A stretch of DNA of 64,000 nucleotides from a virus. The translations under genes and the position numbers were made by a program. How positions within the stretch are numbered: the stretch's first letter is position 1; each line of letters begins with the position of its first letter. The notes below the pieces were generated by a model. The model did not search any database and was not told the DNA's origin. It saw only the letters and a list, made by a program, of their open reading frames with translations. The stretch spans positions 1 through 64,000 of IMG/VR virus record IMGVR_UViG_3300031746_000003; one strand, 5' to 3'. Positions 1 to 64,000 of the stretch are shown here, one piece after another.

Positions 1-2
1 TT

Positions 3-173
3 GGTGCCGGGGGGCAGAACACGAACGTCAGTGGAAACGGTGGCGCAGGTTCGGCCGGAACTGGCAACGGCTCAGGCGGTTCCGGTGGCAGCAGCGGCAA
101 CGCCTCGAATCGAGCCGGTGGTGTCGGCACGGTCGGCGCTATCCTTGTGCAAGAATACGGTTACGTCACGTAG
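3..173 (+). CDS. 3' end of a glycine-rich tail fibre/virion protein (partial)
   Basis: Frame 3 reads GAGGQNTNVSGNGGAGSAGTGNGSGGSGG...GAILVQEYGYVT*, a Gly-rich C-terminal domain typical of phage fibres; not in the ORF track. Confidence 0.65.
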   Translation, partial: GAGGQNTNVSGNGGAGSAGTGNGSGGSGGSSGNASNRAGGVGTVGAILVQEYGYVT

Positions 174-182
174 GAGAAGAAC

Positions 183-548
183 ATGCCTTTCATCATCACA
201 GCCCCCGAAACAAAGACCATCAGCCAGCAGTACGTACTCGGCACCGAAGTTCAGGTCGTGAACGCGACCCGAACCATCGACCGCGTGAACATCGAGCACA
301 TCATCACCAGTATGCCGATCAATAACCCGACCGGCGTCTCCATGACGGTCAAGTGGGCGCTCGGCTACATGGACGGAGTCGTATTCTTCCCGACCGAGCG
401 GGGCAGTGCCGAGCTGGCCGGTGAAGCGTTGCTGGCCAAGATGGTCGAGCCGGTGATTCCAGGGGCCACCCACTATGGTGATCACAAGGCCGCCCTATAC
501 GAGCTGCTAATCGAGCTAGGGCACATCCCGGCTGGAACTGTTGTATGA
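183..548 (+). CDS. hypothetical protein, possibly fibre-associated
   Basis: AGGAG RBS upstream; follows the Gly-rich gene. Confidence 0.6.
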   Translation: MPFIITAPETKTISQQYVLGTEVQVVNATRTIDRVNIEHIITSMPINNPTGVSMTVKWALGYMDGVVFFPTERGSAELAGEALLAKMVEPVIPGATHYGDHKAALYELLIELGHIPAGTVV

Positions 549-565
549 TAGTCTAAGATACTCCT

Positions 566-1108
566 ATGGCAGTTTTGCTAGTACAGAAGGTAGCCACCGC
601 TGTCCCACTTGAGCTCAGTATAGAGCAAGAGGGTGTCGGCGGTGTTATCGGTAAAGCTCCAACCGTGTCGCTCCGTGAGGGGGACACCGGAAACAGTTAT
701 TTAGACTGGGCGGACAACACCTTTAAAACGGTTGGTTGGACCATCAAGTTTCAGTCTATGACTGACATAGGAGTAGGTGTTTACCAGCGCCTACTAAATC
801 TATCCCTTGTCACCTCCGTACTGGCCGGAGACTTCTTAATAGCGGAGTATGCCGTGAACGATGGTGGAGATGTCATTGGCAATGACCTAGATACCCTCAT
901 CGTAAACGACACGACTACAGACCTATCTCTTCTACGTAAGTCGGTTACTAACAGACTGGAAGACTACCCAGGCAGCCCTGGGCATCTCATCCTGTTTGAC
1001 GACGATGGCACTACCCCGCTTAAGAACTGGGAGATACGCGACGCTTCTGGTGGAGCTGTGATAGCCACAGTGGGCTCCCCAGCTAAGAGGTCTGCGTCTA
1101 TCATATGA
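566..1108 (+). CDS. hypothetical protein, probably virion-associated
   Basis: 180 aa beta-rich ORF; ATGA overlap with the next gene. Confidence 0.6.
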   Translation: MAVLLVQKVATAVPLELSIEQEGVGGVIGKAPTVSLREGDTGNSYLDWADNTFKTVGWTIKFQSMTDIGVGVYQRLLNLSLVTSVLAGDFLIAEYAVNDGGDVIGNDLDTLIVNDTTTDLSLLRKSVTNRLEDYPGSPGHLILFDDDGTTPLKNWEIRDASGGAVIATVGSPAKRSASII

Positions 1109-1332
1109 GCACTAGGACTGGCTTCTTAGCCCGTGGTGGCAGCATAGGGGTTGGTATCCTCAGCGTGACGCATGGGTACGGCCCACTGTCTGACACCCCG
1201 TTAATCTTTGAGGGAGCTCCCAAAGCTAAGGAAGGTGGGATAGGCCCCCTCACTGCTATTGCTAGGCAGCCAAAGCCCACGATCTTGTCTCTACATCGAG
1301 AAGTCGTACGTAGAAAAAGAGTACCTAAATAA
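1105..1332 (+). CDS. hypothetical small basic protein
   Basis: Translationally coupled (ATGA) to the upstream ORF; ends at the convergent terminator. Confidence 0.45.
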   Translation: MSTRTGFLARGGSIGVGILSVTHGYGPLSDTPLIFEGAPKAKEGGIGPLTAIARQPKPTILSLHREVVRRKRVPK

Positions 1333-1359
1333 AAGCATGGGGGGCCCGTAGGCCCCCCA
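1327..1359 (-). terminator. intrinsic terminator with UNCG tetraloop ending the minus-strand replication operon
   Basis: Minus strand TGGGGGGCC-TACG-GGCCCCCCA followed by TGCTTTTATTT, between convergent genes. Confidence 0.8.
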
Positions 1360-1362
1360 CTG

Positions 1363-1782
1363 CTAGTGCATCTTATCTACGTAGTCCCCTAGTCTCTCAG
1401 GGTGTTGTACAGCGGCATAGCGTAGAGCTACTCCGATGGTGAACAACGCCTGACTTATGGATAGGGTTATCGGCACCTGTTGCTCTTGCCGCTTTGACAT
1501 GTAGAACATCACCGCCTTGATGAAGAACATGTAAGGATTGTGGGCAGGGTGATGCATGGGGTGGCTAAGCTTGCTGGTATGGCCGCAAGTTGTGCACATC
1601 CACCATTTACTCATACCCTCCCACCACTGTTCTCCAGTACACAAGACTTGGTCGTTTATGTCCCATGTCGGGTCAAGCGCATTTAGGGCTTTGCCGTAAC
1701 CGGTACGCCAGGGTTCTAACTTAGCTAGTGTGCTTAGGTCGTGCATAGGTTGTCCTTCTGCAGTCGACCTTCCCTCGGTCAC
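1363..1782 (-). CDS. hypothetical protein with CxxC motif
   Basis: WMCTTCGH motif; last gene of the operon; start may be the ATG at 1746. Confidence 0.55.
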   Translation of the reverse strand: MTEGRSTAEGQPMHDLSTLAKLEPWRTGYGKALNALDPTWDINDQVLCTGEQWWEGMSKWWMCTTCGHTSKLSHPMHHPAHNPYMFFIKAVMFYMSKRQEQQVPITLSISQALFTIGVALRYAAVQHPERLGDYVDKMH

Positions 1783-1967
1783 GTGTCAAAGACAGCAGCC
1801 CGAAGCTTTGTTCTGATGGCACTGTCTGAATCATCTGGCACATAGACCCCAAGCTCTTGGGCCAGTGCCCTCGCTTCGACTGGTGACATGCTGCTGATGC
1901 TCCCAGGTATCTCTACCAAGTCGGATACATCAGGCAGCACGCTACCTGGCCAAAGCGAGCTTACTAT
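1779..1967 (-). CDS. -1 frameshift extension of the 1964..2734 protein (62 aa, HeH/Rho-N-like helix pair)
   Basis: Open -1 frame after G GGA AAA reads IVSSLWPG...MSPVEARALAQELGVYV...IRTKLRAAVFDT*; fills the gap and its TGA overlaps the next GTG. Confidence 0.65.
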   Translation of the reverse strand: MVSSLWPGSVLPDVSDLVEIPGSISSMSPVEARALAQELGVYVPDDSDSAIRTKLRAAVFDT

Positions 1968-2734
1968 TTTCCCTCTTCTTCCTCGCTGTCTTCAGCGAGC
2001 TTCTCCATGACAGCCTGCACCCCTCCGTCGTCTAGCTCACTCAAGATGAGTGCAACCAGTGCCTCTCTGCTGATGTTCATCTGGCCCTCGACCAGCATCA
2101 ACAGCAGAAGACTCTGCACCTGAAGCATCTTTGCTTGTCCCAGCACGATATCGTAGAGCTCTGCTACCGTATCTGGGGTCTCTTCCAGTGCCTTGTCCAG
2201 CTTAGCCGTGGTGGCATGTAGGGAGCTCAGTATCTTGAGAACGACTCCTGGGTCTGACGGTGCCTGTGCTGCCTGAGGTGGCTGAAAGGCTACCATCTGC
2301 GGTGGGCCTTGATGCCCATTACCCGCCCCACCGATGTTACCTGGGTCACTAGCGGTGACTGGGGTACGCTGTACAGCAGGTGCCATAGGAGCTGGCATCC
2401 CCATGGGTGCAGGCTGTGGTGGCATTCGGGCCATCATCTGCGGTGCCATCATCGGCTGTGGTGGCATCTGCTGTGGCATCATCTGTGGAGGCTGTGGAGG
2501 CTGTGCTGGGCTCATCATGGACACTTGTGGAGCTGCTGGGGCATTCTGCAGCGCCGCTGCCAGCACAGCACCCTGCTCTGCGGGAGTAGCCAGCAGAAAA
2601 GTCTTCTGCCCCTCTGAATCGGCAGCATTGAGAACACCAAGCTGCATAGCCAAGCGGTACTTAACTGGCTTGGGTAGCAGAGCTAGGGAAGCTGGGTCTC
2701 TTGGCAGGGTCGACGGATCTGAAAATTGGTTCAT
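1964..2734 (-). CDS. Gln/Pro/Met-rich hypothetical protein ending at a slippery site
   Basis: Low-complexity PQMM/PPQP linker between helical ends; ends EEEEGK*. Confidence 0.7.
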   Translation of the reverse strand: MNQFSDPSTLPRDPASLALLPKPVKYRLAMQLGVLNAADSEGQKTFLLATPAEQGAVLAAALQNAPAAPQVSMMSPAQPPQPPQMMPQQMPPQPMMAPQMMARMPPQPAPMGMPAPMAPAVQRTPVTASDPGNIGGAGNGHQGPPQMVAFQPPQAAQAPSDPGVVLKILSSLHATTAKLDKALEETPDTVAELYDIVLGQAKMLQVQSLLLLMLVEGQMNISREALVALILSELDDGGVQAVMEKLAEDSEEEEGK

Positions 2735-3094
2735 CTAGCGGGCACCTTTTCTGTACATTTTTAGTGAGCGTTCGCTGCCTCTATTTTCAACGAGGCACGT
2801 TACAACCTGTGTATCCAAACAGCCAAAACACTGACGTGGATCTCCAGATCTAGCTGGGCACTCTAACTGAGCTTCCAACTTCTTCCAGTGGTCCAGGATG
2901 TACCCCATCAACCCATGTCTCCAGGAATCAATGGGGTGCATCTCCTCAGTAATAGGTAGTGGAGCTATGCTGCCCCACAAGAAGCCTATTAACTCTTCGC
3001 GGGTGGTACTTGGCAGTACTGGTATCCCTTGTGTTCTACAGAGCTGGTAAAGCTCTGTGTCATTGCAGCTATCGAAGATATTCTCCGAGGTCAT
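2735..3094 (-). CDS. hypothetical protein with HeH/SAP-like N-terminus and Cys cluster
   Basis: NDTELYQLCRTQGIP...TREELIGFL, then CP..C..C...C. Confidence 0.55.
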   Translation of the reverse strand: MTSENIFDSCNDTELYQLCRTQGIPVLPSTTREELIGFLWGSIAPLPITEEMHPIDSWRHGLMGYILDHWKKLEAQLECPARSGDPRQCFGCLDTQVVTCLVENRGSERSLKMYRKGAR

Positions 3095-3518
3095 TCGGTA
3101 GCAACCCCTCCTTTTCTATGTCCCAGATACATAGGATAGTATTCTCACCACCCCACTCTACTTGGGCTTTTGTAACGGCCACTAGCAGATGTTGACTGTC
3201 ATCTGTGCCTGCGGCAGTTATGAAGGCGTCCTCTAGTAGCTTAATGCGATTACTGGCGTCTATTCGCTTATACCTACTTTCTGCTTTTTCTGGCCAAGTG
3301 TCATTCAGTATCTTTTCGAAGTACAGCTTAATGGCGACACCATAAGCTACGTTCTTCTTCAGCTGCTGGAGCTCAGCTGGATACGTGCGCACTAGGTACG
3401 CCGCCGTTTCTACCTTGTACTTCTTGCCCTCTTTACTGAGGGTCCTACCACCACGAGGTAGATTGAAGTAGGCGTGGTTAACGGTGGGAGGTACACCATT
3501 GATACGAAAGCACAGCAT
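3069..3518 (-). CDS. rusA: RusA-family Holliday junction resolvase
   Basis: PPTVNH N-terminus, DASNRIKLLEDA and DDSQ catalytic motifs. Confidence 0.8.
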   Translation of the reverse strand: MLCFRINGVPPTVNHAYFNLPRGGRTLSKEGKKYKVETAAYLVRTYPAELQQLKKNVAYGVAIKLYFEKILNDTWPEKAESRYKRIDASNRIKLLEDAFITAAGTDDSQHLLVAVTKAQVEWGGENTILCIWDIEKEGLLPNDLGEYLR

Positions 3519-4102
3519 TAGCGTGGGTACCCCTTGCCGGGCATTCTATTGGGCAAGTTACCACCCTGCCGCTCATCGTTGAACTCCATCTGCTTGATGA
3601 CTAGCACCCTGGAGATCATCTTGAGTTCCCTATCCAGTGTCTCGAAGTCGCTAGAGAGAATACCCTCACGTTGCTTTGCTCGCTGTAGCAAGATCTTCAG
3701 CTCTTTGTAGCGTGGGTCTAGCTCCACCAACTCCTCTATCTCTTTGTCCGTTGGCTTCTTTACACCAGAAGAGGTAGCCGCCATCTTGGCGCCAGTACGT
3801 AGAGAGATTTGGATGTAATCCATCTCGTTCTCTACCTGCAGTCTCTCCCCCTTAGTCCTAGCTAGCGTGTCTGACGTATAGGCTAGCCAGGCACACTTGC
3901 TGGTGTACAGCTGTGTGTACTTGTCATTGTCCTGCGTGGTGAGTTGGTCAGCCGTGATGCGCTGACAGGCTACCCTTGGCAGCTCACTGGGCATGAACCC
4001 CTCTCGCATCAGCTGCACCTGTACGTCATCAAAGGTGTTCCATTCATCGTGTGTACGAGCTTGTTCGCTAGAGCTCATACCTGCGTTAGCTGGTAGCTTC
4101 AC
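3518..4102 (-). CDS. coiled-coil protein, possible UvsY-like recombination mediator
   Basis: Helical coiled coil with DKEIEELVELDPRYKEL; located in the RecA/nuclease cluster. Confidence 0.4.
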   Translation of the reverse strand: MKLPANAGMSSSEQARTHDEWNTFDDVQVQLMREGFMPSELPRVACQRITADQLTTQDNDKYTQLYTSKCAWLAYTSDTLARTKGERLQVENEMDYIQISLRTGAKMAATSSGVKKPTDKEIEELVELDPRYKELKILLQRAKQREGILSSDFETLDRELKMISRVLVIKQMEFNDERQGGNLPNRMPGKGYPR

Positions 4103-4971
4103 TTTAGCTTCCTCGGTGTTAGTGCCCTTGAGACCTGGGTCGGGGCGTTCTTTGGTTTCAGGTAGTTAGGTTTGCACTCATGCCCAAAGGGGCACCAACC
4201 ACAGGGCTGACCCTCTTCTCTGTCTGGCAACACACCAGTTGCCGTGGCTACGTCAGCCAAGGCATGGGCATTCGCAAATCTATGTTCCAGTGTCTCCCAC
4301 AGCTTAGGGTCAAACTTGCTGAGGTACGGGGGGGAACAGTCTGTGTAGTTCTGGTTAGACTTATTGTAGTAGAGCACCCACATTAGAGGGACGTCTAAGC
4401 AAGCCATGTATAGGCATGTCTGCTCCTTGTGGTCCTTCTTAGGCTCGTTGGTTTTCTCATACTCTCCGGCAGATGCTGTCTTTATCTCAACACCGACGCG
4501 CATTACTGGTACGCCGTCATCGCAGAATGTGAAGATACCGTCACAGCTAGAGTGGATGTTCCACTCTTTTGCTAGCTCTTGATGCTCTGGGGAGATGCGG
4601 GCTTCGTCTTCGAACAGCAGTGCCCCGTTGCTAGCAGCAGCCATCCTGTGGAAGTCATTCTGCAGCATGGAGTGAAGCGCGTTACCTACCCTGAAGCGCC
4701 TCGTCATGCCGACGTTTCTGGTGGCCGGGTCTACCCAGCGTTTAGTGTTGGTGAGGGAGTACACCACCTTCCTAAAGCAGCCAGATATCTCTGAGGCGTG
4801 AAGGCCCGCTGCTCTACCTCCTTCACCACCAATGTCCACCTTGTACTCAAAGCCACCAGGGTCAGCAGCTAAGAAGGTATCGTACATATCTCCTAGCTGC
4901 ATTGCCCTCTTTATCAGTGGCTCTAGGTCAGTGGCAGGTCTAGTTAGGTCACTGATTGACAGTAGCTGCAT
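4099..4971 (-). CDS. Cas4-like PD-(D/E)XK exonuclease (stand-alone)
   Basis: ASEISGC, CDG, VEIKT, QxxxY and C-terminal CGWCPFGHEC (1+3 Cys Fe-S pattern). Confidence 0.8.
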   Translation of the reverse strand: MQLLSISDLTRPATDLEPLIKRAMQLGDMYDTFLAADPGGFEYKVDIGGEGGRAAGLHASEISGCFRKVVYSLTNTKRWVDPATRNVGMTRRFRVGNALHSMLQNDFHRMAAASNGALLFEDEARISPEHQELAKEWNIHSSCDGIFTFCDDGVPVMRVGVEIKTASAGEYEKTNEPKKDHKEQTCLYMACLDVPLMWVLYYNKSNQNYTDCSPPYLSKFDPKLWETLEHRFANAHALADVATATGVLPDREEGQPCGWCPFGHECKPNYLKPKNAPTQVSRALTPRKLK

Positions 4972-5299
4972 TTACTAGGTTCTCCCAGTCTGAGAAGGGT
5001 ATCAGTACCCAACGTTCTTCTGTACGTAGAGTACCCGGATCTTTGAAGTCGATTACGAAGGCAGGAGTCTCAGACCCGTAGCACTCGCTACGTATCTTCA
5101 GGAGGTCAGCGCGTGTGACCGAGTAAGATTTGTTAGAGGTGTACTTAGCCTCTATTCGCAACTTACCCTTCACTCGCACATCACCCTTAAGGCCTGGGAT
5201 AGCACCAGACCCTGGTTGACGCCTACCACCCATGCTGGTCGCTATCTCTGACTCTTGTTTGGCAGAAGCTCGCTTTGTGCGCTTACCTGTAGTCTTCAT
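4949..5299 (-). CDS. Hjc-like PD-(D/E)XK resolvase/endonuclease
   Basis: E...GRRQPGSGA...GDV...IEAK motif; ATG at 5299 overlaps the RecA stop. Confidence 0.7.
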   Translation of the reverse strand: MKTTGKRTKRASAKQESEIATSMGGRRQPGSGAIPGLKGDVRVKGKLRIEAKYTSNKSYSVTRADLLKIRSECYGSETPAFVIDFKDPGTLRTEERWVLIPFSDWENLVNAATVNQ

Positions 5300-6606
5300 T
5301 AGCGATACTGACACTGAAGCCCACTGGCTGCTAGTACTTCACGTCGGACATGCAGTTCGAACTCGAAGTCGACCTGCATCATCTTTCTGAATGCAGGCAT
5401 TCCCGGTATGTCTTTCACACCGGTTATCTGTCCAGTCTCAGGGCTAACCATACTGATCTTCTTGTTATGCTCCACAATCAGGCCGAGCATTATTGCCTTC
5501 TGGATTACAGACTCAACCAGGTCAACGCCTATGGAACCACTGGTTGGGTAGTAGAACTCAGCCTCACCACGGACGTTGTCAGTAGCGCCTGCTTTGCCCT
5601 TCTCTAGTTCCCAGTGCATTACCTTACCCACGATGTGCTTCTTACCATCTGTGGTTTTCCAGATACGCTCACCATCGTTTAGAGCAATGTCTAGAAGCTT
5701 ACCGTGCTTACCAGCCCAGGCTCCTACAGCAGCGTGTGGCTTGATGTACTTCTGCATGTGCGCAGGAGCATTGGCTCTGTCCTGGTTAGCCCTTACCTGC
5801 GCCAAGAAGATCAATGTGGTCTCTATCAGACCGTTTAATCCAGTGGTGAGCGGGTAGTAGTGCAGTAGGAACTTCGTGATGAGGGAGGCGTTAGCAGCCC
5901 TCTTAGACTCATCGTCTAGGTCTTTAGCTGCATCAGCTCCTGGGAGCAGGGCACTAACAGAGTCTAAACCGATGATGTTGAACACGTTGAGCTTAACTGA
6001 CTCTAGTACGGCGTTAAGAATCTCCTCACCGGTACTGCCACGTATGATGACTACCTGGCCAGTCTGCTCCTTGAAACTCGCGTACTCATCTGCAGTGTAC
6101 TCCGGGATACCTCGGTCAGACCTGAATCTGTTCCAGCCACTTATGATGTCGTCTGGGATGGCTATCTTCATTCCAGCTAGGATAGCTAGAGAGTAGTCAG
6201 GGGCAGACTCTACGGGAACTATGCCTACGCAAGAAGCATCCCCGTAAAGCCGTTGGCACATAGCCATGTAGCGGTACATCAGGTACGTCTTACCGGCATT
6301 GTCAGGGCCAGAGATGTACGAGATGCCACCGGCTGGAAGACCACCACCAGTGTCTAGGTCCAGTTGCATGATGCCAGACGGCCTACGTAGCCCGTAGGGG
6401 TTGGCCACGTCACAGGCGAAGGCCAGTGTGGTCTTCTTGTTGTCTGAGTTGAGCTTCTGCATCAACCCCCTCACAACCATCAACTTGTGGCTGGCTGTGG
6501 CACCAGTTATCCCGGTGTGATGACTAACGGGGTCGGCTTTTTCAACCGGCCCCGCTGTCTTATCTTTACGCTTCTGAATCTTCTTCTTAGCTTTTTTAGC
6601 CGCCAT
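5299..6606 (-). CDS. recA: RecA/UvsX-family recombinase
   Basis: SGIMQLDLDTGGGLP, Walker A GPDNAGKT, Walker B LDSVSAL, QVR; RBS-supported start MAAKK at 6606. Confidence 0.85.
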   Translation of the reverse strand: MAAKKAKKKIQKRKDKTAGPVEKADPVSHHTGITGATASHKLMVVRGLMQKLNSDNKKTTLAFACDVANPYGLRRPSGIMQLDLDTGGGLPAGGISYISGPDNAGKTYLMYRYMAMCQRLYGDASCVGIVPVESAPDYSLAILAGMKIAIPDDIISGWNRFRSDRGIPEYTADEYASFKEQTGQVVIIRGSTGEEILNAVLESVKLNVFNIIGLDSVSALLPGADAAKDLDDESKRAANASLITKFLLHYYPLTTGLNGLIETTLIFLAQVRANQDRANAPAHMQKYIKPHAAVGAWAGKHGKLLDIALNDGERIWKTTDGKKHIVGKVMHWELEKGKAGATDNVRGEAEFYYPTSGSIGVDLVESVIQKAIMLGLIVEHNKKISMVSPETGQITGVKDIPGMPAFRKMMQVDFEFELHVRREVLAASGLQCQYR

Positions 6607-6760
6607 TCTTTTCCTTTTCAAACGGTTCAGAACCGTGTTCCTCACAGAGAAGTACGTTGCCGTGCTTTACTGGCGTTTTGCCACAGATGGGGCAGCCTTT
6701 GGCTGACTGCTTTTCCATGGCTTCTTGATCGATGTTTTCGTTGACGCCGAACTTGTCCAT
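6596..6760 (-). CDS. 54 aa Zn-finger microprotein (CxxC...CxxH)
   Basis: MDKFGVNENIDQEAMEKQSAKGCPICGKTPVKHGNVLLCEEHGSEPFEKEKNGG*; below the ORF track cutoff; fills the HU-RecA gap. Confidence 0.7.
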   Translation of the reverse strand: MDKFGVNENIDQEAMEKQSAKGCPICGKTPVKHGNVLLCEEHGSEPFEKEKNGG

Positions 6761-7080
6761 CTGCCTTTGTATCCTTCGTGCAGCTGCTGCTTGAATGCAG
6801 GAGCTTTGGCAAAGTGTACTCGTAGGCGTACTGGAACGTCTACTACTATTGTTCCAGTATTCTGGCCCTTCTTGAAGTTGCCCTTCTTGAGCACGGCCCT
6901 CTTACCGCCTACCTCTGCCGTGAGCTTGAAGCGGCCTAGGCTATCTACGTAGGCCACCCCATCCTCCATGATGGTGTTCTTCAGCTCTTGGACGAAGGCA
7001 GCGGTAATGAGGGCGACCTGCTTTTTGTTTATTCCCAGGTCTGCAGCAACGGCTAGGTCCAGCTCAAGCTTCTTCTTCAC
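6667..7080 (-). CDS. HU/IHF-family DNA-binding protein
   Basis: KLELDLAVAADLGINKKQVALITAAF...LGRFKL...VHFAKAPAFK HU pattern. Confidence 0.75.
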   Translation of the reverse strand: MKKKLELDLAVAADLGINKKQVALITAAFVQELKNTIMEDGVAYVDSLGRFKLTAEVGGKRAVLKKGNFKKGQNTGTIVVDVPVRLRVHFAKAPAFKQQLHEGYKGRWTSSASTKTSIKKPWKSSQPKAAPSVAKRQ

Positions 7081-9020
7081 TTGGCTTCCATCCAGGATTT
7101 ACCACTACCGATATCCACCGTGAGTGGGACGGCCAGGTCTGAGAACATGGAGTGTTCCATCCACTCTTTGATCTCCACCTTAGCTGCCTCAACTGTATCC
7201 TTAGGACATTGGAATACTAGCTCGTCATGAATGGCCAGTAGTGGCCTTGCCCCATAGGTACCTTCTACGTCGGCTACGTCACACATGATCTGTGCCATCT
7301 TTGCCACGTCGGCAGCTGACCCTTGAATCTGCGTGTTCACGGCTACGCGCTCTCCCCTGTTTCGCTCATCACCACGATGAGAGAACAGCTCTGGGACACT
7401 ACGCCTGCGGCCTAGTACAGTGAAGGAGAAGCCAGTTTGCTCAGCTTCTTCTATGGCTGCAGCGTAGAACTGCTTAACTGCAGGGTACGTCTCGAAGTAC
7501 CGAGCTACCTTCTCTTCAGCTTCTTCTCTGTCACAGCCAATAGCTACAGCTAGCTTTTTAGTGCCCATGCCGTAGTTCAGACCGAAGCCAATAGCCTTAG
7601 CCGCCTTTCTGGCGTCTACACATTCCTTGAGGTACGGGGTGAACTCAGACGGGTCCATCTCGCCAGCCTTAACCTTCTTGTTCACTTTGGTAGCATTCTC
7701 TATATCGTCGTACGGGATGTTAAACATGAGTGACGCATTACCCATGTGAATATCCCAGTTCTTTAGGAACACGCCGATCATGCCCTCTTCTTCAGCTGCA
7801 GCGGCCAGTAGACGCATCTCTAGCTGTTGATAGTCAGCTGCTATCAGGCAGTCACCATCGTCAGCAATGAAGGCATCTCTGAGCTTCCACTTGTCGTTCT
7901 CCACAGTGGGGATGTTCTGCAGGTTGGGCCCCGAGCTAGATAGACGGCCTGTACGAGCTACGTCCTGGTTGAACCGTGTATGGATACGGTCAAACGGGTC
8001 CATGAGGTCATAGAGGTTGTCTAGGTAGGTGCCTTCCAGTTTAGACAGATCACGATGCTGCAGTATCAACCCTATTATGGGGATGTGCGCGTAGTACTTC
8101 AGAACGTCCTCATCAACAGAGTTCTTACGTACGCCCGTCTTACCACCCTTAGTCTGTTTAATAGACTTGAGTTTCAGCTCTTCAAAAAGTAGCTGCTCTA
8201 GCTGCTTAGCACTCTTTGGGTTAAAGAGCTTACCGCGCAGTTTAGAGATATCACGCTCTAGCTGTTCTAGGTCAGCACGAACGATAGGTCTGACCTTCTC
8301 TAGGCGCTCTCTATCTATCTTGATACCATTACGTTCGTTCTTCCAAAGAACCTTCGTGTACGGCACCTCTATCTTGTCGAACAGGTCCCATAGCGTAGCT
8401 ATCCTGGGTCCTGTGGTCTTGTACAAGCTGTGCGTTACTGCATCCTGTAGCTCTGCTTTTAGCTTGTTGTAAGCGCACCAGGTGCCCCAAGCGTCGTTGC
8501 TGGCGTACTCGACAAGGAGATTGAAGTTCTCCTTCTCTGCCCTGAGAATGACGTCAGAGGCGCTCACGCCCTTCTTCACTGATATCTTACCGAAGGTATC
8601 TTGGAAGTCTTTCCAACGCCAACCAAGGACGTGGGCTGCTATCTCCTTCAGACCATGTGGCCGGTCCTCATAAAGGAGGGAGTGCATCACCTGTATGTCA
8701 GCCAACCTACCCTGTATATTGATACCTACGTTGGCCAGGATATGCGTGTCGTACTTGGCGTTGGCGAAGATCCAAGTCCTAGTCTTACTAGCGAATACCT
8801 CTGCGAAGTAGGGCAGGGTAGAGGCATTGAGCGCCATCTTCCTACCAGCCCAAGCCATGGACCAGTAGAGAGGTATGTCCTTCCAGGTGACTAGACCGGT
8901 GGTCTCAGTATCGATAGCAATCTCTGGCTGGTCGTTAGCCTCAGCCACGAGTTTAGCTAGTCGTTCTGTATGCGTGTGATCGTAGTACTCAGCATCTGGA
9001 GTTTCTACATTCCATGCCAT
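7077..9020 (-). CDS. polA: family A DNA polymerase with 3'-5' exonuclease
   Basis: Exo I DTETTG, NAKYD; TGRLSSSGPNLQNIP, motif A DYQQLEMR, motif B RKAAKAIGFGLNYG, motif C IHDELV. Confidence 0.95.
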   Translation of the reverse strand: MAWNVETPDAEYYDHTHTERLAKLVAEANDQPEIAIDTETTGLVTWKDIPLYWSMAWAGRKMALNASTLPYFAEVFASKTRTWIFANAKYDTHILANVGINIQGRLADIQVMHSLLYEDRPHGLKEIAAHVLGWRWKDFQDTFGKISVKKGVSASDVILRAEKENFNLLVEYASNDAWGTWCAYNKLKAELQDAVTHSLYKTTGPRIATLWDLFDKIEVPYTKVLWKNERNGIKIDRERLEKVRPIVRADLEQLERDISKLRGKLFNPKSAKQLEQLLFEELKLKSIKQTKGGKTGVRKNSVDEDVLKYYAHIPIIGLILQHRDLSKLEGTYLDNLYDLMDPFDRIHTRFNQDVARTGRLSSSGPNLQNIPTVENDKWKLRDAFIADDGDCLIAADYQQLEMRLLAAAAEEEGMIGVFLKNWDIHMGNASLMFNIPYDDIENATKVNKKVKAGEMDPSEFTPYLKECVDARKAAKAIGFGLNYGMGTKKLAVAIGCDREEAEEKVARYFETYPAVKQFYAAAIEEAEQTGFSFTVLGRRRSVPELFSHRGDERNRGERVAVNTQIQGSAADVAKMAQIMCDVADVEGTYGARPLLAIHDELVFQCPKDTVEAAKVEIKEWMEHSMFSDLAVPLTVDIGSGKSWMEAK

Positions 9021-9052
9021 GAAAAAGAAAAGGGGCCCGTGAGGGCCCCTTT
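9021..9052 (-). terminator. intrinsic terminator/attenuator directly upstream of the polymerase start
   Basis: AAAGGGGCCC-TCAC-GGGCCCCTTT then TCTTTTTC then ATG. Confidence 0.7.
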
Positions 9053-9066
9053 CTCCTGTGGGTTAG

Positions 9067-10290
9067 TTAGCCGTAGTTCTTGGTGAAACCAGCGGCCGGT
9101 GGTGCATACACCGGAGGTGCAGCACCAGCAGCCCCGTACTGTGGCTGAGCCACGTTAACTGACGGTCCTGTGGGTGTAGGCGGACCAAAGAGAGCCACCT
9201 GCTCATCGTAAGGAGTTGGAGCGTAGCGGGCAGCCAGATCTAGAGGCTTTGCTATTTCCACGAACCTTGGGTCGATAGGCTTAGGGTCACTGGTAGCCAG
9301 CACTACTAGCTGAGTGCCCTTGCTATCACCACCGCCACGGCGCTGTACCTGCATGTCAACGTCGAACAAGGAAGCCCTGACAGGCTGTACCCCAGTTGGC
9401 GTGCAGTTAGCGCAGTAGACGGCCTCAATAGGTAGAGCTGACGTCTGACACTTACGGCAGTGGTACTGCCCAGCTATCATCTCCTTCACCTGTTGAGCAT
9501 TCATGGTGGTGTTGCGTAGATCTACGATCACCTCACCACACCCTGGGTTGGCACAGTGCCAAGACACCGTGCTTATGCTGCCCCGTCCACCACAGCTGAG
9601 ACACCCATTGGCGATGTACTCGGCGTACCCGTTGATGGTTTCGAAGTGCTGCTTACCCATCGGCCAAGGCATCATGTGCCCCTGCTTGCTCTCTACGCCG
9701 GTGCTGCAACCAGGACACCCAATGCCTATGCACTTGACCCAGTTCCAGATGGGCAACCCACTGTTCCGGTTGATCAAGGGCTGTCCATCAGGCTGCAGTA
9801 CGTTCGTCTTGTGGAACACACCCATGTCCAACCAGTTGAAGGCGAACATCTCACGGCGAGATACTCGGTTGGGCCCCTTGACTCCCTTACCTAGGCGCTT
9901 CCTCTGCTCGTAGTCCTCCCAGAAGATGTCGCAACCACGGCAAGGATTCCGCTTGTTGCGCATTCGCCAGAACGGACCAGCAGAGCAAATCGTTCCACGC
10001 TGCAGTGTGCCATGGAAATGCTCGTCGTATGTGACGTACGAAGTTATGATATCGTACGTGTTCCCGTCGTCTCCCAGGTTGGTAGAGACGTAGCTACCGG
10101 GGATGATACGCCCCGTGTCTACGTTGACGTCACTGGGCTTGAACTGATCGCGGTAACTGAAGAACTTACCGCCACCACCTCCACCAGCCTGCTTCTTGGG
10201 CCTACGCAGAGATGCAGCTGCCTGCTGCTGGAAGGAGGCACCACCTTGAACTACACCAGCCAGATTGTTTGGGTCTTTACCGAATGACAT
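9067..10290 (-). CDS. putative single-stranded DNA-binding protein with multiple Zn ribbons
   Basis: EHFH...C...CRGC gp32-like arrangement plus several more Cys pairs; between primase and polymerase; followed by a terminator. Confidence 0.5.
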   Translation of the reverse strand: MSFGKDPNNLAGVVQGGASFQQQAAASLRRPKKQAGGGGGGKFFSYRDQFKPSDVNVDTGRIIPGSYVSTNLGDDGNTYDIITSYVTYDEHFHGTLQRGTICSAGPFWRMRNKRNPCRGCDIFWEDYEQRKRLGKGVKGPNRVSRREMFAFNWLDMGVFHKTNVLQPDGQPLINRNSGLPIWNWVKCIGIGCPGCSTGVESKQGHMMPWPMGKQHFETINGYAEYIANGCLSCGGRGSISTVSWHCANPGCGEVIVDLRNTTMNAQQVKEMIAGQYHCRKCQTSALPIEAVYCANCTPTGVQPVRASLFDVDMQVQRRGGGDSKGTQLVVLATSDPKPIDPRFVEIAKPLDLAARYAPTPYDEQVALFGPPTPTGPSVNVAQPQYGAAGAAPPVYAPPAAGFTKNYG

Positions 10291-10314
10291 GGATTACTAC
10301 CTTTTGGTTAACGC

Positions 10315-11302
10315 TCAAGCCAGCCTGTGCCATTCGTTATAGTTGATGGCATTGCTCTTGGCTTCGAGCACTTCTTCACTAGTTAAGTTATCTGGTTGCG
10401 CGGTCTCATCGTCTAAAAGCCTTGGCGGGTAGCACATGACTTTTACAGGTAAGCTACGAACTAGTTTGCTGGCTATGTTGTCTACCCCCATGAGCCCAGC
10501 GTCATTATTGTCCAGGAAGATATACACCGTAGCGCCCATGCGCTCAAGCATCCATTGCTGCTCCTGTGACATATACGTACCTAGCAGGGCTACCGTGTCG
10601 GTTATACCCGATTGGTGAACCCACATGCAGGCATTGAAGCCCTCAACCAGCACGATCTCACCACCCAGTGGATTGAAGAACAGCCCTGGGTAAACCGTGT
10701 GAGCGTTCCACAGAATGGTTCTTTTGTTCCAGTTGTACCTAGGGGCTAGGTCCCATGTCTTGTACTCAGCGTCGTATATCTTGTACCTAGGGTGCTCCCC
10801 GGTAACTGTCCTACCGCTGATACCTACCAGCTGGCCAGATAGGTCTCTGAGAGGATAGGTTATCCGCAGGTTGTCCCTATCAAACCCTATCTCAAACCTG
10901 GCTAACGTTTCTTCTGAGAACCCCTGGTCTACTAGCTTTAGTGGGCAGTAGTCGAACAGTCCTAGCAGTCCAGCAGGTAAGGGATCTAGATGCACCACCC
11001 CTGGGTTAAGGGGGTCTACTGGTGGAGCTATGTTCTTAGAGAGCTCCTCTAGGAGTGGAGCGTACTCGTTCTGTACTCTGGCGGAGTCGTAGCCAAAGAG
11101 CTTTAAGAACTTCTGTAGGGTACCTTTCTCTCCACAGGAATGGCAGAAGAACAACCCATTGGTGAGGGACATCGCGAATGACGGTGTCTTCTCTTCTGAG
11201 CCGTCTGCCTTCCTGTGGAAGGGGCAGGCGGCCATGATGTTGTTAGACCCGCTCTTCTTGATCTTGTGTAGGTGCTTCCGTGCGACAAGCAGTACTTCGT
11301 CT
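10315..11302 (-). CDS. DnaG-like primase (CHC2 Zn finger + TOPRIM)
   Basis: CPFH...CHSC, GISGR, PRYK, VEG, LDNNDAG; ATG near 11313-11316 overlaps the helicase stop, so the true 5' end is about 11316. Confidence 0.85.
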
Positions 11303-11312
11303 GTGGTGTCCA

Positions 11313-12695
11313 TCACAACCGTGAGGTTACTCTTCTAGTAGCTTGCACCAAAGCGTTGCTTTCTGTTGGCTTCTTTGCGCCGCGCTTTTTACCAGTGGTA
11401 GTCTTGCTGGTCTCTTTAACTTCCTCATCACCATCGGAATCCTGCTCTTTGGCTTTCTCTATCTCCTTGTCCGTAAGCATGGAGTGGAAAGTAAAGTCAG
11501 TAGCTGGCACGCCGTTCATACGGAAGCCACTTAGGTTGAACTCTCTAGACCCACCAATGACCAGGGAGATGGTAGAGGAGTTCTTATCGTTGATAACCCT
11601 GGCAGCAATCGTAGCGTCCTGCCCGATAGCATCAGAGAAGGCGATCTCGTCTAACTCAGCACGTTCATGTCCGGCAGCCTTCCTGTTAGCCTGGATAGTG
11701 GCTATTACTGGCTTCTTAATCTCCAGGACCATCTGGCGGATACCACGAGAGATGTTCATCACCCTCTCATGGTCTTTCTTGGCGTTCTTGACGTCGCTCA
11801 TCAGGTACATACCATCTACGAAGATGATATCTGGCTTGTAGTGTTCCACCTTAGACTTGAGCCACGGTACCGTATCTCCACCCTCTGGAGCGTCTTGCCC
11901 CGATAGGCAGACTACATTCTCTGACTCTATCATCTGCCCGAAGACAGCCAGATCGTTCTCTTGCTCACCACTCAGCAAGCCCATCCTAAACTCGTGGTAG
12001 GGGAGGGAGAGCATACACGCTATGGATCTCTGGAAGATGTTGTCCGCCGTCATCTCCTTGGTGTACAGCAACATGCTCTTGTTGTTGTGGTACGCCCAAG
12101 CAATGATGGAGGCCAGCACCCAGGTCTTCATAGACTTGGGACGCCCGTACAAGATGACGTAGTCTTCGTGGTCTAGCCCCCCAGTAACAGACTGTAGCGG
12201 TTCCCAAGGCCATGACATAGCGGACATGTCGACACCAGACTTACGCAGATTGTAGTTCTGCATAATGTTGATGTAGGAAGACTGTATTCGTACGTCGTTA
12301 CCCTTGCTGGCCCCTAACCTCAGTATGTGGTTAGAGACATTCTGCATCTCTGCAGCTGCCTTCATCGGGTCAATGGCCGCTAGACTCTCTATCCGCTGGT
12401 TAGCCAGGGTAAGGTCTATACGTAGGCGGTTCTTTCTGACTTCTGCGCACAGCGCATCTGTAGTCATGCTGTGGTCATCGCATGGCTGAAAGTTGGGGTA
12501 ACTAAGGCGCGCTGAGTGCTCACCTATCACTGACCCCAAGCTATCCGGCATCGAGTAGTACCCCAGGATGCCGTTAAACATCGCTCGACCTTCGTTAGTT
12601 ACGAAGTCATCTGACGTAACTCCCCACTCTAGTATCCGTGGCAATTCTCCAGTACGGATAACCCTGGAAATCAGCTGCATTTCTCTAGTAGACAT
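11313..12695 (-). CDS. dnaB: DnaB-family replicative helicase
   Basis: Walker A variant GRPKSMKT, KEM, FVDGMYLM, QANR, SDAIGQDA; AGGAG before the ATG at 12695. Confidence 0.85.
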   Translation of the reverse strand: MSTREMQLISRVIRTGELPRILEWGVTSDDFVTNEGRAMFNGILGYYSMPDSLGSVIGEHSARLSYPNFQPCDDHSMTTDALCAEVRKNRLRIDLTLANQRIESLAAIDPMKAAAEMQNVSNHILRLGASKGNDVRIQSSYINIMQNYNLRKSGVDMSAMSWPWEPLQSVTGGLDHEDYVILYGRPKSMKTWVLASIIAWAYHNNKSMLLYTKEMTADNIFQRSIACMLSLPYHEFRMGLLSGEQENDLAVFGQMIESENVVCLSGQDAPEGGDTVPWLKSKVEHYKPDIIFVDGMYLMSDVKNAKKDHERVMNISRGIRQMVLEIKKPVIATIQANRKAAGHERAELDEIAFSDAIGQDATIAARVINDKNSSTISLVIGGSREFNLSGFRMNGVPATDFTFHSMLTDKEIEKAKEQDSDGDEEVKETSKTTTGKKRGAKKPTESNALVQATRRVTSRL

Positions 12696-12725
12696 ATAGC
12701 TCCTAGGCACGAAGTAGCGCTGCAG

Positions 12726-12755
12726 CACTTATGCCGCACAACCCGGTAAGCTTGC
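12726..12755 (-). promoter_or_regulatory. phage-specific bipartite promoter, copy 1
   Basis: GCAA GCTTACCGGGTTGTG CGGC ATAA GTG upstream of dnaB. Confidence 0.65.
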
Positions 12756-12820
12756 AAAAGGGGGGACGCACCCTGCCCTACCGCTTGCAAAGCTGTCAAC
12801 AAAATATCGATGTGCACAAT

Positions 12821-12854
12821 AGCTTGGGGAGCCAGCTGCCTAACTCCCCAAGCT
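12821..12854. repeat. perfect 11-bp inverted repeat (terminator or processing hairpin)
   Basis: AGCTTGGGGAG-N12-CTCCCCAAGCT just after the stop of 12861..13178. Confidence 0.6.
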
Positions 12855-12860
12855 GTAGGG

Positions 12861-13178
12861 CTACACGGATGGAGCTTCACCTAGGTGCTCTGCTAGACCG
12901 CTGGTGTCTAGGTCGAGGCCCGTCTTGTTGGTTCCTGTGGCCCCGTCACCTAGGTGCATCTTTGCTAGGTCTCTCTCCATGGAGTCCTTCAGCACCTGAA
13001 GGTACTGCATGGTCTCCTGCGACCAGACCTGCGCCTCTCCTTTAGTCCAGCCGTGGGTATAGCCCGTCTTGGAGCTCACGAAACCAGCTACAGCTTTCAG
13101 TTGAAGCGTAGTGCCCATGAAGTCCACTTCTAGGCTACCGATGGCTAGGCCATCAAACTTAGGAGTTCCCAGTATCAT
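12861..13178 (-). CDS. hypothetical protein
   Basis: Coupled ORF (ATGA overlap) in the operon. Confidence 0.6.
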   Translation of the reverse strand: MILGTPKFDGLAIGSLEVDFMGTTLQLKAVAGFVSSKTGYTHGWTKGEAQVWSQETMQYLQVLKDSMERDLAKMHLGDGATGTNKTGLDLDTSGLAEHLGEAPSV

Positions 13179-13465
13179 ATGTCGCCCGCATCGGGTGCTA
13201 GCAGCTTCATACCCGCGTTAGTGAGTTCTCTAGCTTTGTTAAAAGCCATTACGCCAGCTTGGTGAACTGTGTCGCTGCTCTGCGCGCACTGCAGCGTGAC
13301 TGTCGTAGAGCACTTCAGTTCACCGTAGGCCAGTGACCTACCAACCACAGAGCTCACGGTAGCTAGCACCGGGCAGTCAGCTGCTATCAAGCTGAGTGGG
13401 TCGTCTGCGTACCACTCATCATGCTGTACCGATTTAGCGTCCTCTATAGTCCTAGTTGTCTTCAT
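13175..13465 (-). CDS. hypothetical protein
   Basis: Coupled ORF (ATGA overlap) in the operon. Confidence 0.6.
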   Translation of the reverse strand: MKTTRTIEDAKSVQHDEWYADDPLSLIAADCPVLATVSSVVGRSLAYGELKCSTTVTLQCAQSSDTVHQAGVMAFNKARELTNAGMKLLAPDAGDI

Positions 13466-13887
13466 GGTATCTCGATCTTCGAGGGTCTGTGAAACTTGTT
13501 GGTAGTCTTAGTGAAGTGCTCAAGAGACTCTGCTGGTATGTCCTTCTTAGCAATAGCCGCCCGCACCCTGGTCTTATCCAAGTTGTAAACTCGTTGTGTG
13601 CTAACAGTGCCCCCGACTGATAGGAATTTGTCATTACCTAGCAGGTCATATAGAGCTTGTGCGTCGTACGCGACGGTCGTCTGGAACAGTTCGAATGACC
13701 CGCAAGACACCCCCAGTGCTTTGGTGGCCTTCTCAGCAGCTTCTAGTAGGTCGTTGTACTCGTTGGCTAGCGCGCTAAATTCCTCGAACACGCTGCTGTG
13801 CTTCTGCTGAAAGTCTCTCAGGCGAGTGGCAGCCTCCTCAAAGTGAGCCACCTCCTTCAGGTCTTCCACGTTTACTTTCTTAGCCAT
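13462..13887 (-). CDS. hypothetical coiled-coil protein, possibly Gam/gp157-like
   Basis: N-terminal helix then YNLDKTRVRAAI; GGAG RBS. Confidence 0.5.
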   Translation of the reverse strand: MAKKVNVEDLKEVAHFEEAATRLRDFQQKHSSVFEEFSALANEYNDLLEAAEKATKALGVSCGSFELFQTTVAYDAQALYDLLGNDKFLSVGGTVSTQRVYNLDKTRVRAAIAKKDIPAESLEHFTKTTNKFHRPSKIEIP

Positions 13888-14713
13888 TGGGGTCTCCTAG
13901 AACATCAGACTTGTTGACGTCACGCTCACTGGGGATGATCCCCAGGGCTTCTTGCATGTACTTGTCGTACACGTTGGCTGCTAATCGCAGGTCTTCTAGA
14001 AATAGGTCTAGTGGGTTGTCGGGTCTTTTATCGGCCCACATTCTGAGTGCGTAAGCTGGGTGCAGTGTTGGCAGCACCAGGTACCCAACAGTGTTCTGCT
14101 CTGACGGCAGGGTAAGTACACCTTTTACTTTCCTAGCCCACACCTGCTTCTTGTCAGTACGTGAGGGCAGGTACCAAGATCCAGGGATGTCTAGCTGTCG
14201 TGTCTTACCCCGCTCTGACGTTATCGATATGCTCTTGCCCATGACCGCGCTAGTAGCCTCTGCTCCTAGGGTCACTATGAGGATGGGGTCTACCAGATAG
14301 ATCTCCTCCAGTAACCTAGGCCTACAGGCTGCTATCTGAGGTGGTGATGGTGTCCTGTCACGTATCATGGGGAGAGCTACACCCCTGCGATCTTTTCGGT
14401 ACATTGGCGCACCAGCGCCATCAACTGCGTGCTCACAAGATCTACAAGCAACAGTGTACGTGAAGTAAGTAGTGGGTAGACCTAGCTTACCTATAGTGTT
14501 TCTGAGAAGTGCTCCAGCCTTGTCACTGAATGGTCCCTCAGCTGCGTCATCTTCTTCTACTGGTCCATCCCCGATGAACATGATGCCGCGTCGGTCACCC
14601 TGCCCAAAGATGAGTGGCCCCTCCACGTCTTGCCTACGAACCCCCAAGTCGCAGGCTGTGCAGCTCTCCCACTCACCACGTAGCTCCCCTAGAGACTTGC
14701 GTATGTCAACCAT
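13880..14713 (-). CDS. family 4 uracil-DNA glycosylase-like protein
   Basis: CTACDL Fe-S ligands, GDGP, GPF, ACRP, TLG, LHPAY. Confidence 0.8.
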   Translation of the reverse strand: MVDIRKSLGELRGEWESCTACDLGVRRQDVEGPLIFGQGDRRGIMFIGDGPVEEDDAAEGPFSDKAGALLRNTIGKLGLPTTYFTYTVACRSCEHAVDGAGAPMYRKDRRGVALPMIRDRTPSPPQIAACRPRLLEEIYLVDPILIVTLGAEATSAVMGKSISITSERGKTRQLDIPGSWYLPSRTDKKQVWARKVKGVLTLPSEQNTVGYLVLPTLHPAYALRMWADKRPDNPLDLFLEDLRLAANVYDKYMQEALGIIPSERDVNKSDVLGDPNG

Positions 14714-14734
14714 GTACTAGTGGCCTCCCACCAA

Positions 14735-16501
14735 CTACGGGAATATCTGAGTCGGTTGATTCTGAGCTTTCCATTTACTTATTCCTGGGTGTCCTAGGTT
14801 GTCATAATCAAGAGGACCACCTTCTTCTACAGGCCAATCCCGTAGTGCAGTCTTCAGTTTCTTACACATGCCTATCAGTGGTCCGATGTTGTCTTCGTAG
14901 AACACCACCACTGGTAACTTCTCAACTACCCCTACTCTTGTGGGCCTACCAAGAAGTTGCTGTAGACTATTCCTGCTAGAGAACGGTTCACATACGAGCA
15001 CGGTATCTAGCTCTGGCCAGTCCATTCCTTCTTTGCCGTACTTGGTGATGGCGAAGATGACCTCACGGTTCTTGAGAAACCAAGTTCGCTTGTCTACAGG
15101 TACAGCATGGATCATGAAGCCCCCAGTACTAGGCTTGTCTGTTAGCTCCCTGATGTACTTCTTTTGACGCCTAGCTAGTTCCCTAGCTATCTTATCCGCT
15201 ACTTCACACTGTTTTAGCGTCTGGTTAAGTGTATCAAGTCTGTCCCGCATCTCTTGCACCTTCATGGGGTGCATACCGACTATCTTTAGCTGGCTGTCTA
15301 ACCCAGCTACCTGTAGCCCAATCCTCTTCACCTTGGTAGGCGGGAGTACCACAGGGTTTAACGTCTCGCCAACGTCCTGTGGTGTAGGTATCGGTATATC
15401 AGAGTACAGCTGAACACAGTTGGGGTCAGCCCACAGCGCCGCCAGATTTACTGTCTCATCCACAGAGTCGGAGAGCACCAACACTTTCCTGCCGGACGCT
15501 CGGGCAGCTATGACGTCAGCCAGGATTATGTCTAGTCGCTGTCTCCATTGACCGAAGTAGCCAGCCAACATTGCCCTGTGCTCTTTACCATTCTTGTCCC
15601 TAACCCTGGCTCTTGGGTTCGTCTCGTCTACGGCTAGGCCAGTCCACTTGAAATAGATCTTGGGCTTCAGTGTCTGCGTTAGATCTTTGTAGAGCACCTT
15701 GCCTATGTGGAAGTCATGGATGATGTGTAGACCATCTGCTCTGATGGGGGTGGCTGTCAGCCCGTAACGACTACCGTAGAAGATGTCAGCACTCTTGGCG
15801 AAGGTAGGTGCTGAGATGTGGTGCGCCTCATCCCAGATGATGATACCGAACCATCTACGTACTTCTTCTGGTAGCGTGTCTGCTTGAATAGCTAGTGTCT
15901 GATATGTGGCTAGGACAAGAGGTTTTTTCCAATCGAATTGGTCCGCTTGTATCAGCCCCAAGTCTTCTCTAGCAATTCCTAGTAGCTCTACTGCCTGATC
16001 TGCCCATTGGCTAAGCAGCTGTGTGTTGTCCAGTACCACTAGCGCAGGTACCTGAGCCCTAGCGATTAGCTCCAGGGCAACTACAGTCTTACCCTTACCA
16101 CAGGCTAACTGCAGCACCCCACCAGGCTCACGCTGTAGGGCACTCAGCGATTTGGCCTGGACGTTGTCCCCCGTGGGGGTGAGCTGTCTCACCCCCTGGG
16201 TCTCCTTCCATAGATGGTCTAGCTTGATTTTGCTGTTGAAGGTTACTGCTGTGTAGCTAGTAGGCCTGCAATCGACAACGTCGAATGGTAGTTCTCCAAC
16301 ACCCCAGAAGGCTCTAGGTACCAGTAGATGGTGCTCCATCTCTTTCCACAGGTAGAGCATGCGGCTCTTAGTAGGAGAGTAGGCATCTACGAAGCTGAAC
16401 GTGAGGGCAGCTTTTGTGCCCTCCACGTTCACGTAGCTTTTCGGTACCCACAAGTAGTTGTCTATGTATCCCTTGGTGGGCTGCCGTTTTAGTAGCTTCA
16501 T
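14735..16501 (-). CDS. superfamily 2 DEAH helicase (UvsW/XPB-like)
   Basis: CGKGKT, DEAHH, GLTATP, EGMD, QLLGRPTR. Confidence 0.9.
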   Translation of the reverse strand: MKLLKRQPTKGYIDNYLWVPKSYVNVEGTKAALTFSFVDAYSPTKSRMLYLWKEMEHHLLVPRAFWGVGELPFDVVDCRPTSYTAVTFNSKIKLDHLWKETQGVRQLTPTGDNVQAKSLSALQREPGGVLQLACGKGKTVVALELIARAQVPALVVLDNTQLLSQWADQAVELLGIAREDLGLIQADQFDWKKPLVLATYQTLAIQADTLPEEVRRWFGIIIWDEAHHISAPTFAKSADIFYGSRYGLTATPIRADGLHIIHDFHIGKVLYKDLTQTLKPKIYFKWTGLAVDETNPRARVRDKNGKEHRAMLAGYFGQWRQRLDIILADVIAARASGRKVLVLSDSVDETVNLAALWADPNCVQLYSDIPIPTPQDVGETLNPVVLPPTKVKRIGLQVAGLDSQLKIVGMHPMKVQEMRDRLDTLNQTLKQCEVADKIARELARRQKKYIRELTDKPSTGGFMIHAVPVDKRTWFLKNREVIFAITKYGKEGMDWPELDTVLVCEPFSSRNSLQQLLGRPTRVGVVEKLPVVVFYEDNIGPLIGMCKKLKTALRDWPVEEGGPLDYDNLGHPGISKWKAQNQPTQIFP

Positions 16502-17127
16502 GTTACCGGTGTACGTGGTTTAGTGAATGTGACGTGGTCGAATGAGTTGGCCACGGTATGCCCAGCTGATTTCCCCATAGCTCTGATTATCTCAAAGCCA
16601 AGCCTCTTCCACCACGGTACATCTTCTAGCACCGGTTCTGGTACTGCTAGGTAAGAAAGCATCTGCATGCCGGGCTGCTGATGACTGACCGGCACAGTTG
16701 GTGGTCCATAGTAAGCTATATGCGGGGGAGCCGTGAGTGGCGCGTATTGCCATGGTTGGTATTGCGGCGGCTGCTGCTGCACATACTGCGGTTGGTACTG
16801 CTGTGGCTGCGGTGGTGCGAAAGGGCGGGGTGGTTGAAGCTGTACACCACCTGCCATAGCTGGAGTAACAGTTGGCCGAACAAGCGCTTGGCTAGGGATA
16901 AACTGTGGCTGGTATTGTTGAGGCGGCTGCTGTTGCTGCACCTGCTGTTGCGGTGGTTTATTCTTTTCTAGGTTGCTGGCACATGTCCTTGGGGCGCACT
17001 GTGCATACCAGCTACACTTCTCCCTCAGTCTACTATTGTCCTTGGGGTTCACGTAGGCCGGGTCATACCCTCCTTTGCACTCCAGAGCTGTGGGTGACCA
17101 TTGTAGACCGAAGCATTGTGGCGTCAT
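16498..17127 (-). CDS. hypothetical protein with N-terminal Cys cluster and Gln/Pro-rich linker
   Basis: CFG..C..C..C..C then QQPPQQYQP repeats; AAGGAG RBS; first gene after promoter copy 2. Confidence 0.65.
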   Translation of the reverse strand: MTPQCFGLQWSPTALECKGGYDPAYVNPKDNSRLREKCSWYAQCAPRTCASNLEKNKPPQQQVQQQQPPQQYQPQFIPSQALVRPTVTPAMAGGVQLQPPRPFAPPQPQQYQPQYVQQQPPQYQPWQYAPLTAPPHIAYYGPPTVPVSHQQPGMQMLSYLAVPEPVLEDVPWWKRLGFEIIRAMGKSAGHTVANSFDHVTFTKPRTPVT

Positions 17128-17161
17128 CTTTGCGATCTCCTTGGCTATTTGAGCCTCAATT

Positions 17162-17191
17162 CCCTTATCACCGTTTATTGTCTAATCTTGC
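17162..17191 (-). promoter_or_regulatory. phage-specific bipartite promoter, copy 2
   Basis: GCAA GATTAGACAATAAAC GGTG ATAA GGG heading the helicase/UDG operon. Confidence 0.7.
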
Positions 17192-17193
17192 AG

Positions 17194-17222
17194 TTGTAAA
17201 TTCGCGCTGTTACGTCTATTCT
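17194..17222 (+). promoter_or_regulatory. sigma70-like promoter for the head/portal operon
   Basis: TTGTAA-N17-TATTCT, 9 nt before the ATG at 17232. Confidence 0.55.
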
Positions 17223-17231
17223 CGGAGGCCC

Positions 17232-17696
17232 ATGGAGAAGCTCAGCGGACTGATATTGGACTTCTACGACGATAAGAACCGTGAGATAGCTCTCCCTCTG
17301 GAGCGCCTATCAGATCTTACAAAAGAAGCGCACGCTCTTACGGCTGAGGAGCACGCTAGGCTTCCTGACGATCTCTACGCGTTAGTCCTCATGGACGGAG
17401 ACGTCACACTTCGGAAGTTTGCCTGTGTAGACCCCGGTAATACGGCGGTCTCTATAGAGTACTTCTTGAAGACAGCACATAAGCTGCCGGTAGAAGCACA
17501 GAAGGTAGCTGCTAGGAACCTGATTACCGCCTGTGGCTGGTACGGCATAACTCCAGCAGCTGAGTTAGAGAAAATCGCCTTGCCCACTATTACTGGTGCT
17601 CTTAACCTCGCTCAAAATGTTCTTACAGCTAAGAACGTTGCGGGTGAAGTCCGCAGTGGTTTTCAGAAGGCTAAGAGCGGGGTTATCCAGTCATGA
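17232..17696 (+). CDS. head-associated protein with DUF6582-like domain and KxA motifs
   Basis: Start MEKLSG after GGAGG; LTAEEHARLPDDLYAL...KFACVD; ELEKIA. Confidence 0.65.
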   Translation: MEKLSGLILDFYDDKNREIALPLERLSDLTKEAHALTAEEHARLPDDLYALVLMDGDVTLRKFACVDPGNTAVSIEYFLKTAHKLPVEAQKVAARNLITACGWYGITPAAELEKIALPTITGALNLAQNVLTAKNVAGEVRSGFQKAKSGVIQS

Positions 17697-18601
17697 CTAC
17701 CAAACTTTCTGAGGCATCTGGTACAGACCTAATGCCTTTGAGTGGCCCAGCAGATAGATCTGTAGGTAAGGAGAAAGCAACTGTGCAGAAGTCCGCCTCT
17801 GGTACTGGTAATGAACTACCGCCTGGCGTGGCTAGCGCAGTAGCTGGGGAACAGCCACAGCGGTTACCGCAGGCTTCTAAGATGCATCCACACGTGGACG
17901 TATCTACACAAGAGCCGCCAAGGGTGATAGCTAAGCAGGCTCAGCGCTATGCTCTACCGTCACAGAACAAGTACCCCATAGACAACTATGAGCAAGTTAA
18001 GATGGCCAACTTCTACTTCGAAGAGTGGAGTAAGAGGATGGAGCCTGAGACTCGACGTGAGTACTGTGCCAACCTGGTGAAGAGAGCCTCTGAACTTGCC
18101 TTCGAAGTTACCAGTGATATTGCCAAGTACGGTTCTGCTTCTTACGCAGAGCCGTCTGAGTTTCAGACAGCTATAGACGGTCGCAGAAGTGTTCTGTCAG
18201 ACGACGCTGCTCGTGAGGTACTCAGCAAGTTAGCCGAGCTACGCCCGACTATGCCTGCAGAGGCTTTCGCTATTGCTCTGAGCGAGTTCGATAAGCTATC
18301 GGGGCTAGAGCAGTTCTATGATCAGTACATACCTGACCCGTACTACTCGACATACGGTGTTAAGACAGCTGCTGACGAGGACATGTCGGTTATCGTCGGT
18401 AACGACTACGTCAGCTCAAAGACACTCAAAGATTTTGCTAAGACTCGCTACCAGATGCTGAAGAAGACCTTCGGAGACGATCTGGCTGACGAGTTCCGTA
18501 AAGACCCAGTAGCTATTTTTAGTAGTCTTCCGTTAGACCAGAAGAAGATGGTTATGCGGATGGCTAATGAGAACGCTCCTAGGGATGAAGCGTCAGCTTA
18601 G
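17693..18601 (+). CDS. head-associated protein with DUF6582-like domain
   Basis: YALPSQNKYPIDNYEQVKMA; several KxA motifs. Confidence 0.65.
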   Translation: MTTKLSEASGTDLMPLSGPADRSVGKEKATVQKSASGTGNELPPGVASAVAGEQPQRLPQASKMHPHVDVSTQEPPRVIAKQAQRYALPSQNKYPIDNYEQVKMANFYFEEWSKRMEPETRREYCANLVKRASELAFEVTSDIAKYGSASYAEPSEFQTAIDGRRSVLSDDAAREVLSKLAELRPTMPAEAFAIALSEFDKLSGLEQFYDQYIPDPYYSTYGVKTAADEDMSVIVGNDYVSSKTLKDFAKTRYQMLKKTFGDDLADEFRKDPVAIFSSLPLDQKKMVMRMANENAPRDEASA

Positions 18602-18603
18602 CC

Positions 18604-19416
18604 ATGGATGAGCGTACGGAGATCGAAGCTAACCTCGACTTCGAAGGCCATTTCTTAGATGCGCTGAAGCGCATAGGTGTAAAGCCTAGTCCTAAAGCTC
18701 GGCCGTCTTACGACGAGTCCGACGAGTACACAGAGACGATAGACACCACGCTACCTGATGAAAAGAAGGTGGCAGAGGTACTACCCACACCTATCAATCT
18801 TTTTCAGCACCCAGATGCCCATCCAGTAGTTTTAGATCTGGCCTTGCTTCGTAAGTACGGGCCAGAGTGGATGACCTGGGAAGCTGAGACGTTGGTCTGG
18901 CGGATACCACAGGACTTTAGGACGGCTACGGTGAGCGATCTAAATCTATCTAAGATCATGGCCGTTAAGACCATGCACTTCGTAGATACCTTTTGGAAGA
19001 AGTGGGAAGTTTTTGTGTGGTGCGCTATGCCACTGAACAACTTATTTCCTGACTTCAACCATATGCAGGTACCAACTGCAGCTCAGTGCACAGTCGCTGT
19101 AGACATAGCTAACAACATACGTACCGACGTTGAGTGGAGCGACGAGCTCAAGGCGTATCTAGTTACGGTATTCCAGCATGATGACATCTACTATCCGGTA
19201 GACCCTATTGACTTTTTGACTGTGCCCTCTTTAGGCGTACCCGTTGACACCGCAGAGATAGCTACCAAGTGGTCGAAGGTCAGAGCTGCTAAGAGTGCCC
19301 CATCTGGTAGAACTGTGGTGGATGAGCAGCTGCGTCGGTGCCTCACTATAAAAAACTACGTGGACGAGGCTAGGGGTAGGCTGCACAGCCAGTTAAGGTT
19401 TATGCCTAATGTCTAG
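18604..19416 (+). CDS. hypothetical protein in the head module
   Basis: 270 aa ORF coupled within the operon. Confidence 0.65.
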   Translation: MDERTEIEANLDFEGHFLDALKRIGVKPSPKARPSYDESDEYTETIDTTLPDEKKVAEVLPTPINLFQHPDAHPVVLDLALLRKYGPEWMTWEAETLVWRIPQDFRTATVSDLNLSKIMAVKTMHFVDTFWKKWEVFVWCAMPLNNLFPDFNHMQVPTAAQCTVAVDIANNIRTDVEWSDELKAYLVTVFQHDDIYYPVDPIDFLTVPSLGVPVDTAEIATKWSKVRAAKSAPSGRTVVDEQLRRCLTIKNYVDEARGRLHSQLRFMPNV

Positions 19417-20236
19417 GTTGCACTACCAGATGGCTGGGTTTAACGACGAACTGTTAAAGCTAGCTGGAAGATCACCTAAAGCTATGAGTAACTTACTAGC
19501 TGGCACTGGTAAGTTTCTAAAGAGACAGGTACACAGTGTTACTGGCTGGACACCACAAGGTTTCCTGAACCCAGCTGGGGCAAGAGAACTTGGTGCGGGG
19601 GATATCGACAGTTCTCTGCAGGCGGTAAGTGCCGCTCGTAAGAAGCTACAGGCGGCTAGGACTATGCAACCTGGTATGTTAGACCAGTTGATAGGTAACA
19701 CTACGGCTGACGTTCGACGGAAGGCTAAAAGCAAAGCTACAGAAGAGCTAGCCCAGCACAAGAAGGGGTTAGAGCTATCTCATAAAGCCACTAGTATGGG
19801 GCTTACTAGTATCCCAGGGTACCTTAAGTCCCTGGCTACTAATGGCGTTGGAGACACGATAGCTACTGGGGCGCGACAGCAGTGGCACACTAGTGGCCCA
19901 GTCGGTAAAGGCCTTATGTTCGGATTACCAGCTGCCGGTGTAGCTAGTGCGATTGCCAAGAAGCCAGAAGAGGGGCACACTAGACTTGGTGATACTGCGC
20001 TAGCAGCTTCTATGGCACCAATGGGCCCTATACCCTTTGGTGGGCAGATAGCTATGGGGTTGGGCGCTGACAAGTTGTTCAAGCGTAAGCCCAAGGCGCA
20101 GCAGGTTAGGACGCTACTTCCTGAGTACACGCCACCAGCTACGTCTGAAGCCATCTCTCCTGGAGTGGAGCGGTCTGTAAGCCACTCTGCTGCAGGTATG
20201 CCACCGGGTGACATGCTAGGAGGATCTCCAGGATGA
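19409..20236 (+). CDS. putative internal virion protein (N-terminal FxDELxKxA, basic, Gly-zipper C-terminus)
   Basis: GFNDELLKLAG; GLMFGLPAAGVASA. Confidence 0.55.
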   Translation: MSRLHYQMAGFNDELLKLAGRSPKAMSNLLAGTGKFLKRQVHSVTGWTPQGFLNPAGARELGAGDIDSSLQAVSAARKKLQAARTMQPGMLDQLIGNTTADVRRKAKSKATEELAQHKKGLELSHKATSMGLTSIPGYLKSLATNGVGDTIATGARQQWHTSGPVGKGLMFGLPAAGVASAIAKKPEEGHTRLGDTALAASMAPMGPIPFGGQIAMGLGADKLFKRKPKAQQVRTLLPEYTPPATSEAISPGVERSVSHSAAGMPPGDMLGGSPG

Positions 20237-20772
20237 CTCTTGAACAGCTAGTTGTAGAGACGCGCAAGGAGTTTCCTGACTTCGTTGTTAAGGCGAAGGT
20301 GAATAGCAAGTTGATGCTGCTCATCAACCGCTTCCTGCTCATCCTAACGTTCGGTGGGATGAAGACGTTCATGACTACGTACACCACTACGATGGGTAAC
20401 ACTGTGTACGTACCTAGCCAGTGGGCTCTGTGGACTGAGCAGTCTAAGGTGCGCATCTTGAGGCATGAGCGTATTCATATGCGCCAGGCTAAGAAGTACA
20501 CGCGACTTCTGTTTTCTTTTTTGTACCTGTTCGTGCCACTGCCAATAGGCTACGCGTACTTCCGAGCTAAGTTTGAGATGGAGGCCTACGAGGAGACCAT
20601 CAGAGCCGCATTCGAACAGGGTGGTATTAAGGCAGTAGAGGACTCGGAATTTAGAGCTCACATCATTAACCAGTTTACAGGCCCAGCGTACTTGTGGATG
20701 ATGCCAGATCGTGTGAAGATGTTCTCTTGGTACACCAAGACGGTGGCTAAGCTAGAGAGTGAAACCACATGA
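20233..20772 (+). CDS. zincin-like metallopeptidase
   Basis: HERIH (HExxH) plus downstream FEMEAY; hydrophobic segments. Confidence 0.7.
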   Translation: MTLEQLVVETRKEFPDFVVKAKVNSKLMLLINRFLLILTFGGMKTFMTTYTTTMGNTVYVPSQWALWTEQSKVRILRHERIHMRQAKKYTRLLFSFLYLFVPLPIGYAYFRAKFEMEAYEETIRAAFEQGGIKAVEDSEFRAHIINQFTGPAYLWMMPDRVKMFSWYTKTVAKLESETT

Positions 20773-22697
20773 GCTTTGTAGGCGGCGGGTTTGGCATAGG
20801 TACTTCCGGCGGCTCTGGAGCATCGCGCTTCTCCAGTACGCGTGGGCGTATCAATGGGTCACCGGTACAGGGTGTTAACTACCCTAGTCCGTTCTTCGAT
20901 GTCGCCCACACGTACCTGCCCGTCACGTTCAAGCAGATGTTCCGGTGGTGCCGGTACTACTTCTTAACGAATCCACTCATCAACGCCACGGTCTTTAAGC
21001 TCTCTGAGTACCCCATCACGGAGCTGGTTATTGACCATGAGCGTGCTGACGTAGCTGCCAGGTGGACTGAGTACATGCAGGACCACCTGAGGTACCGCGC
21101 ATTCCAGGTAGAGGTTGGTCTCGACTACCACTGTTATGGTAACGCCTTCGTATCCATAGCCTTCCCCTTCAAGAAGTACTTGAAGTGTTTGTCTTGTGGT
21201 AGCTCTGAGGAAGCGCAGAAAACTAGGGCACGTTGGACCTTCACCAACAACGCCTTCAGGTACAACTGCCCAAAGTGTGGGACCACCACAGAGGCTGAGG
21301 CGAAGGACGAGTACTTCAAGAACGCTAGTGGCATTCGGCTACTACGTTGGAACGCTGAGTATGTGGAGATCACGTACAATGAGGTCAGCGGTGAGTACAT
21401 CTACTTCTACACGATCCCTCCCACGCTACGTAATGACGTAGTGATAGGTAAGAAGGACGTAGTAGAGAGCACCCCGCAGGTGTTCCTACAAGCTATGCGT
21501 GAGGGTAAGGGAGTTGTCTTCTCGAAGGACAACTTCTTCCACCTCAAGCGCCCGACACTTGCACAGCAAGATCGTGGGTGGGGTATCCCACTGATTCTCC
21601 CGGTACTTAAAGACACTTTCTACCTGCAGCTAATGAAGAAGGCTCAGGAGGCGATTCTTCTTGAACATATTGTCCCTCTACGCGTGCTGTTCCCACAAGC
21701 TGGGTCTGGGTCCAGTGACCCGTACACAACTATCAATCTCGGGGAGTGGCGTGACCAAGTAGCTTCTGAGATTGGCCGTTGGCGTATGGACCAGAACTAC
21801 ATACCCATCATGCCTTTGCCTCTTGGTAACCAAACCATTGGTGGCGACGGTAAGGCCCTGCTGCTGACGCAAGAGATACAGCAGTGGAGTGAGCAGATCA
21901 TGGTGGGCATGGGAGTACCACGTGAGTTCCTCATTGGTGGTATGAGCTACGCTGGTACCAACGTCTCCATGCGTATGTTGGAGAACGCGTTCTTCGGCTA
22001 CATCCTGCGCCACAAGCAGATGGCTAAGTGGGTCATGAAGATGGTGTCTGGCTACATGGAATGGCCGGAAGCCAACATCCGCTTCAAGCCGTTCAAGATG
22101 GCTGACGACATTCAGCGCAAGGCTCTGATGCTGCAGCTGAACCAGGCACAGAAGATCAGTGACACTACCCTGCTAGCCGACTCTGACCTTAAGCAGGATG
22201 AAGAGAACGGCATCATGCTCCGTGAGACGGACATGAGAGTTGCTGCCACTAAGCAGCAGCAGTTGGCCATGGCTCAGATTCAGGGTGAGGTCCAGGTCAT
22301 CATGGCCAAGGCGCAGGTGAAAGCGCAGCAGGTAGCCATGGAAGCTCAACAGGGTGCTGTTGCTCCTGGTGAACCTGGTGAGGGCTTTGGCCAACAGGTA
22401 CAGAGCCCTATGAACGCCGGGCAGAGTTTGCAGCAGGGTGGGCAGCAGCAAGCTGGTTTGGACATTAACCAGATGGCACAGAGCTACTCTAAGCAGATTC
22501 AATCAATGCCTCCAGGTGACCAAGAGATGGCGATGCAGAACATCACTACTCAGAGCCCAGAGCTCGGGCAGCTAGTTAGGCAGCTGGTAGCACAAGATCG
22601 AAAGAGCGGGCAGCAGGGTACTCCACCAGCACCTGGTGTTGACATGCGCCCTATGCCTGAGCAGCGTGCTCCACGGCGTGCTGCTGGTATGGTGTAG
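20769..22697 (+). CDS. portal protein with Zn-ribbon insertion
   Basis: NPLINATV, DYHCYGNAFV, WGIPLI, IMVGMGVPREFL portal pattern; CLSC/CPKC insert; Gln-rich tail. Confidence 0.8.
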   Translation: MSFVGGGFGIGTSGGSGASRFSSTRGRINGSPVQGVNYPSPFFDVAHTYLPVTFKQMFRWCRYYFLTNPLINATVFKLSEYPITELVIDHERADVAARWTEYMQDHLRYRAFQVEVGLDYHCYGNAFVSIAFPFKKYLKCLSCGSSEEAQKTRARWTFTNNAFRYNCPKCGTTTEAEAKDEYFKNASGIRLLRWNAEYVEITYNEVSGEYIYFYTIPPTLRNDVVIGKKDVVESTPQVFLQAMREGKGVVFSKDNFFHLKRPTLAQQDRGWGIPLILPVLKDTFYLQLMKKAQEAILLEHIVPLRVLFPQAGSGSSDPYTTINLGEWRDQVASEIGRWRMDQNYIPIMPLPLGNQTIGGDGKALLLTQEIQQWSEQIMVGMGVPREFLIGGMSYAGTNVSMRMLENAFFGYILRHKQMAKWVMKMVSGYMEWPEANIRFKPFKMADDIQRKALMLQLNQAQKISDTTLLADSDLKQDEENGIMLRETDMRVAATKQQQLAMAQIQGEVQVIMAKAQVKAQQVAMEAQQGAVAPGEPGEGFGQQVQSPMNAGQSLQQGGQQQAGLDINQMAQSYSKQIQSMPPGDQEMAMQNITTQSPELGQLVRQLVAQDRKSGQQGTPPAPGVDMRPMPEQRAPRRAAGMV

Positions 22698-22699
22698 CC

Positions 22700-24028
22700 A
22701 TGTCTATAAGTATTGTACAGTTTCGTAGTTTTGCTATGGATTTGGAAAAGACTGCTCTTTCTCGCTGGCAAAAGGCATTGTCTGAGGGGCTCGTGAAGCC
22801 GCGAGAATTGGGGATAAGAAGAGCTCTACCAGAGGCTGTACCTACGGCTGTAAAGGCGCTTCAGAACCCTGAACTTGTGGCAGCCAGAGAGAACTTCAGG
22901 AAGATGGCTCCTGTAACCGGTACAGTAGATGTGAAGGGGTTTGATCCTATGCGTAGGATAGACCTTACTAGGAAGTTGAACGAACATAAATATCATGCGT
23001 TGATGACCAACCCAGGGGCAGTTGGTGGTGTGCCTAGTAATCAAGTATCCGCTATAGACCCTGGACCATCAGCGCGTATGCTTGGGTTGCCAGAGGCCGG
23101 TACGCTGCCTTTAAGTCGCGTTGGGGACAAACCAACAGCTGCGGTGCTGCTGAACCCACAAAGACTACAAAGATTTTTGTCACAACACCTATACCCAGGA
23201 CGCGGTGCATTGGCTGTAGCTGGTAAGAAAAACGTGATAAAGGCAGAGCCAACTATTAGGAATGCAGTAGCTAGACATGAATTGGGTGAGGCACAAGGAT
23301 TTATCAGGGGCGAGAATATGCCAACTTCTAGTCATGTCGGTAGAGGTCCTATAGAACAGGAGTTGCAGGCTGTTGCTGGCGACCCAGCGGCGTATAGCGT
23401 AATGAAGGATCTACGCACAAAGAAACAACCACGCCAGTTTGCCAGTAACTCAGCAAATCTTCAGGACGCTAGCTACTTCAATAAACTTACGCAATTTGGT
23501 GTCACACCTGATTCACCTCCAGTTATTGGCGGTTCAGGGCACATTATGTCTAAGGGTAAACAAGTACCTGTAGAGTACGGTAGACAGCATAAAGCTATGA
23601 GGGAACACCTGGTGAACACTGCTGGGAGAGATCCCGCTACGATACAGCAGACTTTATCAAGATGGTCGCCAACTCCCAGTCCTTACGTAGCGACATCACC
23701 GACTTATAAAAAGAACAGAGCGGCTATCACTAAAGCTACGGCACTTTACAGCAATGCTGGCGCAGATGCTGGGCGTAGGTCATTGAGCGATGCTGGGTTT
23801 GGTGAGAGTTTCCCTGCGGCTACAAAAAAATACAAAGCTACTATTCCAGAGGACATCAGTAACTGGCCGCGTGCAAGAAAAAAACTTTTGTATAAGCAGC
23901 TGGACCGCCAATCTGACGATTTCGAAGCAGCGGCGAACGTACTAGATAGAAACGCGACGGCAATAGCACGGGAAAAGAACCCTGGAGATCCTAGGTTTGC
24001 TAATAGAGTTGTTGCTAGTAGGGCTTGA
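22700..24028 (+). CDS. putative internal virion/ejected protein (N-terminal KxA leader, basic cargo)
   Basis: SFAMDLEKTAL leader; RHELGE motif; A-richer codon use than its neighbours. Confidence 0.55.
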   Translation: MSISIVQFRSFAMDLEKTALSRWQKALSEGLVKPRELGIRRALPEAVPTAVKALQNPELVAARENFRKMAPVTGTVDVKGFDPMRRIDLTRKLNEHKYHALMTNPGAVGGVPSNQVSAIDPGPSARMLGLPEAGTLPLSRVGDKPTAAVLLNPQRLQRFLSQHLYPGRGALAVAGKKNVIKAEPTIRNAVARHELGEAQGFIRGENMPTSSHVGRGPIEQELQAVAGDPAAYSVMKDLRTKKQPRQFASNSANLQDASYFNKLTQFGVTPDSPPVIGGSGHIMSKGKQVPVEYGRQHKAMREHLVNTAGRDPATIQQTLSRWSPTPSPYVATSPTYKKNRAAITKATALYSNAGADAGRRSLSDAGFGESFPAATKKYKATIPEDISNWPRARKKLLYKQLDRQSDDFEAAANVLDRNATAIAREKNPGDPRFANRVVASRA

Positions 24029-24063
24029 TAGCTAGAGAAGATTGGCAGTCTCTTCTCTGGGCA

Positions 24064-24627
24064 CTAGTGCTTCCTCTTCCCCACGTAGAGGTAGTCGTGG
24101 AGACCTGGCCACCGCGGTATCCAGTAGCTTTTGGTGCACTCGAACAGCTGGTCCCTCAACTCGAAAAACGCATCGTTCCCCGTGCAGCCGCCCTTGCCCT
24201 CACCCACGAAGATGAGGGTGTTGCCTTCGTAGGCTTTCAGGCAGTCGATCGCCAGACTTGAGTTGTACGGCGGCCAGCAGAGAAACAGTGCCCGGTGTTT
24301 CTCTCCCACCAACTTCTCCGGTCCCCCCTGCAGCACAGGGAAATACTCCGTCTTGGACCCCCTGTGCCAGAGGTTCTCCGCGATGGTCGGTGGGTCTTTG
24401 TCGTATGCTACGACATCGACCCCCTGCTTGGCGATGAGGTGGGCCCAGTACCCACGTCCTGCTCCCACCTCCACAAGGCAGTGGGTGTGGGAGCAGATTA
24501 TGTCAATAGCCCCCTTATCCGGTATCGCCCAGCTGTACCGGTCCACGCACTGCGCGCGAGAGCTGTATGTACCATCCGAGATTGCGAACTCCTGCAGTAA
24601 TGGGTTTGACATGCTGTAACCTTTCAT
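24064..24627 (-). CDS. class I SAM-dependent methyltransferase
   Basis: LVEVGAGRGYWA motif I, VAYD, LFLCWPPY. Confidence 0.75.
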   Translation of the reverse strand: MKGYSMSNPLLQEFAISDGTYSSRAQCVDRYSWAIPDKGAIDIICSHTHCLVEVGAGRGYWAHLIAKQGVDVVAYDKDPPTIAENLWHRGSKTEYFPVLQGGPEKLVGEKHRALFLCWPPYNSSLAIDCLKAYEGNTLIFVGEGKGGCTGNDAFFELRDQLFECTKSYWIPRWPGLHDYLYVGKRKH

Positions 24628-24646
24628 AGGGTGGATTCCCTCATCT

Positions 24647-24676
24647 CTATTATCCCCAAAAACAGCCTAAAATTGA
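24647..24676 (-). promoter_or_regulatory. phage-specific bipartite promoter, copy 3
   Basis: TCAA TTTTAGGCTGTTTTT GGGG ATAA TAG upstream of the methyltransferase. Confidence 0.7.
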
Positions 24677-24679
24677 GCT

Positions 24680-24705
24680 AAAGAAAAGGGTGGCCTAAGC
24701 CACCC
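24680..24705 (-). terminator. intrinsic terminator after the vWA gene
   Basis: GGGTGGC-TTAG-GCCACCC-TTTTCTTT. Confidence 0.8.
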
Positions 24706-24712
24706 CTCCTCT

Positions 24713-26020
24713 CTAGTCCACTTGGTTATACGGCTCTCTGAGCTTGAGGTCGTCACTGACAACTACCAAGTGTCCCCAGTCAGCTGGCTTCCTACCCCAA
24801 CCTGACGGGACTACACACCAGACAACCTCTGTCCCTACTGGTGGAGTAGCTGGGGCATCTCCATCTCCGTCAGTTAGGTAGATGATAACGTCTGGCTTTG
24901 GTCTCAGCTTTAAGGCAGCTGCTATAGCTGGCTTGAAGCTAGTGCCCCCTCTGCCATACAGCTTCAGGTCCGGCACCTCATGAACACTGACTCTTCTTGG
25001 CTCACAAGCTACCTCGGCGTCAGCATCTAACAGCCAGGCGCGTTCTACTCCTAGCTGTTTCAAGATGGCTATGATCTCTGAATTAACAGAGTTGATCTGA
25101 ACATCTCCCATTGACCCTGACGTGTCACGTATCAGGCATATCTCAATCTTGCGGTCTATCATCCCAGGCCTGAGGATGCCTGTGAAGTAAGACCTCTTAG
25201 CTGGGCGACGGAAAGAGTAATCGCGTGTACCAGCAATCGCACGACCACTGGTACGTCTAACTACCCTACCTAGCTTAGTACGCCACGGGATGATGGAAGG
25301 CTGCTCTTCGAAGTCCACCAGGTCTTCTAGACCAGCTGGCATGTACCCACGGTTACTGGCAGTTAGCGTAGACGTGGCTTTCTTAACGTCCTTAGCTGTC
25401 TCCTTCTTGATACGAAGGACATCTGCCGGAGCACGCCCATGCTCTTTAGCTTCTTGGGATGTTCCCTCACCAGCGTGTGGGTTACCAGCACAGCTACCAC
25501 ACTGCCCGTTGGTTACCTGTGGTTTACCGTGGCCCTCACCATCCTTCGTATCGCCATCCTTAGCAGCACCAGCGGTCCCCTCACCTTTCTTACTCTTCTT
25601 TGCTCTGGTCTCTAGCAGATCGTAGTACTGCTCCAGAGAAAGATTAGTAGGGAAGCCGTATTGTTCTGGGTATGCTCCTCCAGCAGGCAGTTGCCAACCA
25701 GCATTTCTGAGGTCCTGGTTTATGGCTATGTCCCCAGCCAGATTAGCCTGGTAGTGGTCTGGTAGTGCATCCAACCTGGCTACGTCGCGCAGAATATGCA
25801 TGCACTCATGCACGAGTAACCCAGCAGCTTCTTCTGCATTGTGCTTCGTGTACCACTCAGGGTCTACGGTCAACACCATGCTTTTGGAAACTCCTAAGGT
25901 ACCTATAGGAGCAAGTACAGGCACTAACCCATAAAGGGTTTTGGCGAAGTACGGTGCGCGAGATACTACTAGAGCCCTGGCTGTTGCCAGGGCCTCCAGG
26001 CATTGCTTTTCTTTATCCAT
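24713..26020 (-). CDS. DUF2201-like metallopeptidase-vWA protein
   Basis: HECMH, DIAINQ, MIDAS DTSGSM, GGTSF, LTDGDG. Confidence 0.85.
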   Translation of the reverse strand: MDKEKQCLEALATARALVVSRAPYFAKTLYGLVPVLAPIGTLGVSKSMVLTVDPEWYTKHNAEEAAGLLVHECMHILRDVARLDALPDHYQANLAGDIAINQDLRNAGWQLPAGGAYPEQYGFPTNLSLEQYYDLLETRAKKSKKGEGTAGAAKDGDTKDGEGHGKPQVTNGQCGSCAGNPHAGEGTSQEAKEHGRAPADVLRIKKETAKDVKKATSTLTASNRGYMPAGLEDLVDFEEQPSIIPWRTKLGRVVRRTSGRAIAGTRDYSFRRPAKRSYFTGILRPGMIDRKIEICLIRDTSGSMGDVQINSVNSEIIAILKQLGVERAWLLDADAEVACEPRRVSVHEVPDLKLYGRGGTSFKPAIAAALKLRPKPDVIIYLTDGDGDAPATPPVGTEVVWCVVPSGWGRKPADWGHLVVVSDDLKLREPYNQVD

Positions 26021-27243
26021 CAGAGGTACTTGGACGCATCACTGAGTCCAACCTTAAGAACGACTTTGGCGGCTACGGCTTCTAGGCTCGCATGGTCTTT
26101 ACGCCCCAGCTTCTTGTTTATCAGAATCTTCACAGCTATACCTGCGATGTCTGTCAGGCCAGCCTCTGTCATGTCGAACAAACGTTCCCATGCTAGGGCA
26201 GCTAGGCGTACACGCTCACTCTTATCGGTAGTCCCCACCACCAGGGCCGTGAAGCTTCCACAGACTGCGATGGACCTATCCAACCTCTTGGAGTCTACCT
26301 TCCAGCCCTTCTCTAGGACGTCAAGGGGATCTGGGAGGTCTGCATCTGCTTCCCACGCGGCCCACTCTGTAGACGCACCCTCACCTACCAGCCCTTGCAC
26401 GAGGATGGTCTCTAGCTGCTTAGGCAGACCTAGACAACGCACTGTGGCGATGGCTCGGCCAGCCATGTACCAAGTGCGTGGTGAAGGCCATGGCAACCCA
26501 GCAGCAGGGCTACCAGGGGCTGGCTGACTGTGGAAGACACTGTTGTTACTGCGCATGAACGCATAGAGGGAGCCTTTTACAGCAGCCCAGTGCCTGTTCC
26601 AGTTCTTCTTAACCAGATCTTCCCCGTTAGTTATGGGGGTTACTGCCACGTCGTCGTCCTCTGACATGAGGTACTCACCCCACTTGTCCACAGGCATCAC
26701 ACCAATATTGAAGTGTGCCATCCTGTTGGCGAACGCAGCTTCTAAAGCCCAACCACCTGCTGCGTGCTCTGGTGGGTTCGCTGCTAGTAGGATTCGGATG
26801 TTATTGGACATCTTCATGTCCCCTACCTTGCGCTCGTACACGGTACTCATAGCAGCACCCTGGACAGCCGGTGGTGCACAGCTGGCCTCATCAATGACCA
26901 GAACACCAGAGCCCACCTCCATAAGCTTACGGATGGCGGGCATCATGCACTCTATCGTGATCCCCTTGGGCCCAGGAACCAGCACACCTGAGAAGTCCTC
27001 AGGCTGCTTAGTAGCCGGGTACACCACCTCGCAGTGCAGCCCAGCCTTGGCTGCACCCAGTTCTATTCGCCCAGTCTTAGCGATGCCGCTAAGCCCCCAG
27101 AAGATGCAGGGCAAACCCCACATGCAGTCTGGACTATTGGGGTCGCCTCTAACCGGTACCAGCAAGGAGCAGTACACGATATCCTCGAAGTACGGCTCTA
27201 CGTCCGGCAGACTGTCCTTCTTCACTACTGTATCTTTGCCCAT
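26020..27243 (-). CDS. MoxR-like AAA+ ATPase
   Basis: GLSGIAKT, IDEAS, AANP, ANRMAH, SPRTW; adjacent to its vWA partner. Confidence 0.85.
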   Translation of the reverse strand: MGKDTVVKKDSLPDVEPYFEDIVYCSLLVPVRGDPNSPDCMWGLPCIFWGLSGIAKTGRIELGAAKAGLHCEVVYPATKQPEDFSGVLVPGPKGITIECMMPAIRKLMEVGSGVLVIDEASCAPPAVQGAAMSTVYERKVGDMKMSNNIRILLAANPPEHAAGGWALEAAFANRMAHFNIGVMPVDKWGEYLMSEDDDVAVTPITNGEDLVKKNWNRHWAAVKGSLYAFMRSNNSVFHSQPAPGSPAAGLPWPSPRTWYMAGRAIATVRCLGLPKQLETILVQGLVGEGASTEWAAWEADADLPDPLDVLEKGWKVDSKRLDRSIAVCGSFTALVVGTTDKSERVRLAALAWERLFDMTEAGLTDIAGIAVKILINKKLGRKDHASLEAVAAKVVLKVGLSDASKYL

Positions 27244-27845
27244 TAGTATTTCCCGTTCGGTGCGTTAACCATGCAGAATTCAGAACACCCATAGCGCCAA
27301 CACCTGAAGTGGGTACCTTCAGCGCACTCGTTACCCTGTGAGATATGCGGCCACAGCCGGAAGTCCTCACTCAGCCTTTTTAGGCAGCTGATACAGATGA
27401 CTGTTGGTGAGTCATCTAAACTACTAAAAGTAGGAGTGCCTTGGTCTTCCGGGGAGCGCTTAGAGCAGTGGAGCTCGCCGTAGGTGGCGAGCCCCATTAC
27501 TTCCACTTCCCGAATGCCACTGGAGCAGCAGCTGCACTCCAGTACAGCGTAATCATCTATTAGTGGTGGGAGGTCTTCTACAGTCTCCCTCAGCTCTTCT
27601 ATCACGTGCTCCCAGCAAGTGAACTCAAAGAAGTGTGGGTTGTAGCCATCTATCGGGCATACCTCGATACCACTAGGTTGTATTGCTGCGTAGCCAACCT
27701 GTAGTAGGTATACCTCATCTGCATACAATATTGTGTCTAGGCAGCTTCTGCAGACATGCCCACTCTTGTACACCTCCCGTTCTAGCGCAGCGTCTATCTC
27801 TAGACTCTCTTCCATAACACGGTCTCGCGTTCGACTCTTAACCAC
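27243..27845 (-). CDS. Cys-rich hypothetical protein (multiple Zn sites)
   Basis: CRSC, CSCC, CISC, C..H.C..C..C. Confidence 0.6.
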   Translation of the reverse strand: MVKSRTRDRVMEESLEIDAALEREVYKSGHVCRSCLDTILYADEVYLLQVGYAAIQPSGIEVCPIDGYNPHFFEFTCWEHVIEELRETVEDLPPLIDDYAVLECSCCSSGIREVEVMGLATYGELHCSKRSPEDQGTPTFSSLDDSPTVICISCLKRLSEDFRLWPHISQGNECAEGTHFRCWRYGCSEFCMVNAPNGKY

Positions 27846-28381
27846 CTACGGTTAATCGTTTCGATCCTCATGTCTGGGTAAGCACCTGTATCCATGTCCA
27901 TGTCCCTCAAGAGCATCACTAGTTCTGTGGCGTCTGCCCCTCGGTCCATATGTAGCCTCCTTGCGATCTCGGTAGACTCCGGTATGAACTCCGGGTACTG
28001 CTGCCGAAGTAGTAGTTCACGCTCGTACAGGTCGTCTGTCAGATCTTCAGTGTCTAGACACAGTCCATACCAGCCAGTATCCGTCGTAGATAGATACTCG
28101 CTATTGAGCCAGGGACACCAATCCCCAGGCTCAGCAATCTCCAGTAGCACCTCCAGATCACGCTGGTTGCAGAACGTGAAGAAGTCCTTCTGGTCCACCA
28201 GTTTTGCTCTAATGCCACCCAGAGCTCTTCCAGGTATAGGTGCGTACAGACTCTGTATTGTCCAGAGCCTACTGCTTATCCCTGGGTCGGCTATTTGATA
28301 GCCTATGATCCCAAAGGATTCCTGAATCATTCTGGTGCCAGGAAATGTGAATAGTGGGTCCTGGGAAGGATTAACCAGCAT
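27800..28381 (-). CDS. hypothetical protein
   Basis: 193 aa ORF in the operon. Confidence 0.6.
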   Translation of the reverse strand: MLVNPSQDPLFTFPGTRMIQESFGIIGYQIADPGISSRLWTIQSLYAPIPGRALGGIRAKLVDQKDFFTFCNQRDLEVLLEIAEPGDWCPWLNSEYLSTTDTGWYGLCLDTEDLTDDLYERELLLRQQYPEFIPESTEIARRLHMDRGADATELVMLLRDMDMDTGAYPDMRIETINRRWLRVERETVLWKRV

Positions 28382-28398
28382 GTTGTCCCTTTGTTTTG

Positions 28399-28476
28399 TT
28401 ATCTTCGTCTAGAACTCACCCACAGAAGTAGTCCGTTGAACACCCCGGTGGTAAACGCCCAGAAGAACAAACCCAC
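28399..28476 (-). CDS. 25 aa hydrophobic microprotein
   Basis: GTG overlaps the upstream TAG; MGLFFWAFTTGVFNGLLLWVSSRRR*. Confidence 0.45.
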   Translation of the reverse strand: MGLFFWAFTTGVFNGLLLWVSSRRR

Positions 28477-37117: not shown

Positions 37118-39175
37118 ATGGACCTCTTCCTCAGTTCTGAGCAGGTTTTCGAGAAGGTTGCTGGCGAGACTACTCTTCCAGACGACCCGAATGTTTGGCC
37201 ACGGGAAATCCTGCAGGAGCTGTACAAGCAGGTCCCGTACGTAGCTGACTTCCACCCGCATGTGTCTATGGACAAGGTGGACGCGGAGAAGGGCTACGGC
37301 ATGGGGCACATTGAGGTGGCCAACCAGACTGAGATTCAGTCGGGTGCTGACCCCGTGCAGGTAGCTGCAGCTGGTGTGCGCACTGTGCGCATTCCCATCA
37401 TCGTGAAGAACAAGAAGATGAGCCCGCTGGACATCTTGATCACGGACTCCTCCAAGGTAGTTCCGTTGACAGAGTCTAGGCTACGCCAGGCCATCTTCCG
37501 TCCCCAGGCTTTTGATATCACCAGCAAGACACCGGGTGATCAGAGCATGATTGGACAGCTCTACCCGCCTTTCCGACAGAACATGGGTATGGGCGGTGGT
37601 GGCGGTGGTCTTTCTATGAACGCTGGTATGGGCAAAGAAGGCGCCGAGAAGTGCGCTGAGTGCGGTAAGACGGACTGCTCTTGCCCAGCCATGAAGAAGA
37701 AGGCCTCGGTACTCAACGCCATTCTTCCAACCATCAACACCACAGACTACCTTGCGTTTGTTGACGCGCTCAATGACCCATACACGCGTACAGCCTTTGT
37801 AAAGAACGCAGCTTCGACACAAGCAGCGTTGACTACGTTACTTAACCACGACCCAACTAGTGTTAAGCACGCTAGTGTAGGTAGCTTGGTGCACCCAACA
37901 GTCACTCAGATATCGAGAGATGTAGACGGGTACAAGGTCAAGTCAGCTAGCCACCACTACTGGGCTCCTACAGAGGAGATTGTAGATCGCGGAGAAGTCG
38001 TACGTCGTTATGGTACGAAGGTAGCTCTTGCTGCAGATATGTCTGGTGCTGCCACTCTTACCGAGGGTGCCACGGCTATGTCTGAAGAAGCACCTTCTGA
38101 GGAGCCCCGTCCGATAGAGGCTTCTGGTATGTACAAGGTGCGTGACGAGCAGGGTCGCGAGTTGCTTGGTGCTGTCATTACAAACCTGATTGATACTGAT
38201 GGTACTGAGCTCCCACTAGCGCTATTTACTAATGGTTCTCAGTCAGCTGTGCAGGCTGACATCGTGGGTATACCAGCTGGTGGCACACCAGATCTACCTA
38301 GTGACCTACAGGTACACGGTGATGGTGCGTTCTACTCGGTAGAGGACGGGGTACTTAAGGCTACTATCCCGATGACCTTCGGAAGTGGCTACACCTCTAG
38401 CCCTGATGAGCCAGACGTGCATGTAGGTTCCACCTTTGATGGGCGTGAGGTTGAGGTATCTCAGCAGCCGAACATTCAGATGGTTATGGGCACTGAGGAG
38501 GGCAAGATGCTAGTTCCAGCTCACTGGAAGTGGCTGCCATTGACGTCCTCAGAGTCAGTAAAGCTAACCACTACGGAAGGTGACGAAGAGAAGAGTGCAG
38601 CTGCCCGTGTTACCTACGCCTCTGTGGAGGTTCGTTGTGGTGGGCAGGACAGCTTCTCGGTCTCTGGGCCAGCTGTTGAGAAGCTAGCATCAGAAGACAG
38701 GTCATTCCTCAGCTTGGACGACACCATGTTCCTACTCTCTGGGCTTGGTGTAGACCAGGCTTACGGGGTGAAGAAGCTAGCGCAGTCGATGGGTGCTGGT
38801 GCACCAGTGATGGTGCGTATTGGGCGCAGCATCAAGATGGCTAGCGACCGAGATGAGGATGCTCTGGCGGCAGCTGCTGAGAAGCTGGCGTCTATACCTA
38901 GCCTGAAGTGTTACCTCTTCAAGGAGGCAGCCAGCATCCCAGACCCCACTGCGGTAGACACTATTCTTTCTCTGGGTTTCATTAACCCGGAGAACATGAT
39001 GACCTTCATGGGGTACCTCCCGGTCATAGACGACGCTCAGTCCAAGATCTGTGAGCTCCTGCTGGCTTCTCGTCTAGGACTACAGGACGTGCCTACCTCC
39101 GCTCTGGAGAAGGCTGTCCGGTCCACGGAAGAGATACTAGAGGGCCTTAAGATCTTGGCCTTCCAGGGTAACTAG
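37118..39175 (+). CDS. large head-associated protein rich in KxA motifs
   Basis: AGGAG RBS; FEKVAG, VKHAS, VKSAS, EKSAA, EKLAS, IKMAS, FKEAA. Confidence 0.7.
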   Translation: MDLFLSSEQVFEKVAGETTLPDDPNVWPREILQELYKQVPYVADFHPHVSMDKVDAEKGYGMGHIEVANQTEIQSGADPVQVAAAGVRTVRIPIIVKNKKMSPLDILITDSSKVVPLTESRLRQAIFRPQAFDITSKTPGDQSMIGQLYPPFRQNMGMGGGGGGLSMNAGMGKEGAEKCAECGKTDCSCPAMKKKASVLNAILPTINTTDYLAFVDALNDPYTRTAFVKNAASTQAALTTLLNHDPTSVKHASVGSLVHPTVTQISRDVDGYKVKSASHHYWAPTEEIVDRGEVVRRYGTKVALAADMSGAATLTEGATAMSEEAPSEEPRPIEASGMYKVRDEQGRELLGAVITNLIDTDGTELPLALFTNGSQSAVQADIVGIPAGGTPDLPSDLQVHGDGAFYSVEDGVLKATIPMTFGSGYTSSPDEPDVHVGSTFDGREVEVSQQPNIQMVMGTEEGKMLVPAHWKWLPLTSSESVKLTTTEGDEEKSAAARVTYASVEVRCGGQDSFSVSGPAVEKLASEDRSFLSLDDTMFLLSGLGVDQAYGVKKLAQSMGAGAPVMVRIGRSIKMASDRDEDALAAAAEKLASIPSLKCYLFKEAASIPDPTAVDTILSLGFINPENMMTFMGYLPVIDDAQSKICELLLASRLGLQDVPTSALEKAVRSTEEILEGLKILAFQGN

Positions 39176-39209
39176 TAGCTAAGAGAGTTTGCAGTCCTCT
39201 CCCCACGTA

Positions 39210-39380
39210 CTACCAGGAGTTGGTAGTACGCCAGCCACGTGGCTTGCCCCGAGGTGCAGGAGGCTCAGGCCTTTCGACCTGGCACCTCACGTCCACTCGG
39301 ACTGCCACGGGGGGCGGGGGGTAGTCATCCGAGAAAGGTTCTCGGGCGACTATCTCCAAGGAGGTGTGTACCGAGTTCAT
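39210..39380 (-). CDS. small Pro-rich hypothetical protein
   Basis: ATGA overlap with the upstream gene; GC-rich islet. Confidence 0.4.
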   Translation of the reverse strand: MNSVHTSLEIVAREPFSDDYPPPPVAVRVDVRCQVERPEPPAPRGKPRGWRTTNSW

Positions 39381-39820
39381 CGGCACATCTCCTCGGATAC
39401 CCTGAGGTCCTCTTCCGAGAGCAGCCAGCACCCTAGGGCTGCCAGGTCCTCCTGGCGGTCCATCAAGGCAACGTGGTCGTCCTTTCCACCCACGCCCCCG
39501 CCCTCACCCCACAAGGCTTGCCCACCGTAGGGCGCCCCCTCGATGAGCTCGGAGATATCCTTCAGGACTGCATCCGGCAGTCCATGAAGAAGCTCCAAGG
39601 CCTTATCAAAGGCCTCGTCATCGTCGGGGTGGTAGCTACACCCATCCGGACAACCCACAAGGTGATCGGCAGCGAGCTCCACCGCCTGGAGGCGGTGTCC
39701 TTCCGGCTCACCGTAGCCACTAGACGCGAGGAACTCCAACATCGGCCTTGACCTCCAGTAGGCGCAGGACCTGAGCATCGTGACGACAGCCAGGGTCATG
39801 ATAACCCTGACTTTCGTCAT
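39377..39820 (-). CDS. hypothetical early protein
   Basis: AAGGAG before the ATG at 39820; downstream of promoter copy 5. Confidence 0.6.
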   Translation of the reverse strand: MTKVRVIMTLAVVTMLRSCAYWRSRPMLEFLASSGYGEPEGHRLQAVELAADHLVGCPDGCSYHPDDDEAFDKALELLHGLPDAVLKDISELIEGAPYGGQALWGEGGGVGGKDDHVALMDRQEDLAALGCWLLSEEDLRVSEEMCR

Positions 39821-39915
39821 TATGCTGTGGCTCCTTTCCAGTGCTTCGCACTTGGTTATCGTTACGTTGAGGGGCACAAATCCCTCGCCTTGTGCATTGA
39901 TGTTCGGCATCAATA

Positions 39916-39945
39916 CTATTATCCCTAAAAAGACTTGAAAATTGC
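39916..39945 (-). promoter_or_regulatory. phage-specific bipartite promoter, copy 5
   Basis: GCAA TTTTCAAGTCTTTTT AGGG ATAA TAG. Confidence 0.7.
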
Positions 39946-39963
39946 CAGGGTAAGTACCATTCT
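39935..39963 (+). promoter_or_regulatory. sigma70-like promoter overlapping the divergent phage promoter
   Basis: TTGAAA-N17-CATTCT, 8 nt before the ATG at 39972. Confidence 0.45.
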
Positions 39964-39971
39964 CCTAGGCC

Positions 39972-40919
39972 ATGGTCAGGAGAAGTACTGCTGAGTATTA
40001 TCTTAAGTTCCTGGTGGTGCACCCAGATGGGTATCCCAATGGGCAGATAAAAGAGATCTGTAAAGACCTCCAGCTGGACTTTATCGGGGAACCTTACCTT
40101 GAGAGATTAAGGGCTTCGTGTATCCCACCTATCCCTTTTTACCCTTCCGATAAGAACCACCGTAAGTCCCAGAGGTTCCTGCAGAAGGAACAACTGCAGA
40201 CTATCTTCCTGCAAGATGAGCATATGCAGGCAGCTAACAAACTGTTAGCTACCCCCAAGGTCAAAGAGATTGTAGAGACCCTGCTGATAACTGGGTCAAG
40301 TAACTCTTGGATCAGTGCGATCATTAGGAAGAAGGGCTTTCGTACTAGCCCTGCGGCTATCCAGGCGTTCAAGCATTATTACTACAACGTGGATTTGGTG
40401 GATTCTCTTGAGCTTAAAGCACTGACTCACCACAGGGCAGAAGGCTCTTCCACATCAGACCCAGATGAGCAGGCCCTCACCATATCGCTGATGAAGGCGA
40501 ACTACACCGACCCGCGCAGGTCTGCAGCCTACTCACCTATCAGTCCTTTGGCAGGCATCAAGACCATGATGCGCATGGGAATTCTACCGTCTAACACAGA
40601 GCTGGCGAGACTAGCCTCTGCTGCACGTGTGGCTGCCACTATAGGCGTTCTAGAGTCGTCACTTAACGGAGACGCTGAGAAGGGCAGAGATTTCTCTATC
40701 ATCGCAGCCAACATGACTACTATGCTTGAGGCTGTAGAGACCCCCGACAAGGACCTCAAGGAAGGCCTTGCGTCCATGACACTACGTACAGACAGCCGGG
40801 CTATTCCGCACATAGACCAACTTGGTCTAGGTGGTCACACAGTAGAGATGGCTCCAGACGAACAGCGTGAACCAGACTTCTCACCCATGCCTGACGATAT
40901 AGAAGGAGAGGACGAATGA
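39972..40919 (+). CDS. hypothetical protein, possible terminase small subunit
   Basis: Helical HTH-like core, acidic tail, upstream of the large terminase. Confidence 0.45.
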   Translation: MVRRSTAEYYLKFLVVHPDGYPNGQIKEICKDLQLDFIGEPYLERLRASCIPPIPFYPSDKNHRKSQRFLQKEQLQTIFLQDEHMQAANKLLATPKVKEIVETLLITGSSNSWISAIIRKKGFRTSPAAIQAFKHYYYNVDLVDSLELKALTHHRAEGSSTSDPDEQALTISLMKANYTDPRRSAAYSPISPLAGIKTMMRMGILPSNTELARLASAARVAATIGVLESSLNGDAEKGRDFSIIAANMTTMLEAVETPDKDLKEGLASMTLRTDSRAIPHIDQLGLGGHTVEMAPDEQREPDFSPMPDDIEGEDE

Positions 40920-41341
40920 CCGCCAACGAAAACACAGTGTATCTAGGTGAGGTCCCTGCGCAGGACGCAAAAGATCACTTGGATGCCGAGCTATCCTCTG
41001 TCTTTGTGGGTGTGGAAGATGCAGTCCCGAGGTTCACTCAGGTAGACAACTACACTACGTTTAGGGCTGAGTACACTTTCCTGGGGGAGGATATAGTTGT
41101 TCATTTCTTTGCGACGCCAGAGAACAACAGCGTGGACTACTGGTTAAAAACGTTCCCAGCTCTTCTGGACGTTTGCGCACGAGAGTACTTTCAGGCAGAT
41201 CACCCACGGCTAGTAGCCAAGTACACTGAGGAGGTTAAGTCCTGGTGGTTCAAGGCACATGGGTACGCGCACACTCTTGCCCCAGACAAACTTATGCTTG
41301 GGTTCTTCGAGGCACTTGACCGTGACCTGGAAGGCAAGTGA
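40916..41341 (+). CDS. hypothetical protein
   Basis: ATGA coupling and GGAG RBS. Confidence 0.6.
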   Translation: MTANENTVYLGEVPAQDAKDHLDAELSSVFVGVEDAVPRFTQVDNYTTFRAEYTFLGEDIVVHFFATPENNSVDYWLKTFPALLDVCAREYFQADHPRLVAKYTEEVKSWWFKAHGYAHTLAPDKLMLGFFEALDRDLEGK

Positions 41342-41588
41342 ACACCAGGCGTAACGGTTTCTTCTCTAGGCGTACTCCGCCCACAGTCCAGCCGTTATCC
41401 TTTGCACGTTCTCTGATGTACGCGTGGATGGGCTTCTTAGCCTTAGCCGGGAACTCATAGTTCATATACAAGTTCACCTCCACGCAATCGTCATGCATGG
41501 TAACTTCCCCGTGTGTGAAGTGATCTCCAGCCCTCTGCAACGACCACAGTAACTCTTTCCCCCACTCTTCCAGCTGATTGAACGACAT
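41292..41588 (-). CDS. hypothetical protein (98 aa) divergent from terminase
   Basis: MSFNQLEEWG... fills a plus-strand gap that has no ORF in the track. Confidence 0.5.
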   Translation of the reverse strand: MSFNQLEEWGKELLWSLQRAGDHFTHGEVTMHDDCVEVNLYMNYEFPAKAKKPIHAYIRERAKDNGWTVGGVRLEKKPLRLVFTCLPGHGQVPRRTQA

Positions 41589-43350
41589 GGCCGCAGAACC
41601 AGCTCTAGACGTATGGGGAGACGACGATGAGTTGTGGGACCCAGAGCCAGCGTTAGAGGAAGATCCGTTAGTCATAGAGCACGCTGTAAAAGCTTTAACA
41701 GATATACCCAGTGCTATGCCATCTCAGTTTACTGAGTTTGCATTCATGATGCCCACTGAGAGGGATAATAGCCTGGGGTTTGATAGGTTCTCTTTTGATA
41801 AGCGGCCACATCTGAGAAGGATGTACGACACGCCAGCTAAGCGTGTCCTTCTATTCTGTGGTCGGCAGGTTGAGAAGAGCACACTGCTTGGTAACATAGC
41901 CCTCTGTTACACCTGCATGGTGCCGTCGTTCAAGACGCTCTATGTCTCTCCGTCTGCATCACAGACAAAGACGTTCTCTAACGACCGTATCAAGGAGCCT
42001 ATCGAGACCAGCCCGATACTAAAGAAGTTCACTACTACCATGCTCTCTCAGAACATCTTGGAGAAGCAGTTCGTGAACCGCTCTAAGATAACTATGCGGT
42101 ATGCCTTCCTTAATGCTGACCGCGTTCGAGGTATTCCTGCCTGGCTGCTAGAGCTCGATGAGTTTCAAGATATTTTATCTGACAGCATCCCCATCATTGA
42201 GCAGTGTCTTTCTCACGCACCTGAGCGATGGAAGCGCTTTATCTACGCTGGTACCCCTAAGAGCCTAGACAACACGCTGGAGGAGTACCGCTCTAAATTC
42301 TCTACTCAGGGAGAGTGGGTAGTACCCTGCGATAGACACGGTGGTGAGGGCGGTCGATACTGGAACGTGCTGGGTGAGAAGAACATAGGTAAACGCAGCT
42401 TGGTGTGTGAGAAGTGCCACAAGCCAATCAATCCACAGCACCCAGATGCACAGTGGGCCAACATGGTGAAGGAGGCGGCCTTTGAAAGTTACCGCATCCC
42501 TCAGCTCATGGTTCCGTGGAAACCATGGGATGAAATCTACCTAGACTATGAGCGCTACCCTAGGGCTCGTTTCTATAACGAGGTCCTTGGTATCTCGTTT
42601 GATTCAGGTGTACGCCCACTAACACTGGGGCAGGTTCGGGATGTCTGTAATCCTGAAGTGCACATGGCTGATGCTGACAAGTACCGTTCTAGGTCGTACG
42701 CTCAGCCGTTCTTTGCCGGTATTGACTGGGGTACTGGTGAGGGCAGTAGCTATACGGTCATCGTTATCGGCACGTACATAGACATGAAGTTCCGGGTCAT
42801 CTACGCCCATCGGTTTACTGGAGAGGACGTAGACCCGACGCCGCAGCTTGAGAAGATCTGCGAACTCATCGACTTCTTCAACATCAAGATCATAGCTTGT
42901 GATTACGGCATGGGCTTCGGTATGACCGACCCATTGATACGCAAGTACGGTATCCAACGCATCCACAAGTTCCAGTACTTAGGTAAGGCTAAGAAGAAAG
43001 TGGAGTGGGACGGGCGTATCCGTAGGTGGAAGGTTCACCGGACTGAGGTGATGAGCGACATCTTCAGTGCCATCAAGCGGAAGCAGCTCGAGTTCCCTCG
43101 CTTTGAGGACTTCGGTAGTCCTTACGCGGAGGACATGATCAACATCTTCAGCGAGTACAGCGATGGTCAAAAGATGATCTTGTACAAGCACGCTACCGAC
43201 AAACCGGATGACACATTCCATGCGATTGTGTTCATGCTGCTTGGCTCAATGATCCTCAGGCCTCGCCCGGATATCATTGCTCCTATGCGTGAGGACCCAC
43301 GTACCGGGAAGATAATAGACACTTACTCAGGCCCCACAAATCAGGGCTAG
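41587..43350 (+). CDS. terL: terminase large subunit (lambda GpA-like)
   Basis: GRQVEKST Walker A, LDEFQD Walker B, GTPK, CEKC, FYNEVLG, nuclease GIDWG, PDDTFHA. Confidence 0.9.
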   Translation: MAAEPALDVWGDDDELWDPEPALEEDPLVIEHAVKALTDIPSAMPSQFTEFAFMMPTERDNSLGFDRFSFDKRPHLRRMYDTPAKRVLLFCGRQVEKSTLLGNIALCYTCMVPSFKTLYVSPSASQTKTFSNDRIKEPIETSPILKKFTTTMLSQNILEKQFVNRSKITMRYAFLNADRVRGIPAWLLELDEFQDILSDSIPIIEQCLSHAPERWKRFIYAGTPKSLDNTLEEYRSKFSTQGEWVVPCDRHGGEGGRYWNVLGEKNIGKRSLVCEKCHKPINPQHPDAQWANMVKEAAFESYRIPQLMVPWKPWDEIYLDYERYPRARFYNEVLGISFDSGVRPLTLGQVRDVCNPEVHMADADKYRSRSYAQPFFAGIDWGTGEGSSYTVIVIGTYIDMKFRVIYAHRFTGEDVDPTPQLEKICELIDFFNIKIIACDYGMGFGMTDPLIRKYGIQRIHKFQYLGKAKKKVEWDGRIRRWKVHRTEVMSDIFSAIKRKQLEFPRFEDFGSPYAEDMINIFSEYSDGQKMILYKHATDKPDDTFHAIVFMLLGSMILRPRPDIIAPMREDPRTGKIIDTYSGPTNQG

Positions 43351-43352
43351 TG

Positions 43353-43607
43353 CTATTTCTTTCCTGGGTTAAAGTCGGTAGATAGTGTGAAGGCCCTCAG
43401 AGCGTCTGTTGACGCTGGGCGAACTGGAGTTTTCTCCTCCTCAAGCGGGTAGAGTAGCTGCTCCAGTCTGGCCTTCATCATGTAGATAATGGGCCGTTCT
43501 TTAGCTAGAGAGTCCAGCAGTACAAGCGTAACGGTTAGCTCTTTTAGTATCTGAGCTAGCTCACTGCGACGGATCTGTACGTAGTCTGCACTAGGTGGGG
43601 CCATCGC
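43353..43607 (-). CDS. small hypothetical protein
   Basis: Helical ORF convergent on terminase; start uncertain (GTG 43610 or ATG 43604). Confidence 0.45.
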   Translation of the reverse strand, partial: AMAPPSADYVQIRRSELAQILKELTVTLVLLDSLAKERPIIYMMKARLEQLLYPLEEEKTPVRPASTDALRAFTLSTDFNPGKK

Positions 43608-43630
43608 CACCTAGTTTACTACAGGTAAGT

Positions 43631-43689
43631 GAGCTCGCCCAACCGCGCTACAGGAGAGGGGGGTACTGCTACCTCAGTTGAGCGAGCTC
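43631..43689 (-). other. structured intergenic element (13-bp stem) with three CCTGTAG copies nearby
   Basis: GAGCTCGCTCAAC...GTTGGGCGAGCTC, with a G-U pair only on the minus strand. Confidence 0.45.
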
Positions 43690-43707
43690 GACTACAGGAT
43701 AGACGAG

Positions 43708-44418
43708 TTACCCAGGAAACGCCAAAGCAATGATGTCCTCATGGACGTCACCTTTACTAGCTGGGAACAGGCTCTCAGCTAACTTCTGTCCCTTACTGTG
43801 GCGCACATAGAAGTAAGCTACGTTACGTACATTCCTGTGGGCCATCATAAAATAGCTGTTCACTACAAACATCTCAGTGTCATGTAGCTGAATAGTTTGG
43901 TGATTGATCTTGTTGCCCAGATCTAGGAAGACCTTCCACGGCTCAGTACTTTCTGTGTACTGCTCGACTAGCCCTAGGTACTCTTCTGTGACTACATAAA
44001 ACACCCTGGCCCACTCCAGTATCTTAGAGCTGCTAAGGGGGAGCTCGCTCTCTATAAGCTCTTCAGCTTCAGCGTACAGCTGTAGGATAGCGAGTTCTGT
44101 TAGTACCAAGGGCTTGGTGTCCACGCCTAGTACCGTCAGTAGCTTGGACAGTAACTTCTCTGTATTCTGGCTAGACACGTAGGCTTGCTTGGCCATGGTG
44201 GCTACCGCTGCAAGGCTGGTGTCCTTTGACTTGGCCTCAACCAGCGCAGCTACATCGTCTATTTTGTAGAGCCTAGGAGATCTGGATGAGCGCCCAGGCC
44301 TGACGAATGGTAGAATACCTGAGCGGGTGTACCCCCGTACCATACTGACACCTACCCCTAACATCCTCCCAGCCTCCTTGGCGGTCAGTAGGTCAGCTTC
44401 GCTTTCAGGTATAGCCAT
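43708..44418 (-). CDS. MerR/excisionase-type HTH DNA-binding protein
   Basis: LLTAKEAGRMLGVGVSMVRGYTRSGILP...RLYKIDDV. Confidence 0.75.
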   Translation of the reverse strand: MAIPESEADLLTAKEAGRMLGVGVSMVRGYTRSGILPFVRPGRSSRSPRLYKIDDVAALVEAKSKDTSLAAVATMAKQAYVSSQNTEKLLSKLLTVLGVDTKPLVLTELAILQLYAEAEELIESELPLSSSKILEWARVFYVVTEEYLGLVEQYTESTEPWKVFLDLGNKINHQTIQLHDTEMFVVNSYFMMAHRNVRNVAYFYVRHSKGQKLAESLFPASKGDVHEDIIALAFPG

Positions 44419-44442
44419 GATACTTTTTTACTGGAGAGTTCA

Positions 44443-45681
44443 ATGAGCGACCTACCTTCTTCTCTACTTTTACAGCAGTCCCACGCTCGAAGTATCTCTG
44501 GCGAGGACCTAGAGACCTTCGGTCGTCAAGCCGCAGAGAAATATGCATCCGGTACCCCACTAACACAAGCTGTAGTGGAGACGGTGAAGAAAGCTGGGCT
44601 TTCTCCCGAGCAGGTACGGAGAGTAACAGAGTTTGCTAACACAGAGACGTTCCTCCGGGAGTTCAAGAAGGAAGGCTCTGAGCACCGCGTTGTGAACTTC
44701 GACGGTGGCCCAGCAGACTACTCTCGGGTTCTTCAAGATCTAAACGATGGTGGTGGGGGAACCGTATTTGACTACGGTAACTCTGACTACTCACATGAGC
44801 CGTCTAAGAAGGCATCTGTGCGTGATGATTTTGAAGTAAAGCTAGCCTCCATGTTTGAGGTGGGGAGCACGGCTCTACCATATGCTGAGCCTCTTCGAGA
44901 TGCGATGGACTTGAAGGACAAGCTAGCAGCTGCCTATGACGAGATAGCTCATGAGCTATCCACTGGAGAGAACGTATTCGGGGACATCTCGGACTACCTC
45001 TACAACCAGGTTAAGCAGGCAGCTCTTAATGGGGTTAGTCTAGGAGATGTGGTCCAGGTTTGGAGTTTACTATCTCCAGATCCCATCTTCATCAAGACCG
45101 CCTTCCAGATGGTAACCCCACGGCTAGTGAGCGATGGGGTCATGTCTAGGGCTGACCTGAACGACTCTATTGCTAAGACAGCCCACAACGTTACGCCTAA
45201 CCCAGAGCACCCACTGGTAGATGGTTTTCAAGCGTACTGTGAGTCGCTGAATAAACTAGCGGCTCTACGACAGGTACAGGGGGAATTAGAGGCTGGCTTG
45301 GACAGTATCTCTACGTTCCTAAAGGCTGCCGCTGAGGAAGTGGTAGTCAAGGATAACAAGCCTATATCTGAGGTCATTAAGAAGGTTTGGCACGGCTCAA
45401 AAGAGTTATCTGAAAAAGCTGCGCCACATACCGCTGACTTAGCTAGGGCCGCAGTCGGCGGGGTACTAGGTCATGGCGCTGGTGAGACGGCTAGCAAGGT
45501 AGTGGGTGGGATCACTAAGAAAGCGCCGCATATTGCGGCTGCCCTAGCGGCAGAAGCTGCGTACCAAAGAGCTAAGTACAGCCCTACAGTGCAGGGAACT
45601 AAGAACTTCGTCCTATCTAGAGTTCCGTATACGAATCAGAATATGATTCGGCAGTACAACCTACAAAATTCGAATCCCTAA
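44443..45681 (+). CDS. head-associated protein with KxA motifs
   Basis: LSPEQVRRVTEFAN; VKLAS, VKQAA, AKTAH; Gly-zipper C-terminus. Confidence 0.7.
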   Translation: MSDLPSSLLLQQSHARSISGEDLETFGRQAAEKYASGTPLTQAVVETVKKAGLSPEQVRRVTEFANTETFLREFKKEGSEHRVVNFDGGPADYSRVLQDLNDGGGGTVFDYGNSDYSHEPSKKASVRDDFEVKLASMFEVGSTALPYAEPLRDAMDLKDKLAAAYDEIAHELSTGENVFGDISDYLYNQVKQAALNGVSLGDVVQVWSLLSPDPIFIKTAFQMVTPRLVSDGVMSRADLNDSIAKTAHNVTPNPEHPLVDGFQAYCESLNKLAALRQVQGELEAGLDSISTFLKAAAEEVVVKDNKPISEVIKKVWHGSKELSEKAAPHTADLARAAVGGVLGHGAGETASKVVGGITKKAPHIAAALAAEAAYQRAKYSPTVQGTKNFVLSRVPYTNQNMIRQYNLQNSNP

Positions 45682-45682
45682 A

Positions 45683-46156
45683 ATGACTAACAAGCTAGAC
45701 AGCTATATAGACAAGCGAGCGTCCTACAAGGTGACTCCTATGAGTCAGATCCTTAGGCAGGCTGCGCCACACATAGGTGCTCAAGTTGCTGTCGGTGTTG
45801 CAATGATGGGTGTAGGTGCGGCTGCTAGAGCATCCTATCAAGCAATAACGAAGCGCCGTGACTTCCGTACTATGCTGCAGTCGAACCCAGACTTGCAGGA
45901 TCACATGAGCGCAAACCCAGCGCAGTTCAATAGACACTACAACTCTCTTAGGTCTATGAACCCTGACTTTGCTACTGACCCCATAGTGGCAGGTAGCTAC
46001 ATGCGCCAAATGAGCCTTAACCCGCGCACTGCGGGTAACGTCATAGTTGAATCACTGCAGGCCGCTAAGGGGCAGCGTGGTCCTTCACACGTCTCCATGG
46101 GCTGGACTGAGGGTGAGAAGCCGTCTGGGAAGCTCGAAGGTAAGTTCGGCTTCTAA
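45683..46156 (+). CDS. head-associated small protein
   Basis: YIDKRAS leader followed by a hydrophobic segment. Confidence 0.6.
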   Translation: MTNKLDSYIDKRASYKVTPMSQILRQAAPHIGAQVAVGVAMMGVGAAARASYQAITKRRDFRTMLQSNPDLQDHMSANPAQFNRHYNSLRSMNPDFATDPIVAGSYMRQMSLNPRTAGNVIVESLQAAKGQRGPSHVSMGWTEGEKPSGKLEGKFGF

Positions 46157-47892
46157 TGATCAAGCTCAGCCACTTCAGAGGAGAATCTGAAGCTGGGCCT
46201 ACGGTAATACCGCTCTTTGGTCCCGCTGATTCTACGTTTGAGAAGGTTGCTTCTTACACCCTTCTACCAGACGTAGTCCGTTACATTGGGGACCTAAGAC
46301 CCTCGCACAACTCTCAGTACGTTCTAGTGAACGCCATGGGAGCTACGGAGTGGTGGGGGTCTAACGTGAACGGGGATAGCTTCAAAGAAGCCTCCTTGAT
46401 TCATCGCCCTGAGAACTGGACTGGTAACCCCCTACTAGACAAGGTGGTAGCCAGGGACTGGGCCTATGGTTTCCCCACGTTCTACAACGCCCACGCCTTC
46501 GCTCACCATAAGAACAAGGATGCTGGCAGGGCTTACGGTAATGTAGAGCTAGCTGCCTGGAACCCGCACATGAAGCGGGTAGAGCTGGTCATCAGGGTAG
46601 ACAAGGACAAGTGTGAGCAGTTCGGTGGTACTGCTGTCTGGGATAGGCTTCGAGCAGGGCAGTACCCGGATGTCAGCATGGGATGTCGGGTCAAGTTTGA
46701 TACCTGTAGTATCTGTCTAGACCGCGAGCTCTACAACAAGGCCATTGCTAGCTTCAACCCGAAGACACAGAAGGCCCCTGACGACGCGGTTATAGCTATG
46801 CATGAGCGGCTGAAGGCTCATGACGGCGTCGGTATTCGTGGGGTATCGAAGACACGCGTTGACTACTGTCAGCACGCGTTAAAGCAGATGAACAAGATCT
46901 TGCCCGATGGGCGCAAGGTCTGGGTAGACAATGACTACCCCAGGTTCTTCGACATCAGCTTTGTATTCATCGGGGCAGACAAGACTGCCAAGGTGATGAT
47001 GTTCATCCATGGTGGGAAGATGAAGACATCTTCTCAGCTAGCTGATGAGCTAGGTTACATAGAGCTTGTCGGCGGTACTGAGAAGGTAGCTTCAGTAGAC
47101 GATGAGATCTTGAAGATGGCTCTGCTTGGTAAGAGCGCCAAGAGCAAAAAAGGAGAGATGAAGAAGGACATCGTACCTAGCCAGTTCGCTGGTAAGGCGG
47201 TGCCTATCATCTCCGGTAAAGAGAAGGACCTTCCTGACGAGGTTCTAGAAGCTATGGCTAAGGTGCCACTAGAGAGGTCCCTAGCTACAGCTTCTGGGTT
47301 AGGCATGGTTCTGAAGCCGAGAGAGTTTCAGAGGATCACTCTTATCAGTATTTCTCAGCGCCCCATGGCAGACCAGTTAGACAAGGACAACAAGGTCTTT
47401 AGCCACTGCGATGAAGAGCACCCAATAGGGATGTCCCCTAAGGACTTCATGCCAGCATTGGCTCGTTTACTGCTGCCATTGATGGCTTCTAGGTCTGCAC
47501 TTGGGGAACATGTAGAGAAGCGGGCGATGGAGGCTTTTAGTTCTCCAGCAGAAATTAAAGATCCCCCTTCTTCCCATAGTGCGGAGATACTACGTAAGAT
47601 TAGTTCTGCCTATAACGGTTACCGTAGAGAACTAATGGACTTGGCCGCACATTCTCAGGAGCTCATACCTAAAGCAGCAATGGTTGCTGAGGTAGAGTTG
47701 CACAAGCTGGCTAATGCTACGGTAGAAGATACCTTTACCCCACTGTCTATTGAGTATCTACAACAAGCCTTCTTGAATGAGAGGGGTGTTGGACATACAA
47801 CAGCAGAAGTGGTAAAACAATCAACAATCAGGCTAACGCCGGCGTGTAGAGAGGTTCCCCTCTCAGTGAGCACGTGGAACCATCGTACGTAA
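46156..47892 (+). CDS. prohead (capsid maturation) serine protease
   Basis: NVNGDSF, AHHKN (His), DVSMGC (Ser), CSIC, FFDISFV..GAD; upstream of scaffold and capsid genes. Confidence 0.7.
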   Translation: MIKLSHFRGESEAGPTVIPLFGPADSTFEKVASYTLLPDVVRYIGDLRPSHNSQYVLVNAMGATEWWGSNVNGDSFKEASLIHRPENWTGNPLLDKVVARDWAYGFPTFYNAHAFAHHKNKDAGRAYGNVELAAWNPHMKRVELVIRVDKDKCEQFGGTAVWDRLRAGQYPDVSMGCRVKFDTCSICLDRELYNKAIASFNPKTQKAPDDAVIAMHERLKAHDGVGIRGVSKTRVDYCQHALKQMNKILPDGRKVWVDNDYPRFFDISFVFIGADKTAKVMMFIHGGKMKTSSQLADELGYIELVGGTEKVASVDDEILKMALLGKSAKSKKGEMKKDIVPSQFAGKAVPIISGKEKDLPDEVLEAMAKVPLERSLATASGLGMVLKPREFQRITLISISQRPMADQLDKDNKVFSHCDEEHPIGMSPKDFMPALARLLLPLMASRSALGEHVEKRAMEAFSSPAEIKDPPSSHSAEILRKISSAYNGYRRELMDLAAHSQELIPKAAMVAEVELHKLANATVEDTFTPLSIEYLQQAFLNERGVGHTTAEVVKQSTIRLTPACREVPLSVSTWNHRT

Positions 47893-47914
47893 CATCCCCG
47901 GAGGATTAAATTCC

Positions 47915-48559
47915 ATGAGCACATTGCACGGTAACGAAGATATGGAGAAGGCGGCGGCAGCTGAGCTATTTGTTAAGCTCGCCCAGGAGAACGGCATCAA
48001 TCTTAACCAGATGACTGATGCGGATATCAGCAGTCTCTGGCAGGAGACGTTCGGTGAGAAGACCGCTGAGGCAGCAGTAGCAGTAGAGCCCACGGTTGAC
48101 CCGACGATTGAGGCTGCCGAGCAGGAGCACGCTGAGAAGCAGGCTTCGCTAGCTAAGTTTGCTGAGGCGGAAGAGCTTGGTCGTCACATGGCCCGTAGCT
48201 ATGTGGATGAGCTCCAGAAGATAGGCTCTGCGGCTAAGACAGCCGGAGACGACGAGAAGAAGGATGAAGCCAAGGACGAGGACAAGAAGGACGACAAGGA
48301 CGCCGACGACAAGGGTGGCTTCCCCTTCAAGAAGGCTTCCGCCATCGACCAGCTCTCGGCATACAAGGCTGTAGAGAAGGCTGCGTCTATTGGGTACAGC
48401 AGTGAGGAAGCGGCAGACCGGATCAGTGCAGTGCTGACTCTTGGTCTGGCGAACAACGACGGTGTCAAGGTCGCGTCTGCCCCCAACGTAGAAACGGCCA
48501 CTGAGATTCGCTCGCTAGAGCTTCTTGAGGCGGCTGGTTACCCGGTCACTTGGAACTAA
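47915..48559 (+). CDS. putative scaffold protein (acidic, KxA repeats)
   Basis: MEKAAA, VKLAQ, EKTAE, EKQAS, AKTAG, KKASA, VKVAS. Confidence 0.6.
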   Translation: MSTLHGNEDMEKAAAAELFVKLAQENGINLNQMTDADISSLWQETFGEKTAEAAVAVEPTVDPTIEAAEQEHAEKQASLAKFAEAEELGRHMARSYVDELQKIGSAAKTAGDDEKKDEAKDEDKKDDKDADDKGGFPFKKASAIDQLSAYKAVEKAASIGYSSEEAADRISAVLTLGLANNDGVKVASAPNVETATEIRSLELLEAAGYPVTWN

Positions 48560-48579
48560 GTGGATGCTAAGAGGTACTG

Positions 48580-50076
48580 ATGTTCAAGCTATCGGACTCC
48601 AACTCGATAGCCCTCCCCGACCCAACTGCTGGGTCGGCGGAGGATGCACCAATAGCTCTTACGCACGTAGCAAACAAGCCAGCTCCAGGACTCAAGGGAC
48701 CAGCAGGTCTTTCCCCCCGAACTTCCTACTCCAGAGTGAACACAGGATCTCCGCCTATCCCCGACGCAGGGGCATCAGGGCAGAAGAGCATGTCACCAGG
48801 AGGCTTGGAGTTCTTACCCAAGACAGCCAGTGAGGATTTCATGCACACTATGATCGAGCGTCCTACTCTCCAAGACATGCTGAAGGCAGCCATGGAGGGC
48901 ACCATCAACAAGGTGGACATCACCAATGAGGCTGCCCGTCAGCTGTACAACCAGGGTGATGACGAAGCCCCAGTAGCTGAGAAGATGGCTTCCACTACGC
49001 ACTTTTCTACTGACTACATCGAGAAGCTTTCCGATGCTATCGGCTACATTGCTGAGAAGCTAGCAGAGGACAGCAAGAAGGAAGCTGCTACTGGCCATCA
49101 GCAGAAGCCAGGTGAAGGTCCGGGTGCTCTACATGTCATGCAGGCTACGTCCAGCATGAGGAACGTGGATGCTGGTGAGCAGGGTCAAGCTAAGACTCAG
49201 CTGCCGGTTAACCCCGGTACAAAGAAGCTACCTGGGCAGAAGCAAGATCCAGGTACAGCGATGGAGACCAACGTGCACATGCAACATGGCGAGCAGCCTG
49301 TTGACCCGTGGCACAATGAGAAGGCCAAGCTATCAGAAGCTGCTGACCAATCGCTGGTAGAGCGTCTGAAGAAGCTTGCTGCTGGACTGCCTGGCGCTCC
49401 TACATTTGCTGGACGTGCCGGTGGTGTGAGCTCGGCTCTAGTTAAGCCCACAGGAGCTCAGTGGGCTCCAGGTCATAGCGCAGCTGGCAGAGATCCCTTC
49501 CATGGAATGGCTCTACCGAAGTCGCCGATACCTGCCCCACCAGCACATGTTTACCAGGCTGCTGGTATGGCTCAGCCAAAGGTGGCGGCAGCTCCTGTCG
49601 CTCTTCTTCGCAAGCTAGCTGGTGAGGATGAAGCTCCGGCTACCATCAGTGCTGGTCCAGCAGTACCTCCTGACGCCAGCTCTGCTGAGCAGGGTGTCCC
49701 TGTGCAGCCTTCTGACGTCAATCGTCAGACCAATATGGTTGACTCTAATATGTCGGCCATTAACTACACCAAGGGGCAGGCCAAGGCAGATCCCAAGACT
49801 GACGTGAACAAGGTCCTCGTCGAGAAGGCTCTTTCGTCGGCTACTGACAAGACACTTGAACGTGCCTTCGCCCATACGGGACAGGCTGGTGTGAAGATCT
49901 CTGCCGCTGATACTTCTGATGCGTCTATTAAGGTAGCTGCAGCTCGTGCACTACTCTCTAAGATCGCATCGGAAGTAGACGACAAGCGTAAGAACAATAA
50001 AGAGAAGGACTCCGCCTTTGGAGGTCCTACACCACAGGCAGCTACTGGTGTTAATGCTGCCTCTATGGGTTCCTAG
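48580..50076 (+). CDS. putative scaffold/internal head protein (disordered, KxA repeats)
   Basis: KTAS, EKMAS, KEAA, KKLAA, KVAA, RKLAG; possible second start at 48841. Confidence 0.6.
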   Translation: MFKLSDSNSIALPDPTAGSAEDAPIALTHVANKPAPGLKGPAGLSPRTSYSRVNTGSPPIPDAGASGQKSMSPGGLEFLPKTASEDFMHTMIERPTLQDMLKAAMEGTINKVDITNEAARQLYNQGDDEAPVAEKMASTTHFSTDYIEKLSDAIGYIAEKLAEDSKKEAATGHQQKPGEGPGALHVMQATSSMRNVDAGEQGQAKTQLPVNPGTKKLPGQKQDPGTAMETNVHMQHGEQPVDPWHNEKAKLSEAADQSLVERLKKLAAGLPGAPTFAGRAGGVSSALVKPTGAQWAPGHSAAGRDPFHGMALPKSPIPAPPAHVYQAAGMAQPKVAAAPVALLRKLAGEDEAPATISAGPAVPPDASSAEQGVPVQPSDVNRQTNMVDSNMSAINYTKGQAKADPKTDVNKVLVEKALSSATDKTLERAFAHTGQAGVKISAADTSDASIKVAAARALLSKIASEVDDKRKNNKEKDSAFGGPTPQAATGVNAASMGS

Positions 50077-50109
50077 GCATCCTGAGTGTAGAATACTAAG
50101 GACTACTTC

Positions 50110-50475
50110 ATGGAAAAGCTAAGTAACGAAAAGATCTCTCAGGTTCTACAGGACACTCAAGTTGTTCTGATGAGCGTCGCGGCCGAGCGTGACTCTGCTG
50201 TTGAGAAGCTTGCTCATCTAGAGCGGCGTCTTGATGCCGAGAAGCTTGCTGCCATGATGCACCACAAGGGTCTGGAGACAGACACAGATTTTGCTTCGCT
50301 AGCTGACCATCTTGAGAAAGAGGCAGAGCGGGGCAAATTCGAAGTAATCAAACAAGCGGTTGAGATGGTCGGTCCCAACATGGGATTTAAGACCGCAAGT
50401 GTTCACCACGACTCGGTGACCCAAGGAGCCGGACATACCGACTTCGAAAGGTTCCTAGTCGGGGACGTAGGCTGA
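50110..50475 (+). CDS. small scaffold-like protein
   Basis: Coiled coil with EKLA x2 and FKTAS. Confidence 0.6.
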   Translation: MEKLSNEKISQVLQDTQVVLMSVAAERDSAVEKLAHLERRLDAEKLAAMMHHKGLETDTDFASLADHLEKEAERGKFEVIKQAVEMVGPNMGFKTASVHHDSVTQGAGHTDFERFLVGDVG

Positions 50476-50497
50476 CCAAGGATTCAGGAGGATATTC

Positions 50498-51022
50498 ATG
50501 AGCACCGTGCAGCGAATCAATTTTGAACCGGTCAGTGACATACTACCGGTTCAGCGTAGGGACTTCCCACTTAACGATCCGACCCTAGCTGACCCACTGA
50601 ACTCAGTGGCGCTAGTGGATGGTGAGTGGGCAACCATCAACAGCGCCTATAAGCTAGTGCGTGGCAGCGATGTCACGGCCACTGGTGACCCGGCGCTCAT
50701 CAAGACCTTCCCGGTTTTCATGGAGCGTGGTCGTTACGATGTGCAGGCGATGTCACAGCGTAAGACGATGATCCTCTGGCGTGGAGATTACGAGTTCGAT
50801 ACTCGTATCTTTGATGCCTCGGTGACAATTGGCGGAGGAGCTCCTATTACTACGGTTATGCAGCCACTCAAGGTTGCGACCATTGTGATTGGCGCCCGTA
50901 AGTTCACCGGGCTAGTTGGCCATGGTGGAGCTGCGGATACTAACCCCGTTGTAGGCTTCGTTTCTCGGCTACCCGCCAGCAACGGTGGCAAGCTTCGGTT
51001 CATCAACGGTAGCCGGGTCTAA
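50498..51022 (+). CDS. putative capsid decoration/cement protein
   Basis: Beta-rich 174 aa protein immediately upstream of the MCP; AGGAGG RBS. Confidence 0.55.
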   Translation: MSTVQRINFEPVSDILPVQRRDFPLNDPTLADPLNSVALVDGEWATINSAYKLVRGSDVTATGDPALIKTFPVFMERGRYDVQAMSQRKTMILWRGDYEFDTRIFDASVTIGGGAPITTVMQPLKVATIVIGARKFTGLVGHGGAADTNPVVGFVSRLPASNGGKLRFINGSRV

Positions 51023-51056
51023 TCCCGAGCTCTGACAAGGATTAGGAGAAGAACAA

Positions 51057-52181
51057 ATGAGCGTCCCGGCACGTATGCTGAATGAGCTCTTTACCCAGAA
51101 GCTTTCATCGGCTGAGGGTAAGGAAAAGATCGCGGAGTATGGTGGCTCGTACATTCGAGACCGTCTTCGTGAGGTTAGCTTTGCGCGGAAGATCCTTCCG
51201 CCTGAGCAGGTCACACGGGCGGATTGCCAGCGGTCGGTTAATCACGACACGCTAGTGAAGATCGTCGATGTTGAGCCGAAGAGCCGAGCGATGTCGATCA
51301 CGTTCCGTGGACAGCCCACGGCACGGTTCATTCGCGGGGCGAAGGCCGAGATCGCGTTCTACACGATCAGCTCTGAGATCTTCCAGAAGACAGAGCAGGA
51401 GCTTCTCGCCTACGAGATGCCCATCACCAAGATTATCGAGGAGAACTCGGTAAAGGATATCCAGGAGATTGAGGACCGTGAGTTCCTCATCCACATTGAG
51501 GCGGCCTGCCAGGCGCTACAGACAGAGGCCAACGGTGGCGTGTCTACGGCGCTCAACTGGACGAACATCAATGCGGCTTCCGTGGTCGAGTTCTCGATCA
51601 TCAAGGGTGAGCTAGCTCGTACGGCTGGCGTCGATGACGCCACTGTCCGTCCGATCCAGCGCCCGGATGTGGTCAACCTGTTCAAGCTTCTTGACGGGAA
51701 CCGTCTCCGTGCCGAGCGCATCCTCATGACGGAGGTCGACTGGGACGACATCCTTCAGTGGACCCTTGAGGACTTCGGTGATCGCATGCAGTCCGAGACT
51801 GCAGTTGACGGCTACAAGTACAACACGCTGCTCGGTCGTCCGTACATCCGTACGATCAAGACGGACATCCTCCGTCGCGGCAACGTGTACGTGTTCACGC
51901 GTCCGGAGTTCTTCGGTAAGTTCTACGTGCTTAACAACACGAAGTTCTACATCGACAAGATCGCGAACACGATCACCTTCCAGGCCTGGGAAGACATTGG
52001 TATGGGCATCATCAACATCGCGTCTGTTCGTAAGCTAGAGCTCTACTCTGGTGACGCGAACCCGACGACGAATGCTGACTCGCTGCTCGCCAACTTCATC
52101 CCAACGGATGAGGACCAGCTCGGCGCGGTGAACAACCGTGTTGACCAGGGCCTCAAGTTCCCGCAGGTCAGCCAGTTCTGA
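51057..52181 (+). CDS. major capsid protein (HK97 fold)
   Basis: IRDRLREVSFARKILPP, IQEIEDREFL; strong codon bias; AGGAG RBS; downstream hairpin; head-module position. Confidence 0.8.
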   Translation: MSVPARMLNELFTQKLSSAEGKEKIAEYGGSYIRDRLREVSFARKILPPEQVTRADCQRSVNHDTLVKIVDVEPKSRAMSITFRGQPTARFIRGAKAEIAFYTISSEIFQKTEQELLAYEMPITKIIEENSVKDIQEIEDREFLIHIEAACQALQTEANGGVSTALNWTNINAASVVEFSIIKGELARTAGVDDATVRPIQRPDVVNLFKLLDGNRLRAERILMTEVDWDDILQWTLEDFGDRMQSETAVDGYKYNTLLGRPYIRTIKTDILRRGNVYVFTRPEFFGKFYVLNNTKFYIDKIANTITFQAWEDIGMGIINIASVRKLELYSGDANPTTNADSLLANFIPTDEDQLGAVNNRVDQGLKFPQVSQF

Positions 52182-52224
52182 TCTGAGAGAACAAGAACAC
52201 TGTACTCTGTACAGTGGACTGCTC

Positions 52225-52259
52225 GAAGGGCGTCGGAGCCGGATGGCCCGGCGCCCTTC
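52225..52259 (+). terminator. strong hairpin after the MCP (terminator or mRNA stabiliser)
   Basis: GAAGGGCGTCGG...CCGGCGCCCTTC; weak U tract. Confidence 0.55.
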
Positions 52260-52305
52260 AAGTTTAAAGTGACCAAGATTTCCTTCCACTCGGAGAAAAA
52301 AACAA

Positions 52306-52977
52306 ATGACTACTGGATCTGGATTGTTTAGCACGCAGCAAGCCCGCCTAGCCCATCTCGTGAGGGGCGCTGGTGGTTTACCTGGTGAGATAGCGGACGT
52401 TCGTAATGACGTACTGGTCACCTTGGCTCCTTTGGCTGCCATAGGGGTTGAGGAGTTCACCAACGCGGCAGCGGCTGGTGCTGCTGACCTTGCGGCTGCG
52501 GCTGCTACAACCGTGGCACCTCAGACGGTCTCGACGTTCCTGGCACCTGGTATCGCCAAGTTGGCGGCGTTCCCCCGCAACATCACCCTGACGACGGCTG
52601 GGGTAACCCCTGCTGATGCACCGGCCACCGCCGTGGTGACTGGTACCTACCGTGGTAAGGCCCAGACCGAGACCATCACGGTGGCTCAGACCGCTACTAT
52701 CGCGACTGGCGTCAAGCCGTTCTCGACGATCGCGCGTGTGGTCTATGCCGCTGCCGATGGTACTGCCGCGACGATCTCCATCGGTGTTGGAGCTGGTCTT
52801 GGTGTATCAGAGGTTCCTAAGAGCAGGGCTGGCTTGGTTGCTCCTATCCGTGAGATTGCTGTCGGTGTGGTTGTGACCACCGGTACCCTAACCACTGCTG
52901 GTCTTTACACCCCGGCGGCTGCGCCAGATGGTGTCAAGGACTACGCGGTGTACTACGAGTACGACGGGGCCCTCTGA
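52306..52977 (+). CDS. Ala/Thr-rich virion protein (possible head decoration)
   Basis: Directly follows the MCP; biased codon use. Confidence 0.6.
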   Translation: MTTGSGLFSTQQARLAHLVRGAGGLPGEIADVRNDVLVTLAPLAAIGVEEFTNAAAAGAADLAAAAATTVAPQTVSTFLAPGIAKLAAFPRNITLTTAGVTPADAPATAVVTGTYRGKAQTETITVAQTATIATGVKPFSTIARVVYAAADGTAATISIGVGAGLGVSEVPKSRAGLVAPIREIAVGVVVTTGTLTTAGLYTPAAAPDGVKDYAVYYEYDGAL

Positions 52978-53003
52978 GTTTACCTAGCTAATACAGGAGA
53001 GAA

Positions 53004-53522
53004 GTGATGGCAGAATACCTATTGGTCAGTATGACCAAGTCCAGGCACACCAGACTACAGCGTATGAAGGCTGCACAGCACCACTCTGCTGTACAGAAGA
53101 TGGCTGGTGGCAAGTTCCTCGTAAAGCCCAGTAGGACTCTGCAGATCACAGAGGCCAACCTGTTGCTACACCTGGCGGAGTTCAAGCAGGCTGTCGCTGA
53201 CGGCCGCCTCCAGGTGTTGACGGTTGTTGGTAGGCGGGTCGTAGATCTAACTAATCTACAGCCCGCCCCACTCACCCCCACTCTACCCCTCCCCAACCCA
53301 CCTCTCGATACAGCGGCTACTGATACGCCGTCTGGTGAGAAGATGCGGCCATACCTGACTGGTAAGGCCCTGGATGAGGCCTCGGTGATCCCTTCTGTCA
53401 TTGCTGCTCTAGCTAAGGAAGAAGCAGACGAGAAGGATGACGACGAAGAGACCGAAGAGACAGACGAGCCTGACGATGTGCCGTTAGACCCGGCTACCCT
53501 TCGGCGTAATACAAGGAAGTAA
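53004..53522 (+). CDS. hypothetical protein with acidic tail
   Basis: AGGAG RBS; in the structural operon. Confidence 0.6.
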   Translation: MMAEYLLVSMTKSRHTRLQRMKAAQHHSAVQKMAGGKFLVKPSRTLQITEANLLLHLAEFKQAVADGRLQVLTVVGRRVVDLTNLQPAPLTPTLPLPNPPLDTAATDTPSGEKMRPYLTGKALDEASVIPSVIAALAKEEADEKDDDEETEETDEPDDVPLDPATLRRNTRK

Positions 53523-53527
53523 CACTC

Positions 53528-54028
53528 GTGGCCCTTCAGGGTATTACAGGTATGAGCGCCACCATGCAGGACTTTGTCCAGATGGTGCGCTTGTACATAC
53601 GGGACTTTCCTGAACTGAATCGAATCATCGCTGGTGAAGAGTCCAGCGATCGTATGATTGCTTGGGCTGTCCTGGATGCCATGTCGGACTTCAACGGTAC
53701 GCCCCCACTGGGGAGTATCAGCCTAGAAGATCTACTCCAGCGGCAGCAACATCACCTGCTCCTACGCATGACGGTGGAATCACTGATAGAATCAGTGGGT
53801 CTACTGCAGACGCGTAACCACATCAACTACTCCAACGGTGGCATCAACGTAGGCGTTAATGACAAGACTCCATTACTCATGAACTGGCTGCAGTACTTCA
53901 AGTCGACTACTGAACAGCAGAAGCAGAGAGTAAAAGTTGCCATGAACATAGAGCAGATCTTGGGTCCCAATAACCCAGGTGTGCACAGTGAGCTCTGGGC
54001 AGTTAACGCAACCTACCTCAGTTACTAA
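53528..54028 (+). CDS. putative head-tail connector/adaptor
   Basis: Helical 166 aa (VRLYIRDFPELN...NYSNGGINV); post-capsid position. Confidence 0.55.
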   Translation: MALQGITGMSATMQDFVQMVRLYIRDFPELNRIIAGEESSDRMIAWAVLDAMSDFNGTPPLGSISLEDLLQRQQHHLLLRMTVESLIESVGLLQTRNHINYSNGGINVGVNDKTPLLMNWLQYFKSTTEQQKQRVKVAMNIEQILGPNNPGVHSELWAVNATYLSY

Positions 54029-54036
54029 AGGTCTAT

Positions 54037-54504
54037 ATGCCCAAGATAGTTATCCGTAAGGCCTCTAAGAACATTCGTGACGTAGAGCTACTGCTTCAGG
54101 GCGGAGTTACCGGTGGTGCTGGGTTACCTGCCCTAGGTATCTATGGGTTGGATGGGCTGACACTGAAGTTTCTGAGCCCGTCAGTGACTACGGTTACCCT
54201 AGATACGAATCCTGAGGGTGCCCAGCAACTGCTGTCCCCAAAGGAGATCAAGACTCAGATAGAAGCAGCGGTGGCCACTGTCCGCGTGAGCTTCATAGCC
54301 GATGGTAATACTAACCGTATGTCTATAGTTGAGGTAACACCCACATCAGGTGTCTCACTAGACAAGACAGGTACGGCCAACGCAGCGCTGGGGTTCACCA
54401 CAGCTGTGAACACCGTGGGTGTTAAGTATGGTCTTGCTGCAGCCCCTAGGTTGGTACAGATGCTGCCCACCGATGATGGTTTTCTAGTTATCACGGAGGA
54501 GTGA
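54037..54504 (+). CDS. virion protein resembling the sheath-inserted beta domains
   Basis: EIKTQIEAA...GTANAALGF resembles sheath AMLAAITAT...GTANAILGL. Confidence 0.55.
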   Translation: MPKIVIRKASKNIRDVELLLQGGVTGGAGLPALGIYGLDGLTLKFLSPSVTTVTLDTNPEGAQQLLSPKEIKTQIEAAVATVRVSFIADGNTNRMSIVEVTPTSGVSLDKTGTANAALGFTTAVNTVGVKYGLAAAPRLVQMLPTDDGFLVITEE

Positions 54505-54505
54505 T

Positions 54506-56956
54506 ATGAACGCTTTTGACCGGCTCAGTTACTCTATCCCACTGGCTGATGCTTCTTCTTTTTTCATCAAGTTGAAGACAGCAGCAGTTACAGACCCGCC
54601 TGACGAGACTGGTATGCTTGAGGGCGAGTTCGAAGCCCCAGTAGAAGAAGTCATAGGGGTCATGAAAGAGCTCGTTGAGAACGAGTTCAAGACCATGGTG
54701 GCTTACCACGTCTATGCTAATAGCCTTCGTGATTTGGCTCACAGCAGTATTGCTGAAGAGTTTGAGGAGCACGCTGAGAAGGAACTAGAGCATGCGAATT
54801 ATCTTCTTCGCCGCATGTCTGTACTTGGTGGGCCGATTCAGATCGGGGAGATAGAGCCACCTCCTGCCTCCTCTGAGGCTACTGACATCATCCAGACAAT
54901 GATTCGGTACGAGCAAGAGGGTATTGCCAAGTGGAAGATTCTCCACTCCATGATGGGGGAGAACCCATCTAAGTACGACATCGAGCAGTTCCTCACCAAT
55001 GAGCTTCATCATCTTGATGAGCTCTGGCAGCTACTGCCGCAAGAGGCTCACCAGCCGGTACTACATGGTAAGGCCCTCCCAGGTATGCCAGGTGACCCAA
55101 TGGCTCAGCCACTGGCAGCACCAGTTGAGCCAGCTAGCACTGAAAGTATTCCTGCGCCTACTGATCAGGCGGGTAAGACAGCTGCTAGTATAGATTGGGC
55201 AGATAAGAAGTTAGTAGCTGCTGCTGACAAGGTGTTTAAGCGTACTGGTAAGAAACCCTATACGTTAAACATGGCGGAAGACGCCTCCAAATTAACAGGC
55301 TCGTTGAAAGCGCAGCATACTCAGGCGGGTAAGACTCATCGTACGTCATCTCCACATAATCGTTCGGCTATTCGTGCACAAGTAAAAGAGATACGTGAGA
55401 AGAGCGCAGCTGCTGTCAAGATGCGCTTTAGTTTAGCGCTCCATAAGCTGGCTGATGGTGAGATTGGTGGAGCAGCTACTGAGGGTGCGCAGATGTCTGC
55501 GCCCACACCGGCTAAGACGATGCCCACAAACTACCTGGCAGCAGAGCAGATAGCTCAGCAGGCCCAGAATATGAACGAGTCTACGTTCTACCGCCAGCAA
55601 CTAGAGACGCAGAAGCTGCAGGCTCAGGCAGCTCAGCAGCAGGCAGAGCAGCAAGCTCAGCAGCTATCTGAGATGCAGAATCAGGTAGCTATCAGTGGTA
55701 CTGAGGCTCAGGCGGCATCACAGCAGGCGTTGCAGTCTCAGCAGGAGGCTACTCAGTCAGCTCAGATGTCAGCCAACATGCGGCTAGGGCTAGAGCGTAT
55801 GAGGACCCAGCTTATGGATCTGGCTGCTCAAGATCCGGCTACTCCTCAGACCCCAGTACAGGGACAATCCATGCAGCAACAGCAGGTTGACCAGGCTGCT
55901 GCAGCTGGTGACCCTAATGCTGTCGCTCAGCAACAGGCTAACCAGGGCATGGCTCTAGACCCAGGCACAGCTCAGTCCGGTGTTGATAGCGGCATCGGTG
56001 GTGAGAGCTCTGGTGGTACTGGTGGTTCGCAAGGACCAGCTGTAGCTGCTGAAGGCGCACAAGGAGCTCCAGGTGCAGCTCCACCAGCTGGTGCAGCTCC
56101 ACAGAATGCCAACGCTACCGGCACTCCGCCTACGGCAGCTACGACAACGCCAGCTACTAACCTCAGCGTCAAAGTAGGCTCTGCTCTTACAGAAGCAGCC
56201 AGAGACAAGATCAAGACTAAGAACTTTGCGCTCTCTGCAAAGCAGTCAGATACCGGTGCACCTAAGTACCCGATTGAAGATCGCCGTCACGCAGCCAATG
56301 CCCTTAGCCGTGTAGGTCAATTCGGTTCTCCTAAGGAGAAGGCTGAGGTTTACAAGGACGTGGCCAGGAAGTACCCAGACCTTGCTCGGCACAGTGATAT
56401 ACCAGCAGTGAAGGCAAAGGCTAAGCACGCTAGTAAGTACCACGCTGGTTACCCCAAGTTTCTTAAGAGGTATAGTGAGGGGCTAACCGGTGAGAAGGTA
56501 CGCGATCTAAAGGGTACACGGGACACGGTTAAGAACAAGCTAGAGAAATCCCACGTACTAAAGACTAGAGGTGGTACTGCAGCAGCTGTAGTTGCGCCTA
56601 TTGTTGGGAAGAAGCTACACGATAAGCGTAAGGCGAATAACGACAAGCTCGCTGGTGTAGCGGGTGCTATCGGTGGAGCAGCTCTTGGTGGTATGGGTGG
56701 CTTACTAGAAGCCCACACGGCTAACCCAGAAGCCATGAACCAACGCGTTCACGAGCTAGAGGCCAGGGACAGAGGCACCTTTGGTGATGCTCTCTCTATC
56801 GCTAAGGCGAAGATGAGAGCTTCCATGGGTGAGCTTTCTCACGCGCATCCAGGGGCAGCTATGCTTACAGGTGCAGCTATCGGTGGGGTAACTGGGCATC
56901 ACATAGAGTCTCAGCTACCTGGGATTATGCAGAACATAAAAGAACTGAGGAGCTGA
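54506..56956 (+). CDS. multi-module head polyprotein: ferritin-like domain, Gln-rich coil, DUF6582-like domain, Gly zippers
   Basis: ENE..AY...EKELEHA...YEQE...NELHH diiron pattern; KYPIEDRRHAANAL; GAIGGAALGGMGG. Confidence 0.75.
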   Translation: MNAFDRLSYSIPLADASSFFIKLKTAAVTDPPDETGMLEGEFEAPVEEVIGVMKELVENEFKTMVAYHVYANSLRDLAHSSIAEEFEEHAEKELEHANYLLRRMSVLGGPIQIGEIEPPPASSEATDIIQTMIRYEQEGIAKWKILHSMMGENPSKYDIEQFLTNELHHLDELWQLLPQEAHQPVLHGKALPGMPGDPMAQPLAAPVEPASTESIPAPTDQAGKTAASIDWADKKLVAAADKVFKRTGKKPYTLNMAEDASKLTGSLKAQHTQAGKTHRTSSPHNRSAIRAQVKEIREKSAAAVKMRFSLALHKLADGEIGGAATEGAQMSAPTPAKTMPTNYLAAEQIAQQAQNMNESTFYRQQLETQKLQAQAAQQQAEQQAQQLSEMQNQVAISGTEAQAASQQALQSQQEATQSAQMSANMRLGLERMRTQLMDLAAQDPATPQTPVQGQSMQQQQVDQAAAAGDPNAVAQQQANQGMALDPGTAQSGVDSGIGGESSGGTGGSQGPAVAAEGAQGAPGAAPPAGAAPQNANATGTPPTAATTTPATNLSVKVGSALTEAARDKIKTKNFALSAKQSDTGAPKYPIEDRRHAANALSRVGQFGSPKEKAEVYKDVARKYPDLARHSDIPAVKAKAKHASKYHAGYPKFLKRYSEGLTGEKVRDLKGTRDTVKNKLEKSHVLKTRGGTAAAVVAPIVGKKLHDKRKANNDKLAGVAGAIGGAALGGMGGLLEAHTANPEAMNQRVHELEARDRGTFGDALSIAKAKMRASMGELSHAHPGAAMLTGAAIGGVTGHHIESQLPGIMQNIKELRS

Positions 56957-56958
56957 TC

Positions 56959-58632
56959 ATGCTCGATACATTTTTGAAGGTTGCCTACGACCACGAGAAG
57001 ACCGCTGCTGGTAAGGAGTACACGGTTGACCTTCTAAAGCAGCTCCCTAATGACTACCTACAGGCGCTTGCGTCTGGCGAGGTAAAGCTAGCGCATCTTA
57101 GCTGCGGTTCTGGTGGGGACTACGAGTGGCTAGAGAAGTTCAAGGGTTCTCCTCTATTCGACCAGGCGCTGCAGCTAGAGCAGAAGACCTTGGAAATGGA
57201 CCTACAGAAGCAGCAGACGAACAACGAGCGTCGTCAGATGTGGGACCAGCAGGACCAGGAGATGGACCAGCTGCGCATCCAGAAGAAGCTGCTAGATCTA
57301 CAGCTCGTTCAACAAGAGGGTCAGACTGCCGCCGGTGGTATGCCCGCAGCTGAGGGTGCACCTCCTGAACTCCCAGTAGAAGCTGCTCCACCCGAGGCAG
57401 CTCCTCCTGGTCCACCAGCAGCTGCCGCTAACCCTGTTTCTGTGAAGGTGGGCTCCATAAGTAAGACAGCTCTAACTGCTGCTGATGTGTATCGTCGGGT
57501 GAATAATGCAGCCATTAACGCGAGTCCAAAGCGTCTTAATAACTTCGGCAAGAGGATGGATATCGCACACGATATGGCTGTAGGAGATAACGTAGCTAAA
57601 GGGCTAGCGCACCCATCGTCAGCAGGCTCTGCTTCTAAGTATTGGGATGCTGGGACCGCTGCTAACTATGCGGAAAGAGCAAAGAGGCAGGGTTTACCGG
57701 TAAAACGGATGGAGAAGGGTGGTGCCGCTAGTTCTAAGGACAAAGTTACGGCGAAAGACCGTATGCACGCTGGCGCTCGGGGGGCAGCAGTTGGCGGTAC
57801 TCTTGGGGCTGTTGCACATGAGGTTAACCGACGTATTACGGGGACTAAATCTCATAAGGGGTTAGTCCCAAACGTTGCTGAAAAAGCCATTGTCATTGGG
57901 GGTTTAGCTGCTGCCCTAGCTAAGTCACGTAAGGAAAAGACCTCCGCTGAGCACGAGAAGCACCGCGCAACTAAGCAGGTAGCTTCTTTAGCTGCTCTCC
58001 CTGCCCTAGGAGCAGCGACTGGCGCAGGTGGCAGGGCACTTCTTTCCTTAGGAGTCAAGGATACCGAGCCGTTAACTGCCAAGGCGGTCAAAGCACTTGG
58101 TGAGGCTGTGCCTTCTGCTAAGGAGCAGCTCAAGAACCTTCTGAAGAACCAGAAGGCGAAACCAGGAGACCTGGCGCACAAGGTCATTCGTGGGGCTGGT
58201 GTTGGTGGTGCTATTGGTCTAGGCGCTGCTGGGGCTATAGGTGCTACGCAGCTGATCCACCATGGAGACACCGAGGGGCATATCACAGGTGCTATGAAGC
58301 GCCGCCGAGAAGCAGCTGAGAGTTTTGCTAAATCTCATAGTGTTAAGGAGGGCAGCAAGGTTGCTAGTAGCCCCATGCTAAACGCCATGCGGAGTCTAAG
58401 AAGTGCGTGGGGTATCGAGAAGGACAGTGCAGCAGCCCCAGCTGTAGACCCGCACCTTGGTATGAAGCTAAAGGACGCACCACAAGCCGCTTTAAATGCA
58501 GTGCAGTACGGCACACATGCGGCTGGTGACTGGGTAGGTAAGAATCCAAAGGCTGCTCTTGGTGGTGCAGCTCTACTTGCTGGTGGCGCGTTGCTGGGAA
58601 GAGCTAGTAAAGACGACCGTCCAAGGTACTGA
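56959..58632 (+). CDS. multi-module head polyprotein with several Gly-zipper peptides
   Basis: FLKVAYDHEKTAA; segments GAAVGGTLG, ALGAATGAGG, GAGVGGAIGLG, ALGGAALLAGG separated by KxA/KxG. Confidence 0.65.
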   Translation: MLDTFLKVAYDHEKTAAGKEYTVDLLKQLPNDYLQALASGEVKLAHLSCGSGGDYEWLEKFKGSPLFDQALQLEQKTLEMDLQKQQTNNERRQMWDQQDQEMDQLRIQKKLLDLQLVQQEGQTAAGGMPAAEGAPPELPVEAAPPEAAPPGPPAAAANPVSVKVGSISKTALTAADVYRRVNNAAINASPKRLNNFGKRMDIAHDMAVGDNVAKGLAHPSSAGSASKYWDAGTAANYAERAKRQGLPVKRMEKGGAASSKDKVTAKDRMHAGARGAAVGGTLGAVAHEVNRRITGTKSHKGLVPNVAEKAIVIGGLAAALAKSRKEKTSAEHEKHRATKQVASLAALPALGAATGAGGRALLSLGVKDTEPLTAKAVKALGEAVPSAKEQLKNLLKNQKAKPGDLAHKVIRGAGVGGAIGLGAAGAIGATQLIHHGDTEGHITGAMKRRREAAESFAKSHSVKEGSKVASSPMLNAMRSLRSAWGIEKDSAAAPAVDPHLGMKLKDAPQAALNAVQYGTHAAGDWVGKNPKAALGGAALLAGGALLGRASKDDRPRY

Positions 58633-59537
58633 TGCCCGTCCCGCTGGTAGTTAAAGAGTTAAAGATCCGCTCGTTAGACGCAGACTTCAACGAAATATCG
58701 TGGAAGCTGGAGTCTACGAGTGAGGACGTGCTCGACTACACCTTTCAGGTTACTCGTTCAGAGGGTGCCGAGGGGCCCTACGACGCAATATCTCCGTTGA
58801 TGGACGACACTTATATCTTCATCGACAATATGGTGAAGATCGGGCATCGCTACCGACATAACTTCTACAAGCTGGTCATCACCCAGAAGTCTTCTGGAGA
58901 CACTTCTGAGTTTGGTCCTGAGGAGAAAGAGGCGGAGCCAGATCTAATAGCTCTAGAACTGCGGAAGCATATGAACCTGCTTTTCCGTGAGTTCGCTGGG
59001 CGTAGGTGCTGGGTGCTGCCTGTTAGAACCTTTGGTCAACGCTGCGGGTGTTGGAATGCCACACTGCAAAAGCGTACGCGTTCCGGTTGCCGTACTTGTT
59101 ACGACACAGGTTTTATTCGTGGGTACATGCACCCAATAGAGACCTGGTTACAGATAGATCCTAGTCCCGCCAACGAGACGACTACTAATGTAGGCCCTAT
59201 CCATCAGAACAACACTACTGCTCGGCTAGGCTACTACCCTTCGTTAAAGCCTCGTGATCTTATCATTGAGCCAGAGAACCGCAGGTGGCGAGTTACTCAG
59301 GTAGGTGCTACTGAGCAGTTACGTTCTCCGGTACACCAAGAGATACAGATTCACGAGGTACCCCAGACCGACATAGAGTTTTTGATACCTCTGCAGTTAG
59401 ATCAGGCTCTACGGGATGTGTTCTTCTCTCCTGCTAGGAACTTCACGAATCCGTACACGTTAGAGAACTTCGAGAACGAAGAGATCCCTAAGATCTACAA
59501 TCTGTACTACTCTAGCTACCCACCAGTGAAGTCATGA
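58632..59537 (+). CDS. neck/head-completion protein with Zn motif
   Basis: N-terminal Fn3-like beta domain; CGC...CRTCYDTGF; PRDLIIE...RWRV. Confidence 0.55.
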   Translation: MPVPLVVKELKIRSLDADFNEISWKLESTSEDVLDYTFQVTRSEGAEGPYDAISPLMDDTYIFIDNMVKIGHRYRHNFYKLVITQKSSGDTSEFGPEEKEAEPDLIALELRKHMNLLFREFAGRRCWVLPVRTFGQRCGCWNATLQKRTRSGCRTCYDTGFIRGYMHPIETWLQIDPSPANETTTNVGPIHQNNTTARLGYYPSLKPRDLIIEPENRRWRVTQVGATEQLRSPVHQEIQIHEVPQTDIEFLIPLQLDQALRDVFFSPARNFTNPYTLENFENEEIPKIYNLYYSSYPPVKS

Positions 59538-59869
59538 TATCCGTACGTCACTACCTACCAGAGTACGCTGACAGCTTTGCCAAGTTAGCTGGGGTATTGC
59601 CAGCTACCGTAGCTAAGAAGCCTGACAGCCAGCTTAAGCGAACGCTTCAGACAGCGGCTAAGGGAGCTCTTGGTATTGGGCTAGGTACTGCCGCAGGTTT
59701 TGGTATTGGGGCAGCTACTGATGCTATAGCTCGCGGGCTTAGTGGCAAGCCTTCTGGCATACCTGAGTTCAAGTATATCGTTCCTGTGTTAACTGCCGGG
59801 ATGCTGGTGTCTAAGGCTTTGTGGCAAGCTAAGGAACAGGAGGCTCTACGTGGCAGGAAAGATCGTTGA
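59534..59869 (+). CDS. small Gly-zipper protein with KxA leader
   Basis: DSFAKLAG; GIGLGTAAGFGIG. Confidence 0.55.
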   Translation: MISVRHYLPEYADSFAKLAGVLPATVAKKPDSQLKRTLQTAAKGALGIGLGTAAGFGIGAATDAIARGLSGKPSGIPEFKYIVPVLTAGMLVSKALWQAKEQEALRGRKDR

Positions 59870-60755
59870 GACCAACCCGAACAGGGGTTTCCCTGATTCG
59901 AGCTTCAGGTATACACCCCTGCAGCATTTGCGTGTCTTGATGACTGCTTTTGCCCAGGGCATCTTTGCGGAGGCTCCTCCTGGTTTTTACCACTGGACTC
60001 CGGACATGAGCTCTACAGAGATCGTCATCACAGACGAGTCTCCCATCCATGTAGAGAAGGTAGGGCAGCGCCCGGCTATCACGTTCACGCGTGGCCCGGT
60101 GCAGTTCTACTCGCTTGGCATGGACGACATGTATAAGTACGACTTCGACACGGACCGTAAGACAAAGGTTGTCTTGGTCCCTGGCACGATGATCGTTAAC
60201 TGTTGCTCTCGTGTAGATATCGAGAGTGAGAACATTGCCTGGACATTCACGGAGCACATCTGGCTGCTACGTGACCGGCTAATGAAAGAGGGCTTCTTCG
60301 AGATAGGCAGGCAGCCTGGGATAGGCGCCCCTTCTCCAGCTGGTTCTATTGTGGCCGGTGACGGTGGTGACGAGTGGTTTGTTACTGCGGTAACAATCCC
60401 ATTCCAGTTCGGAAGGAAGTCCGCGTTTACCCCACTAGGTCAGCGGATCGTAAAGAACATAGAGCAGAAGCTGGATGTGGTGCACAACAGGGTAGCATCC
60501 CAGGGGTACCCGGATGCCCTCATAGACCTACCGATAAATATTCATACGTGTCCACCACCCCCATTTTCTCCAGCATCTGACGCACATGGGCGATCACCGG
60601 ACCCAGCTGGCGTAGCTGTAGCTGGCCCACAAGCTCAACCAGATCCATTAAACCCCGCTACTAGGCGGGTTATACGCAGTGTTCATCCTAATAGGCCATT
60701 TAGGTCTGCCTCCATGAGAGGTGTGCCTATTCCTATAAAAGACCCATGCGTGTAA
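59850..60755 (+). CDS. putative tail terminator/completion protein
   Basis: QRPAITFTRG...NCCSRVDIESENIA; upstream of the sheath. Confidence 0.5.
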   Translation: MAGKIVETNPNRGFPDSSFRYTPLQHLRVLMTAFAQGIFAEAPPGFYHWTPDMSSTEIVITDESPIHVEKVGQRPAITFTRGPVQFYSLGMDDMYKYDFDTDRKTKVVLVPGTMIVNCCSRVDIESENIAWTFTEHIWLLRDRLMKEGFFEIGRQPGIGAPSPAGSIVAGDGGDEWFVTAVTIPFQFGRKSAFTPLGQRIVKNIEQKLDVVHNRVASQGYPDALIDLPINIHTCPPPPFSPASDAHGRSPDPAGVAVAGPQAQPDPLNPATRRVIRSVHPNRPFRSASMRGVPIPIKDPCV

Positions 60756-60817
60756 GAATCTTGTTGTGATTCACCACACTCCGAGCATAGCGAAGTTTTT
60801 CGTGAAAGGAGCCGCCA

Positions 60818-63800
60818 ATGGCTGCTGAACTCCCCCGCCCAGGGGTCGAAGTAATCCAGGTTTTCCGGACCACCTCCCCAACGGTGATCACCCCCACGCT
60901 CACGCCTTGCGTGGTCGGCGTAGCCAAGCAGATTGTTGATGTTCTGGTGCCAACGGGCTCTGGTAGCAACACGCTGAACACGGCGGCGTTGATTAACATG
61001 CCTGGCTTCTTCATCTCGAAGGATGCCGTTGGTGACCCGCCTATCTACAGCATTCTTGACGGCGATGCGTTTAGCATTTCCGTAAATGGTGGTGCAGATA
61101 TCACACTAGAGTTCTCTGACCTAGCGGCAGCTGGTCTTTCCCCAGCAGATATCGTTGCTCAGGTAAACGAGCAGCTGCTGGCGCAGAACGTCTCTAGCAT
61201 TCGCGCTACCCAGGTTGGAGATCTAACTTGGCGCCTAGCCACAGTTGGTCTTGGGGAGTTCCAGTACATCACCATACTAGACGCTGACGCTTCGGTGCTC
61301 AGCGCCTTTGGTATCGGCATAGGCAAGACCTACGCCGGTCTGGACAACTACAACCAGCTCATTGCTGAGATTCCTCAGGCAAACTTTCCAGACCCACGTA
61401 GCAATCTTTCGCAGTTGGCTATCGAGAACGATTCTATCCGAGTCTTTCTAGCGACCGGTAACGGAGCCAACCTACTAGAGACCAGCCGCACGTCAGCGTT
61501 CTGCCGTAATGGAGCTACCAGCAAGGTAGTTGTTACAGGTATTACGGACATTGCACTATTAGCCTTGTACGGCGGTGCGGGTACATTGGACACCACCGTA
61601 CTCAACATGTCCATAAATGGTGCGACGTCACCAACAGCACTGACCTTTGTAGGCCTTACAAACGCCTTAAATGAAGCAGCTATGTTGGCGGCTATCACGG
61701 CTACTTTCCCTGGTGTAGTAGCCAGCTTTGTAGCCGTGGGCCCAGTGCACAACCTTGTACTCACCACGACCATCAGTGGAGCACCTGCTCAGATTCGCAT
61801 CTTTGCTGGTACTGCCAACGCGATTCTGGGTCTCTCAGTGTCTGACACAGTGGGTGGAACTATCTCTGCTGTCGATGACGGCAATGGAGACACAGTTACT
61901 CCATTGATAGAGTTCGGTGGGTACACCCCACAGGCCTTTACGGTTACGCCTACCCAAGCGGTACTAACTGCGTCTTCTGCACTCACACTACCACCAGCAG
62001 CGGGCTCGACACTTATACTGAATGGTGGAGACCAGACACAGACGATCACCTTTGATGGTACTGAGGTACTAGCTGCTGCGGTACATGCGGCTATCAATGC
62101 CGTAGTTGGACCTGCCGCTGGTGGTCACATCACTGCAAGTGGGGCTACTCTAGTTCTTACCCACGACCGTTTTGGGACGGACAGTGTGATCAACATTGTC
62201 GGTGGTACAGCGCTAGCGACTAGCCTAGACCCCGGTGTAACACCGACTATTGTAGCTGGGGCTACGAAGCGCGGAATTGTGTCTAAGCCGGAGGCGGGTG
62301 ACTCGCTCTACTTAGATGGTTCGTTCTACGCGACCATTCTTCAGGTAGCACCTGGCCTTGTTACCAGCCGCGTGAAGATCGACCGACAGGTGCCAATTAA
62401 GGCTGACCTAGCGCAGACCTTCTACATCGTTGCCAACAACCTGCCTGGTATAGCAAGCAGGCCGCTACCGGAGCTAACCATCACCCTAAATGGGGACGTG
62501 GTTATCAAGCAGGAGCTCCTCAGGGAGATCACGGGCACCTCTGTAGGTACTCTACGAGCTCCTATCTACCTGGCGTACAAGGCCGTTCGTAAGGACGTTA
62601 CCTCGGCAGCTACCTCCCCTGGTCTCCTACGGTACGACAACACGACCACGCTTACTCAGGACCTCAGCCCGATTAACGTGTCCAACCCACTTGCCCTTGG
62701 GTTGTTCTTCGCTCTTCTCAATGCCCCAGGTGCTCAGGTTACTGGCATCGGTGTTGACGAGGTTAGCGCAGACTCCCCGTACGGCACAGTCGAAGGGTTC
62801 ACGCGAGCGGCTGAGTACCTTGAGAACTTCGAGGTCTACGCAATCGCTCCGCTGACCCACGACGATACGGTTGGCCAGGTGTACAACACCCACATCACGG
62901 TGATGAGCTCCCCCGCTAACAAGGGTGAGCGCATTGCTATCTGGAACCCGGCTACGCCAACCAAGAAGCTAGACACACTAGTTGCGTCTGGCTCTGATGG
63001 TAATAGCTCAGGTCCCAGCGGTACTCTGTTCGATACTGGTGTAGCTAACCTGTCTGCCCTTCTGCTGAACGCAGGGGTAAACCCGGTTGGTACGATACCG
63101 GTATCGAAGGGTGTGTTCCTGGACATCGCCAGTGACAGCAAGCACTACTCGGTGCAGTCTATCTCGGGCGCTACCGTCACCATCAGGACAGTGTTTGGTC
63201 CTGGTGAGAACACGGATGCTTTCTACTCCACTACTGACCTGAACACTCCCCCTCTGCCAGCCTCGCTTATAGAGGAAGCGTTTAGTGTTAAGGTCCGTGG
63301 AGCAGCACTCGCTACGGTATCAGGTATGCCTGACCGTAACGGTATTGCGGCCACCGTAACCGGCATTGGCCAGTCCTTCCTGAACCGCAGGTTCTGGATG
63401 ACCTTCCCTGACAAAGCGGGTGCTGTCATAGAGGGCACTGACCAGATCGTGGAGGGCTTCTACATGAACGCGGCTATCGCGGGCATGATTGGCCAGCAGC
63501 CTCCTCAGCAGTCCTTCACGAACTTCCCGATGACTGGGTTCACCCGAGTCATTGGATCGAGTGAAGTCTACTCGGAGCGTCAGCTGAACCAGATGGCTGC
63601 AGGTGGCGCGTACATCATCGTGCAGGACTTCATCGGAGCTCCGCTCATCGCCCGGATGGCTCTCACCACGGACCTCACGTCTGTGGAGACCCGTACGGAC
63701 TCCATCACGAAGGTTGTCGACTTCACCGCGAAGTTCCTGCGCAAGTCGCTCAAGAACTTCATTGGTAGGTTCAACATCACCCAGGGTCTACTGGACAGCC

Positions 63801-63973
63801 TTGGTACTGTTATCCAGGGTTCTCTAGGGTTCCTCATCGAGCACGGCATCCTCATCGGTGGGCAGCTGAACAACATTGTTCAGGACGAGACTGCTCCTGA
63901 CACGGTGCTTATCGATATCACCCTGGATGTTCCATATCCCTGCAACTACATCCGTCTGACCCTATTCATCTGA
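60818..63973 (+). CDS. contractile tail sheath protein with inserted domains
   Basis: N-terminal RPGVEV and C-terminal PDTVLIDITLDVPYPCNYIRLTL sheath signatures; 1051 aa. Confidence 0.85.
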   Translation: MAAELPRPGVEVIQVFRTTSPTVITPTLTPCVVGVAKQIVDVLVPTGSGSNTLNTAALINMPGFFISKDAVGDPPIYSILDGDAFSISVNGGADITLEFSDLAAAGLSPADIVAQVNEQLLAQNVSSIRATQVGDLTWRLATVGLGEFQYITILDADASVLSAFGIGIGKTYAGLDNYNQLIAEIPQANFPDPRSNLSQLAIENDSIRVFLATGNGANLLETSRTSAFCRNGATSKVVVTGITDIALLALYGGAGTLDTTVLNMSINGATSPTALTFVGLTNALNEAAMLAAITATFPGVVASFVAVGPVHNLVLTTTISGAPAQIRIFAGTANAILGLSVSDTVGGTISAVDDGNGDTVTPLIEFGGYTPQAFTVTPTQAVLTASSALTLPPAAGSTLILNGGDQTQTITFDGTEVLAAAVHAAINAVVGPAAGGHITASGATLVLTHDRFGTDSVINIVGGTALATSLDPGVTPTIVAGATKRGIVSKPEAGDSLYLDGSFYATILQVAPGLVTSRVKIDRQVPIKADLAQTFYIVANNLPGIASRPLPELTITLNGDVVIKQELLREITGTSVGTLRAPIYLAYKAVRKDVTSAATSPGLLRYDNTTTLTQDLSPINVSNPLALGLFFALLNAPGAQVTGIGVDEVSADSPYGTVEGFTRAAEYLENFEVYAIAPLTHDDTVGQVYNTHITVMSSPANKGERIAIWNPATPTKKLDTLVASGSDGNSSGPSGTLFDTGVANLSALLLNAGVNPVGTIPVSKGVFLDIASDSKHYSVQSISGATVTIRTVFGPGENTDAFYSTTDLNTPPLPASLIEEAFSVKVRGAALATVSGMPDRNGIAATVTGIGQSFLNRRFWMTFPDKAGAVIEGTDQIVEGFYMNAAIAGMIGQQPPQQSFTNFPMTGFTRVIGSSEVYSERQLNQMAAGGAYIIVQDFIGAPLIARMALTTDLTSVETRTDSITKVVDFTAKFLRKSLKNFIGRFNITQGLLDSLGTVIQGSLGFLIEHGILIGGQLNNIVQDETAPDTVLIDITLDVPYPCNYIRLTLFI

Positions 63974-64000
63974 GAGCCCAATGGACATTGAGCACATCAG

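What the first reader, a model, noticed from the sequence alone, without database searches (positions are those of the whole stretch)
54575..55190. Bacterioferritin-like diiron domain bracketed by KTAA sites inside a head polyprotein
Seen: a four-helix ferritin pattern with ferroxidase-type ligands (ENEFKTMVAY...EEHAEKELEHA...RYEQEG...TNELHH), with LKTAAV before it and GKTAAS after it, a few genes from the MCP. Established: HK97-fold encapsulins package ferritin-like cargo, and Dps/ferritins protect DNA from Fenton chemistry. Inference: the phage capsid carries a released ferritin-like cargo, either protecting packaged DNA or delivering iron handling on infection; an encapsulin-like arrangement in a true virus.
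Basis: partly seen in the sequence, partly recalled or inferred. Interest (0 to 1): 0.7.

Follow-up and report, generated by a model that had tools for sequence, protein, structure and literature searches.

The report
Ferritin-like domain in phage head precursor
An uncultured phage of about 190 kb, like more than a hundred of its relatives, encodes a genuine ferritin-type di-iron domain at the start of a long head-module protein, flanked by a short motif that looks like this phage group's capsid-protease cutting site, so an iron-handling enzyme may be packed inside the virus particle.

Summary
ORF 54506-56956 (816 aa) starts with a ferritin-fold domain: Pfam PF00210 E 3.9e-13, AlphaFold pLDDT 95-98, Foldseek hits to mini-ferritins and bacterioferritin. 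All six di-iron ligands are present, and K-T-A-A sits at residues 24 and 224.

The domain heads a large, uncultured phage-only family: 119 long proteins in one search and 145 clusters at E<=1e-30 in another. No stand-alone short form was found.

K-T-A is the most over-represented tripeptide in the head-to-sheath proteins of related phages (265 seen, 44 expected). It concentrates in the protease-like protein, scaffold-like proteins, the ferritin protein and its neighbour. It is absent from the major capsid protein and at chance level in the sheath. This is the signature of a prohead-protease cleavage motif, but no cleavage was observed.

Best reading (0.55): a processed internal head protein that releases a 22-kDa acidic, DPSL-like (Dps-like mini-ferritin) di-iron module.

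The encapsulin analogy is functional only. The capsid protein gave no Linocin_M18 (encapsulin shell) match, and the ferritin is not of the encapsulated-ferritin type.

About a fifth of family members have lost two ligands, so catalysis is not universal. Presence in virions, iron binding and oligomeric state are untested.

The parts
54506..56956 (+). ORF of 816 aa (P0001). Order of elements: N-terminal peptide, K-T-A site, ferritin-like module, K-T-A site, coiled coil, low-complexity stretch, basic segment, Gly-rich helical C-terminus.
   Evidence: The start is conserved across the family.
54506..54574 (+). Conserved N-terminal peptide, residues 1-23 (family consensus F-E..L...IPL.EAA.FF..L). 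Candidate propeptide or capsid-targeting peptide.
   Evidence: Conservation in 118 sequences. The pattern [IVL]P[LIMF]...F..K[TVL]A occurs at an N-terminus only here and in the protease-like ORF of this genome. The role is inferred.
54575..54586 (+). Site 1, K24-T-A-A. Putative protease site upstream of the ferritin domain.
   Evidence: Position 24 is K in 104 and R in 14 of 118 sequences. K-T-A precedes the domain in 61 of 143 parsed relatives, against a shuffle mean of 2.4.
54596..54631 (+). Near-invariant motif PPDETGxLEGxF, residues 31-42, between site 1 and helix A. Function unknown.
   Evidence: P32 116, D33 117, G36 116, E39 117, G40 117 and F42 117 of 118. It is retained in the ligand-degenerate subclade.
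54641..55033 (+). Ferritin-like four-helix bundle, residues 46-176. Di-iron ligands E60 (54683-54685), E93 (54782-54784), H96 (54791-54793), E136 (54911-54913), E166 (55001-55003) and H169 (55010-55012).
   Evidence: Pfam PF00210 E 3.9e-13; PDB alignment; AF2 pLDDT 95-98; Foldseek.
55175..55189 (+). Site 2, K224-T-A-A-S, in a disordered Pro/Ala-rich linker. Putative protease site downstream of the ferritin domain.
   Evidence: pLDDT is 34-44 around it. K-T-A lies within 100 aa after the domain in 51 of 143 relatives, against a shuffle mean of 6.5.
55190..56953 (+). Remainder of the precursor. Gln-rich coiled coil (residues 340-441), low-complexity stretch 446-555, basic segment 556-713 (pI 10.2; phrog_16160 match at 561-610), and a Gly-zipper-like helical C-terminus 714-816. 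Possible variant sites at K556-V-G-S and K714-L-A-G.
   Evidence: The variant sites are inferred.
46156..47892 (+). Probable prohead protease, 578 aa. H118 and S174 are invariant. K-[TV]-A sites lie at about residues 30, 276 and 310.
   Evidence: phrog_18299 E 0.0015, matched by 2 of 17 relatives. About 30% identity to phage G gp19, E 3e-10; gp19 is called a head maturation protease in PMC12484599. Alignment A2. The Foldseek top three are T4 gp21 but not significant, E 0.28-0.36.
44443..45681 (+). 412-aa head-module protein with K-T-A at residues 218 and 245.
   Evidence: Orthologues hold 27 K-T-A against 1.3 expected; all 11 of 11 have at least one.
47915..50475 (+). Three scaffold-position ORFs of 214, 498 and 121 aa that carry K-T-A sites.
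   Evidence: Orthologues: 38 against 4.5, 57 against 9.1, and 10 against 1.1 expected.
51057..52181 (+). Major capsid protein, 374 aa, with no K-T-A.
   Evidence: phrog_2522 E 5.8e-10. 31.6% identity to the Arash major capsid protein. 0 K-T-A in 29 orthologues against 3.1 expected. No Linocin_M18 match.
56959..58632 (+). Neighbouring 557-aa protein with K-T-A at residues 14 and 169. Low complexity with Gly-rich helices.
   Evidence: Orthologues hold 13 against 2.5 expected. No sequence similarity to P0001.

Best explanation
P0001 is a multi-part precursor in the head-assembly module of an uncultured contractile-tailed phage of about 190 kb. I propose it enters the prohead and is cut there by the phage's own maturation protease at K-T-A-type sites. 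This removes a conserved 23-24-residue N-terminal peptide and releases an acidic module of about 200 residues (22 kDa), whose core is a four-helix ferritin-like bundle with an intrasubunit di-iron centre of the Bfr/DPSL type. In most family members this module would oxidise Fe(II) with O2 or H2O2. It would keep redox-active iron and peroxide away from the densely packed genome in the particle, at entry, or both. The rest of the precursor (coiled coil, basic segment, Gly-rich helices) would serve other internal or ejection roles. Shown here: the fold, the ligands, the family, and the statistical link between the motif and head-module proteins. Inferred: cleavage, packaging, catalysis and the protective role.
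For: Fold and ligands. Pfam PF00210 scores E 3.9e-13. All six ligands align to bacterioferritin. The AF2 model has pLDDT 95-98. Foldseek top hits are 2qqy (TMt 0.86), thioferritin 2vzb, the DPSL protein PA4880 and mini-bacterioferritin 9qq4 (TMt 0.85). The full ligand set EEHEEH is kept in 92 of 118 family N-termini. Y67, which corresponds to the Tyr beside the Bfr centre (recalled), is kept in 115 of 118.

Family. 119 proteins of 448-1428 aa carry the domain at the N-terminus, on contigs up to about 200 kb. 145 clusters at 50% identity match at E<=1e-30. Only 3 short homologues exist, two on contigs of about 1 kb and one with no contig on record.

Motif. K-T-A is the top tripeptide of all those scanned over 341 non-redundant proteins in 17 orthologue groups: 265 seen against 44.2 expected. 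It is enriched 5- to 21-fold in the protease-like, scaffold-position, ferritin and neighbouring proteins. It is absent from the MCP (0 against 3.1) and two further groups, and at chance in the sheath (2 against 3.6). Third codon positions vary, so the motif acts at peptide level. It flanks the ferritin domain but lies inside it in only 1 of 143 relatives. The sites fall in low-pLDDT linkers.

Protease. The protease-like protein carries conserved sites at both ends of its catalytic domain. The cultured relative Arash shows K-[TQ]-A-[SAEG] in the equivalent proteins, including residue 30 of the protease homologue, and none in its MCP.

Precedent. A ferritin-like protein was detected in phage G particles (PMC12484599, passages read).
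Against: No experiment or proteome shows cleavage or virion location, and no cultured phage carries the protein (tblastn against 50,697 phage records found no match).

The protease assignment is weak. Pfam matched none of 17 relatives and the profile search of the PDB found nothing. The PHROG protease family matched only 2 of 17. The Foldseek hits to T4 gp21 are not significant.

Strict K-T-A on both flanks of the domain occurs in only 23 of 143 parsed relatives.

22 of 118 members have K at ligand 1, G/A/S at ligand 3 and D at ligand 5, and 4 more are irregular. The canonical centre is therefore dispensable in part of the family.

The orthologue counts are inflated by shared descent. The enriched and non-enriched groups were partly recognised from the same data.

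The gene lies after the head-completion-size ORFs and before the sheath, so a neck or tail role is not excluded.
Confidence: 0.55

Rival explanations
1. The ferritin bundle is mainly a structural or assembly module. It would act as a stable, acidic, self-associating four-helix unit that organises an internal core or scaffold, or sets copy number. Metal chemistry would be vestigial or secondary.
For: 22 of 118 members replace ligands 1, 3 and 5 (K, G/A/S, D), yet keep the domain and the invariant PPDETGxLEGxF, R103, Q137 and D171. The non-ligand motif PPDETGxLEGxF is better conserved than some ligands. The module is acidic across the family, with core pI 4.25-5.7 in 145 parsed proteins.
Against: 92 of 118 keep all six ligands and 115 of 118 keep the adjacent Tyr, despite 40-60% overall divergence. 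That argues for selection on the metal site in most lineages.
Confidence: 0.2
2. The module is packaged and then delivered into the host with the DNA. It would act in the cell, sequestering iron or consuming peroxide to blunt an oxidative or iron-dependent host response, rather than protecting DNA in the particle.
For: The same precursor carries Gly-zipper-like and basic segments that resemble membrane- or DNA-interacting ejection parts. This is an inference from composition only.
Against: If the module assembles into a 12-mer cage, as its nearest structural relatives do (PMC13168243 abstract), it could not pass through a tail tube. There is no evidence of ejection.
Confidence: 0.12
3. The protein is not a virion component. 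It would be a late-expressed cytoplasmic iron-storage or detoxification gene, an auxiliary metabolic gene that happens to sit in the structural module. K-T-A would then be a different kind of motif, such as a binding or modification site.
For: Stand-alone Dps- or ferritin-like genes exist in other phages outside structural modules (Lactobacillus phages, PMC6669764 passages; BFVD hits). JGI's automatic name for several members is simply 'bacterioferritin'.
Against: The domain is never stand-alone in this family. It is always fused to about 400-1200 further residues in a syntenic head-to-neck position. It shares the K-T-A motif and an N-terminal pattern with the protease-like protein.
Confidence: 0.08
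4. The locus is a true encapsulin-type iron-storage compartment, a domesticated capsid with ferritin cargo, rather than a virus.
For: It pairs an HK97-type capsid gene with a nearby ferritin-like protein. Two relatives lie on contigs binned with Myxococcales and Deltaproteobacteria MAGs, a group known for iron-storing encapsulins (recalled).
Against: The 120-kb record carries a large terminase (phrog_675 E 2.6e-57), a tail sheath and a protease-like gene. The MCP has no Linocin_M18 match. The ferritin is a full four-helix type, not an EncFtn half-ferritin.
Confidence: 0.02

Closest known systems
DPSL / thioferritin / mini-bacterioferritin (12-mer mini-ferritins with an intrasubunit Bfr-type di-iron centre; PDB 2vzb, 8w1e, 9qq4; also 2qqy)
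   Same: Four-helix bundle of about 135 residues without a fifth helix. E, ExxH, E, ExxH ligands lie inside one subunit. These are the best Foldseek matches, with TMt 0.72-0.86. The only NCBIfam hits are weak ones to archaeal DPS models.
   Different: Sequence similarity is marginal: PDB best E 2.9e-5, and NCBIfam 14 bits against cut-offs of 158 and 250. There is no Cys pair (no Cys in residues 25-224). No haem-ligand Met. It has an extra invariant N-terminal motif. It is never free-standing but is the head of a 450-1400-aa phage protein. The oligomeric state is unknown.
Bacterioferritin (Bfr)
   Same: It gives the best sequence hits in the PDB, and all six di-iron ligands and the adjacent Tyr align.
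   Different: The Met52 equivalent is Leu94. In the family this position is L 52, T 29, R 13 and I 9 of 118. No E helix is predicted. No NCBIfam Bfr model is matched.
Prohead-protease-processed internal head proteins (T4 IPI-III/Alt with their N-terminal capsid-targeting sequence and L/I-x-E sites; phiKZ inner-body proteins with S/A/G-x-E sites; recalled)
   Same: A short consensus motif is shared by the protease, scaffold-position proteins and extra head-module proteins, and is absent from tail proteins. A conserved N-terminal peptide ends at such a site.
   Different: The motif is K-T-A (with variants K-V/L/Q-A), which I know from no characterised system. The cargo is a ferritin-like domain. 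Nothing has been shown biochemically.
Encapsulin with ferritin-like cargo (EncFtn, IMEF, Myxococcus EncB/C/D; recalled and listing)
   Same: An HK97-fold shell would enclose a ferritin-superfamily di-iron protein.
   Different: The shell is a phage MCP with no Linocin_M18 match. Terminase, protease and tail genes are present. Loading would be by proteolytic processing rather than a cargo-loading peptide. The cargo is a full four-helix mini-ferritin type.
Other phage ferritin/Dps-like proteins (phage G gp346 found in particles; Lactobacillus phage Semele; 'Dps' and 'Prohead protease' proteins of uncultured Caudovirales in BFVD)
   Same: Ferritin-superfamily fold encoded by tailed phages. One was detected in virions.
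   Different: These are unrelated at sequence level: tblastn of P0001 against 50,697 phage records found nothing. Most are short, stand-alone, Dps-type proteins outside the head module.

Membership tests
Ferritin-like superfamily (Pfam PF00210 Ferritin) | Profile score above the curated cut-off | tested here: met
   50 bits against 24.5, E 3.9e-13, residues 54-171.
Ferritin-like superfamily (Pfam PF00210 Ferritin) | Four-helix bundle with a long B-C crossover loop | tested here: met
   AF2 helices at 46-71, 79-108, 125-150 and 155-176 with pLDDT 95-98. Foldseek gives 382 PDB matches at E<=0.001, and every listed row is a ferritin-type protein.
Ferritin-like superfamily (Pfam PF00210 Ferritin) | Di-iron ligands E, ExxH, E, ExxH | tested here: met
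   E60, E93, H96, E136, E166 and H169 align to the Bfr ligands. The full set is kept in 92 of 118 family members.
Bacterioferritin sensu stricto | Haem-binding Met at the dimer interface (Met52 of E. coli Bfr; recalled) | tested here: not met
   The aligned residue is Leu94. In the family it is L 52, T 29, R 13 and I 9 of 118.
Bacterioferritin sensu stricto | Fifth (E) helix and a 24-mer shell | tested here: not met
   Only a 3-residue helical turn (179-181, under the 4-residue threshold for listed helices) follows helix D. The best structural matches are 137-170-residue mini-ferritins. The 24-mer itself is not testable here.
Canonical Dps | Match to curated Dps models, with the ferroxidase site between subunits | tested here: not met
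   NCBIfam DPS models score 14.4 and 13.6 bits against cut-offs of 158 and 250. The ligands are intrasubunit, of the Bfr type.
DPSL / thioferritin | Conserved Cys pair next to the di-iron site (recalled) | tested here: not met
   No Cys in residues 25-224.
DPSL / mini-bacterioferritin | Dodecameric shell | not testable with these tools
   No tool here assembles 12 chains.
Encapsulin system | Shell protein of the encapsulin family (Pfam Linocin_M18) | tested here: not met
   No such match for MCP 51057-52181 at E<=0.1. It matches phage major head protein phrog_2522.
Encapsulin system | No genome-packaging or tail genes; cargo carries a loading peptide | tested here: not met
   Terminase (phrog_675 E 2.6e-57) and tail sheath are present. 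No loading peptide could be tested.
Prohead-protease-processed internal head proteins | Short consensus motif shared with the protease and scaffold proteins and absent from shell and tail proteins | tested here: met
Prohead-protease-processed internal head proteins | Demonstrated cleavage and presence in particles | not testable with these tools
   There is no cultured member and no proteome.

The most novel reading that the evidence does not exclude
A whole clade of uncultured phages of about 190 kb packs a catalytically competent mini-ferritin inside the capsid. It would be loaded through an N-terminal targeting peptide shared with the maturation protease, and freed by a previously undescribed K-T-A cleavage code. 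This would be the first dedicated iron and peroxide defence of a packaged viral genome, and a functional convergence with iron-storing encapsulins from the virus side.
Probability: 0.3. Interest if true: 0.8.

Novelty: new variant of a known kind. Interest (0 to 1): 0.62.

Why it matters
Tailed-phage capsids are known to carry enzymes such as RNA polymerases, ADP-ribosyltransferases and lysins. A conserved, protease-released ferritin-type di-iron protein has not turned up in the literature I could search.

If packaged, it would point to oxidative, iron-catalysed damage as a selective pressure on free virions or on entering genomes. It would also give a natural example of enzyme cargo loading into an HK97-fold shell by a virus, the mirror image of encapsulins.

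Independently of the ferritin, the K-T-A motif (K-[TQ]-A in the cultured Salmonella phage Arash) is a testable cleavage rule. It would let the processed head proteome of this poorly annotated phage group be predicted from sequence.

Tried and rejected
Homodimer prediction of residues 28-190 with complex prediction returned no verdict: median score 0.41 against a mark of 0.42. It is neither support nor evidence against self-association.

Attempts to firm up the protease assignment:
- Profile of 17 relatives against the PDB: 0 hits.
- Pfam on all 17: nothing relevant.
- PHROG protease family: 2 of 17.
- Foldseek on a moderate AF2 model (mean pLDDT 62.7): T4 gp21 ranks 1-3, but E 0.28-0.36 is not significant.

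ESM Atlas search with residues 556-816 gave no usable hit.

P0001 and its 557-aa neighbour are not paralogues (best E 3.2).

Portal search: the 685-aa ORF 37118-39175 has no PHROG match and no tblastn match in phages, so the portal gene remains unidentified.

The DNA-word explanation of K-T-A was rejected because third codon positions vary.

The Dps-like DNA-coating role was rejected because the module has pI 4.5.

Supplementary tables of the Arash and phage G papers were not available. They may hold per-peptide coverage that bears on cleavage sites.
Full report
**Where it lies.** The window is the first 64 kb of a 120,344-base IMG/VR virus record that CheckV rates 64% complete, which implies a genome near 190 kb. 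The finding sits in ORF 54506-56956 (+), 816 aa, stored as P0001. Upstream on the same strand lie:
- a large terminase, 41578-43350 (phrog_675 E 2.6e-57; Pfam GpA_ATPase E 7.2e-12);
- a 412-aa and a 157-aa ORF;
- a 578-aa protease-like ORF, 46156-47892;
- three ORFs in the scaffold position (214, 498 and 121 aa) and a 174-aa ORF;
- the major capsid protein (MCP), 51057-52181 (phrog_2522 E 5.8e-10);
- four small ORFs.

Downstream lie a 557-aa ORF, three more ORFs, and a tail sheath at 60818-63973 (phrog_279 E 2.5e-5). Ten further ORFs of the module gave no Pfam match at E<=0.05 and only three weak PHROG matches, E 0.0015-0.03.

**The observation.** The coordinates are exact. K24 starts at 54575, and K224-T-A-A-S occupies 55175-55189. 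The domain between them is a ferritin:
- Pfam PF00210 scores E 3.9e-13, 50 bits against a cut-off of 24.5. Rubrerythrin scores only 20.2 bits, below its cut-off.
- phmmer against the PDB returns 113 distinct ferritin-type chains at E<=1. The best is a bacterioferritin (4am2, E 2.9e-5). Its alignment pairs E60, E93, H96, E136, E166 and H169 with the six bacterioferritin (Bfr) di-iron ligands.
- AlphaFold2 on a 63-sequence family alignment gives pLDDT 95-98 for residues 40-180. It predicts four helices and no fifth helix of listed length.
- Foldseek against the PDB gives 382 matches at E<=0.001. The leaders are a Bacillus ferritin-like di-iron protein (2qqy, target-normalised TM-score (TMt) 0.86), Bacteroides thioferritin, the Pseudomonas DPSL (Dps-like) dodecamer, a mini-bacterioferritin (TMt 0.85) and E. 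coli Bfr.

It is not a bacterioferritin in the strict sense. The haem-ligand position is Leu94, and no E helix is predicted. NCBIfam returns only sub-threshold archaeal DPS models, 14 bits against cut-offs of 158 and 250. The best label is a divergent, DPSL-like mini-ferritin domain without the thioferritin cysteines; residues 25-224 contain no Cys.

**The family.**
- A word-indexed search with residues 1-240 found 119 proteins of 448-1428 aa. All but the last three carry a precomputed PF00210 hit. They lie on contigs up to about 200 kb.
- An exhaustive phmmer search of 1.84 billion cluster representatives, using residues 28-190, found 454 hits at E<=0.001, 250 at E<=1e-10 and 145 at E<=1e-30. 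The 150 listed hits are nearly all 400-1340 aa, with the domain starting at residues 17-89.
- A search restricted to shorter proteins found only 3. Two lie on contigs of about 1 kb and one has no contig on record, so they are probably fragments.
- No deposited phage genome matches (tblastn against 50,697 records).
- 38 viral contigs and 2 MAG contigs, labelled Deltaproteobacteria and Myxococcales, encode relatives in the same gene order.
- The nearest cultured phages, judged by the MCP (26-32% identity) and the protease-like protein, are Salmonella phage Arash and three Vibrio phages. The protease-like protein also matches Bacillus phage G.

**Ligand conservation.** I aligned 118 N-termini: P0001 plus P0004-P0120. 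P0002 and P0003 were dropped because their N-termini are identical to the window's.
- The pattern E-E-H-E-E-H occurs in 92.
- K-E-[G/A/S]-E-D-H occurs in 22.
- Four are irregular.
- Y67 is kept in 115, and R103, Q137 and D171 in all 118.
- The motif PPDETGxLEGxF, just upstream of helix A, is almost invariant and is kept in the ligand-poor subclade.

**The K-T-A motif.**
- In this genome, K-T-A occurs 11 times in the 15 plus-strand ORFs between 44443 and 59537 (4,918 aa). The per-protein shuffle mean is 2.4 and the maximum 8, so 0 of 300 shuffles reach 11. The other ORFs (32,910 aa) hold 13 against a mean of 10.6, with 75 of 300 shuffles reaching 13.
- I then took the plus-strand ORFs of 41 related loci, L002-L006 and L008-L042, and assigned them by BLASTP to 17 window ORFs. 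I dropped ORFs shorter than 40% of the reference and near-duplicates sharing more than half of their 12-mers.
- Observed against expected K-T-A for the enriched groups: 412-aa protein 27/1.3 (11 proteins); 157-aa 6/1.1 (15); protease-like 46/4.3 (23); 214-aa 38/4.5 (23); 498-aa 57/9.1 (23); 121-aa 10/1.1 (23); ferritin protein 58/7.0 (28); 557-aa 13/2.5 (13).
- For the others: 174-aa 1/1.3; MCP 0/3.1 (29); 223-aa 0/0.7; 172-aa 0/0.8; the two 301-aa proteins 0/0.8 and 0/0.7; sheath 2/3.6. Two small ORFs were intermediate, at 4/0.5 and 3/1.7.
- In an unbiased scan of all tripeptides seen at least 10 times, over all 341 proteins, K-T-A ranks first (265 against 44.2). K-V-A, K-L-A and K-I-A follow close behind.
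- The 239 sites analysed prefer L/F/M at position -2, E at -1 and S/A/G at +3.
- Codon third positions vary, so the signal acts at peptide level.
- Of the 215 fetched family proteins (all except P0002 and P0003), 143 could be parsed with two anchor patterns; 72 were dropped. K-T-A lies before the domain in 61 (shuffle mean 2.4, maximum 7). It lies within 100 residues after the domain in 51 (mean 6.5, maximum 20). It lies on both sides in 23, and inside the domain in 1. With the middle residue relaxed to T/V/L/I/M/S, the counts are 78, 107 and 62.

Two caveats apply. Relatives share ancestry, so the counts are not independent events. The split into enriched and non-enriched groups was read partly from the same data, although the window's own pattern predicted seven of the eight enriched groups.

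**The protease.**
- The 578-aa ORF matches PHROG 'head maturation protease' weakly (E 0.0015), as do 2 of 17 relatives.
- Residues 106-281 are 30% identical to phage G gp19 (E 3e-10). Residues 43-303 and 55-314 are about 33% identical to Arash gp222 and to a Vibrio phage protein.
- The phage G paper calls gp19 a head maturation protease (PMC12484599, passages). The Arash record annotates gp222 as a structural protein.
- In a 17-sequence alignment, H118 and S174 are invariant. F-E-K-[TV]-A-[SA] lies near residue 30. The stretch F-D-I-S-F-V-x-I-x-A-D-[KR]-T-A at 264-278 is conserved throughout. E-K-[TV]-A-S sits in a variable linker near residue 310. Sites at both ends of the catalytic domain fit self-processing.
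- Pfam, a PDB profile search and Foldseek do not confirm the fold. T4 gp21 ranks 1-3 in Foldseek, but at E 0.28-0.36.
- I therefore call the assignment probable, not established.

**A shared N-terminal signal.** Within this genome, the pattern [IVL]-P-[LIMF], a gap of 4-14 residues, an aromatic or Leu residue, then K-[TVL]-[AG] occurs at an N-terminus only in the protease-like ORF (residue 18) and in P0001 (residue 11). There is one further, internal match elsewhere. This suggests a common propeptide or targeting peptide. That is an inference.

**A cultured handle.** In Salmonella phage Arash, K-[TQ]-A-[SAEG] occurs:
- four times in gp220;
- at residue 30 of gp222, the protease homologue;
- three times in gp223, and once each in gp224 and gp225;
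- not at all in the MCP gp226 or in gp218, 219, 221, 228 and 230.

K-Q-A is the most enriched tripeptide in gp220-225, at 7 against 0.54 expected. The motif may therefore extend to a phage on which the cleavage rule can be tested.

**Mechanism proposed.** The precursor enters the prohead, possibly through its N-terminal peptide. The maturation protease then cuts at K-T-A-type sites. A module of residues 25-224 (22.1 kDa, pI 4.5) is released, along with a coiled-coil piece, a basic piece (residues 556-713, pI 10.2) and a Gly-rich C-terminal piece. The released module has the ligand set and neighbouring Tyr of a ferroxidase centre. Its nearest folds are dodecameric mini-ferritins that oxidise Fe(II), some with H2O2 (PMC13168243 abstract; the DPSL chemistry is recalled).

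I therefore favour sequestration of iron and peroxide next to the packaged genome. The acidity argues against Dps-style DNA coating. The ligand-poor fifth of the family shows that some lineages use the domain without a canonical centre. That keeps a structural role alive as the main rival.

**Comparison with what is known.** Ferritin- and Dps-like genes occur in phages. Examples are the stand-alone genes in Lactobacillus phages (PMC6669764 passages) and a ferritin-like protein detected in phage G particles (PMC12484599 passages). Foldseek against predicted viral structures also matched 'Dps' and, intriguingly, 'Prohead protease' proteins of uncultured Caudovirales; I could not inspect those.

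None of the six literature searches that bore on this turned up a ferritin domain embedded in a processed head precursor, or a K-T-A cleavage rule.

The encapsulin comparison is functional only. The MCP has no Linocin_M18 match, the element is a full phage, and the cargo type differs.

**Verdict.** This is a new variant of known kinds: a ferritin-superfamily domain, and protease-processed internal head proteins. The family is large and conserved, but all steps beyond the sequence remain untested.

Noticed in passing
window 28701-35153 (+): A single 2150-aa ORF matches several PHROG 'RNA polymerase beta subunit' families, plus phrog_25354 (E 2.7e-110) and phrog_24349 (E 7.6e-75). It looks like a giant fused multisubunit-type RNA polymerase. 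In the relative Arash, RNA polymerase subunits dominate the virion proteome.
   Followed up: partly
window 54596-54631 (P0001 residues 31-42): The motif PPDETGxLEGxF is kept in 116-117 of 118 relatives, better than some metal ligands. It is retained where the ligands are lost. No known ferritin feature explains it.
   Followed up: partly
family proteins P0079, P0091-P0116 (subset): 22 of 118 relatives have the ligand pattern K-E-[G/A/S]-E-D-H. The Lys and Gly/Ala replacements recall the inactive centre of vertebrate L-chain ferritin (recalled).
   Followed up: partly
L007 (Salmonella phage Arash, OQ632216) gp220-gp225: K-[TQ]-A-[SAEG] recurs in the head-module proteins of this cultured relative, including residue 30 of the protease homologue, and is absent from its MCP.
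   Followed up: partly
window 45500-45681, 45683-46156, 56600-56953, 57700-58632, 59534-59869: Gly-zipper-like segments (runs such as G-x-x-x-G in Ala/Gly-rich helices) recur at the C-termini of several head-module ORFs, including P0001 and its neighbour. They may be membrane-active or self-associating parts.
   Followed up: no
window 46945-46989 (protease-like ORF residues 264-278): An almost invariant stretch, F-D-I-S-F-V-F-I-G-A-D-K-T-A-K, contains a K-T-A yet is modelled with low confidence. It could be an autocleavage or strand-exchange element.
   Followed up: no
window 43708-44418 (-): A MerR/excisionase-like DNA-binding protein (phrog_66 E 4.3e-7) lies on the opposite strand, between the terminase and the head genes.
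   Followed up: no
window 37118-39175 (+) and the whole head module: No portal gene could be recognised. The 685-aa ORF upstream of the terminase has no PHROG match and no tblastn match in phages.
   Followed up: partly
L041, L042: Two relatives of the locus lie on contigs binned into Deltaproteobacteria and Myxococcales MAGs. This is a weak hint at the host group.
   Followed up: no
BFVD entries A0A6J7WPK9, A0A6J7WIS1, A0A6J7XDU5: Proteins named 'Prohead protease' from uncultured Caudovirales match the model with probability 1.00 over 170-212 columns. They may be independent fusions of a ferritin/Dps-like bundle to a head protease. The sequences could not be inspected.
   Followed up: no
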